Assembly: GCF_963676685.1 (NCBI RefSeq)
Contig: NC_092348.1
Coordinates: 496,001 to 560,000 of the forward strand
Direction of reading: 5' to 3'
Origin: Mytilus edulis
Lineage: Eukaryota
DNA length: 64,000 bases
A program made the translations under genes and the position numbers. The notes under the pieces were generated by a model, which made no database searches, was not told where the DNA came from, and saw nothing but the letters and a program-made list of their open reading frames with translations. Positions within the stretch are counted from its first letter, which is position 1, and each line of letters starts with the position of its first letter. This document shows, piece after piece, positions 1-64,000 of the stretch.

Positions 1-92
1 CATACTTATTGGAGAAAAATATCATCTCAAGTTATAAAAGTTATTTTATATGATGGGTCTGGAAATTCAAACCACAACTTCTAGTTCTATGG

Positions 93-248
93 CAGTGGCG
101 GATCCAAGGGGAGGGTCCAGGGGTTGGAACTTGGAACACCCCTTTTTTTGGGACGATCAATGCAGTTGAATGGGGACATGTGGTTGGAACCCCCCTTTTG
201 TCCAGGGTTGGGAACCCCCCCTTTTTAAATTGTCTGGATCCGCCCCTG
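93..248 (+). mobile_element. MITE with CAG(T/G)GGCGGATCC TIR (hAT5-like, 5-bp TSD family)
   Basis: TIR CAGTGGCGGATCC/GGATCCGCCCCTG; flanks TATGG/GATGG; near-identical to 32048-32198. Confidence 0.8.
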
Positions 249-284
249 GATGGAACATCTCAATATCATCACCAAACACTTATA

Positions 285-845
285 AAGGTTTTCGTACACA
301 AGTGTATAGGATACACAGAAGTACACAAGTGTATAGGATACACAGAAGTACACAAGTGTATAGGATACACAGAAGTACACAAGTGTATAGGATACACAGA
401 AGTACACAAGTGTATAGGATACACAGAAGTTCGTACACAAGTGTATAGGATACACAGAAGGTTTTCGTACACAAGTGTATAGGATACACAGAAGGTTTTC
501 GTACACAAGTGTATAGGATACACAGAAGCTCACAAAACAAGTACACAAGTGTATAGGATACACAGAAGCTTACAAAACAAGTACACAAGTGTATAGGATA
601 CACAGAAGCTAACACTTATGGAGGTTTTCGTACACAAGTGTATAGGATACACAGAAGGTTTTCGTACACAAGTGTATAGGATACACAGAAGGTTTTCGTA
701 CACAAGTGTATAGGATACACAGAAGCTAACAAGTGTATAGGATACACAGAAGCTAACAAGTGTATAGGATACACAGAAGTACACAAGTGTATAGGATACA
801 CAGAAGTATAGGATACACAGAAGTATAGGATACACAGAAGCTCAC
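285..845. repeat. 27-bp minisatellite (GTACACAAGTGTATAGGATACACAGAA)
   Basis: About 19 copies with length variants. Confidence 0.95.
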
Positions 846-1681
846 AAAAATATCTGAATATTCAATGAGTGGCCATATCATGATTGTGTGTTTTATCTCA
901 ACAAAGTAGAAATACAAGGAACCTAAACAGTTTCTGTGTTTGGTGCAACTTTTGTTGACAATGACTTGACACCACCTGTTGTTTGATGGCTTAGAAATGA
1001 AATTACATTCATACAACATGCTGTACAATTCCATTGTCACCATGCTTATGTATAACATATCAACAAGGGGCTATTGTTTAATGGAATCAATCAGTACAGT
1101 TCATTTATATAAATGAACATAAAATAAGTCTATCTTTCTGGGAAATCATCATATTTCAATGCAACCAAATAATAAACTTTTAACTTGCGTGTCAAACATT
1201 TTGATATATTGGACATTATTTTTCTTTTAACAACTTCAAAACAAAAAATATTTATATTTCTTTTATTTTCTGATTTCTTGGACGATATTTAACAACTTTT
1301 TTTTCATTACAAATTCATTTCATCAATAGTACAAAATGATGAAATATACATTATTAAAATATTGCACAATTTTATAATCATCACAAAAAATCACATCACA
1401 ATCATATTTCATAATCAATATTAATATACAAAGTTTGTACAAATGCATTAAATATGTCAATTTTCAGATATCGTAAAATATTTTTTTCAAGACATAATCC
1501 TGTTCTACAAGTAATGTATATGTCTGAATTGTGATTCAATTCCCCCATAAAGCCTCAAATAAGTACTAAGATCAGAATGCCAAAGTATGTTTTTATAAGA
1601 ATATATAGGGTATATGTCAAGTAGACAACAACCTAACTACAAAACAATCCGAAGTCATCTAGAGGTCAAAATTTAGTCTAA

Positions 1682-1987
1682 AACAAGAATGTGTCCATAG
1701 TACACGGATGCCCCACTCACACTATCATTTTCTATGTTCAGTTGACCGTGAAATTGGGGTCAAAACTTTAATTTGGAATTATAATTACTAATTTAGAAAG
1801 ATCATATCATGGGGAACATGTGTACTAAGTTTCAAGTTGATTGGACTTCAACTTCTTCAAAAACTACCTTGACCCAAAACTTTAACCTGAAGCGAACGGA
1901 CGCACAGATGGACGAACGAACGGAGGATCGGAGGCACAGACCAGAAAACATAATGCCCCTCTACTATCGTAGGTGGGGCATAAAAAA
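1682..1987 (+). mobile_element. Non-autonomous Helentron/DINE-like (pearl-type) element
   Basis: ACAAG start, GGAC-type microsatellite, terminal hairpin ATGCCCC..GGGGCAT followed by an A-run. Homologous inverted copies at 36939-37308 and 51282-51582. Confidence 0.7.
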
Positions 1988-3124
1988 TCATTATCCTTCA
2001 ATTTATAAAGATTACTATTCCCATTTTTAAAGCACCTTTTTGGAATAGCTAATAACGGTAATAACAGGCAGAAAATGACCTATACAGAAAAATTGATGTC
2101 AAAAAGTTACTACACCCTTTGGAAAAAAGTCTGAAACTTTTCTTGAGACATAAAGACTTTATGATAAAGTGATCTCTAAATATAGATGTACAACAACTTT
2201 CTATACCTGTTGCACAAGTCTCATATTTCATTTTTGTTCAATCTTAATTTCTTTGTAAAGTTTTACAATTTTTTTACTGATATATGCCCTGTAAAAATGA
2301 AGGCACTTATACAATATATTCTTAAAAAAATTTGGTGAAAGAGGTATTATCTAACCTGATTACTAAATATGGCCATGGTGAGATCTTATTCAAATCTTCC
2401 ACTATTAAATGTCTTATAGCACATAAAGGGTTAGAATATATCTAAATGCCAAGTGAGAAAAAATGCTACAAAATAAACATTTTTAAAGAATTTAAAACAA
2501 CCTGTCAGTTTTGTAGTTATCTCCCCTTGTATAAATATATAATTTTCCAATAAAACAATTGATGCAGTCAAAAATACCATGACATTAAATTTTGCTTAAT
2601 ATTATATATTATAACATGTGCTTAATATTGTATAAATGATATTGCTTAATATTGAATAACATAAAATGTGCTTTATATTTTATAATGACATGTGCTTATA
2701 ATATTTGTTATTAAAGAGATTCAAAGCATATTTAAATGTTTTAATGATTAAAATTTCATACTGTTTAATCAGACACGTAATTGTGACAGTTTATAAACAA
2801 CCATGGGTAAAACCTCAACCAACACACCTTATAATTTACAATTAAAGATGTCTGTTTATAACATAAGTGACAACCCATTATCATTGTTTAATATGTTGGA
2901 TAGTATGGACTGTATACAATAGGAGAAAGGGAGACAACTCCCTAAGCCAATTCATTGAAAAATATATAATTATTTCTGGAGAAAAAAATGTGGGATAAAA
3001 ACATAATAATTACAAGTTGTTTAGCACCATCTTTATAGTTAAACAAATCTTCTTCCATTGCTTCCATAGTAAGAAAAAAAAATAATTATAAACTTGATGC
3101 CAAAATGTAAATATTTACTATATA

Positions 3125-3333
3125 CTGTGGATTCATTTATTTTCGTGGGTACCAATTTTCGTGGATAGAGTAAAACCAGCATTTTCGTGGATATATGATT
3201 TCGTGGTTTTGCCAATTTCTGCATTCAAAACCTATAGAAAATGTGTTATTCGTTGAACATTTGAATTCGTGGTTCACCTGTACCCACGAAAACCACGAAA
3301 ATTGGTATCCAACGAATAATAATGAATCCACAG
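3125..3333. mobile_element. MITE with TA target (Tc1/mariner-like)
   Basis: TIR CTGTGGATTCATT/AATGAATCCACAG flanked by TA; internal TTTCGTGG repeats. Confidence 0.8.
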
Positions 3334-6300
3334 TAAGCAATTTAGTGTTCAGTATAAACATATAGTATGAATATTTTATAAGGATGTGACAACTGAAAGA
3401 AAACAAGTCATTTCATTATCTGTCTTCATATAAACTGTTATGTTTAGATAATTAAAGATGAAACTACTTACTTTTAAAACCTTGGCTACCAGTCTGACAA
3501 CAACTTTTAACATTAAATATGAATGTAATTTTCAGCTATATTTATAGAAATAATGTGAGAAATGACAGATACTAAAAATGTGACTTGACTAGACCTAGTA
3601 TAATGTAGGAGTTTGTTCCCTTGTATTCACAACCATTACACTTACGCTGCCCTTGACTGGACTGAAAAATTCTAAGGCAAGTTTTAATGTAGTTTTGGAG
3701 ATTCTGAAAGCCTCGATCACTTAAGTTTTACATTATCGGATTAGTTAATATTTATTTTCGATGTAAAGGTTTTAATTATAAATTTTAAACATTTTGTAAC
3801 AACAATTTATAATGGATGTATCACCTGTGAGTGATGTTGTTATACAGTTGACTGCCAAAACATTTAGGTCCACTTTAATATCAGTGAAATACAAATAAAT
3901 ATAATTTGCTCAGGGTGCTATCTCTTGAATTTGAAGAAGCATTGTTTTCAAATTTGTTAAATTCCATGAAGCTTTCATGAGGATGTTCAAGTTTTTAAAA
4001 TCTGTTACAACAGACTGTACCCATATGATAGTAAATTACTGCTATTGGCAGAAAAATCAAACTTTTTTCTTGATTATAAAAAGGAATGTTATATGCTTCT
4101 AAAATCCAAGAAGGAATGAAAGGTGAGTGACAATTTCAAAACTAAATCCCTAACCTGTTGACAAAACTAAAAAAAACCTATTAAAGTCAATTAATTTGTA
4201 AAATACAGAATGAACAAACAAAAAATGTTCTCCAAAATATTTTGCAAGATGCAAATTCTTTATCATTGATCAGGAAGAAAGTTTTCTCCAAGTTTCCAAA
4301 ATTTCCATTAATGTTTGTTAAAATTATTGATGTCTAAAAAAAAACTTTAAACACATATTGAACCTAAATACTGACAACACAATAACACAATCTTGTCTTC
4401 TCAATATTTGCAAGAGAGACAAAGCGGCTATAATCTTCTCCAAACTTTTTACTGTTAAACACTTTAATATAAAATTTATGGCTTACATTGTTATTCAAAA
4501 TATTATTTAGTTTAGAGGGGAACTAATAGCTATTCATCTTGGCCTTTTTACCCAGATTTTGAGTTTATGTGACCAAACTATGTCAATTCCTAAATTCTCA
4601 TCTAGCTTTCAATTTGGGCAGGCTGGGTAGCTTTTTATTTTTTTTCACTTCTTGTGATATAAACATTATTTCTTCATAAAATAGGACAGACCATGATTCT
4701 ATTATAAGCACATTGAAAAAAATAAATAAAAATCTGTATAAATAATGACTTCCCTTTGGTATTAAGAAAATCTAGAAATAAGTTTGTCTTGCCTTATAAG
4801 AAAGCTAACAGCTTATTAATATGCATTGTTTGTTTTAAAGCATTGTAAACGTGTAGATTTTAAAAAGCGCTAAAAGTAAACCATTCAATTAGCACTAATA
4901 AAAGCTCTGATTAATTAATGATCTTATGGTACATAAATAACACAATCTGATTAATGACAATATACAATATTTATATAAAAATAATTTGTCTATCATAAAA
5001 AGCTTGTCATACATCTGAGAGTAATGTTTACAAAGCATAGAATTGAGCAAGAACAATGGATGGTACAAGATCAATGAATGGACATATACTCTACATAGTA
5101 TACTTTAACAATAATGACATTATTTATGGAAAATCTAGACATAACAAAAAGTTGAAAAATATGTATAGAAATACAAAAAAAGAAGATTTGGTATGGTTGA
5201 CAATAAGACACCTATTTACCATACGTCAAAATTTGCCTACACACTAAATAAATTAAAAATACAAAGGTCAGTGAAGATTTGGTGGTCTTTCGTGGCACTT
5301 AGGTCGGGGTGTTGTCTCTTTGACATATTCCCTATTTCTATTCACTATTCTATTGTTATGTAAAATAGTAAGAAAATTGTAAATTTAGGGGTCTAGGGAT
5401 CATTTTTGAAAATCCTGGAACAGTCAGAATGAAGAGTTAATTGGAGTTAATTGTCCTTTGATGAAATAATGTATTTTCCCCAAATTTTGACGCTGAATTT
5501 ATACTTCTTAAATTATGGAATCATTTTAAAGATGAATAAAACAAAACATATCTGTCAATTGCATTAAATTTGTACTTATAAATAAACACATAACTTTCAG
5601 ACTTTACAAACAAATCACATTAACATAACATTTATATTATGCATCAATAAAGCACTAATGATATTGTTCAACAACATAATATTACCTTGTTATAAGTCAT
5701 AAACCAAAAGAAAATTATGACAACTCAGTTATCTTCTAAAGAGTTACAATTTATTTTAAATAACTACAAGTTTCACATTCTTTCTATCATACTGATTCTA
5801 TTTCTTTGACCTATAGCTGTATACTAACCCTTTGGTATACTTTTCAGTACTTTTTAACTAAGAAACTGACCTAAGCAAAAAACTATATGATGCTCCCTGT
5901 CAGATAGACATATGCACCTGATGAATTAAAATCTGTATCATACATTGATATTTATAGAACACGTATAGTTGACATGAAAAATCGATAGCAGATAATTTGA
6001 CCAAAGCAAGAAACCTGATGGACGTATACACTTACAATTCATTAGATCAAATAAAGGCCAAATTTGACCTTGACTTTACTAACAAGAAAATATACACAAA
6101 TTGTATCTTAGCACTAAATGTTAAATGTAGCTTGGTCTATAGAGAAGCAATAATATTTAGCTACTGGCAGTGAAAATCTTTACATAGAGAAGATGAGAAC
6201 ATATCTAGTAATAATTTGATTGGTGTTTAACACCACTGTCAGCACAATTGTACTATTGTGTGGTGGTCAGTCTTAATGGGTGGAGGAAGCCACAGTCCCC

Positions 6301-7608
6301 AGAGAGGACTACCAACCTTCTGTAGGAAAATCTATCAATAAAACTCTGGTGTACTATTGCTTTATATTAAAACATAACTTTGGCTTATGACCTTGGGCTA
6401 AATCACAAGGACACAAGGATAACACATTCTTACTTCCTATGTTCATAATAATATTACTTTGTTAATTAGATACTCATTAAATTTGGATATAATTGGTTTA
6501 AAAAAAACATTTCCATACGCCAACTCTTGATTCAATTTAGCAAAAACAATAATCACAACCAAGTTGTGAAACTGTCAACCTCACCTTAAAACTTTAGTCC
6601 TTCACATAAAATGGCAGTGATTGTAACAACTATGACAGATCAGTATTCACAAGCTATGTAATTAAAATCTTGACAAACTGTTTCTTGTTTTGAAACATAA
6701 AGACAAATGTATAAAGTATTTAGTGAACATTTCTTTGGTAAATAGCACCATACTTAAGAGGTAAACTTGAACTTTGATCTTATATATAAGCAGTCCTTAA
6801 GATTTTCCTATCATTTCCTTAATAATAATTAATTATCTAAAATTATTTCCTTCTTTCAATACTTCCTGTTCAATTTAATTTGACAATTAATCTAATCAAC
6901 ATGTTTCAGTCTATTTCCCCATCCTACTTTACAAGTTTAGTTCATCCAAAGTTATTTTTCACCAATCTAGGTAAGGGTTTTCCAAGAGATAAATAATTGG
7001 AATATCTTTACTCCCTTATCTTTTTAAACAACTAGAGGATATTTCACCAGTTCTCCTGATTTTCATGCATAATAGAAAACAATTAAAATGCTGTTGGTAC
7101 ATTTACAAAAGTAAAGAATATTTCCAACTCAGAAAAAAAAATTAATGAATCTATTCACAATTACTATAATGCCTATGGTTTAATGACTGCTATTGTACTA
7201 TCGAGGTTTCAGAATCTCCTATTGCGTTAATGCCTAACTTTTTCATGAATGGGATAGTCTACAATTTACTACTAAGATTTTCTTGGCCTTATAAACATTT
7301 TATAAAATTGATAATGACATCTGAAAATATTTTTTTAAAGTTTTTACCTTTTTTCAGATCAATAAGATTCTGCTTTTAGCATATCTATAAGAAACAGACT
7401 TCATTCAAATTAATTCATCTTAACTTTAGTTGATTCCTAGTTAATCTATGTTGATGTTACAGAGGCATAGCATATTAACTGATTAAATCTGTGAATTCTG
7501 ATGTAAAACAGTTAATGAACTTGCATAGTTAAACTGCACCCTATGCTTAAAGAAACTGCTGAAAATATTAATATGTGTATAAATTAAGTATATGCCAAGA
7601 CTTATAAA

Positions 7609-8642
7609 TAACCAGGTGCTCCACAGGGCGCAGCTTTAAATGACCGCAGATCTGAATTTGGTTTGTGATCAAATTCTTGACATAATATGAGTTTCTTACA
7701 CAAAGCAAATATCAAGATCTTACAAATCTATTGTGCAATTAAAGATTTCTTCTTAAAAAAAACTACTACCACCCCCTTTTTTTTGCAATAAGTCCAAAAC
7801 CTGACATTTCTTTATACATTATTTACAAGTAGTGTAAGGGAGGTAAATCAGAACATACCAAACATTGTATGTTAACTGTTTTTGATTTACCTCCCCTGCT
7901 TTTTAATTGTCTTTATTGTCCATTGACCAGAAAAAACTAGTTTCCCCCCTTTTTTGCCCCTAATTCCGAGACATTTTGAGCCATAACCCCCCCCCCCAAA
8001 GTCATTACTAACCATCCCTTAATGGTATGGGAACTTGTGGTATAGTTTCAGAGATATTCATCTACTTAAACACAAGTTATTGTTTGAAAACTACAAATAT
8101 GCTTATTTTGGGCCCTCTTTTTGGTCCCGATTGGAACCATAACCCCCAAAATCAATCCCAACCTTCCTTTAAAAGTATTGAACCTTCTGGTAAAAATTTA
8201 TAGAGATCCATTCACTAATTCTAAAGTTATTTGTCGGAAAACCTAGTTTTCCCGCTTTTTTGCCCCTAATTCTAAAACATTTTGAGCCATTACCCCAAAG
8301 TCATAACTAACCATCCCTTCGTGGTATGAAAACTTGTGGTATAATTTCAGAGAGATTCATACACTTAAACACAAGTAACCGTTATTGTTTGAAAACGACA
8401 AAAATGCTTATTTTGGACCCCTTTTGGGCCCCTAATTCCTTAACTATTGGGACCATACCCCCCTAAATCAATCCCAACCTTCCTTTAGTGGTATTGAACC
8501 TTCTGGTAAAAATTTATAGAGATCCATTCACTAAATCTAAAGTTATTGTCTGGAAACTAAATGGGTTTTCTGGAGACACAGACTACGACGACAACATGAT
8601 AGCATTATACGACGCAATTTTTTTTTTGAGGTTCTATAAAAA
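7609..8642 (+). mobile_element. Helentron/DINE-like element with an internal duplication of about 300 bp
   Basis: ACCAGGTGCTCC start, duplicated CCCTAATTC/AATCCCAACCTTCC blocks, GACGAC microsatellite and terminal hairpin remnant. Confidence 0.55.
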
Positions 8643-8854
8643 TCTTAAATTTTAGATTATTGAAAATGCACATATCCTTCAATCAAATTATGCATGTGAC
8701 CTTCAGACTACTTGAGAAGTACTATGCACTACCGGGAAATGATAAAAATCTATACAAAAATGTACAATATCACAAAGATCTCAAAAATATAAATAAATGT
8801 TCACATAATCTCATGACAATATTTTGAACGGACAAGACACAGAGATTCTATTTA

Positions 8855-11800
8855 TCAGCTGATGATTTGTAGCGTCAGATCACTGTTCCTAGAGTTGTCT
8901 CCCCTACCCTCAGGTTTATCCTGATTAGAGTTGTCTCCCCTACCCTCAGGTTTATCCTGATTATTTGTCTCTGTCAATGGCACTAAAGTGTTTGTTGTTA
9001 CAGTCTGATTATTGAGCAAATCAAATGAAAAGCTACGTCTAAATGACGATGTTGTTGATGACTGCCGTCGTAATAATGGAGGCTTGCCTAAAACTGATTC
9101 ATGGCTTCTTGCAAGAATTTGTAAAGCTGTGTCATAATTTGGAGGTGGTGTCATTGGTGGTTGGTCCTCTGATGGGGGTCTTAATGCTCGATCCTAAAAA
9201 CAAATAGGAAGAAAAATTACATTAATCTATTCTGATGGGGGTCTTAATGCTTGGTCCTAAAATAATATACAGAAAAATTACAATATGTCTGATTCTTTCC
9301 ATCTACAACTTATTGAAGGTATAACTTTTGTGAAAATTATAAATATAATCAATATATTGTCCTGCAATCTATCAGAAGAGTTGTAAAAAATGTATTCTGA
9401 TGCAATTTGTTTGTAACAAATATTTTCATTGGACGTTGACACATATTTTGAAGGTTTTTTTGGGGGGTACCTGTATGTAATTTCTCAAAAAATAAGCAAG
9501 AAAGTCATTTGTGCCTCAAAAGCTTCATTTCGTCAACATTAGAACTATTCAGAAGCATTCAAAAAATTATAACTTTGTCTAGTGTTCATGTTTGGCGTTG
9601 GGAGTATACATATAACTTTGTCTAGTGTTTATGTTTGGCGTTGGGAGTATACATATAACTTTGTCTAGTGTTTATGTTTGGCGTTGGGAGTATACATATA
9701 ACTTTGTCTAGTGTTTATGTTTGGCATTGGGAGTATACATATAACTTTGTCTAGTGTTTATGTTTGGTGTTGGGAGTATACATATGACTTCACATTGTTT
9801 ATGTTTGGTGTTGGGAGTATACATATAACTTTGTCTAGTGTTTATGTTTGGTGTTGGGAGTATACATATAATTTTGTCTAGTGTTTATGTTTGGTGTTGG
9901 GAGTATACATATAATTTTGTCTAGTGTTTATGTTTGGCGTTGGGAGTATACATATGACTTTGTCTAGTGTTCATGTTTGGTGTTGGGAGTATACATATAA
10001 TTTTGTCCAGTGTTTATGTTTGGTGTTGGGAGTATACATATAATTTTGTCTAGTGTTTATGTTTGGCGTTGGGAGTATACATATGACTTTGTCTAGTGTT
10101 CATGTTTGGTGTTGGGAGTATACATATAACTTTGTCTAGTGTTTATGTTTGGTGTTGGGAGTATACATATAATTTTGTCTAGTGTTTATGTTTGGCATTG
10201 GGAGTATACATTTGACTTTGTCTAGTGTTTATGTTTGGTGTTGGGAGTATACATATGACTTTGTCTAGTGTTTATGTTTGGCGTTGGGAGTATACATATG
10301 ACTTTGTCTAGTGTTTATGTTGGTGTTGGGAGTATACATATAATTTTGTCTAGTGTTTATGTTTAGTGTTGGGAGTATACATATAACTTTGTCTAGTGTT
10401 TATGTTTGGCGTTGAGAGTATACATATAACTTTGTCTAGTGTTTATGTTTGGCGTTGGGAGTATACATATAACTTTGTCTAGTGTTTATATTTGGCGTTG
10501 GGAGTATACATATAACTTTGTCTAATGTTTATGTTTGGCTTTGGGAGTATACATATGACTTTGTCTAGTGTTTATGTTTGGCGTTGGGAGTATACATATA
10601 ACTTTGTCTAGTGTTTATGTTTGGTGTTGGGAGTATACATATAACTTTGTCTAGTGTTTATGTTTGGCTTTGGGAGTATACATATGACTTTGTCTAGTGT
10701 TTATGTTTAGCGTTGGGAGTATACATATAACTTTGTCTAGTGTTTATGTTTGGCGTTGGGAGTATACATATAACTTTGTCTAGTGTTTATGTTTGGCGTT
10801 GGGAGTATACATATGACTTTGTCTAGTGTTTATGTTTGGTGTTGGGAGTATACATATAATTTTGTCTAGTGTTTATGTTTAGCATTGGGAGTATACATAT
10901 AACTTTGTCTAGTGTTTATGTTTGGTGTTGGGAGTATACATATAATTTTGTCTAGTGTTTATGTTTGGTGTTGGGAGTATACATATAACTTTGTCTAGTG
11001 TTTATGTTTGGTGTTGGGAGTATACATATAACTTTGTCTAGTGTTTATGTTTGGCGTTGGGAGTATACATATGACTTCACATTGTTTATGTTTGGTGTTG
11101 GGAGTATACATATGACTTTGTCTAGTGTTTATGTTTGGTGTTGGGAGTATACACATGACTTTGTCTAGTGTTTATGTTTGGCGTTGGGAGTATACATATG
11201 ACTTCACATTGTTTATGTTTGGTGTTGGGAGTATACATATGACTTTGTCTAGTGTTTATGTTTGGCGTTGGGAGTATACATATGACTTTGTCTAGTGTTT
11301 ATGTTTGGCGTTGGGAGTATACATATAACTTTGTCTAGTGTTTATGTTTGGCGTTGGGAGTATACATATGACTTCACATTGTTTATGTTTGGTGTTGGGA
11401 GTATACATATGACTTTGTCTAGTGTTTATGTTTGGCGTTGGGAGTATACATATGACTTTGTCTAGTGTTTATGTTTGGCGTTGGGAGTTTACATATAACT
11501 TTGTCTAGTGTTTATGTTTGGCGTTGGGAGTATACATATGACTTTGTCTAGTGTTTATGTTTGGCGTTGGTAGTATACATATGACTTCACATTGTTTACC
11601 CTACCAAAGACAATGCAACAGTTTCACCAACTTTTTCATTTATGGCATTTTATGCTAAAATATTTATTAAATCGAATTTATTCTTATATGTGGCATTAGA
11701 ATGGAGATTACAGTATTGTATTTCAAGCTTGGATTTCATAATACTTGTTTTTACTGTTGCAAATATCCTTTTACCTTGCTCCGCTACATATCCCTAGGTA

Positions 11801-14709
11801 AACTCAATTTGAGACAGTCAAATCTACATTTTTGGACGGCCAAGCTTAAAATACAATACAGCTATCTCCTAATTCATATACAGTACTGTATCAATAAGGA
11901 GACCAAAATGTCATAATGGTAAGCAACTATAGCTCGTCATTTAGCCTTCAACAATGTAACCCCATACTGTACAGTCAATAATAAAAGGCCCAGGAATAGT
12001 TTACCAATGTATAGGTTTTGAATACCTAAACATTAGCCTTTTTCTTTTAAAGCTCTCTAACCATTATGCCAACATAAAAATACAGCAGAATTTTAATGAA
12101 TTCTTTTATCAGATGTTTAATATCGTATAATGTGATGTCAGTCTTGTGGAGAACTAAATAACTAGAAACACATCAATATAGGACTCCTTTTATAGGCTCA
12201 TGGAGTATGAGAAATTGAATCTCAAATGTTATGAATGTATAGCAGGACATTTCTACTTTATTAACTCACTCTGAGCATCTGTGGTGTGGGAGGGTACAAC
12301 CTTGTGTCTATGGCCTCATTATAGGCTGGAGGAGGCTCAAATAAAGATGATCTTTCTGGATCCATGTCGTTATCTATTGATGCTGCAAGATAAATATAGC
12401 TTAACATGAACATTGCTGGTCTATTGAAAAGTGTGACAAGGAAACAAACATTCCTTTCAACATATTTCATAAAACTGAAACTAAAACAAAGTAAATTAGG
12501 TGAATGAGACAACAATGTCAGGAAGGATAACAATATGCACAAATGTATGCAACATTCAAGTGTTCACTTCTAAAATATGTTAATGTACTGGTATGTATCA
12601 TAACGATTAAGACTCTTTACATTTTCATGATTTTGAATGTATTTCACAAATGATTAGCATCAACAGCTACTGTTTACTGTTTTAGATACATACATTATAG
12701 ATAAATACTCAAATAAATAACAGACTTTTATAAGGGTTCAAATAGAGCCCCTACATATAACAAGACTTATATGAGGGTTAAGATAGTATCCTTTAATTTT
12801 GAAGCTGGAAAAGGCAAATGAAAAACTTATCCACATTTATTTATGTATATAGCATCAATGACATGTGCTACAGTATTTACTCTTGTTTGTGAGAATCAAT
12901 GGTGCTACAGTACTTACTTTGATGTCTTGACCTTGACCTTGTTTGTGAGAATCAATGGTGCTACAGTACTTACTTTGATGTCTTGACCTTTACCTTGTTT
13001 GTGAGAATCAATTGTACTACCATACTTACTTTGATTTCTGAACCTTGACCTTGTTTGTGAGAATCAATGGTACTACCATACTTACTCTGATGTCTTGACC
13101 TTGACCTTGTTTTTGAGAATCAATGGTGCTACAGTACTTACTTTGATGTATTGACCTTGACCTTGTTTGTGAGATTCAATGGTGCTACAGTACTTACTTT
13201 GATGTCTTGAGACCTTTACCTTGTTTGTGAGAAACAATTGTACTACCATACTAACTCTGATTTCTTGACCTTGACCTTGTTTGTGATATTCAATGGTACT
13301 GCAGTACATACTCTGATTTATTAACCTTGACCTTGTTGAGAATCAAAGCTACTACCATATTTATTCTAGTGTCTTGACCTTGACCTTGTTGGTGAGAATC
13401 AATGGTTCTACAGTTCTTACTTTGATTTCTGAACCTTGACCTTGTTTGTGAGAAACAATTGTACTACCATACTTACTCTGATGTCTTGACCTTGACCTTA
13501 TTTTTGAGAATCAATGGTACTACAGAACTTACTCTGATTTATTAACCTTAACCTTGTTTTTGAGAATCAATGGTACTGCCATACTTACTATGATGTCCTG
13601 ACCTTGAGCATGTTTTTGAGAATCAATGGTACTGCCATACTTACTCTGATTTATTAACCTTAACTTTGTTTTTGAGAATCAATGGTACTACAGAACTTAC
13701 TATGTGGTATGATGTCTTGACCTTAACCTTGTTTTTGAGAATCAATTGTACTGCCATACTTACTATGATGTCTTGACCTTGACCATGTTTGTGAGAATCA
13801 ATGGTACTACAGTACTAACTCTGAGTTCCTAACCTTGACCTTGATTTTGTGAACCAATTGTACATTACTACAGTTATTACTCTGATTTATTAACCTTGAC
13901 CTTGTTGAGAATCAAAGCTACTACCTTACTTACTCTGATGTCTTGACCTTGACCTTATTTGTGAGAATCAATGGTACTACAGTACTTACTCTGATTTCTT
14001 AATCTTGACCTTGTTTTTGAGAATCAATGGTACATTACTACAGTACTTACTCTGATTTCTTAACCTTGACCTTGTTTGTGTGAACCAACAGCACTTTACT
14101 ACAGTACTTACTCTGATTTCTTAACCTTGACCTTGAAGCATTTCTTTGTCTTTGTTGAAAACAGTATAACACAATAAGGAAAATCACCACAGCTATTCCC
14201 ACTACGATCATAATTAGTATCGTGTTCTGATTCATCAACTGTTCCTCAGCTGAAATCACATCAAATTTACAACAAAACTCTTAATAATTTCCACTTAGTA
14301 TTTCGAAAGAGGTCAGTTGTATTTTAGTTATAACTAGAGGCTAAGAGCTATTTAACACTATTATGTCCTAATATCATCAATGCTCAGATGAGACAGCTTG
14401 CTGATCATTCTTTGTTAATTCTCAAAATTAGGGTCAGAAGGGAAACTTTAAACACATAATACATCATTTCCCTTTTTTTTCAATTCTTTTGTGTAAACAT
14501 GGTAAATAGTCAATTTAATCTGGGGATTAACAGTGAATGATATGTCAATAAAGATGATAAATATTGAATGGAATTTTCTGTTTTCAATCTAAGAAGAACT
14601 TACGACACAGATCTATCTTTGAAATACATCTTCCATCATTACAAGTTTTCTCCCCTGAAAGCTCACATGATCGGTACTCAGGTTCTTTTGGCACAGTTAT
14701 GGTGGTCAT
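8855..14709 (-). CDS. Single-pass membrane protein with partial LDLa-like Cys module and two PPxY motifs (LDLRAD4/PMEPA1-like), about 231 aa
   Basis: Coding exons 14709-14604 (MTTITVPKEPEYRSCELSGEKTCNDGRCISKIDLC), 14249-14112 (TM ILIMIVVGIAVVIFLIVLYCF then QQRQR), 12382-12270 (FEPPPAYNEAI), 9193-8855 (TPPPNYDTAL...stop). All introns are GT-AG with matching phases (1,1,0). A probable 5'UTR exon ends at a GTAAGT donor at 16156. Confidence 0.85.
9568..11597. repeat. 43-bp minisatellite, intronic
   Basis: Unit TAACTTTGTCTAGTGTTTATGTTTGGCGTTGGGAGTATACATA, about 47 copies, with an interspersed shorter GACTTCACATTG variant. Confidence 0.97.
12865..14135 (-). repeat. 56-bp tandem array made of an exon 3' end plus its splice donor
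   Basis: About 22 copies of CAAGGTCAAGGTYAAGAMATCARA|GTAAGTA plus about 25 intronic nt; the first copy is the real exon end at 14112. Confidence 0.92.
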
Positions 14710-14869
14710 GTTTTTAAATCTAAAATGTTTTCCCAACCTGAAAAATAGTTTAAAAAAACTAATTACGAATTGAACATTTTTCCTTAATGTTCTATCAATG
14801 TTTTAAAAACAAAAGTAATAAGTAATTATTTCTGTATATATGCAATAAAGATTTTTTATAAAGATAAGT

Positions 14870-15805
14870 ATAAAGGGTTAACGAAGAATATGGAAAATGT
14901 CACAGTCGAGATTTCAGAGATTGTTACATTTGACTATGCAGTATTAGATGTTGTAGCAACATGAGTAATGAGGTCGAAGATGAAACACATTTTCTTTTCA
15001 ACTGTGATAGTTTATCAGACCAAAGGAAAGACATGATAACAATGATAAATAATTGCTGCAAAAATTTTAAAAATCTTGACCTTAACCAAAAACTGATATG
15101 GTTAATGAATAATGAAGATGAGAATTTATTATCAGAATTATGCATGTTCATTAAGAAATATGAAAAGTGTTAATGGGATTTATCTCCCTCTACTACTTGT
15201 AATTTGAACTTTATATTTTCTCTATAGTGAGTTCTAGAGCACCGTCCCTTGATGAATATTGCCCAGTAGCAATGTCAACCCTTGCTGCTGTGCATTAATC
15301 ATGAGGAGAATCACTATTGGAGTAATCTCATGTATCTGTAGCTAGTTCTGAAGGATCTCCCCTTGATGACCTTTGCATTGTTGTGATGTAAAAGTCCCTC
15401 ACTGCTGTGCACTGGTCATGAGGAGAACTACTGCATGTAAACATAAAATTGTAAATTTTACCCACGCATGCACGGCACATAGTCATCAATATTATGATGG
15501 AGTGCGGAAACTAAAAGAAGAAGAAGAAGAATGAGATACTATATTCCTGGTTCTATTTTTACTTTTTATTTCCGTATTAATAAACTTTATATCATATTCT
15601 TTTAATATTAAATCGACCTCATTGCACTCAATGCCTCTTACCTTAATTATATCCTACATTGCTCATATTATCAATTTATTATTTGTGTATTACTTATAAT
15701 ATTGTGTATTTCACTAATGTTTATATAATTATTGTATGATGTTTTTGTATCTTGCCCCACAAGGGCCCATGATTGGTTTAATAAAATAATGTCTAAAATG
15801 TCTAA
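14870..15805 (+). mobile_element. 3' remnant of a non-LTR retrotransposon (CR1/L2-group ORF2 tail plus 3'UTR)
   Basis: C..EVEDETHFLFNC zinc-knuckle-like ORF2 C-terminus (14961-15173); the 3' end has AATAAA and a short tandem tail (AATGTCTAA)x2. Confidence 0.65.
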
Positions 15806-16156
15806 TTAGTCCATGAGATTCCAATCCTTCTTACTATACAAATCCTTGGTTTTTCTCATTGTTGACGGCTGTACTAACAAACTTTCAAATACTACTTATT
15901 TTCAAAAGTTATAAAAGGCAAAAATGAAAGGTCAATAAATAAAATTAAAAGTAATATATGTAACAAAATTTCCATTAATTTAAATAAAGGTATGATGCGG
16001 TAAATACTTTTAGTACATGGCCGAAACTACCAAAGCCGAACTGCCTATATGACCGAAACGTCTTGTTCCCCACTCCTCATCGTTCTCAAAGTCATTTAAA
16101 AACAAATGAGAAATAAACAACGTGGGTGTACACGATAAAAAATGATTGACACTTAC

Positions 16157-16634
16157 ATTTATTACGTTAATACATATCAGTATTATTTATCGTAACTTCA
16201 AAGTATTTTCTAGATTAATTTTAGTCCATACTGAAGCTTTACTTTGCTTGTACAAGTTCCTTTTTTGAGCACTCCACTCTCTTGTTTCTTTTTATTTTGT
16301 TAATAATCTAGTAAATAACCAAACCAACTTCGGTCAATTTCTCCGGAACGATTCTTTTGGGGAATATTATCACCTTTCTATTGTCTTTTGTTAGAATTAA
16401 CAGAGATATGTTGGCTTGGCTGTTTTATACATATCAAATCTTCCTTTAAATATCACAGTTCGAAATTGCTGTAAAAAAATTAACACAAAAACATCCGAAC
16501 TTGTTTATTTTATTACAATCTAAACACGATTTCCGGTTTACTAAATTATTTCCCCTGGACCTTGTTTTCAACATAATTTGCAGCCTCTAATCCACAAAGT
16601 TCGTCTACCTAACGATATAACCATCATAGAAAAG
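16157..16634. promoter_or_regulatory. Probable bidirectional promoter with divergent non-coding first exons
   Basis: Minus-strand donor GTAAGT at 16156-16151 and plus-strand donor AG|GTATAT at 16634/16635 flank a locally CpG-richer segment with an ETS-like TTCCGG at 16531. It lies between the two head-to-head genes. Confidence 0.55.
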
Positions 16635-18774
16635 GTATATTTGTGTTATTCAAGTGATAATAAGACATTGTTGCTGTTTATTGACAGAAACCTACATATT
16701 TAAATTGAAAAATTAATATGTTTAAAAAAATACCAATTTGCCATTATATTTTTTTTTGGTAGACATTATTTTTTAAATCTATATATTAAAATCCAAACAA
16801 TAGAAATATACTTTGGTTTGATGATTGTAACTTGATTTGGCAAAATATCCTTATCCTGATTCGTCAGAGGTCTGAAATATTTCTTCTTCTTCTATAATAT
16901 TTATTTGCTACTGGCAACTGTTATTTTTGGAAAAATATTTTAAAACATGATTTGTTTAAAAGAAAGTGAACATTTTATCGTCATATACTTAAAATTCATT
17001 CACCAAGAATTTTACAGTTGTTAGTCAAAAAGGTTCCTCTATAACCACTTATCGCAGGTTACAGTAGACAGAAATATACAAATGTGCCTCTATTTCTTCT
17101 TTAATGTTTTTTTTTTTATTTGTTTGTGCAAAATATTTCCAAAAACGTTCAAAAGTAATGATAAAATTAGTGACAAATCCATCCGAGGTATATAGATGAC
17201 CTATTGGATATTTTTTAAATGGTTGCCCAGATTTCACAAGATTCTTCTCCATTCTTCATATATCAAGAATATTAAATGAATTTTGCACCGAACTCTGTTA
17301 AATTTGAAGGACCAGAATTTCAGGAGCATTTGGTTTATATTATCTGGAATTTAAATTATCTGGAAATTCTTGTGTTCATCAAAATTTGCATCGTTTGGTG
17401 CGATGAATGTATATCATGTATATTATACAATCCAGGAGTAGAAATATGTTTGAAATTTTCTCTGAGAGTCCAACTGAAAAAAATAAATTTGGCAATATTG
17501 TGTCTGAGGAAGGCATCACAGCAAATGATTAAAAAAGCCTTTCAAGTTGTCACAACTATTAGAACATTTGTACTAGGAAATTTTATGCTCCCTTGGATGT
17601 GATCAGATTCAAATTTGAAGAATGGTGTGCTTCTTTATCATGTTTATGATGAAAAATTAAAAAAAATCCATAAAAAAATAAAAACTAGAATGGAGTAGAA
17701 AGCTTATTTTGATAATGCTACCAGTGTAGACTAAAAGCAACTAAAATCTACCATCTATATGTATATTGATATCATCAACACACTTTTGAAAAACAATATC
17801 ATGATTAAAGTGCAGAGTTTTATTTTGTCTAAACCCAAAATATCAAATTAACAGGACCAACAAACACATTAAATTCCATGGGAAAACCAAGATTTTAGCC
17901 ATATGATTTAGTTGGATCAAGTACATGTACATTGTCACGTTTGGCCTTACATTTATTTTTAATTTGTCCTATATAGATAAAGATAGTCTGCGTTTTTCCA
18001 GTTGAGTGATGTTACAGAAGTTGTGGTCATAGGACAAAGAGCTGAAAATAATAGTTTGCTGACAAGAATACCTTGGATCTGCAAGTAAGCCATACCAAAG
18101 TGGTTGTAATTTCCCTAAACCCCTCTTTTTTTTCTTTTTTTTTTGTGTACATGTAAATCATGTACATGATGTATGAAAAAAAAAGCTTGCTCTGATTTCT
18201 TGTATCAATTATTAATTTCAATCTGTTTTAAATTGTCTAATTTAATATCACTATAAAGTGTGTCAACATTGCTCAATAAATGTTTATTTAGTTTCACAGT
18301 ATAGAATGTAAAACAAGATTATACTCTCAGGTTAACAACAACATTTTCTGTAAAAATTGATATTTGCACTAAAAAAAAATTCTGACAGGTGGGCCTGAAT
18401 AATTTACACGTGCATGGGGAAACCAGCATTCATATTTCCATGGCCTATCATGTTTGGTTAGACTGGAAGTTGTGAAAGTGTTCACAGGATTGGATTAATA
18501 ATGAGATAAAATATTAAACAACTTGTTTTCAATTAGCTCCTTTTGATTGCAATTTAATACTTGTCTCCCAAACATCCCATAAACAGGTAGGTGCCCTTCA
18601 TTGCTTTTCTGTGTTGATGGCCCTTCTTTGACCAATAATGGTTTACTCTTCCATTTGTGACTTGGATGGATAATTGTCTCATTGGCACTCATACCACATA
18701 TTCTTGTATTTATGTAGCCTCTTAAAGTGACTTTGTATTGAAATATCCTAATATATTATTTTTTTTATAAAGAT

Positions 18775-21700
18775 ATGACTGAAGTACCAAAGGCATTAGA
18801 ATTAATGTCTGATCTGAGAAGTAAAACACAAGATGTTATTAACCATACAGACAACATTCTAAAGAAGGCGAAGGAAGGACAGTTTGATACGTCAAAGGTA
18901 AATAGAGCTTATTACCAGATATCATTAATTAGACAGTATTTCAATGAAGGTTCTAATGCCACATCTTAATTATCTCCCTTGAATTATACAAATATTATCT
19001 TCTCTGTTCATGATCAAATAATTTTGTAATTCTTTTGTATTTTTATGAAAGAATAATTCATGGAATCATATGTCATGTATGTTTATAAAAGAAAATACAA
19101 GTCAATGGTCAGTTTTATTAAAAATTTTACAAATGTTATAAAAGATGACAGCCAAATAGATATTCATCTAAAGAGTATAATTTCTGTTTTAGGGAATCAG
19201 TTTTCTAGAGACTAAGTACCAGTTGTTACTAAGTTATTTGATTGACTCTACATTCCTATTCCACAAGAAGACCAGTAGCCAGTCCATCAGTGGGGATCCT
19301 TCTATAGAACGACTTGTAGAGATTCGTACTGTATGTTAAATCAATATAGATAGCCACTTGATTTAAAGCAAGCACTTAATATCACTTTAATATCATATCA
19401 ATTAATGTAGCATGTATTTTAAGACAATATATTTATTTACAAAGGAGATGTACATTATTTTCATTGATATAAAAATGAAGAGATATGGTATGATTGCTAA
19501 TGGGACACCTATCAACCATAGTTAAAGGGAAGTAAATGTCTACCGTTATAGGCCCCTGTACAGCATTCAATAATATGAAAAACCCATACTGTTGCATGGT
19601 ATATAGTCGGCTATAAAATGCTCAGACATGAAAAATGGGAAATATTTCAAATAATAAAACTAATTGATAAAACGTTTTACTATAAACAAATATGACTTAC
19701 ATGAACATCAACCACTGGGCTACATGCTTGAGAAAGGCACATACAGAATGTGTCAGGATTATACATGTTCGTGAGTGCTCAACCCCTCTCTAAACTGTTA
19801 CAAAATCATGTGCCCACTCCCAAAGAACAATGGCAACGTTGTGAAGAAATTATTAAATGATAATCAAAAGATCTTCCATTAACATAACATGGTGTTCTAA
19901 TTTTTCGTACAAATGCTGCTACATTTTTTCAAAACTTAAATTACTTGGTTTATTCTTGATTGTTTCAGGTATTGGAGAAGATGAGACCAATAGATCAGAA
20001 ACTCAAATATCAGATAGATAAAGTGATTAAAACAGCTACCACTGGAGGAACAGGTTTGAAACAAGCTTCCTTTGGAGTGATAATTTTGAAATATTTTTTT
20101 TTAATGGACATTTTACAAATAAATAATTTTCTGCTGTAATTGTCAGGTACGTCTCATTATGTTCAAACATCCAGACTGACCATGACAATGTAAGACATTT
20201 TCTTTTTTATTTTCCGTATCGTAATTATAGATCTATATAAATCATCATACCGGTATATCTTTGATTATTACCAGGGTTAATCACTATGTAAATCCCAATG
20301 TACCATTAAAGATGAATCTAAATCCATTATTGTTTTATTTTTAGATGAGGCAGATCCACTCAGATTTAAAGCAAATCCAAATAATTTCACTAACAAGGTA
20401 ATCTTTATTCTCATATGATTTGTATGCAACATTTTTTTTCCTTTTTTTTTGATGGTCAAATCCACAAATTAAATGTTATGAAAATTAGGAGATGTGGTAT
20501 GATTGTCAATGAGACAACCAACCAGACTTCAAAAGATGTGGCTTTAGGCAATATGTATTAATGACTTACTGTATGGCCTTCAACAATGAGAAACACCCTT
20601 ACCGTTTTGAAAGCTCATTGTAAAGTTGTAATGATTTGAAGAGTTGGTTCTGTCGTTCGTTTTTTTTACTTTGGCATCTTATTTCAAATATAAGACTGAT
20701 ATTTCCAATTATAACTCTCTATTACATAGTTGCTATGGACTTCTAATACTATCACATAGTGGCTAGAAACAGATATTTTAGTGATTTTGTATATTAACTT
20801 GTGATATGTTTGATATTTTAAAATATAAACAAGCCATCAATCAAAAATGATTGACAGCCAAAACTATGCAAATTAAAATAGCTGTAATGATAACTTATTA
20901 TTTTGTAGTTAGAGGATGAAGATGAATCAGGAACAGATGAGGACAACGAAACAAAATCTATCAACAAATCAAAAGTTTATGTCCCCCCAAGACTAACACC
21001 TGTACATTACGGTAATTCTATAATAAGTTAAATACCCTTTTCAGCTCACATTGTCCAACAGGATTGATGAGTTTTTATCATCACTTGGCTTCAGTATTCT
21101 GTTATCCTTGTCTGTGGTCATTTATTAACTTTTACAAAAAATCTTCTCTGAAACCAAACTACATGTAAACCAAAATCATTCTTCGGGTCAAGAAGCAAGT
21201 ACTGTCCATTTTCTTTTATTTTTTTTTATAGAAAGTTAACATTTGACAAGAAAGAAATGTTTACAATGTAAAGATTTAACAAATTGTGTTGTCCTAGAAT
21301 TTCAGACACTTTTTTTGAAGGAGTCATTGCCATAAAATGATGATATTTTAATGAATTTTCATAATATTGCAAGTGAGTAAGTGTATATGGGGAAAAGGAT
21401 CAGCAAGACAATATCTACAAAAGAAAACCTTTCTTGTATAAATTGTTAGTCAACTTTTTACAGAGTTATTGCCCTTGAAAGACATAATTTTGATAATTAC
21501 TTCAAAAACTTTAGTAGATATGTATAAACTGTAAAGATGATCATCAAATACAAGATCTACAATATGCAAATAAATAGGAGTTACAAATAAGGAAAACATA
21601 AATATCAGAATGGAATATATTTATTTGTTGAGCAATTCAGCTTTTTTATTTGTAGGAACTTTTACCATACAGATTTGGATGAGACAGTAAACGATAAAGA

Positions 21701-24700
21701 TAATCTTATGTTTTACAAGAGTTACGACCCTTTGTGTTTATCTATTAGAACAGATTTGGATGAGACAGTAAAAGATAAAAATTACCTTATGTTTTACAAG
21801 AGTTATGTCCCTTTGTGTTTATTTATTTGAATAGTTTGGATGAACAGATTTGGATGAGACAGTAAAAGATAAAGATTGCCTTATATTTTACAAGAGTTAT
21901 GACCCTTTGTGTTTATTTATTTGAACAGATTTGGATGAGACAGTGAAAGATAAAGAAAGTAAAGCAATAGAGAGAGCCAAGAAGAGAGCTTTAAGTAGTA
22001 GTATACTAAAAGAACTGAGAGATGAATATTATGAAGGACCAGAAGAAGTCAAGGTTAAACTTTTTATGATTAACATGTTATTTGCTCTTTTGTGCTTAAC
22101 CCTCATTCCCTTTATTCCTAAAAATGGATGTCCAATAAAATCTGAAAGAAATCCTAGACATGTAAAAATATTTATTTGATTTTACTAAAAAAATGTGTAT
22201 GTTTAATTGTTAAAAATAATCAATTAAGATTTTGCAAAATTCAACCACTTAAATTGACGACCAGTTCAAGATTTAAAACAGACACTACTTTAAGCAAGAT
22301 AAAATCTATCAGTCATAGAAAATATGGATATCCATGCTATTTTGAAATCTTTATTTATTTTGTGGCTCTCCATTTTTCATTATTTTCCCTTTTGTTTTGA
22401 AAGTCTCCACTATGAAATCTTAGTATGATAAGAAAAAAATGATGTGGGTTTACACCAATTCAATAAAACAGCAATTTTATAGCAGAAATATAAATAAAAC
22501 ATCTAAGAGCAGATAACTACACATCTGAATTACATTAATATGATCATGTGAGATTTTAACAACCTTGACTGGCTATAAAGCCCTCGCATGGTCATTATAT
22601 TTCGAACATTTATACCAAATATTTGACACCTTTTTAAGGACAGGAAACATGAAGATATAAACAGCCTGTAATATCCTGTCTTTGGAAACCATACCTCATC
22701 TTCTTATTTCTATGTATACATTGTGTGGTATAAAAGAGTGAGTTTTAAATGATTAAATACCCTGTATTAATGTCTAATGTTATTTATATTTTTAGGAAAG
22801 TATTGACCTACACAGATTTAAAGCCAACAAGAAAGCTAAAGAAAGAACAGAGTATGTATTTAATTGAAGTAGTAAACAATCAGTATGACAATCCATTTTT
22901 GTTCAAACAAATTTATACCAGAAAAAATCTCAAAGGAAAATTCATTATTAAACTCAAAGAAAATTTTATGAGTTTCATTCAATAAAGATACAACATTAAG
23001 AATTTAGAATGATGTGATTAGGAAAACTTTATTATTATTTGTCAAAAATCCAAAAAGATATCATTTAATTTCTATTTTTGTATAAAAATGTTTCCAAACA
23101 AGAATGAATCGTTTTCACAGTAAAATGAATGGTCCATGAATATTTTGATTATCTTCTGTATTTGATGAGCAACACAACAGGCATCACATGTGGAAGAGGA
23201 TCAAATTACCCTTCATGAACACCTGAGACCCCCCCTCCTTTCCAGTTATTGGTGATGTTTGTGTTTTCTATGTTGTGTCTGGTGTACTATTGTTTGTCTG
23301 TCTTTTTTTTAGTCATGTTGTTGTCAGTTTGTTTTCGATCTATGAGTTTGAGTGTCCCTCACTATAGTATCTTTCGCCCATCTTTTATGATTTTAACATT
23401 TGATTTCAGATATGAAGAAGAAAGAATGATGAGAATGTCAATATCAAAGAAAGATAAGGTAAGATTATCTAGCTGTGTCATATAACAAATTATAAACACA
23501 TGTTATAATGAGTTATTAAAGCAAATCTTTTTATAGGTATGGCTTGTACTTTGTTCAACTTTGAAGTATAAATTAAAGCCACCATAATATACGGAAACAA
23601 AATAAGATTACATATTATTACAGGCAATCATTATATGCACTTATATTTGTTTTATGTGTGAAGAAATTAATTTAGCCTTAAGTGTTGAAAGTAGTTTTAA
23701 ACATCAAGAGTTATTCAGTACAACAGACCATACTTACCACCAATAAATTGATGCTAAAAAAAATAAAGATAGAAAACAACAAAGAATGACAAATGATCCA
23801 AATAGCCTGACTTGGTTCAGTTAATTTATAAATGCTTTAATATGTGATTGTTTATAGAATGAAATGTCGTTTCTAATTATATAATGATATTAAAAAATAT
23901 TTCTATTTTTAGAATGCTATGAGAAAATTGGGAACTTTATCATCTTTGAATAACCTGACCCAGTTTGATGATATTAGTATTTTAGATGATGAAAGACAAG
24001 GAGAATTTGTATGTATTCAGTGTACTGTACATTTATTGTTAGTCTTTCTGTTTATTTTTAAAACCTCACATGGTCTATACATAATTAAAACCAGGACATA
24101 AGTGTTTAAGATACAGATCATTGTTATATGATATGACCCTGCATTTCTACTGCATTCAGTTTGACAGTCACCCCTTCTGTGATACCTTATTATGATTTTA
24201 AGATTTTGTAAAATATATGAAAAAAATATTCTTGTACTAATGTTTAGGCCTTTATGGTTGGTTTGGTTTAAGCTTAAGGGTAAGAGCTAGTGTTATGATT
24301 ATGTATAAGTTAGGATTAGGTTTTGGAAGATGATTTAAAATCTATAAGGTTTTGGACCCCTCAAGTAGATAAAAAACCTTTGATAAAATGTCTTATAGCT
24401 TAAGAAAAATAAGTTTAGAAAAATTAATATATGTTTTCTTTGGAAGCTTTCAACAGCACAAAAAGTTATATAGATGTGTTTCAACTGCATGGCAATTTAC
24501 GATGAGATATTAATGTCAAACATGGCAGAAAACATTAAAAAATGGTATACCACTTATTATCTCCCCTTAGTGTTGTTTTGTAAAACAATTTTAATATTCC
24601 AAATGGGCATAAAGACATGAGTTATGAGTATTTATGCAATTTTACAAGATGTATGTGCATTTTTAAAAACATAGAAGTATAAATAAAATTTCAATAAATT

Positions 24701-27700
24701 GTCTTTCTATTTGTAGTCTATGGAAAAAGGGAAGAAAAGAAAATTCAACAGCAAGGTAAGACTCATTTCTGTACTGATATATATGTCATGGGAATCTATG
24801 TTTAACCAAGAGATATAATATTAGTCTAGTCAAAAGTCCTGTGCACTTTTCAGATATTACTGGAATTTTTCAGAGTTATGCCATCCAGAGAAATCACGTT
24901 TAGAGAAAACAGGGGAGATAATTACATATAGTCAGATAATAGAGATAGTGATAAACCTTGGTAAATATTAAGGGCTATTGAATTAAAATAAATGTGGAGA
25001 GGGAATGAAGAGAAGATTTATTTTACCGGACATTGATCATTCATTATTTTTATCCACTAGCTGTATGTAAAATTACTCCAATAATGTTGGTTATGAGGGG
25101 AGTCACTTCCTTCCCATCAAAATATATTTTAATGAATAATGATTACATATTTTTGCATTTGTAAGTTTTACATTTTAACAAAAAGAAAGGACTTATAAAA
25201 TCTAAATGTTATATATATGGTGCTAATGGTTAACAAAATACACATTATTAAATTGACTATAATTTTAAATATATTTTGTAATAATATATAATGTTTCTTT
25301 TACAGGGCAAGAAAGGAAAGAAAGGAGGTAATTAGTTTTTACATCTCAAACAAAACAACAATTCTAAGAGACATGTTTCAATGTAAAATTAAGTTCCACT
25401 TGATCCTTAAAGAACTTTCAACAAAAATTTATTAAAACTCAGCCAGAAATACTCCATCAAAAATAAGAATTTCGTATTATAATCTTTTTAAACTCTGACT
25501 GCTGTTTAGGATAATTCTCTTTATGTATTTAGAAATTACTTATTTAAAAATTGTCCCTTTATAACTAAAGGAAATGTGATATGATTGCAAATGAGACAAG
25601 TATATGGTAGATGACAAATGACAAAGATAAAACCCCTTATAGGTCATTAAAAACAAATATACACTGCTCTGCCTTCAATAATGAAGAAAATCCATACTGT
25701 CTCATCAGCTATGTAAGGCCCCAACATGACATACTGTCTCATCAGCTATATAAGGCCCCAACATGACATACTGTCACATCAGCTATATAAGGCCCCAACA
25801 TGACATACTGTCTCATCAGCTATATAAGGCCCCAACATGACATACTGTCTCATCAGCTATATAAGGCCCCAACATGACATACTGTCTCATCAGCTATATA
25901 AGGCCCCAACATGACATACTGTCACATCAGCTATATAAGGCCCCAACATGACATACTGTCTCATCAGCTATATAAGGCCCCAACATGACATACTGTCTCA
26001 TCAGCTATATAAGGCCCCAACATGACATACTGTCTCATCAGCTATATAAGGCCCCAACATGACATACTGTCTCATCAGCTATATAAGGCCCCAACATGAC
26101 ATACTGTCACATCAGCTATATAAGGCCCCAACATGACATACTGTCTCATCAGCTATATAAGGCCCCAACATGACATACTGTCTCATCAGCTATATAAGGC
26201 CCCAACATGACATACTGTCTCATCAGCTATATAAGGCCCCAACATGACATACTGTCTCATCAGCTATATAAGGCCCCAACATGACATACTGTCTCATTAG
26301 CTATATAAAGCCCCAACATGACATACTGTCACATCAGCTATATAAGGCCCCAACATGACATACTGTCTCATCAGCTATATAAGGCCCCAACATGACATAC
26401 TGTCTCATCAGCTATATAAGGCCCCAACATGACATACTGTCACATCAGCTATATAAGGCCCCAACATGACATACTGTCTCATCAGCTATATAAGGCCCCA
26501 ACATGACATACTGTCTCATCAGCTATTTAAGGCCCCAACATGACATACTGTCTCATCAGCTATATAAGGCCCCAACATGACAAAACGTCTCATCAGCTAT
26601 ATAAGGCCCCAACATGACATACTGTCTCATCAGCTATATAAGGCCCCAACATGACATACTGTCTCATCAGCTATATAAGGCTCCAACATGACATACTGTC
26701 TCATCAGCTATATAAGCCCCCAACATGACATACTGTCTCATTAGCTATATAAAGCCCCAACATGACATACTGTCACATCAGCTATATAAGCCCCCAACAT
26801 GACATACTGTCTCATTAGCTATATAAAGCCCCAACATGACATACTGTCACATCAGCTATATAAGGCCCCAACATGACAAAACGTGAAACAATTCAAACAA
26901 AACCAACAGTCTTGTTTATGACAAACGATTGGACTTAAAACCAACAGTCTTGTTTATGACAAACGATTGGACTTAAAACCAACAGTCTTGTTTATGACAA
27001 ACGATTGGACTTAAAACCAACAGTCTTGTTTATGACAAACGATTGGACTTAAAACCAACAGTCTTGTTTATGACAAACGATTGGACTTAAAACCAACAGT
27101 CTTGTTTATGACAAACGATTGGACTTAAAACCAACAGTCTTGTTTATGACAAACGATTGGACTTAAAACCAACAGTCTTGTTTATGACAAACGATTGGAC
27201 TTAAAACCAACAGTCTTGTTTATGACAAACGATTGGACTTAAAACCAACAGTCTTGTTTATGACAAACGATTGGACTTAAAACCAACAGTCTTGTTTATG
27301 ACAAATGATTGGACTTAAAACTAATATAACACACAACCACTGAATTACAGGTTCATCAATGCTACAGTGTTAAACATTATTTTGGTGTAACAGCACAAAA
27401 TTAGAAAAATGTAAAATTCAGTTGTCTTGACTTATTTATTGGCAAGAAGTACAAAAGCATCTGATGTAGAAAAACAATGAACAAAGTACACATCTTAGAA
27501 AACTCACAATTACTGAACATTGCTTCAAAGCCAATAACTACTAAGAAATGAATCCTGTACTCCCAGACTAAATCAGATTTCGAATATGAAGTAGTTTTAT
27601 GATATGTACACTGTTCTAGAATAGGGGAGATAATTTTATACAATTGTCTCCCTTTAGCAATGTATTTATAATATCAGACAAATATAATTCTATGATATCC

Positions 27701-27763
27701 TCATTAGGTTGATTTTGCAGTGTTTTTTTTTTAATTGCAGGATTTAAGAAGAAGAGGAGATGA
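18775..27763 (+). CDS. NGDN: Neuroguidin (Sas10/Utp3/C1D family, SSU processome / eIF4E-binding protein)
   Basis: Exons 18775-18897, 19193-19330, 19969-20053, 20345-20397, 20909-21011, 21929-22053, 22796-22851, 23410-23458, 23913-24008, 24717-24755, 25306-25327, 27741-27763, all GT-AG and in phase. Motifs KGISFLETKYQLLLSYL, RLVEIRTVLEKMRPIDQKLKYQIDK, DPLRFK, YVPPRL, ERAKKRALSSS, YEEERMMR and the C-terminal GFKKKRR match NGDN. AATAAA at 27771. Confidence 0.95.
21668..21955 (+). repeat. Tandem copies (about 81 bp) of an NGDN splice acceptor plus exon start
   Basis: CAG|ATTTGGATGAGACAGT at 21670, 21751, 21845 and the real site at 21926. Confidence 0.92.
25693..26877. repeat. 37-bp minisatellite
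   Basis: CATACTGTCTCATCAGCTATATAAGGCCCCAACATGA, about 32 copies. Confidence 0.97.
26899..27321. repeat. 38-bp minisatellite
   Basis: AAAACCAACAGTCTTGTTTATGACAAACGATTGGACTT, about 11 nearly identical copies. Confidence 0.97.
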
Positions 27764-29124
27764 TTTATACAATAAAATTATGAAAAGAAATTTATGTTTA
27801 ATTATTTAATACAAAGATTAAAAACCATACACAGGACAGAAAATATTATAATATTATTGATTTGAAGATTATTTGTCATGTAAATATATATCTACCTGTT
27901 ATACATGACAAAGTACTTTAAAGTTAAAATGAACATTCTGATGGAATTCATTTATGAGTTGAAATATCAGCTACAGGCTTCTTATGAAAGTACAATCAAA
28001 ATAAAGTGTATTTTATTGTTTATGTGGGAATATATTTATTACTTTGTCCTTCAATCTGCCTATTTATCTAAACCTAGTCATTTCCAGATGATTAGTTGTA
28101 TTCCTTTGACAAATATCCATCAACTTTGAAATGGGTACTAGTGATAATAAATATACAGTCATAATTGAATTTCACCAGATAGCTTCTACAGTTCATGAGT
28201 TGTTCCCCTTAGAATTTAATTACCAAAAAAATCAAGATGCTTTAATTAACTCTGAATACAAGCCTTGATGCTTCATAACTTATTGAAAAAAGAATGGGAC
28301 TTCAGAATGTTTTCTCTGAAATAAAATTGGGCAAAGAGAAAATTGTTTCATTCATTTATACAGTCATTATATATAATATCTAAATATGATACAAAGAACT
28401 GCAATCAATGGACTGGTTAATTGATTTGGATTCTGTAAATAATGTGTAGGAATGTTGGATCATGCATAATGATATCCCTTATCTTTTGAAACCATGTTCT
28501 AGAATTACCGATAAGTCTTTTATTAGTAGAAGTAACAACAATAAGCAATACTTATGCAGTATTGTTGGCTAAAAAAGGACATTACATGAAAAATATGCAA
28601 CAATTCAATTTAGAAAACTAATGGCCTAATTTATAACAAAACAAAACAAAACAATACTATGAACATAAACAACAAGCACTTAACTACAAGCTCCTGACTT
28701 GGGACAGAAACATCAAGAATGTGGCAGGGTCAAGCATGTTTTAACCCCCAAACCTTGAGAAGTGGTGTAACCGTACAACATAAGAATAAACTATAAAAAT
28801 CAGGTGAAAAAGGCCCAACGCATTAGATGGATACAAATAGAAATACATCTAGGCATGGATGGATACTTATACATCCAAAAAACAAAAAGACACAAGTATT
28901 TGTTTTTGTAACAATATTCTGTCCATTTTTGTGTGGTTACAGAAAGGCACTTCATTTGTTAACAATCCCTTGCATTAACATCAATAAAAAGTTGAAGGAT
29001 ACTGTATTTTCTAATTTTATATAAATCAGGGTTTTTTTAATTGTCACATTGTCTCTGACATCTGGAATGAATGGAATTATAAGGAATCAAACGTACTGTT
29101 GAAATGTTCGAAGATTATTTAAGT

Positions 29125-32100
29125 TTATTGAGAACAGACGACACATGTAATTGGTGTGTCCTGTTTGTATGGAGGACAGTATAGTGAACCACATTTAGCC
29201 AGGGTTGTGTAAAACAAGTAGCCATCTTGATTTGAGGTTCCACCTGGTAGATATTCTGGACTGTTGTCCATACAAACATACATAGAAGCTGCAGCATGAT
29301 CTGGTCGTCCTCCAGCAAGAAAACCATGATATTCCATTTTCCATCCAGGATAGCAAGTATTTCTGCCTGGTATCATGATACTGGCTGTGGTTTGTTTGGC
29401 TCTGCACACACTGCATGGTACATTTTTGTTGTGTTCGTCCTTGAAATATCCTTCATACTCTGCTCCATAGATGTTAGCATAATTCGAGTCATTGGTTCGT
29501 TGTAAGGTTGCAATGTTTGGATCCTCTGGTAGACATACAGGGTTTGCCGCTGACCCACTGTGAGCATACCAGGCTCCAGCAGCATAACCTATTAATAAAT
29601 TAATTTTCTGAAATCTTTGACAAAATGAGATGCTGAATAATGTCTAAAACTTTGAAGAACAATGTATTTGTCTTTGAATAATAGTCTTTAAAAATCATAA
29701 TTGTCCAGCAAATAAACATTCATTATTCAATTTTGCTTTGATGATTATGCCAGTCTGTTCTAATTTTGACCCCCCAAGGGTGAATGAGGAAATGAAATAT
29801 GGTCACTTGGTCTTCTCCTGACTGGCAGTAAATGCCTGCCGATGTGGGGCATCTGTTTGGCTGTGTGTAATGTTTCAAGTTCGCAGTCTCGTCCGGTCAG
29901 AATGGGGACATTAAATCAGATGCCTGGTGTAAAGAGAAAAAATTTTCTATCCCTATCCAATATACCCTCGTTTTCCAGTGGCAGTTCAAATTTCCCCGAC
30001 CATCATCCAAAATAGCCTCTATTATGACAAGACCTACCTATTGTAGTTATTGTTAACTTGTTCTCGACCTGAACATGCATGAAATATTTGCCACTGGACG
30101 TTAAACAACCAACAATCTAATTTTGACCTGTACACCATTTTGATTGTTAATTGACCTTTAAAAAAATCATATATTGCATTACTTGGAGTGATATACTAGT
30201 ATATTATTGTGTTATTTCTTTCATTTTTGTTTAGCCTTCGACTTTAGTCGAAAAAGCGAGACATAGCGATCCTACATGCCGTCGGTGTTGTCATCGGCAG
30301 CGTCCACAAATATTCACTCTGTGGTTAAAGATTTTGAAATTTTAATAACTTTCTTGAAATATCCTGGATTTCTACCAAACTTGGAAAGAAGCTTGTTTAT
30401 GTTCATAAGATAGTATCCAGGAGAAAATTTTGTAAAAATAAAATTCCATTTTTCAGCAATTCTGTATTTTATTGTCGAGCCTGCAACTTTTGTTGCAGAA
30501 AGCTCGACATAGGGATAGTGATCCGGCGGACTTCTTAAAAGCTTTATATTTTAGAAGGTAGAAGACCTGGATGCTTCATACTTTTTATATGGATGCCTCA
30601 TGTTACGAACTTTCCGTCAGTCACATGTCCAATGTCCTTGACCTCCTTTTCATGGTTCAGTGACTACTGAAAAAAAAGTTAAGATTTTTTGTAATGTTAA
30701 ATTCTCTCTTATTATAAGTAATTGGATAACTATATTTGGTATGTGCGTACCTTGCAAGGTACTCATGCCCGTCAGACAGTTTTCACTTGACCTCGACCTC
30801 ATTTCATGGATCAGTGAACAAGGTTAAGTTTTGGTGGTCAAGTCCATATCTCAGATGCTATAAGCAATAGGTTTAGTATATTGGGTGTATGGAAGGACTA
30901 TAAGGTGTACATGTCCAACTGGCATGTGTCATCTGACCTTGACCTCATTTTCATGGTTCAGTGGTTATAGTTCAGTTTTTGTGTTTTGGTCTTTTTTTCT
31001 TATACTATATGCAATAGGTCTACTATATTTGGTGTATGGAATGATTGTAAGGTGTACATGTCTAGCTGACAGGTGTCATCTGACCTTGACCTCATTTTCA
31101 TGGTTCAGTGGTCAAAGTTAAGTTTTTGAGTTTTGGTCTATATTTCTAATACTTTATGCATTAGTCAACTATATTTGGTGTATGGAAATATTTTATGATT
31201 TATATGTCTGTTACACAGGTTTTATTTGACCTTGACCTCATTTTCACGATCCATTGCTTAGTGTTAAGTGTTTGTGTTTTGGTCTGTTTTTCTTCATTTT
31301 TAAGCAATAAGTCAACTATATTTGTTGTATTGAAGAATTGTTAGCTGTACATGTCTGCCTGGCATGGTTCATCTGACCTTTACCTCATTTCATGGTTCAT
31401 TGATAAATGTTTTGTTTTCTTTGGTTATTGTTGAGTTTATGTGACAGTTGTAATAAAGCTTTATATTTAGGTCTATCAACATAATATCAATGATTAGTAA
31501 AGAAGGCGAGACATTTCAGCGTGTGCACTCTTGTTTATAAATGGACTTAGTTTTTCTGCCAGGAACCATTACATTCACTCTGTGGATAAAGTTTTTTTTC
31601 CGTATTTTACTTTTAAATGGACTTAGTTTTTCTTCCAGTTAACATTACATACAGTCTGCAGTTAAAGTTTTTAAAACATTTTTAAGATTCTTAAACTAGC
31701 CTGGATTTTTACATAACTTGGACAGAAGCTTTTGACAATCAAAAGATAGTATCAAGAGGAATAATGTTATTGATTTTTTTCATCATTTTTGTTGAGTGTG
31801 TGATTAACGGCAAAAGTAGGCGAGACACTGGGTTCTGCGGAACCCTTACAAATTTTTTATTAGTTTATTTTGGCCAATTTTGTGACATTTATTAGAATTT
31901 TCTACCCTTATTTTTTTAACAGATGTACCCGGTAAAGTTATTCAAATATAAAGCATGCACTTGTTCATTGGGTGTCACAAAAACAAGGTAACTTTGTACC
32001 TTAACCCTCTCAATTGTATGATAGATGATAAGAAAGACCAGTTAAAGCAGGCACGGATCCAGAGGGGGGGTTCCGGGGGTTGGAACCCCCCCTTTTTTTT

Positions 32101-34586
32101 GGACGATCAATGCATTTGAATGGGGACATATAATTGGAACCCCCCCTTTGTCCTGGGTTAGGAACCCCCCTTTTTTAAAATGGCTGGATCCGCCCCTGTA
32201 AAGGCTATGTAATGGATTATGATTTATGGTATTGTGAGTGATATATAGGATGCCAGATTATTCAGAATGTAACTGACATATCTTACCTCTGTACACTATT
32301 TCTGTGTTATTATGACTACATTGTTTTCGTCCCCACCTGACATATGAGGAACCAAAATCTAAAATTCAAAAATAGAAATGTAAGTGATATTGCTGCAATA
32401 ATTTCTATGCAACCATAATTTTTAGCTCACCTGGCCCATAGGGAATTCAACTTTATGTATTTTCACATAGGGTCCAAAATTAAACTTCAATTGATTTCAT
32501 CAAAATTTGAATGCTTGGGTTTCTTGAATTTGCTGAATCTAACCGTGTATTTAGATTTTGGATATTGGACCATAATAGCCAAAAAGTCCAATTTCAATTT
32601 GTAAAGTACATCCATTCTGCACCAGAAACCAATAATGTATCAAATATTTAATCACAATGCAAATTCAGAGCTGTATCAAGCTTTAATGTAGTGTCCATAC
32701 TGTCTCTAAATGTTCTGGGTTCGACCTCTTCGGTCGTATCAAGCTGCGCACAGCAGAGTATTTTATCTATTATACAACACGATGCAACCGAATATGAACA
32801 TCGATTAATATTTCGAAAGGGTATCTACGTCATATGGATTTATGAAATTTGGTTTCAGGGTTATATATAAGCAAACTGTACAATGTGATGTGATTTCAGA
32901 TTTATCACCCAACAACTTCTTGTTAACTGAACACTTTTTACACATTTGACTTATATAATAGTTCTTGAAAAACTGGTCATTATCGTGATATATAGACTGC
33001 CCACAGGACAGTGGTATTGACTAAGATAGTGATAATGACTGAGCCGAAGGCGAGGTCATTATCGCTGTCGCAGTCAATACCAATGCCCTACAGGCAGTCC
33101 ATGTATCATGATAATGACCAGTTTTTCAAGAACTATTATGTTTATTTCATTGAGAAACCATGTTTTGAAAATTGTCATAAATTCAAAATGCCTACAGCGA
33201 ACTCGAGTAGTTGTACGATTTCTATGGCAAAGAGTGAGGACCAGTCGTAGTAATACTGCCATTCATTTTAGTGCAATTTTTCAGTATATAAATACTTATT
33301 AATCAAGTTATCTTCAATTTTATAATTAACGAAAACATATAATAAACAATTCAACAACTTAAATATAATCATATATTAAAAACAGGAACATGTTTTATAA
33401 ACGTTACATCTCTCTAAAAAGAGAAACCACGCCCCACTGGTCATTAACAGAGAAACGACGCCCCAACAGTCATTATCAGACAGAAACCACACCCCAACGG
33501 TCATTATCAGACGGAAACCATGCCCCACCAGTCATTATCATGTAAAAGTTGTTAACGACCGGTTTTCTGGTCCATTTTTTTCTGTTAATGACCGATGGAA
33601 TTTATTACTGAAGAATAATGAATGTCATGTGACCCCTTTTAATCCAATAAGAGAATCTTATTCTCAACCGATATGAAATAAACTACGATACAAGTAGATT
33701 TCTGAAATTTGGTTTCTTCAGGGTTTATATAAGCCATCTATACCATGTCATAGGCTAATCAAGGAGGGGGCTGGGGTCTGGGTCCCCCCTTTCGTGGGAA
33801 AAAATTGGTTGATTATATACAGAATCACAGAAGAATGACTGGAGCGGGCCCCCTTATGAAAAGTTCTGGATCTGCTACTGTTTGTGATCTGTTTTCAGAT
33901 TCACCAAGCAACAAGTCACTATTTATTAAAGTATTTGGGCGGCAGTGTACTCAACATGCATTCATTGATACATTTCTAACACGATCAGCTTCTAAATATT
34001 TAGAAAAACACCTTGTCAAAATGTCAAACTTTGTCAAACTGTACATGCCAAAACACCCAACAAACAAAATTGTTTTCCATTAATCTGCTAAACTTCCAAA
34101 TATCATAAGTACACTTTCAATCCTTTATTACGCTTATCAACGAATCATCCATCACTAGCTACAAGACTTACTTTGATCAGACTGTAGCCACCACTAGCTA
34201 TAAGACTTACTTTGAGCAGACTGTAGCCACTACTAGCCATAAAACTTACTTTGAGAAGACTGTAGCCACCACTAGCTATAAAACTTACTTTTAGCAGACT
34301 GTAGCCATCACTAGCCATAAAACTTACTTTGAGCAGACTGTAGCCACTACTAGCCATAAAACTTACTTTGAGAAGACTGTAGCAGCTGTACCGATGTTGT
34401 TAATGTTTGTATTTGTTGAGATGTTGTGGTCGTTATCGCGTCAAGACGAGCAGACAAGTCTTGAATCTTTTTTTCAAGTTGATTAACAACATCTCCATCA
34501 TTCAGAAGCAAGCGTTTATCCTTCAGAGTACACTCTGAATTAGAAAGAAATCCAAGGTGAAAAAGATAAACCCAAAGTAGAAACAT
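29125..34586 (-). CDS. Secreted 'short-chain collagen C4-like' family protein (signal peptide, coiled coil, Cys-rich C-terminal domain), about 251 aa
   Basis: Exons 34586-34367 (MFLLWVYLFHLGFLSNSEC, KRLLLND, coiled coil), 32358-32287 (SYVRWGRKQC), 29588-29125 (GYAAGAWY..G.AANPVCLP..P, IYGAEYE, VPCSVC, MIPGRNTCYPGWKMEYHGFL, YVCMD, CGSLYCPPY, ITCVVCSQ-stop). Both introns are phase 1, GT-AG. Confidence 0.88.
29795..30120 (+). mobile_element. SINE-like repeat
   Basis: GGGGACATTAAATCAGATGCC central segment and GAAATATTTGCCACTGGACGTTAAACAACCAACAATC 3' end with a short-repeat tail. Confidence 0.45.
30230..31855 (-). mobile_element. Nested Helentron/DINE-like elements (inner element about 30468-31535)
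   Basis: Two terminal hairpins (TTCGACT..AGTCGAA and GTCGAGC..GCTCGAC), shared GCGAGACA subterminal motif, inner TGACCTTGACCTCATTTTCATGG repeats. Confidence 0.6.
32048..32198 (+). mobile_element. MITE, hAT5-like
   Basis: Same TIR family; perfect 5-bp TSD TAAAG. Confidence 0.85.
33749..33880 (-). mobile_element. MITE, hAT5-like, degenerate
   Basis: Reverse-complement homology to 35056-35202. Confidence 0.7.
34148..34384 (-). repeat. 39-bp tandem array made of an exon 3' end plus its splice donor
   Basis: Six copies of GCTACAGTCT(T/G)(C/A)T(C/A)AAA|GTAAGT..; the first is the real donor at 34366. Confidence 0.92.
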
Positions 34587-35055
34587 CGTATATAAACAAA
34601 ATTTGATAAGAGCAGATAAGAAATGGTTGAAATCTTTATTTTATAGATCAGTCAGGATTCTACTTCGTCAAAATTATCTCCCCATTATGCCAGTTGATTT
34701 TCACAATCGTAGAAATGGAAGCCATTGTAGGGATGACGCGCTGCAAATTTTGCTCTCGAAAACCGACAAATATATCCCTATTGCACCATTACGATCCTTA
34801 TATGTCAGTTGTATTTTAAAAGACAAATGTATCAACTAGCTAATGAGCATCAGTTAATGATTTTGTCTGCATTGATTCAACTTAAAACTATTGTATGATC
34901 GGTTGTCAGGTGGAATTTTCAAAAAATCATTAACATTTAAAAAAAAATTCTAATTAAATATTTCGTGGAAGGGCAGACTAGATGTGTTCATTGGTTGAAG
35001 ACTATAAACCCTGTTTTTCACGCACAAAAAAATATAATTTACGAAGATATGCATT

Positions 35056-35202
35056 CAGTGGCGGATCCAGAAATTTTCATAAGTGGGGGCCCACTGACTG
35101 ACCTAAGAGGGGGCCCGCTCCAGTCACGCTTCAGTGATTCCCTATATAAGCAACCAATTTTTCCCCCCAAAAGCCCCCCCCCCCCCCCTAAATCCGCCTA
35201 TG
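35056..35202 (+). mobile_element. MITE, hAT5-like
   Basis: TIR CAGTGGCGGAT/ATCCGCCTATG; TSD GCATT. Confidence 0.85.
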
Positions 35203-36938
35203 GCATTTTCATCATCCAACTTGAAAGACTGTATTCAAGTACTTTCAGTTAAAAAACAGCTATTCGAACACACCAACTCTGTTTTTGTGATTCATCAGAT
35301 AGGTATTCACTTGACCCATATATTTCATCTTTTAGTACTGTGATTGTTTTTATGTTATAAAGCCAACCTGTAGCTTTTATATATAAAAATGATAGAATCT
35401 GAAGCGAGACGATGTATGAAATATTACTGCTTTGTACGATATCAAGACAAAATATTCAACTCAAACATGCCCTAACATAAAAAGGTGCACTCGTTTTCTC
35501 TTTTCGACAGAATTGTTTATACCCAGTTTTTTGGAATTTTTTTTCTTGAGTCATATAATGGAAGGGCAGGCACAAAAATTACTAAACTAATAGATTGATA
35601 TGTTTTCCGTCTTCTAGTTTTGGTAAAAAAAAAATCAAATCGGAGGTTATGCATTTTCTACACTCAACTTGAAAGATACCCATGTCGTTGACTTGATATC
35701 TAATTGTTCTGCTTAACTATGCACTAGATAAATTGAAAACTTATGCAAATGGTGTTTTTGAAATAAAACATTTCGTTTTTTAGAAGAAAATTGTAATTTT
35801 GTTTGTTTCAATTAACTTTTATTTTTTTTGTCACCGAAGTAAACATTACAGTAAGCAATTATCTCCTTCTCTAACAAAGAGCTTTGATTCTTTTGTTCTA
35901 TTTCAACCGGGTTTCCGACCGAGACATGTAACAAAATCTGCACCAAATTAATTTAAGTTATCTTGTTTTGTTCCACTTGCCCTTGCATGGAATCATGGTA
36001 ACCGGGGTGTTTCGTGCATACAACCATTGTAAACCTTATTCCCCACATGCATGTAACCATAGAAATCAGGAATGCATATACATACTGTTACCATTATATT
36101 CCATACATGATATCATAGTAACCAATATTCTTTATTGCATATAGACATCGTTATACTTGGATTCTTTAACCCCGATTCCCTATGCATGTCATAGGTAACC
36201 ATGGAACTTGTAATCCTGAGTCCGATCTCGTGCATACGTAACAGTTTTAAACATCCAATTGTCCCATGCATGTAACCCATAAAACCAGTATATCTCATAC
36301 ATATAACCATAGTAATCAGAAAAAAGAACCGCCCGTTTAAAAAAAGTATAACATTTTGATGGAATAATATATATTTTACCATAAAATCAAGATGAGTTTG
36401 ACTTTCGTTCTTTTGACTTTGACCTTTCTCGAGATATGGTTCTTGGTTGTTGTAAAACATCAAATCTGTGGTTTTCAAATAACAAATAGAGGACCAGAGC
36501 CACTTTAGATTGATAGCAAATGAAAATAAATCGAACGTTTTGGACCATAAACACCGGTTAGTCGGGTTCAATTTTTCGGCGTTTACATGCACTTTTGCTT
36601 TCCTGCAGTTATATTTCTTTGATGTTTGAAAAATTCAAAATGTTGTCGTTACTGGAGGAAAAACCTCTTTTTGTATTTATGATAACGGGAAGATTTGTAC
36701 CACTAATAAACAGAAGCATTTTCCACTAAAAAAAACTGTTTTTCAACATTTGACCAGAGTTATACCCCTCTAATATAAATTTACTTGTATTCCTAATATG
36801 AAATGAACACTTGCAATTTGTTTTTCTTCTTTTTTGTATGAACATCACCATTCAGGTGAGCACCTCACTCGAATTCGAATAAATAAGATACAACATTCAG
36901 GTAAGGTCTCTATAATAATTTTTATTCCATTTTATGTG

Positions 36939-37308
36939 TATGCCCCATTTATGGCGATTATTTTTTTTCGGTCACTGCGTCCGTCCGTTCGTCTGTCCGG
37001 CTTCATCCAGGTTAATATTTTTGCTCTTGAAAGGTAGTTTTTGATGAAATTGAAGTCCAATCATCTTGACACTTTTAAATACACATATAGTAAAGAAGAT
37101 GTGGTATGATTGCCAATTAGACAACTGTCCACACAGGAACAAAATGACACAGATATTAACAACGATGGGTCACCGTACATGTTCCCTATGATATGAACTT
37201 TCTAATTTTAATGCCAAATTAGAGTTTTGTCCCCAATTTCACGGTCCACTGATAATAGAAAATGATAGTGCGAGTGGGGCATCCGTGTACTATAGACACA
37301 CTCTTGTT
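36939..37308 (-). mobile_element. Helentron/DINE-like copy with a nested dispersed-repeat fragment (about 37089-37180)
   Basis: Reverse-complement homology to 1682-1987. Confidence 0.7.
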
Positions 37309-38500
37309 GGTAATATTTTAATGAATTGCACTGGATGGCAGCAATGTCTATTCGATGGTATTCATAATTTTTTTTATCCATATACACTGCCTTTGAACTT
37401 TGACAGAGTATGATGCTACAGGAACAAACTCCTGATCTCTCAGTTGTGGCAGGCGGGGGAAATATGTGATCATCAGATCACCTCTCTAGTTTTGGTTTTT
37501 GTTAAATCAGTTAAATCAGTTCCGATTATGAAAGTATAACTTAAACTGGTCCGATCGCTGACTCGAATAAAAAATATAAAGCCCTGCGGGTCATTAGTCC
37601 CTTGCTTGATTCCAACCTCTAATAAGACGCTAGTTTACCAACTAAGATGACTGCAACATGTAATTTATTAAACAGCTTGGATACTGATTTATAAATCCGT
37701 TGTAACATTTTTGAACAAAAAAATGTCCTTATATAACTGACCTTTTTCGTCTTTGATTGTATGTTTAACACTGAAGCTAACCTGACACTTCTACACATAT
37801 ATATGTAAAGCAATTGGATATTTAACACAATCTATAGGTTAACAAATCGTAACAATACGAACAAATGAAATGGGATAAAAGTCTAGGAGATAACAATTAT
37901 CTATTTATTTCTATCTTTTCATAGATAAATGTCAAGGCACAAATAAAAAGGTATTTTTACTGTTAACGATTAACAAGACGATTAGTACATTTTGATTAAC
38001 AACCCACTACTTCATGATACTAAACGTATAAAACAAGGACAAGACGTGGTCCAGCTACAGGCACTAAAGGCTTCTGAATTATATAGATTATTTGTTTATG
38101 AATATCAATGGGACAACTATCAATTGAGATCTCCATATAAACGATATTTGCCAATACAACACAACTGCCTACCAAACTTCATTGAAATTATCATAAAATT
38201 ATACACTTGTATCCAAACTGAGCAAATTCATTTATTAGTATTACTGCTGTTGATACAATTGTTTCATACTAGTACAAGTAAATCCTTTTTATATGAAATG
38301 TCTTACCAAGAAAAGAAATACGTGCATGTATGATATTTATTCTTCATTTTGCAATAGTATAAGTGTATTATATTAGTCCTGAGACCATCTATCTTTCTAC
38401 CTTCAACTTTTGGCACTAAGTCACAACTTTGACCATTACAAGCTAGATCTAACAAAAAGTGCACATTTAAAACCTGTAAAACATTTTGTACAATCAAGTG

Positions 38501-39715
38501 TTAAAGCTTTTTACAGACATAGTATTGGAAAACACCGTCCCATTTAGCGTCTCCTCCAATACACTGCAGCACTTCAAGTCCTTCGTCCATCAATAAGTCG
38601 GCAGACGACACTAAAACAGGAGTATGTCCAAAAATTATAAGATGGCCACCTTTCTTCAACACACGGACAAGAGGGTGAACCATTACACGTGCATCGGAGG
38701 CTTTCATCACTTCGGAATTAATAAATCTTACAAATACAACATCAGCGATATCGTCTGTAATTTTCGGTTCGGCGGCGTTACCATGGTGAACTTCGTCTAA
38801 TCGTTTTCCTGCAAACAGTGTCATCTGGTAGCTGAGGTCTTGTCCAGCTGTGTAACTATTTGGGAATGCCTCTTTCATGGTAGCCAAAAACTGACCAGTT
38901 GAACAGGCAGGATCATACAAGAACAAGTCTTCTTTTCCCAAAGTTTTTAAAAATTTAATTGAAAAATCTCTAAGAAAAACTTCACCTTCCCCAAGCTGAA
39001 GAGCTAATGTTTCATCTATTTCCCATCCTTCATCGGGACAATGGATTTCAGTTTTATATTCCGTCTGCAAGGCAGGGAAAGGAAAAACTAACTCCATTTC
39101 CTGTAAATAGTTGTGAACTATGTCGTGCATGATAGTTTTCTTCTCAGATCCTGTTAATTGTCGATATAATACAACAACACCATCGTCTTGTATCCTAAGA
39201 TCTACAAAAACTCCAAGAAGCATGCTAGCACGAATATGACTACAGTGTAATTCACGGATCTTGTTTGTAATCCATTGATGTGAAAGAATTCGTCTTCCCA
39301 CTATAACACGTAGAGATCCATCTTCCATTTTCCAAGATTTCAAAAGAAATATACTTTGAGGTAGTTCATCCCATCGTTCGGAATACCTCGTAGGCCTGCG
39401 CTCACTTACGGTATTCCAATTTACAGCTTCGTGACGTTCAACGGAATCATCTATATGTCTTTCTTGATACAAATCAATTTCTTTCAGAATCATTCGTAAA
39501 TTTCTATTATCATGTTTGTCCGTCACTTCTGATATTAAAACTTTTAGCGCATCCTTTGCATTTTGCCATTTTCCTTCAGAAACTAATTTCTGTGCTGCGT
39601 ACAGACGTTCTCTGATCAGCTTGTTATTGACGTCACGGAAAACACCGTCAAAATTAAACGTGTCATGTCCATCTGTTGCCGTGGGCAGGGAACCACTTCG
39701 TTTCATGTCACTCAT
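38501..39715 (-). CDS. Intronless class I SAM-dependent transferase, isonocardicin synthase (Nat)-like putative 3-amino-3-carboxypropyl transferase, 404 aa
   Basis: Clean non-repetitive 1215-nt ORF. SAM motif I LYDPACSTGQFL, post-I GQDLS, DVVFVRFIN, LKKGGHLIIFGHTPVL, terminal FQYYVCKK, and upstream GRRILS/ELHCSHIRAS motifs, which I recall from Nat-family proteins. Minus-strand AATAAA at 38341-38336. The ORF and SAM fold are well supported; the Nat assignment is from memory. Confidence 0.85.
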   Translation of the reverse strand: MSDMKRSGSLPTATDGHDTFNFDGVFRDVNNKLIRERLYAAQKLVSEGKWQNAKDALKVLISEVTDKHDNRNLRMILKEIDLYQERHIDDSVERHEAVNWNTVSERRPTRYSERWDELPQSIFLLKSWKMEDGSLRVIVGRRILSHQWITNKIRELHCSHIRASMLLGVFVDLRIQDDGVVVLYRQLTGSEKKTIMHDIVHNYLQEMELVFPFPALQTEYKTEIHCPDEGWEIDETLALQLGEGEVFLRDFSIKFLKTLGKEDLFLYDPACSTGQFLATMKEAFPNSYTAGQDLSYQMTLFAGKRLDEVHHGNAAEPKITDDIADVVFVRFINSEVMKASDARVMVHPLVRVLKKGGHLIIFGHTPVLVSSADLLMDEGLEVLQCIGGDAKWDGVFQYYVCKKL

Positions 39716-39992
39716 TTTGCTCGCTGCTTCTCAAAATGTTTTTCTTAGTAAGTCGTCTCAGTATAGATACAATTAAACGTGTCACTAAGTGGTAAATATA
39801 TTACACGTACATCCTTAAAATGTTTAGGTAACCAGTCCAGATTGTACTTACTGAGGGAAGAGATTAGATAATTCTTATTATCATCTGACATGTCCAGAAT
39901 ATCGCTCCAAAGGTCATAACCTGTAAATAAAAACGTTTGATAGTTATCTCTATACATTAATGTTACTGTTCTTAGTATGCATTTTACCCTAG

Positions 39993-40145
39993 CAGTGGCA
40001 GATCCAGAAAGTTTTATAAGTGGGGGCCCACCGACTGCCTTAGAGGGGGCCCGTTCCGGTCATCCTTCGGTGATTCCATTTATAATCAACCAAATGTTTC
40101 CCAGAAAAAGGGGGGCTAGCCCCTCTACCCCTAAATCCGCCTCTA
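39993..40145 (+). mobile_element. MITE, hAT5-like, about 280 bp upstream of the Nat-like gene
   Basis: Same family; flanks CCTAG/TCTAG. Confidence 0.8.
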
Positions 40146-41504
40146 TCTAGTTATACTGTGGAGACTGTAGTTTAGACGCTTACAAATATAGGTTATATCA
40201 AAACCCAAAAGACCAAATCCGGAATTTTGTATTTTGATTTTTTTCTTGTTAATTTTATTAAGATGAAGAATAAAAAAAAATACACGAGCTATATTGTCTG
40301 CTACTTTTTAAGCTGCTGGTGTTTACTATATGGGTGGTTTTTGTTCATTTCTTCGTTGTTGAAGGCCTTAATATGAACCAATGCTACTGAAAAAGAGTCA
40401 AGAGACACCAACGGGACAATTAAATTCAGGTGTCGAAATCAAACTGACAATAAAATAGGAAATAAATGAAAAACGAAGAAAAAATTACACAACAATATAC
40501 CAAAAATATCGTAGAAAAACTAAGGACTTAGCAATAATAAGTTTTACCGCGTGATCCTTTGGTCTGTCGTGGAAGTTTGTATCATTTGCAATCATACCAA
40601 ATATTCTTTTTTTTTTATTAAGGTAGGTAACATTTCTTTTTATTTTACTAATTTTTTTTAATCTTGAGTATATGGGGTCAAACGTCATAATGAATGAAAT
40701 GAATAAACTGTTATGACAAATAATATGAGAGTTTTATTTGTCTTTAACATTTTATTCATTTCATTAAGTATGACGTGCGTTTATGATTGTGTTTCCATGG
40801 CTTAAAATTATTTATACAGGCAATATTAGATGTAAAACATGTACCTTCAAACAATTTTGTTAGTCAGCCCAAAATTAATGTCTTTTCATGGCTTCATGGT
40901 ATAGGGCTTAGTTATACAAAGCAACAGTTACCACCTCTTTTGGTAGAAACGAGTTCCAGGACCTCTGTACAAGTGGTATATAGCTGGTGACTCAAGAACA
41001 AAATTGTAAATTTAAAATGACAATACTTTGTTTTCTTAGAAAACTATTAGTTTGAGGCTTAATCTTAATACCCAGTGGCAAACATTACATCACGGTAAAT
41101 GATAAATGAATATACCCTATACTCTGTACTAGATAGAAACACCGAGTTGGATTTTAACTTACTAACCATGATACTATATCGCCTTACTCTGGTACACTGT
41201 TCCGATTCTGGGCAGTTATATGTATATATGAAAAATAAGATGTGGTAATATTGCAAATGAGACAACTCTCCACAAGATACCAAAATGACACAGAAATTAA
41301 CAACTTATATATATTGTATTTTCTGTTTAAATTAAAAAAAAAAGTTTCAAATCTCGAAACGTTACTATAATTTAAAATATTGACTTATCACGAGTAAAAA
41401 ACCCGTAAAAATGACAAACTTTTAAGAATTAACCCGTTGAAATTCCGGCTTATGAAAAGTCGAAATTTCACTGTCAGAGAGTTTAATAAAAGCAGACATA
41501 TAAT

Positions 41505-42293
41505 TATTATTATTAAGTCTTTCCACTTTTCTGTGGAAAGACTTATTGTTTTTCTTCTGATTATTATTATTTTTTTTTTTCCGCCACATTCTGAAATTTT
41601 TGAAAATGAGGTCAAGGTCAAAGGTCAAGGTCAAGTTCTCAATTGTGACTTTTGCTTGTTTTTGCATTTTTTCTGACACTTTGAAAGATACATATTAAAG
41701 AACAAGTGCAAAATGTCAGCTTTATTGTAATGAAGATATGCTACATTTAGTCTTATACAATTTAATGGCATCTTATAGTAGTTTGTGCCCCTGAAATGTC
41801 ATGATATGAGGTTATTTGATTATAACTTCAACCAAATTCATTATAAAGGCATTTGACCTTTTACAAAAGGTTAGGTGACAAATGACCTTGAAAAATGACT
41901 ACCGGAAGTGACCTTGAGAAAACCGGAAGTAGCCTTTTTTGCAATTTTTGCATTTAAAAGTACTCAGAATCCATATATTTTGTCATATAGATGCATAAAC
42001 TGATTACTGACGACTAAAACGGACTTCCAACAAACCGGAAGTGACCAATTATCTCCTATTCTACATACAAAAGTATATATAAACTATATATTTTTGGAAT
42101 GAGAATGAAAGAAGCTATCATATGAGACTGGAAGTGACATTAATTTCACCGGAAGTAGCATATTATCTCCCTTATATCACTCAAAAATATAATTAAACCA
42201 TTATTAATCGCATCAGTATGAAGAAACTATCTTCTTATCCAAATTTCTTTGGTGTGGAAAGACTTTCAATTGTTCTCTGAACAATTGGTTTTT
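41505..42293. mobile_element. Helentron/DINE-like element
   Basis: Hairpin AAGTCTTTCCAC..GTGGAAAGACTT, subterminal repeat GTGGAAAGACTT near 42254, internal ACCGGAAGT and GGTCAAGGTCA motifs. Confidence 0.55.
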
Positions 42294-43229
42294 AATTGTA
42301 TTATATGTCTCTGATAAAAGTAAAAAATGCCAGTTAAAAGTCCAAATTTTAAAGATTTTAAAGTTTCGTTTAAATATTATATAATAAGATAAGATTTATT
42401 TTTATTAAAGTGTCACCATCCATTACAATAAGTAAAAATATTTGACTATGAATAATTAAAGAGTTTATTTTCCATGTCCCTAATATGCTTCCGTGTGTAT
42501 ATAATTACAAGTAGATCAATTAAGTGAAAAGAATTACAAAAAATGAAACAGACTATAAAACATTGACTATTAAAAGGCGATATAAACAAATTATTAAATG
42601 TATTGGCAACGAAACAGAAGTGGTCAATAATTCATTTGAATTTGAATACAATCATTAAGTACACTGTTTGGGTCGATATTTAAACTTTGGTATTGTCCGA
42701 CTTAATACTTTTTATACGAATTGATATGTCTGTCTGTACTATACCGTCCGATTTAATGACTGCAATTAAGCCGTCTGTCCATGTCTTACTGTCTGTTTTC
42801 TTCTATTCGATTCAATAATATGACAGTTGGTACATTTGAATATGCATCTCATTAAGACGGTATAATTAACTGTAATGCCTTTGTTTTTCGTTTATTTTTT
42901 GTATTTAATTAGGCCGTTAGTTTTCTCGAGTCGTTTGAAACGTTTTACATTTGTCATTTCGGGGCCTTTTCAAAATAGCTTACTATGCGGTATGGACTTC
43001 AAGTTGCCCGTTGTTGAAGGCCGTACGGTGACCTATTGTTGTATTAAATTGCTGTGTCATTCTGTTTCTTGTGGAGAGTTGTCTCATTGCCAATCATACC
43101 ACATCTTCTTTTTTTTTATATTATATACACATCCTTGCTTCAGCTCAGTGGTCACGGTAATTAGGTGTGGTATAAATATGAATTATAGCAAACCTTTCTT
43201 AAATTACCAGTTTATAAAAAGAAAATATA

Positions 43230-45010
43230 ATCGTTCCACGTCCTCGATGGCTTTCAAATCTTGCATGGCTTTCAAATATTCGGTTATAGACGTTCCACGT
43301 TCTTGCATGGCTTTCAAATATTCGGCTATGATCGTTCCGCGTCCTTGCACGGCTTTCAAATATTCGGCTATGGTCGTTCCACGTCCTTGCATGGCTTTCA
43401 AATATTCGGCTATGGTTGTTCCACGTCCTTGCATGGCTTTCAAATATTCGGCTATGGTCGTTCCACGTCCTTACACGGCTTTCAAATATTCGGCTATGGT
43501 CGTTCCATGTACTTGCACGGATTTCAAATATTCGGCTATGATCGTTCCACGTTCTTGCATGGCTTTCAAATATTCGGCTATGGTCGTTCCACGTTCTTGC
43601 ATGGCTTTCAAATATTCGGCTATGGTCGTTCCACGTTCTTGCATGGCTTTCAAATATTCGGCTATGGTCGTTCCACGTTCTTGCATGGCTTTCAAATATT
43701 CGGCTATGGTCGTTCCACGTCCTTACACGGCTTTCAAATATTCGGCTATGGTCGTTCCACGTCCTTGCATGGCTTTCAAATATTCGGCTATGGTCGTTCC
43801 ACGTCCTTGCATGGCTTTCAAATATTCGGCTATGGTCGTTCCACGTTCTTGCATGGCTTTCAAATATTCGGCTATGGTCGTTCCACGTTCTTGCATGGCT
43901 TTCAAATATTCGGCTATGGTCGTTCCACGTCCTTTCATGGCTTTCAAATATTCGGCTATGGTCGTTCCACGTCCTTGCATGGCTTTCAAATATTCGGCTA
44001 TGGTCGTTCCACGTTCTTGCATGGCTTTCAAATATTCGGCTATGGTCGTTCCACGTTCTTGCATGGCTTTCAAATATTCGGCTATGGTCGTTTCACGTTC
44101 TTGCATGGCTTTCAAATATTCGGCTATGGTCGTTCCACGTTCTTGCATGGCTTTCAAATATTCGGCTTTGGTCGTTCCACGTCCTTGCATGGCTTTCAAA
44201 TATTCGGCTATAGACGTTCCACGTCCTTGCATGGCTTTCAAATATTCGGCTATGATCGTTCCGCGTCCTTGCACGGCTTTCAAATATTCGGCTATGGTCG
44301 TTCCACGTCCTTGCATGGCTTTCAAATATTCGGCTATGGTTGTTCCACGTCCTTGCATGGCTTTCAAATATTCGGCTATGGTCGTTCCACGTCCTTACAC
44401 GGCTTTCAAATATTCGGCTTTAGTCGTTCCATGTCCTTGCACGGATTTCAAATATTCGGCTATGATCGTTCCACGTTCTTGCATGGCTTTCAAATATTCG
44501 GCTATGGTCGTTCCACGTTCTTGCATGGCTTTCAAATATTCGGCTATGGTCGTTCCACGTTCTTGCATGGCTTTCAAATATTCGGCTATGGTCGTTCCAC
44601 GTTCTTGCATGGCTTTCAAATATTCGGCTATGGTCGTTCCACGTCCTTACACGGCTTTCAAATATTCGGCTATGGTCGTTCCACGTCCTTGCATGGCTTT
44701 CAAATATTCGGCTATGGTCGTTCCACGTCCTTGCATGGCTTTCAAATATTCGGCTATGGTCGTTCCACGTTCTTGCATGGCTTTCAAATATTCGGCTATG
44801 GTCGTTCCACGTTCTTGCATGGCTTTCAAATATTCGGCTATGGTCGTTCCACGTCCTTGCATGGCTTTCAAATATTCCGGCTATGGTCGTTCCACGTCCT
44901 TGCATGGCTTTCAGCTATGGTCGTTCCACGTCCTTGCATGGCTTTCAAATATTCGGCTATGGTCGTTCCACGTTCTTGCATGGCTTTCAGATATTCGTCT
45001 TTGGGCGTTC
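43230..45010. repeat. 42-bp satellite with a 924-bp higher-order duplication
   Basis: Unit CGTTCCACGT(T/C)CTTGCATGGCTTTCAAATATTCGGCTATGGT, about 42 copies; the series of variant units recurs 22 units later. Confidence 0.97.
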
Positions 45011-45046
45011 CTGGTGATGGTGAATCCAGAAACGCCCCTCGAACGC
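45005..45046 (+). ncRNA. Degenerate type I hammerhead ribozyme
   Basis: GCGUUC-CUGGUGA-UGG-UGAAU-CCA-GAAA-CGCCCCUC-GAACGC: perfect stem I, core with an A6>G change, disrupted stem III. Confidence 0.55.
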
Positions 45047-45203
45047 GTGAAATTTCTAAAGTGTTGTTTTTATTTTTAAAGCACATGTGTCAGATTTCCA
45101 TACAGTCAGCATGTTAAAACGTTTCTCTGAAATATAAAAGATAGCCATAATTAACAATAAACAGGTTAAAATTTACTGAAAGAATGCACCTTACAACAGT
45201 AAA

Positions 45204-45428
45204 GAGGGCCCTCATGGGGTTTTTGATTATGTGATTACTTAGCCGTTTTTTTAATGATTATTTGATTATTAAGCCAAATATTTCATGATTATTTGATTAC
45301 CTAGGACTGTATTTTTAGTTTATGATTATTTGATTACTAAAGATAAGCAAATATTTAATGATTATGTGATTATATTGGCAAAAAAATGGTGATTATGTGA
45401 TTACTAGGACCCCCCCATGAGGGGCCTC
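45204..45428. mobile_element. MITE with 6-bp TSD
   Basis: TIR GAGGGCCCTCATGGGG/CCCCATGAGGGGCCTC; TSD AGTAAA; internal TGATTA repeats. Confidence 0.8.
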
Positions 45429-45938
45429 AGTAAACAATTAAAATGTGTCTTCTTAGTTCGATATTAAGCCCGTTTAGTAAGAAATCTGGGACTATGAGTA
45501 TTAATATAATAGTCCCAGAAGAAACTAAGATTCCAACACCGTAAGTCATAGTTGAATTTTCAGATTTTTTTAGGGGGTTCTAAAGAGTCTTCAAACTGGC
45601 AGAAAAAAAACTATTGATTTTCATTTCCAATTGAATAAATCACTTATCAATAATAATCTTAAAATTGCAATCAACAAATTTAACAATAACATCATCACTG
45701 ACACTTTCAATCAATCTTTAACAATGCTGATTGTTTTCGGTCCAATGATCAGAATTAATCGGATTCTTGGGAACTTAGAAACGAACTATAACATTTTACC
45801 TGTGTGTGGGAATTCAATATCCAGTTAGAAGTCCCGTAAACATTTAACTGGTAGTGGATTTACATGTGTTTTAAAAAATGAATTAAATTCCTCAATTCTA
45901 AATGGAAATAAATATTTAGCATTAAAAAGGAGTACAGA

Positions 45939-48900
45939 ATGCCAGATGAAGCGTGAGTATAGTTTTGGTGATCTTCCAGATACCTTATATTTTGGTGTAC
46001 TCTATTATGGGTCTCTATTATTTGATAGTTGATTTGTTTCTGATGTGTTTGTGTTTGTGCAAAAGTGATGATGATATTTTGTATTGCAAATGGAAATTAC
46101 ATCACTGGAGACTTCAAGAATACAAAGTTGAATAACTCTGTTAATAAGCAGCTTTGGTTCCCGTAAAATAATTTGCTTTCCAATGATGAATTGGATTAAC
46201 ACAAGTTATCTCTCTTTGACATAGCAGAGATGGCACCTGTAATAAGTATGGTTGGACTAGGACTGATACACATTTTTACTAATCTTGAAAGCTTTAAAAC
46301 TTAGTTTCATTGTCATTTATTTTCACCCATTGTATAATTTCAAAAGATTATAAAAAAGGGGGGATGCAGGTACCAGTGGCGGATCCAGAAATTTTCATAA
46401 GTGTGGGCCCACTGACTGACCTAAGAGGGGGCCCGCTCCAGTCACGCTTCAGTGATTCCCTATATAAGCAACCAAATTTTTTCCCAAAAAGGGGGGGGGC
46501 CGGCCCCCCCCCCCTAAATCCTCCTCTGGGTACAAGAACAAGACAATATTTTTCCATATTAAAGGAACATTTAAATATATTTACTGAATATACTGATTAT
46601 ACTTTATACATACATTCAAAACAGATGTTTTCTTGTACCTGTTGATGCAGGTGGGTGCAATGAGACAGCAATTTGATGGTACAAAATGCATAGGCGGTTC
46701 CATGAGGGGTCCGGGTCCCCCTTTTGTGGGACAAATTTGGAAGATTACATAGAGAATCACTGAAGCATGACTGGAGTGGCCCCCTTAGGTCAGTCAGTGG
46801 GCCCCCTTAATGAGAAGTTCTGGATCCGCCACTGAAATGTCAGAAGACATTGTAATACAGGTGACTAGATATAATAAAATCACAACTCTGACAATACTGT
46901 CATTTATATGAATGAGTTTTTATTATTACAGTATCTTTGACAAAAGTCCAGATTGATTCAAGAATCATGCTACAATTAGATCATCATCAACTTCACAGTT
47001 CATTTTCTTAAGCTTTAATATAATTATATATACCATATAGGTGAAGAAACACACTGTATTCTGGTAAACATTTTAATGATAAATGATAAAAGTAATTGGT
47101 ATTATGGTGCGCTATTGTGTTTAAGTTGCATTTAACTGCTCAAGTTTTTGCTTAAATTTTCTTTGCAGTGTTGGGTCATCTTTCAGCTTCAATAATTTGG
47201 TTTTATGTTAAAAACTTCATTATGATATAGTTGTATCCTTAATGTTCACTATATCATGGGGGTCTCATTGGGGGGTTAATTCTGATCCCGGATTCCACTT
47301 ACGTTTTGACAGATTCCCGTATCCCGCTTACACAGTGAGTGTGTTACTTAAGCAATTCTCATTTTTTTGTGATTTCCCGGGTCCCGCTAGACTCCATTTC
47401 CCGTTTTCACGGCACAATAATTCGACTTTCAAGTATCACGCTTACAAAAAATCGGCAATCCCGTGTCACGCTTAGACCCCAATGAGACCCACTATCATGT
47501 ATGTCCACAGAAAGTATGTGTAGGACATTTTATTGAGGAAAGAAATCGACTCATTTTAAAATATTTTAGATTTGATAGTCATGTTAAAATTGATAATATT
47601 TTGGAACAAATTGCAAGAATATGATATTTTTTTTTTTATTGAAAAGTCAAACATGCATTGACCTAATACATGCATGACATGTACATGGATTTACAAAAAT
47701 AACATTTAGGCCTTTTAAAGAGGGGATAAACTAGTACAGTCACTAGTCATATGAAGGGATATTCATGATCTTATAGTTTAAGGAGGTTCGCGGGTATAAG
47801 ATTTTTAGAAAAAAATTAAACATTAATTTTTTATTACAGATTTTATTTATTACCTTAAGTAGTTGTTACTTTATCATGTGGTACAAAAATCAATTCATGT
47901 TGTCCCCAGCGGACTTTTAAAATGTAGATATCACTTAAAAAGCTCCAAATTATCTCCCTTTGGTGCAAAAATGCCATTTTTTGGCAATAAAATTAAAATA
48001 TCTTTTTTAACTCATCGGTGACCTATATTTTTTATTGTTGTTTTCGAATAAGCTGTACATTAACTAAATAATTGTAAAATTTTAGCGATTTCTGTAATTT
48101 AGTTCTTTTATTATTTCGATATTACCGCTTTTTCTCCTATTAGTTCAACAGAAAAAAAGGACATTAACAAAAATGTATGCTTCTTTCGAAAGCAGATTGT
48201 AAGCGTAAATGAACGGTGACCCCATTTTTTTTATTTCATTTTTCTATTATAATAAGTATAAGATAAAGTTCATTTATAGAAAAATATAGAGAAATCCTAT
48301 ATTAAATAAAAAAATCATTTAGACCTGCGAGCCCCCTTAATTCCCAACTTCAGTTACACAATAGTGAGACACTGATAGATTGTGCCATAAAAGTCAGGAA
48401 ACTTTACAATTTGATGGAAAATCTATTTCAATATTTGAACCAATATCCACCTGACTAGATCTGCAGATATTTTGTGAGATTGAGCTGTGAAATCTTTGTG
48501 TAATGTGTAGTAGAGGTTTTATAATTTTTTGTCTCTTATATTTCTCTCTTTGTATCTAAATAACAGTAAAAAGTTAATGTAGGATCTAAAGATGACAATT
48601 TTTTATGCCTTTTGTAACTTTTGATGGTCATCGTTTTTATTGCCACGCCTGCAAAGAAAGTTGAAGATTGCAAGACATTATAAGGCCAAATAAAAAAGTA
48701 TGTGTGGTTCCAGTTACATCTGAAAAAAAGTTAGGGTAGGTAGGTAGGGATTTTTTTTATTTTATGTTTTTTTTTACATTGAGTCTATGGGAGCAACATT
48801 CTGACTTTAACAGTGCTGAATGAAAAATGACAATAAAATCTTTAGGGTAAGCTATTTTTAAGCCGAACAAGTAGGGACGGTAGGGTTACTGGAACCACAC

Positions 48901-51900
48901 ATATATTTTTATTTGGCCTAAGGGATAACAATACAGCGACAATTGTGACGGCATAAACTGAATTTGTATAAAGCCTTGTATTTTAGAAGGAAGAACCTTG
49001 TTTGCAGATACCTTATAATGTTATGATTCGTTTCAGTCTGTCCATTGTCCTTGACCTCATTTTCATGATTCAGGTACAACAAGCAATTAGACAATCATAT
49101 TTGGTGTATGGAATAATTGTAAGGTGAACATGTCTGTCTGGTACGACCTCATTTTCATGAAAAATCGAAAATAAAAAGTCATTAAAAAAAGACTAAAAAC
49201 TTACTGTTCAAAGTCAGAAACCCCTTCTTTTTGTATACACAGAAGTTTCTCACACATCTTCTTATTTGTCTTAGCTCCTGGCTTTATTTTGTAAGATTCA
49301 TTGAATTTGTTGCATGATGATGGCAATATTCCATCATTGAAGACCATGCCTTCTCCAACTCTGATGTCTCTTTGAAGAAATTTTACACTACACATGTACT
49401 TACAAATCTTAAAAACAGTAGATATATAACACATTTCATATCAATTCTGTTATTTTAATCATGCATAATGAACAAAATGCATTTATTGCAAGTCAGAGCT
49501 GTTAAAGTCCATGTTTGCCAGACCATGCGGGTGATTTTTTTTCTCAGTGAAGTATATTATGAAATTGTCCATCTATCTTCATCATGGAGATTAGCCTATA
49601 AAGTCAGGTCCAATAAGTTCTTAGCTGACCATAATCATAATTATGATTCTGTAAATAAAAACTTTTAAAATAGTATCAAAAATTAACACATGATAACCAC
49701 AGTGGAATCTAAGACTAAGAGCTACATGCTTATACCAGGTGGTGTATTTTACTCTCTCCTTAGATTGAATGATACTAGCTGCTAGACTAAATGTCATGGT
49801 TAGCAGAGATGATGGATAACTTATTGCCAAAAGCAGATTTTATCAAATTGTTTGGTTAATATTTAACAAAAAATATCTTTTGGGATTGGTAACTAATAGC
49901 ATTTATATGTAAACAGTTTCATTTCTATGACAACAAAATTTAAAACATCTCTGATTGGTCTGTCATTTGAAAATGGAAAATGATGAAGAGGGCCAGTGTT
50001 TAGGGCAGGAATTTAAGTTACTAATCATATTTGGTTTCATAGTAAACATGTTAAAGGACAAAAAAAATGTTTGAGGGACAAATTTCATAATTTATTTCTA
50101 AACTAACAATAACTTTAAAGGTTCTGAAAGATGACAATATTCTCTGGATGCTGAATATGCTGTTACAATGTATATATGTGATCCTTGTCAGACCCCATGT
50201 AACAAAAAAATATAAGTTAGCTCCCCTACTAGTCAAAAATATTTTCATAATTTAGAATTGTTTAGTTTTTTGGATCATTAAGATGTTTAGAGAAGAATCT
50301 TATTGGAATTGGAAAGAAAAGTTTGTAATGTTATAAATGTTTGTGTTTTTGAAAATCCAATTGGACAATTTGAAAATACCGAGGAGAACACTGTAACCTG
50401 TCAATTAAATAATAAGTATAAAAACTGAAATTTCAGTTTCTAGACATTTTATAGACTTGATGGATTGCAAATATTGGAATGCTGCAAATTTCTTATTACA
50501 GGTCATGTAAAACACTGTCATTTTCATTATGTACATGTCATAATATAGGTTAACCATAATGTAATATTTTGTGTTTTATTTTTCAGTGTCAAAGTGGCTG
50601 TCAGGGTCCGTCCCTTTAATCAAAGGTAAGTTCACTAGCAAAAAGAATATTGTATTCAAAGAACAATTGTCAATTTGTTTTTAAATAAGTATATTATAGG
50701 CAACAGAAGTTTACTGATGTTAAAAAATCATATACATGTATCATTAAATTAAGGTAACAAACAAAAGCAAAAAAATCTAAGGTCTAGCCAGATTGGTTGA
50801 CTCATCAGGATTAGTGACACCGTTAGACATCTACTGCTAAGCATGCATCACCCACAATCAACACCCAGTCAAAATGGACAAAGACAAGATTTTGGACCAC
50901 AAATCAAAGATGGACACCCTGTTCCTACAATAACACAACATACAATGTCTTAAAACAACAAAACATACAATGTATGATATCAAAATGTATCAATGTATGA
51001 TTATAATTAATGACCTTGTAAATTGTCTTTCAGGGAGAAGGACCGGACGTCAAAGCTCATCATTAAGATGCAGGACCAAATGACAACAATAGCCAATCCT
51101 GAAACTCCAAGTAAGTTGTAATATAATCAGATCTATTTGATGTATTTATAGTTTTCCCTGGAGTACTTTTCAAATTGAAGCCCAGAAGTTGATCAATTAA
51201 ATTCCAGTAGTCCATTCTCCAACACATCCTCTGGCAGCACTGCCAGTTAGCAATTTAGATGACTTTGAAGTTCACAATATATTTTTATGCTCCATTTATG
51301 AGCATTATGTTTTCTGGTCTGTGTGACCGTTCATATGTTTGTTCCTTCATTGACCCGTACGTTCATCTGTCTGTCATGCTTCAGGTTAAAGTTTTTGGTC
51401 AAGGTAATTTTTTATGAAGTTTTAGTCCAATCAACTTGAAACTAATTACACATGTTCCGTATGATCTAATCTTTCTTATTTTAATGCCAAATTAGATTTT
51501 TAACCCCATTTTCACGGTTCTCTGAACACAGAAAATGATAGTGTGGATGGGGCATCTGTGTACTAAGGACACATTCTTGTTTATTTATACATTCCTTTAA
51601 TTTTACAAATAATTTCAAAAACTTTGGAAATATATATATATAGTGAAAGCTCTTTTTTTTGAGAGCCCAGGTGGTCGTGTGGTCTAGCGGGACGGCTGCA
51701 GTGCAGGCGATTTGGAGTCACGATATCACAGTAGCATGGGTTCGAATCCCAGCGAGGGAAGAACCAAAAATTTGCGAAAGCAAATTTACAGATCTAACAT
51801 TGTTGGGTTGATGTTTAGACGAGGTTGTATATACATTATGTACACAGCCATGTATCACCATCATTGATGGCGATCCGATGGATACATCTTTTGTAGAGTT

Positions 51901-54900
51901 GTCACTGACTCAGACGTACTTATAAATATAATCATTTTCTGTGACTGTATATTACATTAATTTGTAGGATCCTTTACTATAGATAATTTAGCTGATCTGT
52001 AACAATAACATCTTCATGCCTTATATATCATGTACTGTAGTACGCCGCTAGATTAAAACTGACGAGAAAAGGTAACACACGGCCAGCGAAAGCTCTTTTT
52101 TTTGAGAGCCCAGGTGGTTGTGTGGTCTAACGGGACGGCTGCAGTGCAGGCGATTTGGTGTCACAATATCACAGTAGCATGGCCATGGGTTCAAATCCCG
52201 GCGAGGGAAGAACCAAAAATTTGCCAAAGCAAATTTACAGATCTAACATTGTTGGGTTGATGTTTAGACGAGTTTTATATATATATATACAGTGTAAGCA
52301 GTTAAATGAATATCATGTCAGGTTGTTGTCTCTATTTCATTCTCAATTTTATTATCAATACAATCTATGAAAATGTCAATACTGGTTAAATGAGATTTAC
52401 AATTAAACAAAGATCAGTGATTGCAGTACATGGAAAGACACATTTAAAATGACAAAATTTTAACCAGGTGAGCAATATAGGCTCTTGGGAGTCTTAGGTC
52501 TAGGGTTGCCTATGCTGTACCTTAGAAAAAAACCTTTAAACATCAGAGCTTAGATTGACTAAGGTGCCATAAACTATTTGGGGAACAAATGTGTAGGATT
52601 GTTGAATAAAATTTATTGAAAAATAAACATTAACACGTCTTAAAATTATTTTATTTATTTTTCAGATGAAGAACCAAAAAAGGTAGGATCTCATTTTAAT
52701 TGATGACCAGTTATTTTACTATTTAAACACTTATCATAAAAACACACCAGAAACAACAAATGTATAAAGTTTTATTTTATCCTGTGTGTCAACTCACTAG
52801 ATTTTGGCTGTATAAAATGGGAGGTTAATGTTATTTTCCTGGGAATATTTGGTCACATCAATGTGAAACTTGATAAGCATGTTCATTGTGATGGAAGCTG
52901 TTATAGAATGATATACACGGGCACTTGTCTCAGAAATATACATGTGATATACACAGGCACTTGTCTCAGAAATATACATGATATACACAGGCACTTGTCT
53001 CAGAAATATACATGATATACACAGGCACTTGTCTCAGAAATATACATGATATACACAGGCACTTGTCTCAGAAATATACATGATATACACAGGCACTTGT
53101 CTCAGAAATATACATGATATACACAGGCACTTGTCTCAGAAATATACATGATATACACAGGCACTTGTCTCAGAAATATACATGATATACACAGGCACTT
53201 GTCTCAGAAATATACATGATATACACAGGCACTTGTCTCAGAAATATACATGATATACACAGGCACTTGTCTCAGAAATATACATGATATACACAGGCAC
53301 TTGTCTCAGAAATTTGCTTGTCATATGTACAATACTATTTTAGAATTTATGGAATAAAATTTAAATTTACTATTTCACAATGGGGAAATTTATCCTATTT
53401 AATCTACTGACATTGTACTTTTTAATGACTATTTTATTTTGTCTATTTCAGTTTTCCTTTGATTACTCATATTGGTAAGTACAGACCTTTTTTTTTTAAA
53501 CCAGTTTAAAGTTTAACATAGATATATAGGAAAAAATACCAAACGCCAAGGAAAATTCTAAAAGGAAAGTTGGCAAAATCCAAAGTTTAAACACAGCATT
53601 AGATTAGAAAAACAACTTCCACATCATATACATGATATGTTATAATCATAGTGACCAGCAAGTCATGGTCTTAAATTGTTTAAACTAATTAAACCTGCTT
53701 GCTCAATGTCAGAAGAGTCAGTGTAAAACCTTGGTCCTCAGTGGTGGATCCAGAACTTTTCTTAATTTAGGGGGTTCCCGCTTACTGACTCAAGGAGGGG
53801 GCCCACTCCAATCATGCTTCAGTGATTCCCTATATAATCAACCAAAATTTTCCCACGAAAGGGACCCCCCTGGATCGGACTATTGTCCTTTTGGCCATAA
53901 TGAATATTATCTCATTTCACATATAAAGGCTATTTTGAGTGTTTTAAAAGCTCAATTCCTGGCTTTACTCTTTCAGAAACTTCTTCTTTAACAATATAAT
54001 CCCTCTTTTACATCACATGGATTTAAGACTTAGTGTCAAGATCAGGGAAAGAAATGTCATGCTGTGTAAAGAAATTGATAATCTAAAATTTCAAAAGAAA
54101 TATTCCTATATATATATCCTTCATTGTTATATTCATCAAGTTCATATTGTTGTAGATTAGTTTGAATCCATTAACTTCATTGGGGATTGTATCAACTATT
54201 TAGCATTTGAAGAGAAATATCATGTATTTTATTTTATTTATTACATCATTTTTTTTTGAAAGAATTGTGTAAGTGTGAAGCATGAACATGTATTAGGTCT
54301 TTGGAGAATTGTTCAATAAATGTGGTTTCTCACTTTAAAACCTAAAAGTTACGAAATAATTGCACAACACTTTGAAGTTACATTTTGGTTATAAAAATAA
54401 TTTGGATTATAAAAACATAAACGGCACTATCTATACTTTCTCTCTTCTTTTGAAGTTTAATTTTATTATAAAACTGATCAATTACCTAAAGTGTTTGTAG
54501 TTATAATTGACTTGGAGGCCTTTATACCCTTTACTGTTTGATTGAACAATATCTCTGTTAATGGTGAGTCAATATTTGTAGCCTACATACACCACATAGA
54601 GTGTGCTTACAAACTTATTATCTTGGGGGAGATCATCTCATATTCATGTTGATCTATCTGTTGACATGATTGTAAATAATTGATTAACTGGTGGCATTTT
54701 AACGTCCAGGGACAAATATTACATGCATATTATGGACCCTCTGAGTAAGATTTGTTATATGGTACCTGGTTAGGTAATACGCAACAAGAAGACAAATCTC
54801 CTTTCTCAAACAAATTCTTCTGACTCCAAGCTGGTTAGGTTTTTAAGTTCTTCCTAGTAGCAAGAATACCAATCTTAAAAAGTCTTGAGCCTTTCTAGGA

Positions 54901-57900
54901 TTGAAAGCACAGCTTCTATTCACTCAAAACCTTTAAAACATCAAAGTGTTGAACAAGTCAGTAAAAATGAATGTGAAAATTATTTTTAAGAGATGTCCTC
55001 AGAACTATACTGATCCATGATTCAGCAGCTTTGAGATATTTGTATTGAGGTCTAAAATTGAAGTTATTTATTTGTGATTCAAATACTTCACACTTCAGAA
55101 AGTTTGTGAGATAGGCATCACAGATTTTTCCGTATTTCAACAGCTTAAGGCACTATGCTGTTGATAATAGCTAAATAAGTTAAATTGTGAGATATGAATT
55201 AAAGTTTTGTACATATAAAAAATAATTATTACAAATCCATTTGATTATTTATTCAATTATTTCAATATTATTTATGAACATATTAAAATGTTACAATTTT
55301 AATTGGTTTTTAAATGTAAATTAATATTTAAATAAAAGTTTGTTAGTTAGTTTTCCATATCAATTTTCCAAGATAAAACACTTGTAACTATTGGCCTAAA
55401 CATAATGAAATTCAGTCAGGACAGGCTTACGTGACTATAATTCTCTGTAAACAAACAATAAGTTATGCAAATCTATAATATTACGGAAGTTTACAGGTAT
55501 AATTAGAATTTTATGTAAACAATAAAGATTAAAGTAAAGAGATTGTCCAGGAGAAAACAGACTTTATTGTCGCCAGAGATTATATCGTTTGATTGTTTGT
55601 ATATTGATAGCTATACTCACAATGTTAAATTTCATTGTGAAATACCAGTCAATATTGTAAAATAAGATTGAATATTGTGATTAGGTTGTCAAATTATGTG
55701 CAGAAGGATAATGTTACTGTTTATTGTTAGATTATGCAACTAAATACTACTTGTTTTAGTTAAAATAACGGAACTATTGTTGTATAATATTTAACAGCTT
55801 TAGGTTTAATTGTTCCTGCGCCCTAATATAGTTGTTTACATCTATTTCATTCAATTCTGTTGGTAATCATACAGCACATTTTCTTTTCATTTCCCCTGCA
55901 ACTGAAAGTTAGGGTGCATATTGTTTTATCCCTGTCTGGCTGTCTGTTCCTCTGTTCATTCATATGGCCTTTTTAAAATTGAGTTACTGGTCCTGCATTA
56001 TAATTTTTAGTATTTTTAGTTTTTGTTGTTCTTATGTCCATAACTTAATTGTCCTTCATACCTTTCATGTTAAGCATTTTATTTATTCAGTTCATCTGTT
56101 GTGTATTGTCAATAGATCAATTGTATTTGGTGTATTGATTGATTAAAAAGTGTAAATATCTTGTCTGGCTTGTTTATTATGACCTTGACCTCATTTTCAT
56201 GGTTCATTGGTCAATGCTAAATTTTCATAGTTAAGTTTTAACTATATTTATGCCCCTGCAGTAGCGGATGGGGCATTAAGTTTTACTCTTGTATGTGTAT
56301 GGAATGATTGTAACGTTTACATGTTTGTCTTGCTGGATTCATATGAACTGGACCTCATTGTAATGGTTCATGGTCAATGTTAAGATTTTGTACTTGGATC
56401 AATTTCTAAGGACTGTCGCTACTGCAAGCAATAGGATCAACATTTTGGGAGTATTGAATGATTGCACGGTCTACATCATTGTGTATATGGTACTTTAATA
56501 GAGGAAATCTTTGGTTTTACAGACTTTTAACACACATTCAGTAATAAGTATAGCAGGCGTGACATTCCAGTTTGTCACTGCACTCTACTGTGTCAATTAT
56601 CTTTACAGTTTTGACAGCTACCCATGCATAGTGTTCATCAAATATCAATATATTTTGGTGAATTGTCTATTTTGAAATGATCCATACAATTTTGACCACT
56701 GATGACCTTGTAATTGTGTCCATATCTATATCCCTGCTATCTTTCTTATTACTATCATAAATCTTAACACTTATAGGATTTGCAAGTGAAGTTAGCTCTT
56801 TTGTATATGAGATTTTCAGTATTTGTTTAAAAGGCTGAAATATTTTGGTAATTTATTTAAATTGAAGTTGATGTCCATGTAAGAGTCTTAAGTTATGATA
56901 CAACCATTTACAAGACTTTTAGGTAGTTTGCTATAGGAGGTGGCATGTTTATCTATATGGTACAAGTATACTTAACCAAAACTTATAATTAATGCTGGAA
57001 ATTGGGCTATCTATATGTAATTGGCATATTTTGAGAATATTGCAATTTGATACCATGATATTGAAAACTATAAATCTTTAACAAACGATTATGAATTTTA
57101 TTAATTTTATTATTGTTCGTTTTGGAAATTTTTTCACCAGAGGGCAATTAAAATAATTGAGAATAAATTAAATGATTGTGTCGGACATTTTTTTGTAGAT
57201 TCTCTATTAGAGTTGGATTATAATGACTCTTTATAAAAACTTTAATAAATTTTTAAAAAGATTTTCATTTGTTTGGAGTTTTAAATGACTTTTGAGTGTT
57301 TACTTTAAAACTTAACATACTTAAGGGCTTTACAAGTTCTCCTTTTATAGTTGTAAGTAATTTTGTTTAATTTGGTTCAATATAATCCATGTAAGATATT
57401 TACTTAATGTTAAACAGGCCACATTATCAAACACACTTTATTGATCCAAGACATTTATACAAGGCATGATGCTTTATTTATTTATTGATGTCATATAAGT
57501 ATTGTTAAGTCAGGTTACACATGTTAAAGTCATATAAAACTTTCTCTTAGATCATTATTGATGTCATCTAAGTATTGTTAAGTCAGGTTACACATGTTAA
57601 AGTCATATAAAACTTTCTCTTACATGTCTTAGATCATTATCTCTTCATTTTGAAATTTCTCTTTTATACACCTTATAAAGTTTTTACCTAGGGTTGAGGT
57701 GAGATCATTATCTCATTTTGAAATTTCTTTTCTCACTTTATAAAGTTTTAACCTATTTAAAGAGGTGAGATAAGGTACATACAGTTGACAATGGAAATGA
57801 GGAATGTGTCAAAGATACAACAACCCGACAAAGAGCAGAAAACAGCACAAGGCCACCTACATGTCCATATTGTTTTAATTTAGACCATTTATTAACAAAT

Positions 57901-59633
57901 GGATTAGATACTGGATAATTTCAATGAGAGGGAAAAGGTCTAATAACTAAGGCACCTTTCAATATTATGATCTTGTGAAGAATAAGATATATCATTGCCA
58001 ATAAGTCCACAAAAAAAGATAAAGTTGCTATATATTAATTCTCCTTTACTCTTCCTGAAGTACCATAATGAAGCTAACTTCTTGGATGGTTCATACTAAA
58101 TGTATTTATTTTTTTCATCTGGTATATATCTGATAACCTATAGATATAAATCATACATTCTTTTAAAAAAAAAAAAGATATTTTAACCATCATGAACATG
58201 AAGTCATAAAATTTTGTACCTCATTCTCTATTCATGGATGGCTGAAGTAAAAGTCTGGTTTATTTGCTTTTGTATTTTTATGTGCCTGTTGTGATTTTGT
58301 CTCATGATTGAACCTTTTCTATTTCATTCTCTCAATATAGTATTGACGTATTGAGATATAAAGAAATAAAATAATTGTATCTATAATTTGCATTATAGCT
58401 GAAGTTTGAAGTGCACTATGACAGAGAAATCAATGTTATAAATTATCATTGTAACCACTGACTGTTTTGGTCTGTTGATGTCTGTTTCTATTTGTTATGT
58501 TACATAGTTTGCTTCACTTAGTCTTAAAAAAAGGCAAAGGCAATTATATATTGGGTTAACATTAAAAATCATATTTTGTTTTAAATTTTCCTGAAATTAT
58601 TAACATATGAACTATGTATTGTTAAAACATCCCCAAGTCTTAAGTAAATGTTTATCTATCTTAAAGACTGAAGGAAATAGATATAAAGATTTGCATAATA
58701 TTATGTGGACCAATTTTATATCACTGTCTAAGGCCAAAGCAATATTTTGTTATGTTGTGTTTCACTATTTAAGGCTTTTATACAATCTCTATAAACTATT
58801 TTAAAAGTAATTTGAATTCATAAGTAAAATAATTGTATTTATCACTAAATACCAAATCAGTGTTTTGACCAATGTAATAAGTATGTTTGATTCCTTAAAA
58901 TCCAAAACTAAATAATATGTCATTTATGAAAAATTGTTTATTTTTTGTTTGTTAGACATTAGACATTTATGTCGAACCATCTTTATATTTGTAGAGAGTC
59001 TTATAACAACAACACTTTAGGGACTGATGCAGAAAATTTATTGATCGACATGTTTCGGTGCCTATAGGGCACCGTCATCAGGATAAAAACAATACATAAA
59101 ATCATGCTGAAGAACAAAATCGGGTTGTTAAAATTTAGTGTTGTTGTTATAAGACTCTCTACATTTTATGTTTTTTTTTTATCATAACGACCCTGCATAC
59201 CCGGCGAGGTATCCACTTTATGGACTCTACCGTACTACAGACTTACCAGGCGTTGGTTCACTTTCGTTTGTAATTCATCTTTATGAAATATTCTCCTTCT
59301 TAAAGTAAACTTGCTTTACAAATGACTTTAGTAGTTTTCTTCTTGGCCATTAATCTTTATTTGTTGGTTACCATTTTATTTGATATCCTCTTCACACATT
59401 TTATTCTGTTATAAATTGTAGATCTCACGATGGCTTTACAGATTATTCTGCAATTATACTGGTTAATAAACCAGATTCTAAGAGTTATTTTGTTATAAAT
59501 TGTAGGTCTCATGATGGCTTTACGGAAGATTCTGCTGGTAATTTACTGGTTGATAAAGCAGGTTCTAAGTATGCTAGTCAACGTCGTGTGTTTGAAGATC
59601 TCGGACAAGGAGTATTAGACAATGCCTTTGAAG
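45939..59633 (+). CDS. KIF28: Kinesin-3 family motor (KIF28-like), 5' exons only; the gene presumably continues beyond the window
   Basis: Exons 45939-45952, 50587-50625, 51034-51110, 52666-52682, 53452-53474, 59506-59633 splice in phase to [62 protein letters not shown]...[33 protein letters not shown] is typical of kinesin-3/KIF28. Confidence 0.88.
46374..46528 (+). mobile_element. MITE, hAT5-like
   Basis: Same family; TSD GGTAC. Confidence 0.85.
46689..46834 (-). mobile_element. MITE, hAT5-like
   Basis: Same family, inverted relative to the 46374 copy; TSD AAATG. Confidence 0.85.
47258..47492. mobile_element. MITE with 6-bp TSD
   Basis: TIR GGGGGTCTCATTGGGG/CCCCAATGAGACCCAC; TSD TATCAT. 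Confidence 0.8.
47782..48336. mobile_element. Non-autonomous DNA transposon with TTAA TSD (Kolobok-like)
   Basis: TTAA-GGAGGTTCGCGGGT...ACCTGCGAGCCCCC-TTAA; GG..CC ends. Confidence 0.75.
48684..48918. mobile_element. MITE with TAA TSD (PIF/Harbinger-like)
   Basis: About 35-bp TIR GGCCAAATAAAAA..TATGTGTGGTTCCAGT; TAA on both sides. Confidence 0.75.
51282..51582 (-). mobile_element. Helentron/DINE-like copy
   Basis: Reverse-complement homology to 1682-1987. Confidence 0.7.
51645..52275 (+). mobile_element. tRNA-derived SINE-like element, about 1.4 tandem units (443-bp period), flanked by (TA)n
   Basis: A-box-like TGGTCGTGTGG and B box GGTTCGAATCC. Units start at 51645 and 52088; a T-run precedes each head; (TA)n lies on both sides. 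Confidence 0.75.
52908..53313. repeat. 34-bp minisatellite between two kinesin micro-exons
   Basis: ATGATATACACAGGCACTTGTCTCAGAAATATAC, about 12 near-identical copies. Confidence 0.97.
53739..53884 (+). mobile_element. MITE, hAT5-like, degenerate
   Basis: Same family; TSD GTCCT. Confidence 0.75.
58987..59275. mobile_element. Penelope-like/retrozyme-type insertion with an inverted 5' segment
   Basis: 9-bp direct repeat CATCTTTAT at 58978-58986 and 59276-59284; perfect 27-bp inverted repeat at 58990-59016 and 59137-59163; contains the hammerhead. Confidence 0.7.
59041..59088 (-). ncRNA. Type I minimal hammerhead ribozyme, apparently intact
   Basis: Minus strand reads UUUUAUC-CUGAUGA-C-GGUGCC-CUAUA-GGCACC-GAAA-CAUG-UC-GAUCAA: complete catalytic core, perfect 6-bp stem II, palindromic ACAUGU stem III, GUC cleavage triplet, and stem I with one mismatch. 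Confidence 0.85.
59399..59484 (+). pseudogene. Degenerate duplicate of the kinesin exon 6 acceptor and exon start (pseudo-exon)
   Basis: TGTTATAAATTGTAG|ATCTCACGATGGCTTTACAGA...TTCTAAG versus the real TGTTATAAATTGTAG|GTCTCATGATGGCTTTACGGA...TTCTAAG; the copy has indels. Confidence 0.85.
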
Positions 59634-60104
59634 GTAAGAATTAATGATCGATGTTAGCACAACCTAAAAAAAGTAAAGCTCTAATTAATTTACACTTAGC
59701 ATGAAGTATTGCAATATATATATAAAATGACTGATTACTATAAATTCCTAGATAATACAAAAATATATACAGCAAATTTTTACTAAAGCAGTTGTTCATT
59801 TGACAAGGCAGTGAAAAAGTTCATTAGCATGATTAGCTTTGTTTCCTATGAGTGATGGAAATTGCAATATTTTTAATGATTGGTTTGTATGTCATCTATC
59901 TTTATGTGTTTGGGTTTGTGTCTTATTCTCTTATCATTATTTTTTATATTCTAAAGTTGAATATGGATATATATTTTTTCTATGCCAATTCTTCTCAATA
60001 ATTTTAGACTGAGCAATTCACAGTCTAAATAATCTTATAATATAATTTGCAAGCTTTTCTTATAACCATAGTTCAGGTTTACTCCACACATTTTTAAATT
60101 ATTA

Positions 60105-60312
60105 TGAAACTAATGTTTCAACTCCCTCAGGCAAAGTTGGCTTTAGATGAATTTGGCTATTTATTTTAAGTATTATTGACATATAGCTCTTCAATGATTT
60201 TCAGTACTTATACATCTTCTGACTTCAAATGTTTGGCTTTGAGCGTTCCTGATGAAGGTTAATTTAGAAAAGCTTTTCAGAATCAAGAAATAATTAAATG
60301 TGTTGTTTTCAA
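60105..60312 (+). mobile_element. Dispersed retroelement remnant with a degenerate hammerhead (CTGATGA at 60249-60255)
   Basis: CTTCAAATGTTTGGCTTTGAGCGTTCCTGATGAAGGTTAATTTAGAAAAGC is homologous to 44985-45046. Confidence 0.55.
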
Positions 60313-61289
60313 TTTTTTTCATTGTCACCATAAGGATATCAGTCCTTTAAAAATACTTTGATACAGCCTTTTCATATTATCCTTTTTTCCAACCTTTTTA
60401 CCGTTGTTGTTATTTCCTTCAAGTTTACACTCCACTTTCTTTATTGTCATTGTAAGGCAGTGTTTTTACTTTGACATACAATGTGTTTATAGATTTGTTG
60501 ACTACTTTCAAACTTTCTGCTCCAGTTGATATTTCCTTCAGGTTTATATTTCCTGGCTTTATTGTCATTGTAAGACAGTGTTTTATGGAAGCACTTTATA
60601 GTGTTTTTGATTCTTAAGAATTATATCTTCCTTAGTAATACTAATAAACATTGTTAATAATTAATTTATTCTCATTTACTGGTGTGAAATACCAATCAAT
60701 ATCTTAATCCTTCATTAAAATCTATAACTGCGACCTCAGCTGATATTTCAGATCGACAGGTTTTTCACATTTAAATATTAGCTTTAAATTATCATGGAAT
60801 TCATTCCTCATTGATTTCATTAAAATATATTTTTTGTTGTTTGAAACAGCATTGATTTTTAAACTGAACAGCTTTAGTTAGACAATAGAGAGTTTGTTAG
60901 CGAAAACTCTTTCAATATCTTTTCCAGCAGAGCTGTTTATTGTTGTTGTTACGATGGTAGTTGTATCTCACTGTTGAAATGTCAGTAGTATTAAATATCG
61001 AATTTGAAACCTGTAAGGATATAAAAAACAAGGAAATTCTGTTTTCAATCAAATCTTTTCACATTTCTTGATTTTATTTAGAAATGGTATAGATGATATA
61101 CTGGTAGCAAGTTAGATCAGTAATGTGACTTTTGTTTCATAAACTAAATAAGTTTATATTGGAACTGGTATTTGCTACACATTAATTATCTACAAGATAT
61201 ATTTACAAGCAAGGTTTTTTTAATTACTTTTTGATGTAATTTACATGGCTATTCTTTAGTGAGAAACTTCTATCTGGACTGGAGTACTC

Positions 61290-61747
61290 AATAAAATTGA
61301 GAATGGAAATAGGGAATGTGTCAAAGAGACAACAAACCCGACCATAGAGCAAACAAATGCTGAATGCCACCAACGGGTCTTCAATACAGCGAGAAACTCC
61401 TGCACCCAGAGGAGTCCTCAGCTGGCCCCGAAACAAATATATTACTAGTTCAGTGATAATGGCCCTCATACTAGACTACGAATTATATACAAGAAACTAA
61501 AATAAAAAATCATACAAGACTAAAAAAGACCAGAGGCTTCTGACTTATGACAGGCGCAAAAATGCGGCTGGGTTAAACATGTTTTTAGAGATCTCAACCC
61601 TCCCCCTCTAGCCAATGTAGAAAAAACAAACACACAACCATACACATAGTAAAACTCAGTTTAAGAGATGCCTAAGTCTGATGTCAGCTCCAGACCTCAA
61701 TTAAACTGAGTTTTACTATGCATATTGTTGTGCGCTTATTTTCTACA
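61290..61747 (+). repeat. Dispersed repeat with an inverted terminal duplication of about 50 bp
   Basis: GAGAATGGAAATAGGGAATGTGTCAAAGAGACAAC is also seen at about 5305-5350 (minus strand) and 57788; inverted arms at about 61616-61664 and 61701-61746. Confidence 0.6.
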
Positions 61748-61847
61748 AACTATGTCTTCGTCATATAAATATCAATCACAATCCCTGCCATTAGGAGTTA
61801 GTAATATACCATCATAATTTAAATGAAAAGAACAAAACCATGCCAAT

Positions 61848-62085
61848 TCTGGTATACATATAAATACTAACATGTAGTAGGATATTTGCAAATGAATTTT
61901 ATGCAACTGTCATACAAGTGAGAGGTTTATCTAGCTAGAAAACTAGATATAATCCACCATTTCTGGCAAACATCTGGTATACATATAATTACTAACATGT
62001 AGTAGGATATTTTCAAATGAATTTTATGCAACTGTCATACAAGTGAGAGGTTTATCTAGCTAGAAAACTAGGTATAATCCACCAT
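61848..62085. repeat. Direct tandem duplication of about 125 bp
   Basis: TCTGGTATACATATAA...ATAATCCACCATTT occurs twice. Confidence 0.85.
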
Positions 62086-62375
62086 TTTTGTCATCAGAAA
62101 ATACCTGTACCAATTCAGTATTTGACAGTTGATGTTCATTCTTTTGATATTTTTGATTTTTGAGCTTCTTATTTTGCAATTTGATTAAGGACTTTCTCTT
62201 TCAATTGGTCTCAGAGTTTTTTGATTTTACTTTTTACCACTTTATATGTGAACTGTTGTTTGTAAACATCACTCTGCTGTAGACCTGTTGACATATTTTT
62301 GTGATAATATGTTTCTGACATTCTGTTTACAGATCTTCTTCATTGAATATTTGTTGTTTTAAAAGTTGGCATGTT

Positions 62376-62826
62376 GGTCCGAGTACACAGTTATCGTCCT
62401 TTGATTTTCGTTGTTCACGAATATAGTCCTTAATGTGGACAGTGTGTTACTTGCCAATTTTTGTTATACCCCTTCCAAATTTAATTCTCCATGTTTTATG
62501 CCTCATATAGCAAGTTGGGGGGTGAAATGACACTGTAAAAAAATTTGGGTCATAAATATTTAGGTAAAGTAGTGATTAGGTCCAGCTGAAAAAGGTCAAA
62601 AATTAGCACTTCGGAAGCTGTCAAAAGATTTCAAGACCCCCTTAACACAAAATTGTCCATATTTTGAGTTAGAGCTGATGAAGTTTTCTATAATTTTGAT
62701 ATAATTTGTCCCAAAAGTAGTACAACACACTGTAAAAATGTTATTGAGAAAGCGCAGGTGGGATTTTTTTTATTTACATTTATTGTCTAAAAGAAATGCA
62801 CTACGAAATAACTGTGTACTCGGACC
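62376..62826. mobile_element. TIR element (MITE)
   Basis: Perfect 19-bp TIR GGTCCGAGTACACAGTTAT/ATAACTGTGTACTCGGACC. Confidence 0.8.
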
Positions 62827-64000
62827 TAAGAGGTGAAATCAGGAAATATAGAATCTGTACTTTGGCAACTTCCCTGAATGATTTGATGGTGTCAATTTGT
62901 CAAATAGCATAAAACTAAAGGATTTAAACTTTTATTTGATAGAATTTCTGCAAAAATGACCAATTTTGGCATTATATGGTCAAAATAAGCATTTCATAGC
63001 TTTTTCAATTTTGATGCATAAGTGGCATTTTGACTTTCTATCTGACATGTTTTCATGTGTCAATTTTGGTGTTTCTATGATTTAATCCAGTTGTATTACT
63101 CATTTGTGAACTCTGAATTTACAGAAAAGAAGATTATCTCAGACAATATGAGCAAAGTGTGTTGTATAAATGACCCTCATCTAACGCCCTGTTTGGATCA
63201 AGTTAAATGTGAGGAGCATGGTACATAAAAGTTGAAGTCCATAATAAAGACCTCACTAAATTTGTATAAAAAGCACTTAACAATGTCTTTTGTACCTGTT
63301 TCATTTCACATAACATCTTTCTTTACCTCTGTAGGATACCATGTGGTTCAAATATAAGCCTGTTGAGACTAAAATTGCATGCAAGTATTTCACTAAAAAG
63401 TGAAAAATCTTTGTATCAGACCATACTGTCTGCTCAAAAAGTTGAATGTAAGAGGCTTTTTGTGCTCAGATTCATTGTATCATGTCACTTGAGTATAGAA
63501 ATGATAGAAAAGACACAATTTTTTATTCCCTATAGCTTCAATATGCATTTTTAAATGTAAATATGTGCTACGGCCTAAATTGACCCTAAATTATTTTTAG
63601 TCATACTTGGCCTAAGACCCTTTTAAACTAATATGATATGTTATTTGTAAGTTTTCTTTCCATTTAAAGTACATTAAGTACATATGTAAGGATCATTTAT
63701 AATCAAAAAGCTTCACAAATTTAAAATTGCTGGAAAATATTACATCTTCATGTAAGGCTCCCCTTCATTGGAAAACCTCCATTTTTAGGCACAGGCTCAT
63801 ATAAATTTGACTTTTGAAAAATTATGCTAAGTCTGATATATAAAATGAGTACTCTATTGCTTTAAATACATGATGTATTATATATTAAGGCATTGTAAAA
63901 GTATTTTTTTGCAATATTTTAATTTTAAAAGCCCCAAATGTTGATAGTTGAAATTTCTCAATTTTAACGTCCAAATTTAACACGTAAAGTTGAATATAGA

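What the first reader, a model, noticed from the sequence alone, without database searches (positions are those of the whole stretch)
38501..39715. Intronless, bacterial-type Nat-like (isonocardicin synthase) aminocarboxypropyl transferase in an animal genome
Seen: a 404-aa single-exon ORF among genes that are all split by introns, with a eukaryotic polyA signal and host repeats on both sides. Recalled knowledge: the DPACSTG SAM motif, GQDL, GHTPVL, terminal FQYY and upstream HCSHIRAS motifs resemble Nat from Nocardia nocardicin biosynthesis, which transfers the 3-amino-3-carboxypropyl group of SAM to a phenolic OH rather than methylating. Inference: a horizontally acquired, domesticated enzyme giving a mollusc an undescribed aminocarboxypropylation pathway. 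Tyrosine/DOPA-type phenolics or xenobiotics are speculative substrates.
Basis: partly seen in the sequence, partly recalled or inferred. Interest (0 to 1): 0.88.

Follow-up and report, generated by a model that had tools for sequence, protein, structure and literature searches.

The report
Unclustered paralogue of mollusc ACP-transferase
This is a real, transcribed, intron-free mussel gene of probable ancient bacterial origin, related to the nocardicin enzyme Nat; a mollusc pathway using such an enzyme was published in 2025, and this copy is an uncharacterised sister paralogue lying outside that gene cluster.

Summary
The 404-aa single-exon ORF at 38501-39715 (-) is real. It is a true homologue of isonocardicin synthase Nat by sequence (PDB 8zhu, E 6e-33) and by fold (TM 0.88-0.90). 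All family-invariant motifs are kept, and it is embedded in host DNA: interspersed repeats lie on both sides and a neuroguidin exon lies 16 kb away. Contigs from three RNA-type runs cover about 1.6 kb collinear with the genome.

The "undescribed pathway" is already published. Venugopalan & Schmidt (JACS 2025) described the mollusc bur-ox cluster (Fmt-A-T-R NRPS, ACT, P450, FMOs). They showed that Mytilus californianus ACT transfers the aminocarboxypropyl group of SAM to the phenol of N-formyl-tyrosinol, and they proposed ancient HGT.

- This genome carries bur-ox on another contig (C3, 30.19-30.28 Mb) with two ACT copies only 44% identical to the window protein.
- Trees resolve two mollusc clades: A (window gene, bivalves and gastropods) and B (bur-ox ACT, including McalACT).
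- A and B are sisters (98/100). A rotifer-like group is next, and all other relatives are bacterial.
- Clade A has no NRPS, P450 or FMO partner nearby, and I found no mention of it in the literature searched.

It is most likely an ACP transferase whose substrate is unknown.

The parts
38501..39715 (-). Single-exon CDS, 404 aa plus stop: clade-A Nat-like aminocarboxypropyl transferase paralogue
   Evidence: ORF list. phmmer to PDB 8zhu gives E 5.7e-33 over residues 155-403. AF2 model has pLDDT 91. Foldseek to 8zhv/8zhu gives TM 0.88-0.90.
38246..39847 (-). Minimum extent of the transcript (about 1.6 kb, unspliced). The strand is inferred from the ORF, because contigs do not give it.
   Evidence: Logan contigs of three runs from three studies: X3 38246-39833 as one 1588-nt contig, X1 38373-39847, X9 (recorded RNA-Seq) 38421-39847. 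There is no depth on the unique flanks and no joints.
39506..39715 (-). N-terminal extension (residues 1-70: a disordered head plus two helices), shared by mollusc clades A and B and by the rotifer-like group but absent from about 95% of bacterial homologues
   Evidence: Secondary structure of the model. Columns G24 and F26 are conserved in A and B and are gaps in 96% of bacterial rows. Bacterial ~335-aa proteins align from query residue ~75 onward.
38936..39418 (-). Beta-rich cap / substrate-side domain (residues ~100-260), with family invariants G140, G168, P212, E223, W231, E245 and R249
   Evidence: Model elements E109-E210 and H235-257. Invariant columns. This region aligns to Nat in the fold search (305 columns).
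38504..38935 (-). Rossmann-type SAM-binding core (residues 261-404)
   Evidence: Pfam Methyltransf_11/25 match at 268-361. Invariant columns include D268, C271, G274, G291, R330, N333 and H364-T365-P366; D293, Q397 and Y399 are nearly invariant (at least 90%).
38894..38914 (-). DPACSTG motif (residues 268-274), which replaces the usual GxGxG motif I
   Evidence: Translation. D, C and G are invariant in all 49 aligned homologues. The pattern [YF]DPACSTGxF retrieved 100 confirmed bacterial relatives.
38618..38629 (-). GHTP motif (residues 363-366), with H-T-P invariant across the family
   Evidence: Translation. Invariant columns. The motif aligns to GHTP of Nat.
38336..38341 (-). First AATAAA poly(A) signal, 160 nt after the stop
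   Evidence: Sequence.
38231..38236 (-). Second AATAAA poly(A) signal. The X3 contig ends just before it, at 38246.
   Evidence: Sequence; contig end.
39975..40120 (.). Host interspersed repeat about 260 bp upstream of the ATG, marking integration in the animal genome
   Evidence: 1542 first-look candidates in the genome; the 40 scored copies lie on many of the large contigs at 85-89% identity. More copies lie in the window on both sides of the gene.
35056..35172 (.). Copy of the same interspersed repeat on the 3' side of the gene
   Evidence: blastn, 84% identity over 117 bp.

Best explanation
The ORF encodes an intact, transcribed, host-integrated member of the Nat (isonocardicin synthase) family of SAM-dependent 3-amino-3-carboxypropyl (ACP) transferases.

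It belongs to a mollusc-wide clade ('clade A': bivalves plus caenogastropods). Clade A is the sister paralogue of the ACT of the published bur-ox (bursatellin/oxazinin) gene cluster ('clade B', which includes the biochemically characterised McalACT).

The common ancestor of A and B most likely came from bacteria. There, the same enzyme is often fused or adjacent to NRPS A-T-R modules. The ancestor duplicated before bivalves and gastropods diverged. Clade B stayed in the cluster, while clade A became a dispersed stand-alone gene.

Inferred mechanism, not shown here:
- The Rossmann core binds SAM with the methionine C-gamma presented to a deprotonated nucleophile, most likely a phenolic oxygen of a tyrosine-derived small molecule held by the cap domain.
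- SN2 attack releases 5'-methylthioadenosine and leaves a homoserine (ACP) ether.

The physiological substrate of clade A is unknown. I judge a substrate or role different from clade B somewhat more likely than simple redundancy.
For: Family membership:
- phmmer to 8zhu gives E 5.7e-33.
- Foldseek to 8zhv/8zhu gives E 2e-28 and TM 0.88-0.90, twenty orders of magnitude better than any methyltransferase.
- All family-invariant residues are retained in clade A. Only 6 fixed A/B differences exist, most of them conservative.

Paralogy:
- The genome has three intronless copies: the window (C5) and two on C3 at 44% identity.
- The C3 copies lie among Fmt-A-T-R NRPS ORFs, two FMO genes and a P450, which is the published bur-ox architecture.
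- No NRPS domain or bur-ox-type P450 match lies on C5, and the nearest FMO-like match on C5 is weak and about 480 kb away.
- McalACT is clade B. Its BLAST table lists 397-aa Mytilus orthologues and Tegillarca KUTeg_012996 at 57.5%. That protein is 58% identical to the C3 copies but 41% to the window protein.

Trees:
- Reduced LG+F+G4 tree (SH-aLRT/UFBoot): A 99.5/100, B 99.5/100, A+B 98/100, animals versus all bacteria 90/89.
- The same groupings appear under LG+C20 PMSF and FastTree.
- Gastropods and bivalves separate inside clade A.

Co-occurrence of A and B in one species: this genome, Mizuhopecten, Potamilus and Pinctada.

Expression: transcript-shaped contig cover in three runs, one of them recorded as RNA-Seq.

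Bacterial background: 100 confirmed loci across many phyla; A-T-R-ACT, T-TE-ACT and ACT-CmlA fusions.

Chemistry of the sister enzyme: +101 Da product on N-formyl-tyrosinol, with the phenol required (PMC11869996).
Against: - No assay exists for any clade-A protein. ACP transfer is inferred from conserved residues and from the sister clade.
- I could not obtain the Nat structure paper or model coordinates, so I could not check which residues contact the ACP moiety or the substrate.
- The near absence of fixed A/B differences gives no positive sign of a new specificity.
- Raw RNA reads of one run (X22, 6% of the run read) gave no read on the gene, and two of the three contig runs are only guessed to be RNA.
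- The tree is unrooted. In the reduced tree all animals sit on one side of a single branch, so 'nested in bacteria' depends on the root. The direction of transfer rests on taxonomic distribution.
- The donor lineage is unresolved, with bacterial backbone support of 12-35.
Confidence: 0.62

Rival explanations
1. Redundant isoenzyme. The clade-A protein acts on the same tyrosinol intermediates as the clustered ACT and simply supplies extra or tissue-specific ACT activity in trans to the bur-ox pathway.
For: All invariant residues are shared and there are only 6 fixed A/B differences. McalACT itself is promiscuous towards N-acyl tyrosinols and SNAC thioesters. A and B co-occur in the same species.
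Against: - Only 44% identity has been kept between the clades since before the bivalve-gastropod split, with both clades under long-term retention. Strict redundancy is rarely maintained for that long.
- The cluster already holds two ACT copies of its own, 73% identical to each other.
- The paper notes patellogastropod genomes with an ACT homologue but no NRPS. That would fit an NRPS-independent role if those homologues are clade A, which was not tested.
Confidence: 0.25
2. It is functionally a methyltransferase, another SAM-utilising enzyme, or a non-catalytic derivative, as the Pfam labels (Methyltransf_11/25) would suggest.
For: Pfam and NCBIfam give only generic methyltransferase hits over residues 265-364. 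No activity data exist for clade A.
Against: The Pfam hits cover only the shared Rossmann core. Whole-protein sequence and fold place it with Nat far above any methyltransferase (E 1e-28 versus 1e-8). The family-specific motifs (DPACSTG, RFxN, GHTP, FQYY) are intact. Both characterised relatives, Nat and McalACT, transfer ACP rather than methyl.
Confidence: 0.07
3. Rival on origin: the family is an old, vertically inherited eukaryotic gene lost in most lineages, or was transferred from animals to bacteria, rather than acquired from bacteria.
For: In the reduced unrooted tree all animal sequences sit on one side of a single branch, with support 90/89. A root on that branch cannot be excluded by the tree alone. 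Many hits come from unnamed Logan or ENA assemblies whose taxa are unknown.
Against: - Among named hits the only eukaryotes are molluscs and one bdelloid rotifer, against about 100 bacterial species from many phyla.
- The animal stem is short relative to the bacterial divergences, and midpoint rooting puts the root inside bacteria.
- All three animal copies and the partner NRPS are intronless.
- NRPS-ACT fusions and adjacency are widespread in bacteria.
Confidence: 0.1
4. Bacterial contamination or a chimeric assembly.
For: The coding sequence is intronless and its nearest non-animal relatives are bacterial.
Against: - A host interspersed repeat lies 260 bp from the ATG and further copies lie on both sides.
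- A neuroguidin exon lies on the same contig.
- C5 holds matches out to 82 Mb, so it is a chromosome-scale contig.
- CDS GC is 0.40 in a 0.32 window.
- The 2-kb stretch with its flanks is held by DNA-type runs of several studies and organism labels.
- Orthologues occur in many bivalve and gastropod genome assemblies.
Confidence: 0.01

Closest known systems
McalACT / bur-ox aminocarboxypropyltransferase of molluscs (Venugopalan & Schmidt, JACS 2025, PMC11869996)
   Same: Same family, same length class (397-404 aa), same animal-specific N-terminal extension and same invariant residues. Both are intronless, and the two clades are sisters in the tree (98/100).
   Different: Only about 44% identical. 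The window gene lies on a different contig, with no NRPS or bur-ox-type P450 match on C5 and only a weak FMO-like match about 480 kb away. It belongs to a separate clade that also holds gastropod sequences. It has never been assayed and is not mentioned in the paper's main text or in the parts of the supplement I searched and read.
Nat, isonocardicin synthase of Nocardia uniformis (PDB 8zhu/8zhv; UniProt Q9RAH6)
   Same: Homologous over residues 155-403 (E 5.7e-33) and same fold (TM 0.88-0.90). The DxACSTG, GQDL, GHTPVLVSS and FQxYV motifs are shared. Nat transfers the ACP group of SAM to a phenolic oxygen.
   Different: About 30-32% identity. The mollusc protein has a ~70-residue N-terminal helical extension. 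Nat's substrate, a nocardicin beta-lactam peptide, is not known from molluscs.
Bacterial NRPS-ACT fusions and neighbours (uncharacterised): A-T-R-ACT (L015, P0137, P0139), T-TE-ACT (P0138), ACT-CmlA-type beta-hydroxylase (Xenorhabdus, L010)
   Same: Same Nat-like domain at 35-38% identity. They show the same biosynthetic logic as bur-ox: activate an amino acid, reduce it, add ACP.
   Different: They are fused or operon-linked and bacterial, and lack the animal N-terminal extension. The window gene stands alone.
Other ACP transferases (nicotianamine synthase/CntL, MccD, BtaA, Tyw2, TapT/DTWD)
   Same: Same chemistry: ACP transfer from SAM with MTA release.
   Different: Reported as not homologous to NAT (review PMC10491745). 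None of them appeared in the sequence or fold searches.

Membership tests
Nat / isonocardicin synthase family (SAM: phenol 3-amino-3-carboxypropyl transferases) | Significant sequence homology to Nat across the catalytic domain | tested here: met
   phmmer E 5.7e-33, query 155-403 against chain 83-325 of 326.
Nat / isonocardicin synthase family (SAM: phenol 3-amino-3-carboxypropyl transferases) | Same three-dimensional fold, including the cap domain and not only the Rossmann core | tested here: met
   AF2 model with pLDDT 91. Foldseek to 8zhv_A gives TM 0.90 over 305 columns at E 2.6e-28, while the next folds score E 1e-8 and cover the core only.
Nat / isonocardicin synthase family (SAM: phenol 3-amino-3-carboxypropyl transferases) | Family-invariant residues and motifs (DPACSTG, GQDL, RFxN, GHTP, FQYY, W231, E245, R249) | tested here: met
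   These residues are invariant or nearly invariant in 49- and 228-row alignments and all are present in the window protein.
Nat / isonocardicin synthase family (SAM: phenol 3-amino-3-carboxypropyl transferases) | Catalysis of ACP transfer (MTA released, +101 Da product) | not testable with these tools
   Shown for Nat and for McalACT. No clade-A protein has been assayed.
bur-ox ACT orthologue group (McalACT, clade B) | Orthology with McalACT | tested here: not met
   The window protein falls in sister clade A (A 99.5/100, B 99.5/100). The linking protein KUTeg_012996 is 57.5% identical to McalACT and 58% to the C3 copies, but 41% to the window protein.
bur-ox ACT orthologue group (McalACT, clade B) | Physical clustering with the Fmt-A-T-R NRPS, FMOs and P450 | tested here: not met
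   The cluster is at C3:30.19-30.28 Mb. The window is C5:0.496-0.560 Mb. No NRPS or bur-ox-type P450 match lies on C5, and the nearest FMO-like match on C5 is weak and about 480 kb away.
Generic class-I SAM methyltransferases (Pfam Methyltransf_11/25) | Profile match above the gathering score | tested here: met
   PF08241 scores 30 bits (cut-off 21.2) and PF13649 scores 28.9 bits (cut-off 27), both on residues 268-361 only. This shows the shared Rossmann core, not methyl-transfer chemistry.
Generic class-I SAM methyltransferases (Pfam Methyltransf_11/25) | Methyl transfer (SAH released) | not testable with these tools
   Both characterised relatives transfer ACP instead.
Horizontally acquired gene of bacterial origin in an animal | Integrated in host chromosome and expressed | tested here: met
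   Flanking host repeats, a neuroguidin exon, and transcript-shaped RNA contigs.
Horizontally acquired gene of bacterial origin in an animal | Patchy eukaryotic distribution against a broad bacterial one | tested here: met
   The named eukaryotic hits are molluscs and Rotaria only. There are 100 confirmed bacterial loci across many phyla. The unnamed sister groups checked are MAGs. Caveat: many hits carry no taxon.
Horizontally acquired gene of bacterial origin in an animal | Animal clade nested inside bacterial diversity on a rooted tree | tested here: inconclusive
   Animals are nested under midpoint or Pseudomonas-clade rooting. The trees are unrooted, however, and in the reduced tree animals and bacteria are the two sides of one branch (90/89).

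The most novel reading that the evidence does not exclude
Clade-A ACT defines a second, NRPS-independent aminocarboxypropylation route in molluscs. Under this reading it is a stand-alone enzyme, retained in bivalves and gastropods since before their divergence, that puts a homoserine-ether/ACP group on a substrate other than the bur-ox tyrosinols and yields a still unknown metabolite class. It could also explain the mollusc genomes reported to carry an ACT homologue but no bur-ox NRPS.
Probability: 0.4. Interest if true: 0.65.

Novelty: new member of a known kind. Interest (0 to 1): 0.4.

Why it matters
ACP transferases are rare enzymes, and animal-encoded biosynthetic enzymes of bacterial type are rarer still. 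The headline claim, a Nat-like ACT acquired by molluscs and acting on tyrosine-type phenols, is already in the literature. As a discovery of the family, this finding is therefore not new.

What remains of value is narrower:
- Molluscs carry two anciently diverged ACT paralogues, and only the clustered one has been studied.
- The unclustered one is conserved from mussels to freshwater unionids, Dreissena and caenogastropods. It is a direct, cheap target for enzymology, since McalACT expressed solubly in E. coli, and for metabolite discovery.
- Surveys that score 'bur-ox present' by the presence of an ACT homologue need to tell the two clades apart.
- The bacterial A-T-R-ACT and ACT-beta-hydroxylase fusions suggest that bursatellin-like chemistry exists in bacteria, and they support transfer of a pre-assembled pathway.

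Tried and rejected
Tools that failed or led nowhere:
- The first read laying try was busy. The repeat worked.
- One script call was lost.
- The 'careful' PMSF tree and an 85-row UFBoot run did not finish on the single CPU. I read only the topology of the latter and obtained bootstraps from a 35-row subset instead.
- The Nat structure paper is not in the library, so active-site residues could not be taken from it.
- The search of earlier findings returned nothing for this window.

Checks that came back negative or blank:
- Pfam on ten exon-like fragments of the window gave nothing usable.
- Kinesin motifs were absent, so KIF28 is unconfirmed.
- The ESM Atlas search of the 8858-9193 fragment was blank.

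Readings rejected:
- The 734-aa ORF at 42875-45079 as a gene. It is a translated 45-bp satellite.
- Contamination.
- A second biosynthetic cluster around the window gene.
- A 5'-UTR intron at the acceptor-like site near 39851. It cannot be decided: contigs simply end at 39833-39847 without loose ends, which fits a transcription start equally well.
Full report
**Observation.** The window holds a 404-aa ATG-initiated ORF at 38501-39715 on the minus strand. It is the only long ORF in 64 kb that is not a translated repeat. The 734-aa ORF at 42875-45079 is a 45-bp satellite read in frame. The window contains no N.

**What the protein is.** Pfam and NCBIfam see only a generic methyltransferase core at residues 265-364. 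A phmmer search of PDB sequences, however, finds isonocardicin synthase (8zhu) at E 5.7e-33 over residues 155-403 and nothing else of note. An AlphaFold2 model built on a 49-sequence alignment has mean pLDDT 91. Foldseek places it on the Nat structures 8zhv/8zhu at TM 0.88-0.90 and E about 1e-28, whereas the best ordinary methyltransferases score about 1e-8 and match only the Rossmann core.

**It is already known as a kind.** A full-text search for 'isonocardicin synthase' led to Venugopalan & Schmidt, J Am Chem Soc 2025 (PMC11869996).
- They describe the bur-ox gene cluster of Mytilus and many other molluscs. It comprises an Fmt-A-T-R NRPS, an isonocardicin-synthase homologue called ACT, a bacteria-like P450 and two FMOs.
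- They show in vitro that M. californianus ACT (McalACT) transfers the aminocarboxypropyl group of SAM to the phenol of N-formyl-tyrosinol, giving a +101 Da product.
- They note that NCBI annotates such genes 'isonocardicin synthase-like'.
- They propose ancient HGT predating the split of molluscan classes.

**This gene is not that ACT.** The window is C5:496001-560000 of a 1.37-Gb assembly. A six-frame search of the genome finds three intronless copies: the window gene and two on contig C3 (30204625-30205788 and 30256664-30257809), each 44% identical to it.
- Searches with Formyl_trans_N and NAD_binding_4 locate two uninterrupted ORFs of about 1620-1640 aa at C3:30244102-30249024 and 30277601-30282460.
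- Pfam confirms the Fmt-A-T-R architecture of the one scanned, two two-exon FMO genes at 30191517-30199942, and a P450 fragment at 30262529-30263452.
- That is the published bur-ox cluster, partly duplicated, as the paper's supplement also notes for Mytilus.
- No NRPS domain or bur-ox-type P450 match lies on C5, and the nearest FMO-like match there is weak and about 480 kb away.

The supplement's BLAST table for McalACT lists 397-aa Mytilus orthologues and then Tegillarca KUTeg_012996 at 57.5%. That same protein (P0046) is 58% identical to the C3 copies, which are also 397 aa, but only 41% identical to the window protein. McalACT therefore belongs with the C3 copies. The paper's main text does not mention paralogues or a phylogeny, a search of the supplement for 'paralog' found nothing, and I found no other paper on the point.

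**Phylogeny.** Database searches returned 152 and 187 homologues, and a pattern scan of GTDB species genomes returned 100 confirmed bacterial loci.
- FastTree on 228 rows, IQ-TREE LG+C20 PMSF on 85 rows, the best LG+F+G4 topology on the same rows and a finished 35-row LG+F+G4 run all agree on the key groupings.
- Read from the unrooted newick of the 35-row run, support (SH-aLRT/UFBoot) is: clade A 99.5/100, clade B 99.5/100, A+B 98/100, rotifer-like group 100/100, all animals versus all bacteria 90/89.
- Clade A holds the window gene, Pinctada, Mizuhopecten, Mytilus coruscus (a truncated model), Dreissena, Potamilus and the gastropods Batillaria and Pomacea.
- Clade B holds the C3 copies, Sinanodonta, Tegillarca, Ylistrum and Ruditapes.
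- Inside clade A, gastropods and bivalves separate. The duplication is therefore older than the bivalve-gastropod split and inheritance since then has been vertical.
- Both paralogues occur together in this genome, Mizuhopecten, Potamilus and Pinctada.
- The next group out contains Rotaria socialis. An unnamed group that looked close in FastTree consists of metagenomic proteins, two of them from Deltaproteobacteria and Myxococcota MAGs.
- The bacterial backbone is unresolved (support 12-35), so no donor can be named.
- The trees are unrooted. 'Nested in bacteria' holds for midpoint or intrabacterial roots but is not proven. The case for bacteria-to-animal transfer rests mainly on distribution: molluscs and one rotifer against about 100 bacterial species of many phyla. 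Two further points support it: the animal copies and their NRPS partner are intronless, and the bacterial context is as described next.

**Bacterial context.** tblastn with the mussel NRPS hits A-T(-R) ORFs directly upstream of the Nat-like gene in more than 25 of the 80 bacterial loci. Pfam shows single polypeptides with A-T-R-ACT (L015, P0137, P0139) and T-TE-ACT (P0138). In Xenorhabdus khoisanae it shows an ACT fused to a CmlA-type diiron beta-hydroxylase (L010). The bur-ox logic of activating an aromatic amino acid, reducing it and adding ACP, with beta-hydroxylation, thus pre-exists in bacteria. That favours transfer of a linked set of genes, from which clade A later dispersed.

**Host integration and expression.**
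- A ~122-bp interspersed repeat lies 260 bp upstream of the ATG. The genome gave 1542 first-look candidates for it, and the 40 scored copies lie on many of the large contigs. Further copies lie on both sides of the gene in the window.
- An exon at 21925-22176 (+) matches neuroguidin.
- CDS GC is 0.40 in a 0.32 window.
- Contigs of three runs from three studies cover 38246-39833, 38373-39847 and 38421-39847. One of these runs is recorded as RNA-Seq and two are only guessed to be RNA.
- The cover shows no joints and no depth on the unique flanks, which is the shape of an unspliced ~1.6-kb transcript.
- Raw RNA reads of a fourth run (6% of the run sampled) gave none on the gene.
- AATAAA signals lie 160 and 265 nt after the stop.
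- Whether the common contig end near 39847 is a transcription start or an exon boundary, next to an acceptor-like 'cttccctcag', cannot be decided from contigs.

**Function.** All 21 columns invariant across the 49-row alignment and all 67 positions conserved in both mollusc clades are present. Only six positions are fixed differently between A and B, and most of those changes are conservative (F/Y, R/K, Q/R, R/K, A/D, M/L). The catalytic apparatus is therefore intact. By homology to Nat and McalACT, the enzyme most likely performs SN2 transfer of the ACP group of SAM to a phenolate, releasing MTA. This is an inference and was not shown here.

Nothing in the sequence identifies the substrate. 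Long-term retention of two paralogues at about 44% identity, the stand-alone position of clade A, and the reported genomes with an ACT homologue but no NRPS make a distinct substrate or role somewhat more likely than plain redundancy. McalACT's promiscuity keeps redundancy alive as a rival.

An animal-specific N-terminal extension (residues 1-70, with a conserved G24/F26 motif) is shared by clades A and B and by the rotifer-like group but is absent from about 95% of bacterial homologues. This fits a single origin of the animal genes.

**Verdict.** The family, its chemistry, its presence in molluscs and the HGT idea are already published. The specific gene is a new, uncharacterised member: a conserved, unclustered paralogue. 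Interest is moderate.

**Limits.** Large bootstrap runs did not finish.

Noticed in passing
L015:3325-6936 (+); P0137; P0139; P0138; L010:4789-7386 (+): Bacterial Nat-like domains occur fused to NRPS parts: A-T-R-ACT in one ORF (L015, P0137, P0139), T-TE-ACT (P0138), and in Xenorhabdus khoisanae ACT fused to a CmlA-type diiron beta-hydroxylase with a metallo-beta-lactamase fold (L010). In more than 25 of 80 bacterial loci an A-T(-R) ORF lies just upstream of the ACT. This suggests bursatellin-like chemistry in bacteria.
   Followed up: partly
G000:C3:30191517-30282460 (loci L084-L097): The bur-ox cluster of this genome is partly duplicated: two FMO genes, ACT, a P450-like stretch, NRPS, ACT, P450, NRPS. 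The two ACT copies are 73% identical to each other. The P450-like copy at 30209713-30210516 has four in-frame stops, so it is either a pseudogene or interrupted by an intron.
   Followed up: partly
window 42875-45079: A tandem satellite with a 45-bp unit (about 49 copies) reads open in several frames and produces false ORFs of 600-734 aa. GC is 0.43-0.46 with strong AT skew.
   Followed up: partly
window 39975-40120 (also 33784-33854, 35056-35172, 46371-46496, 53739-53860): A ~122-bp interspersed repeat gave 1542 first-look candidates genome-wide (85-89% identity among the 40 scored copies). It is strongly represented in RNA-type contigs (summed depth 50-450) and in raw RNA reads, so it is probably a transcribed SINE/MITE-like element.
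   Followed up: partly
window 41187-41300: Another repeat has very high depth in all RNA-type runs (summed contig depth up to about 6000) and many loose ends. Its identity was not examined.
   Followed up: no
window 18742-22176 (+): Neuroguidin (NGDN) gene split by introns. The exon at 21925-22176 matches human NGDN residues 181-221 (E 4e-8). Fragments at 18742-18966 and 20909-21028 look like further exons but gave no database hit.
   Followed up: partly
window 29128-29643 (-): A 172-aa open frame with good codon score. The ESM Atlas places it with mollusc and other eukaryotic 'hypothetical proteins', some carrying a collagen C4 domain (score 0.97). It is probably an exon of an ordinary host gene 9 kb downstream of the ACT.
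   Followed up: partly
window 8858-9193 (-): An exon-like 112-aa frame rich in Pro and Ser with a PPxY-like motif. It had no Pfam or Atlas hit.
   Followed up: no
G000:C5:1014190-1017270 (+): Weak FMO-like exons (up to 63 bits) lie about 480 kb from the window gene. That is too far and too weak to call a cluster, but they are the nearest oxidase-type match on the contig.
   Followed up: no
P0017 (Mytilus coruscus, 253 aa) versus window residues 1-266: The public M. coruscus gene model for the clade-A orthologue is truncated to the N-terminal two thirds (83% identical to the window protein). The paralogue is therefore easy to miss in annotation-based surveys.
   Followed up: no
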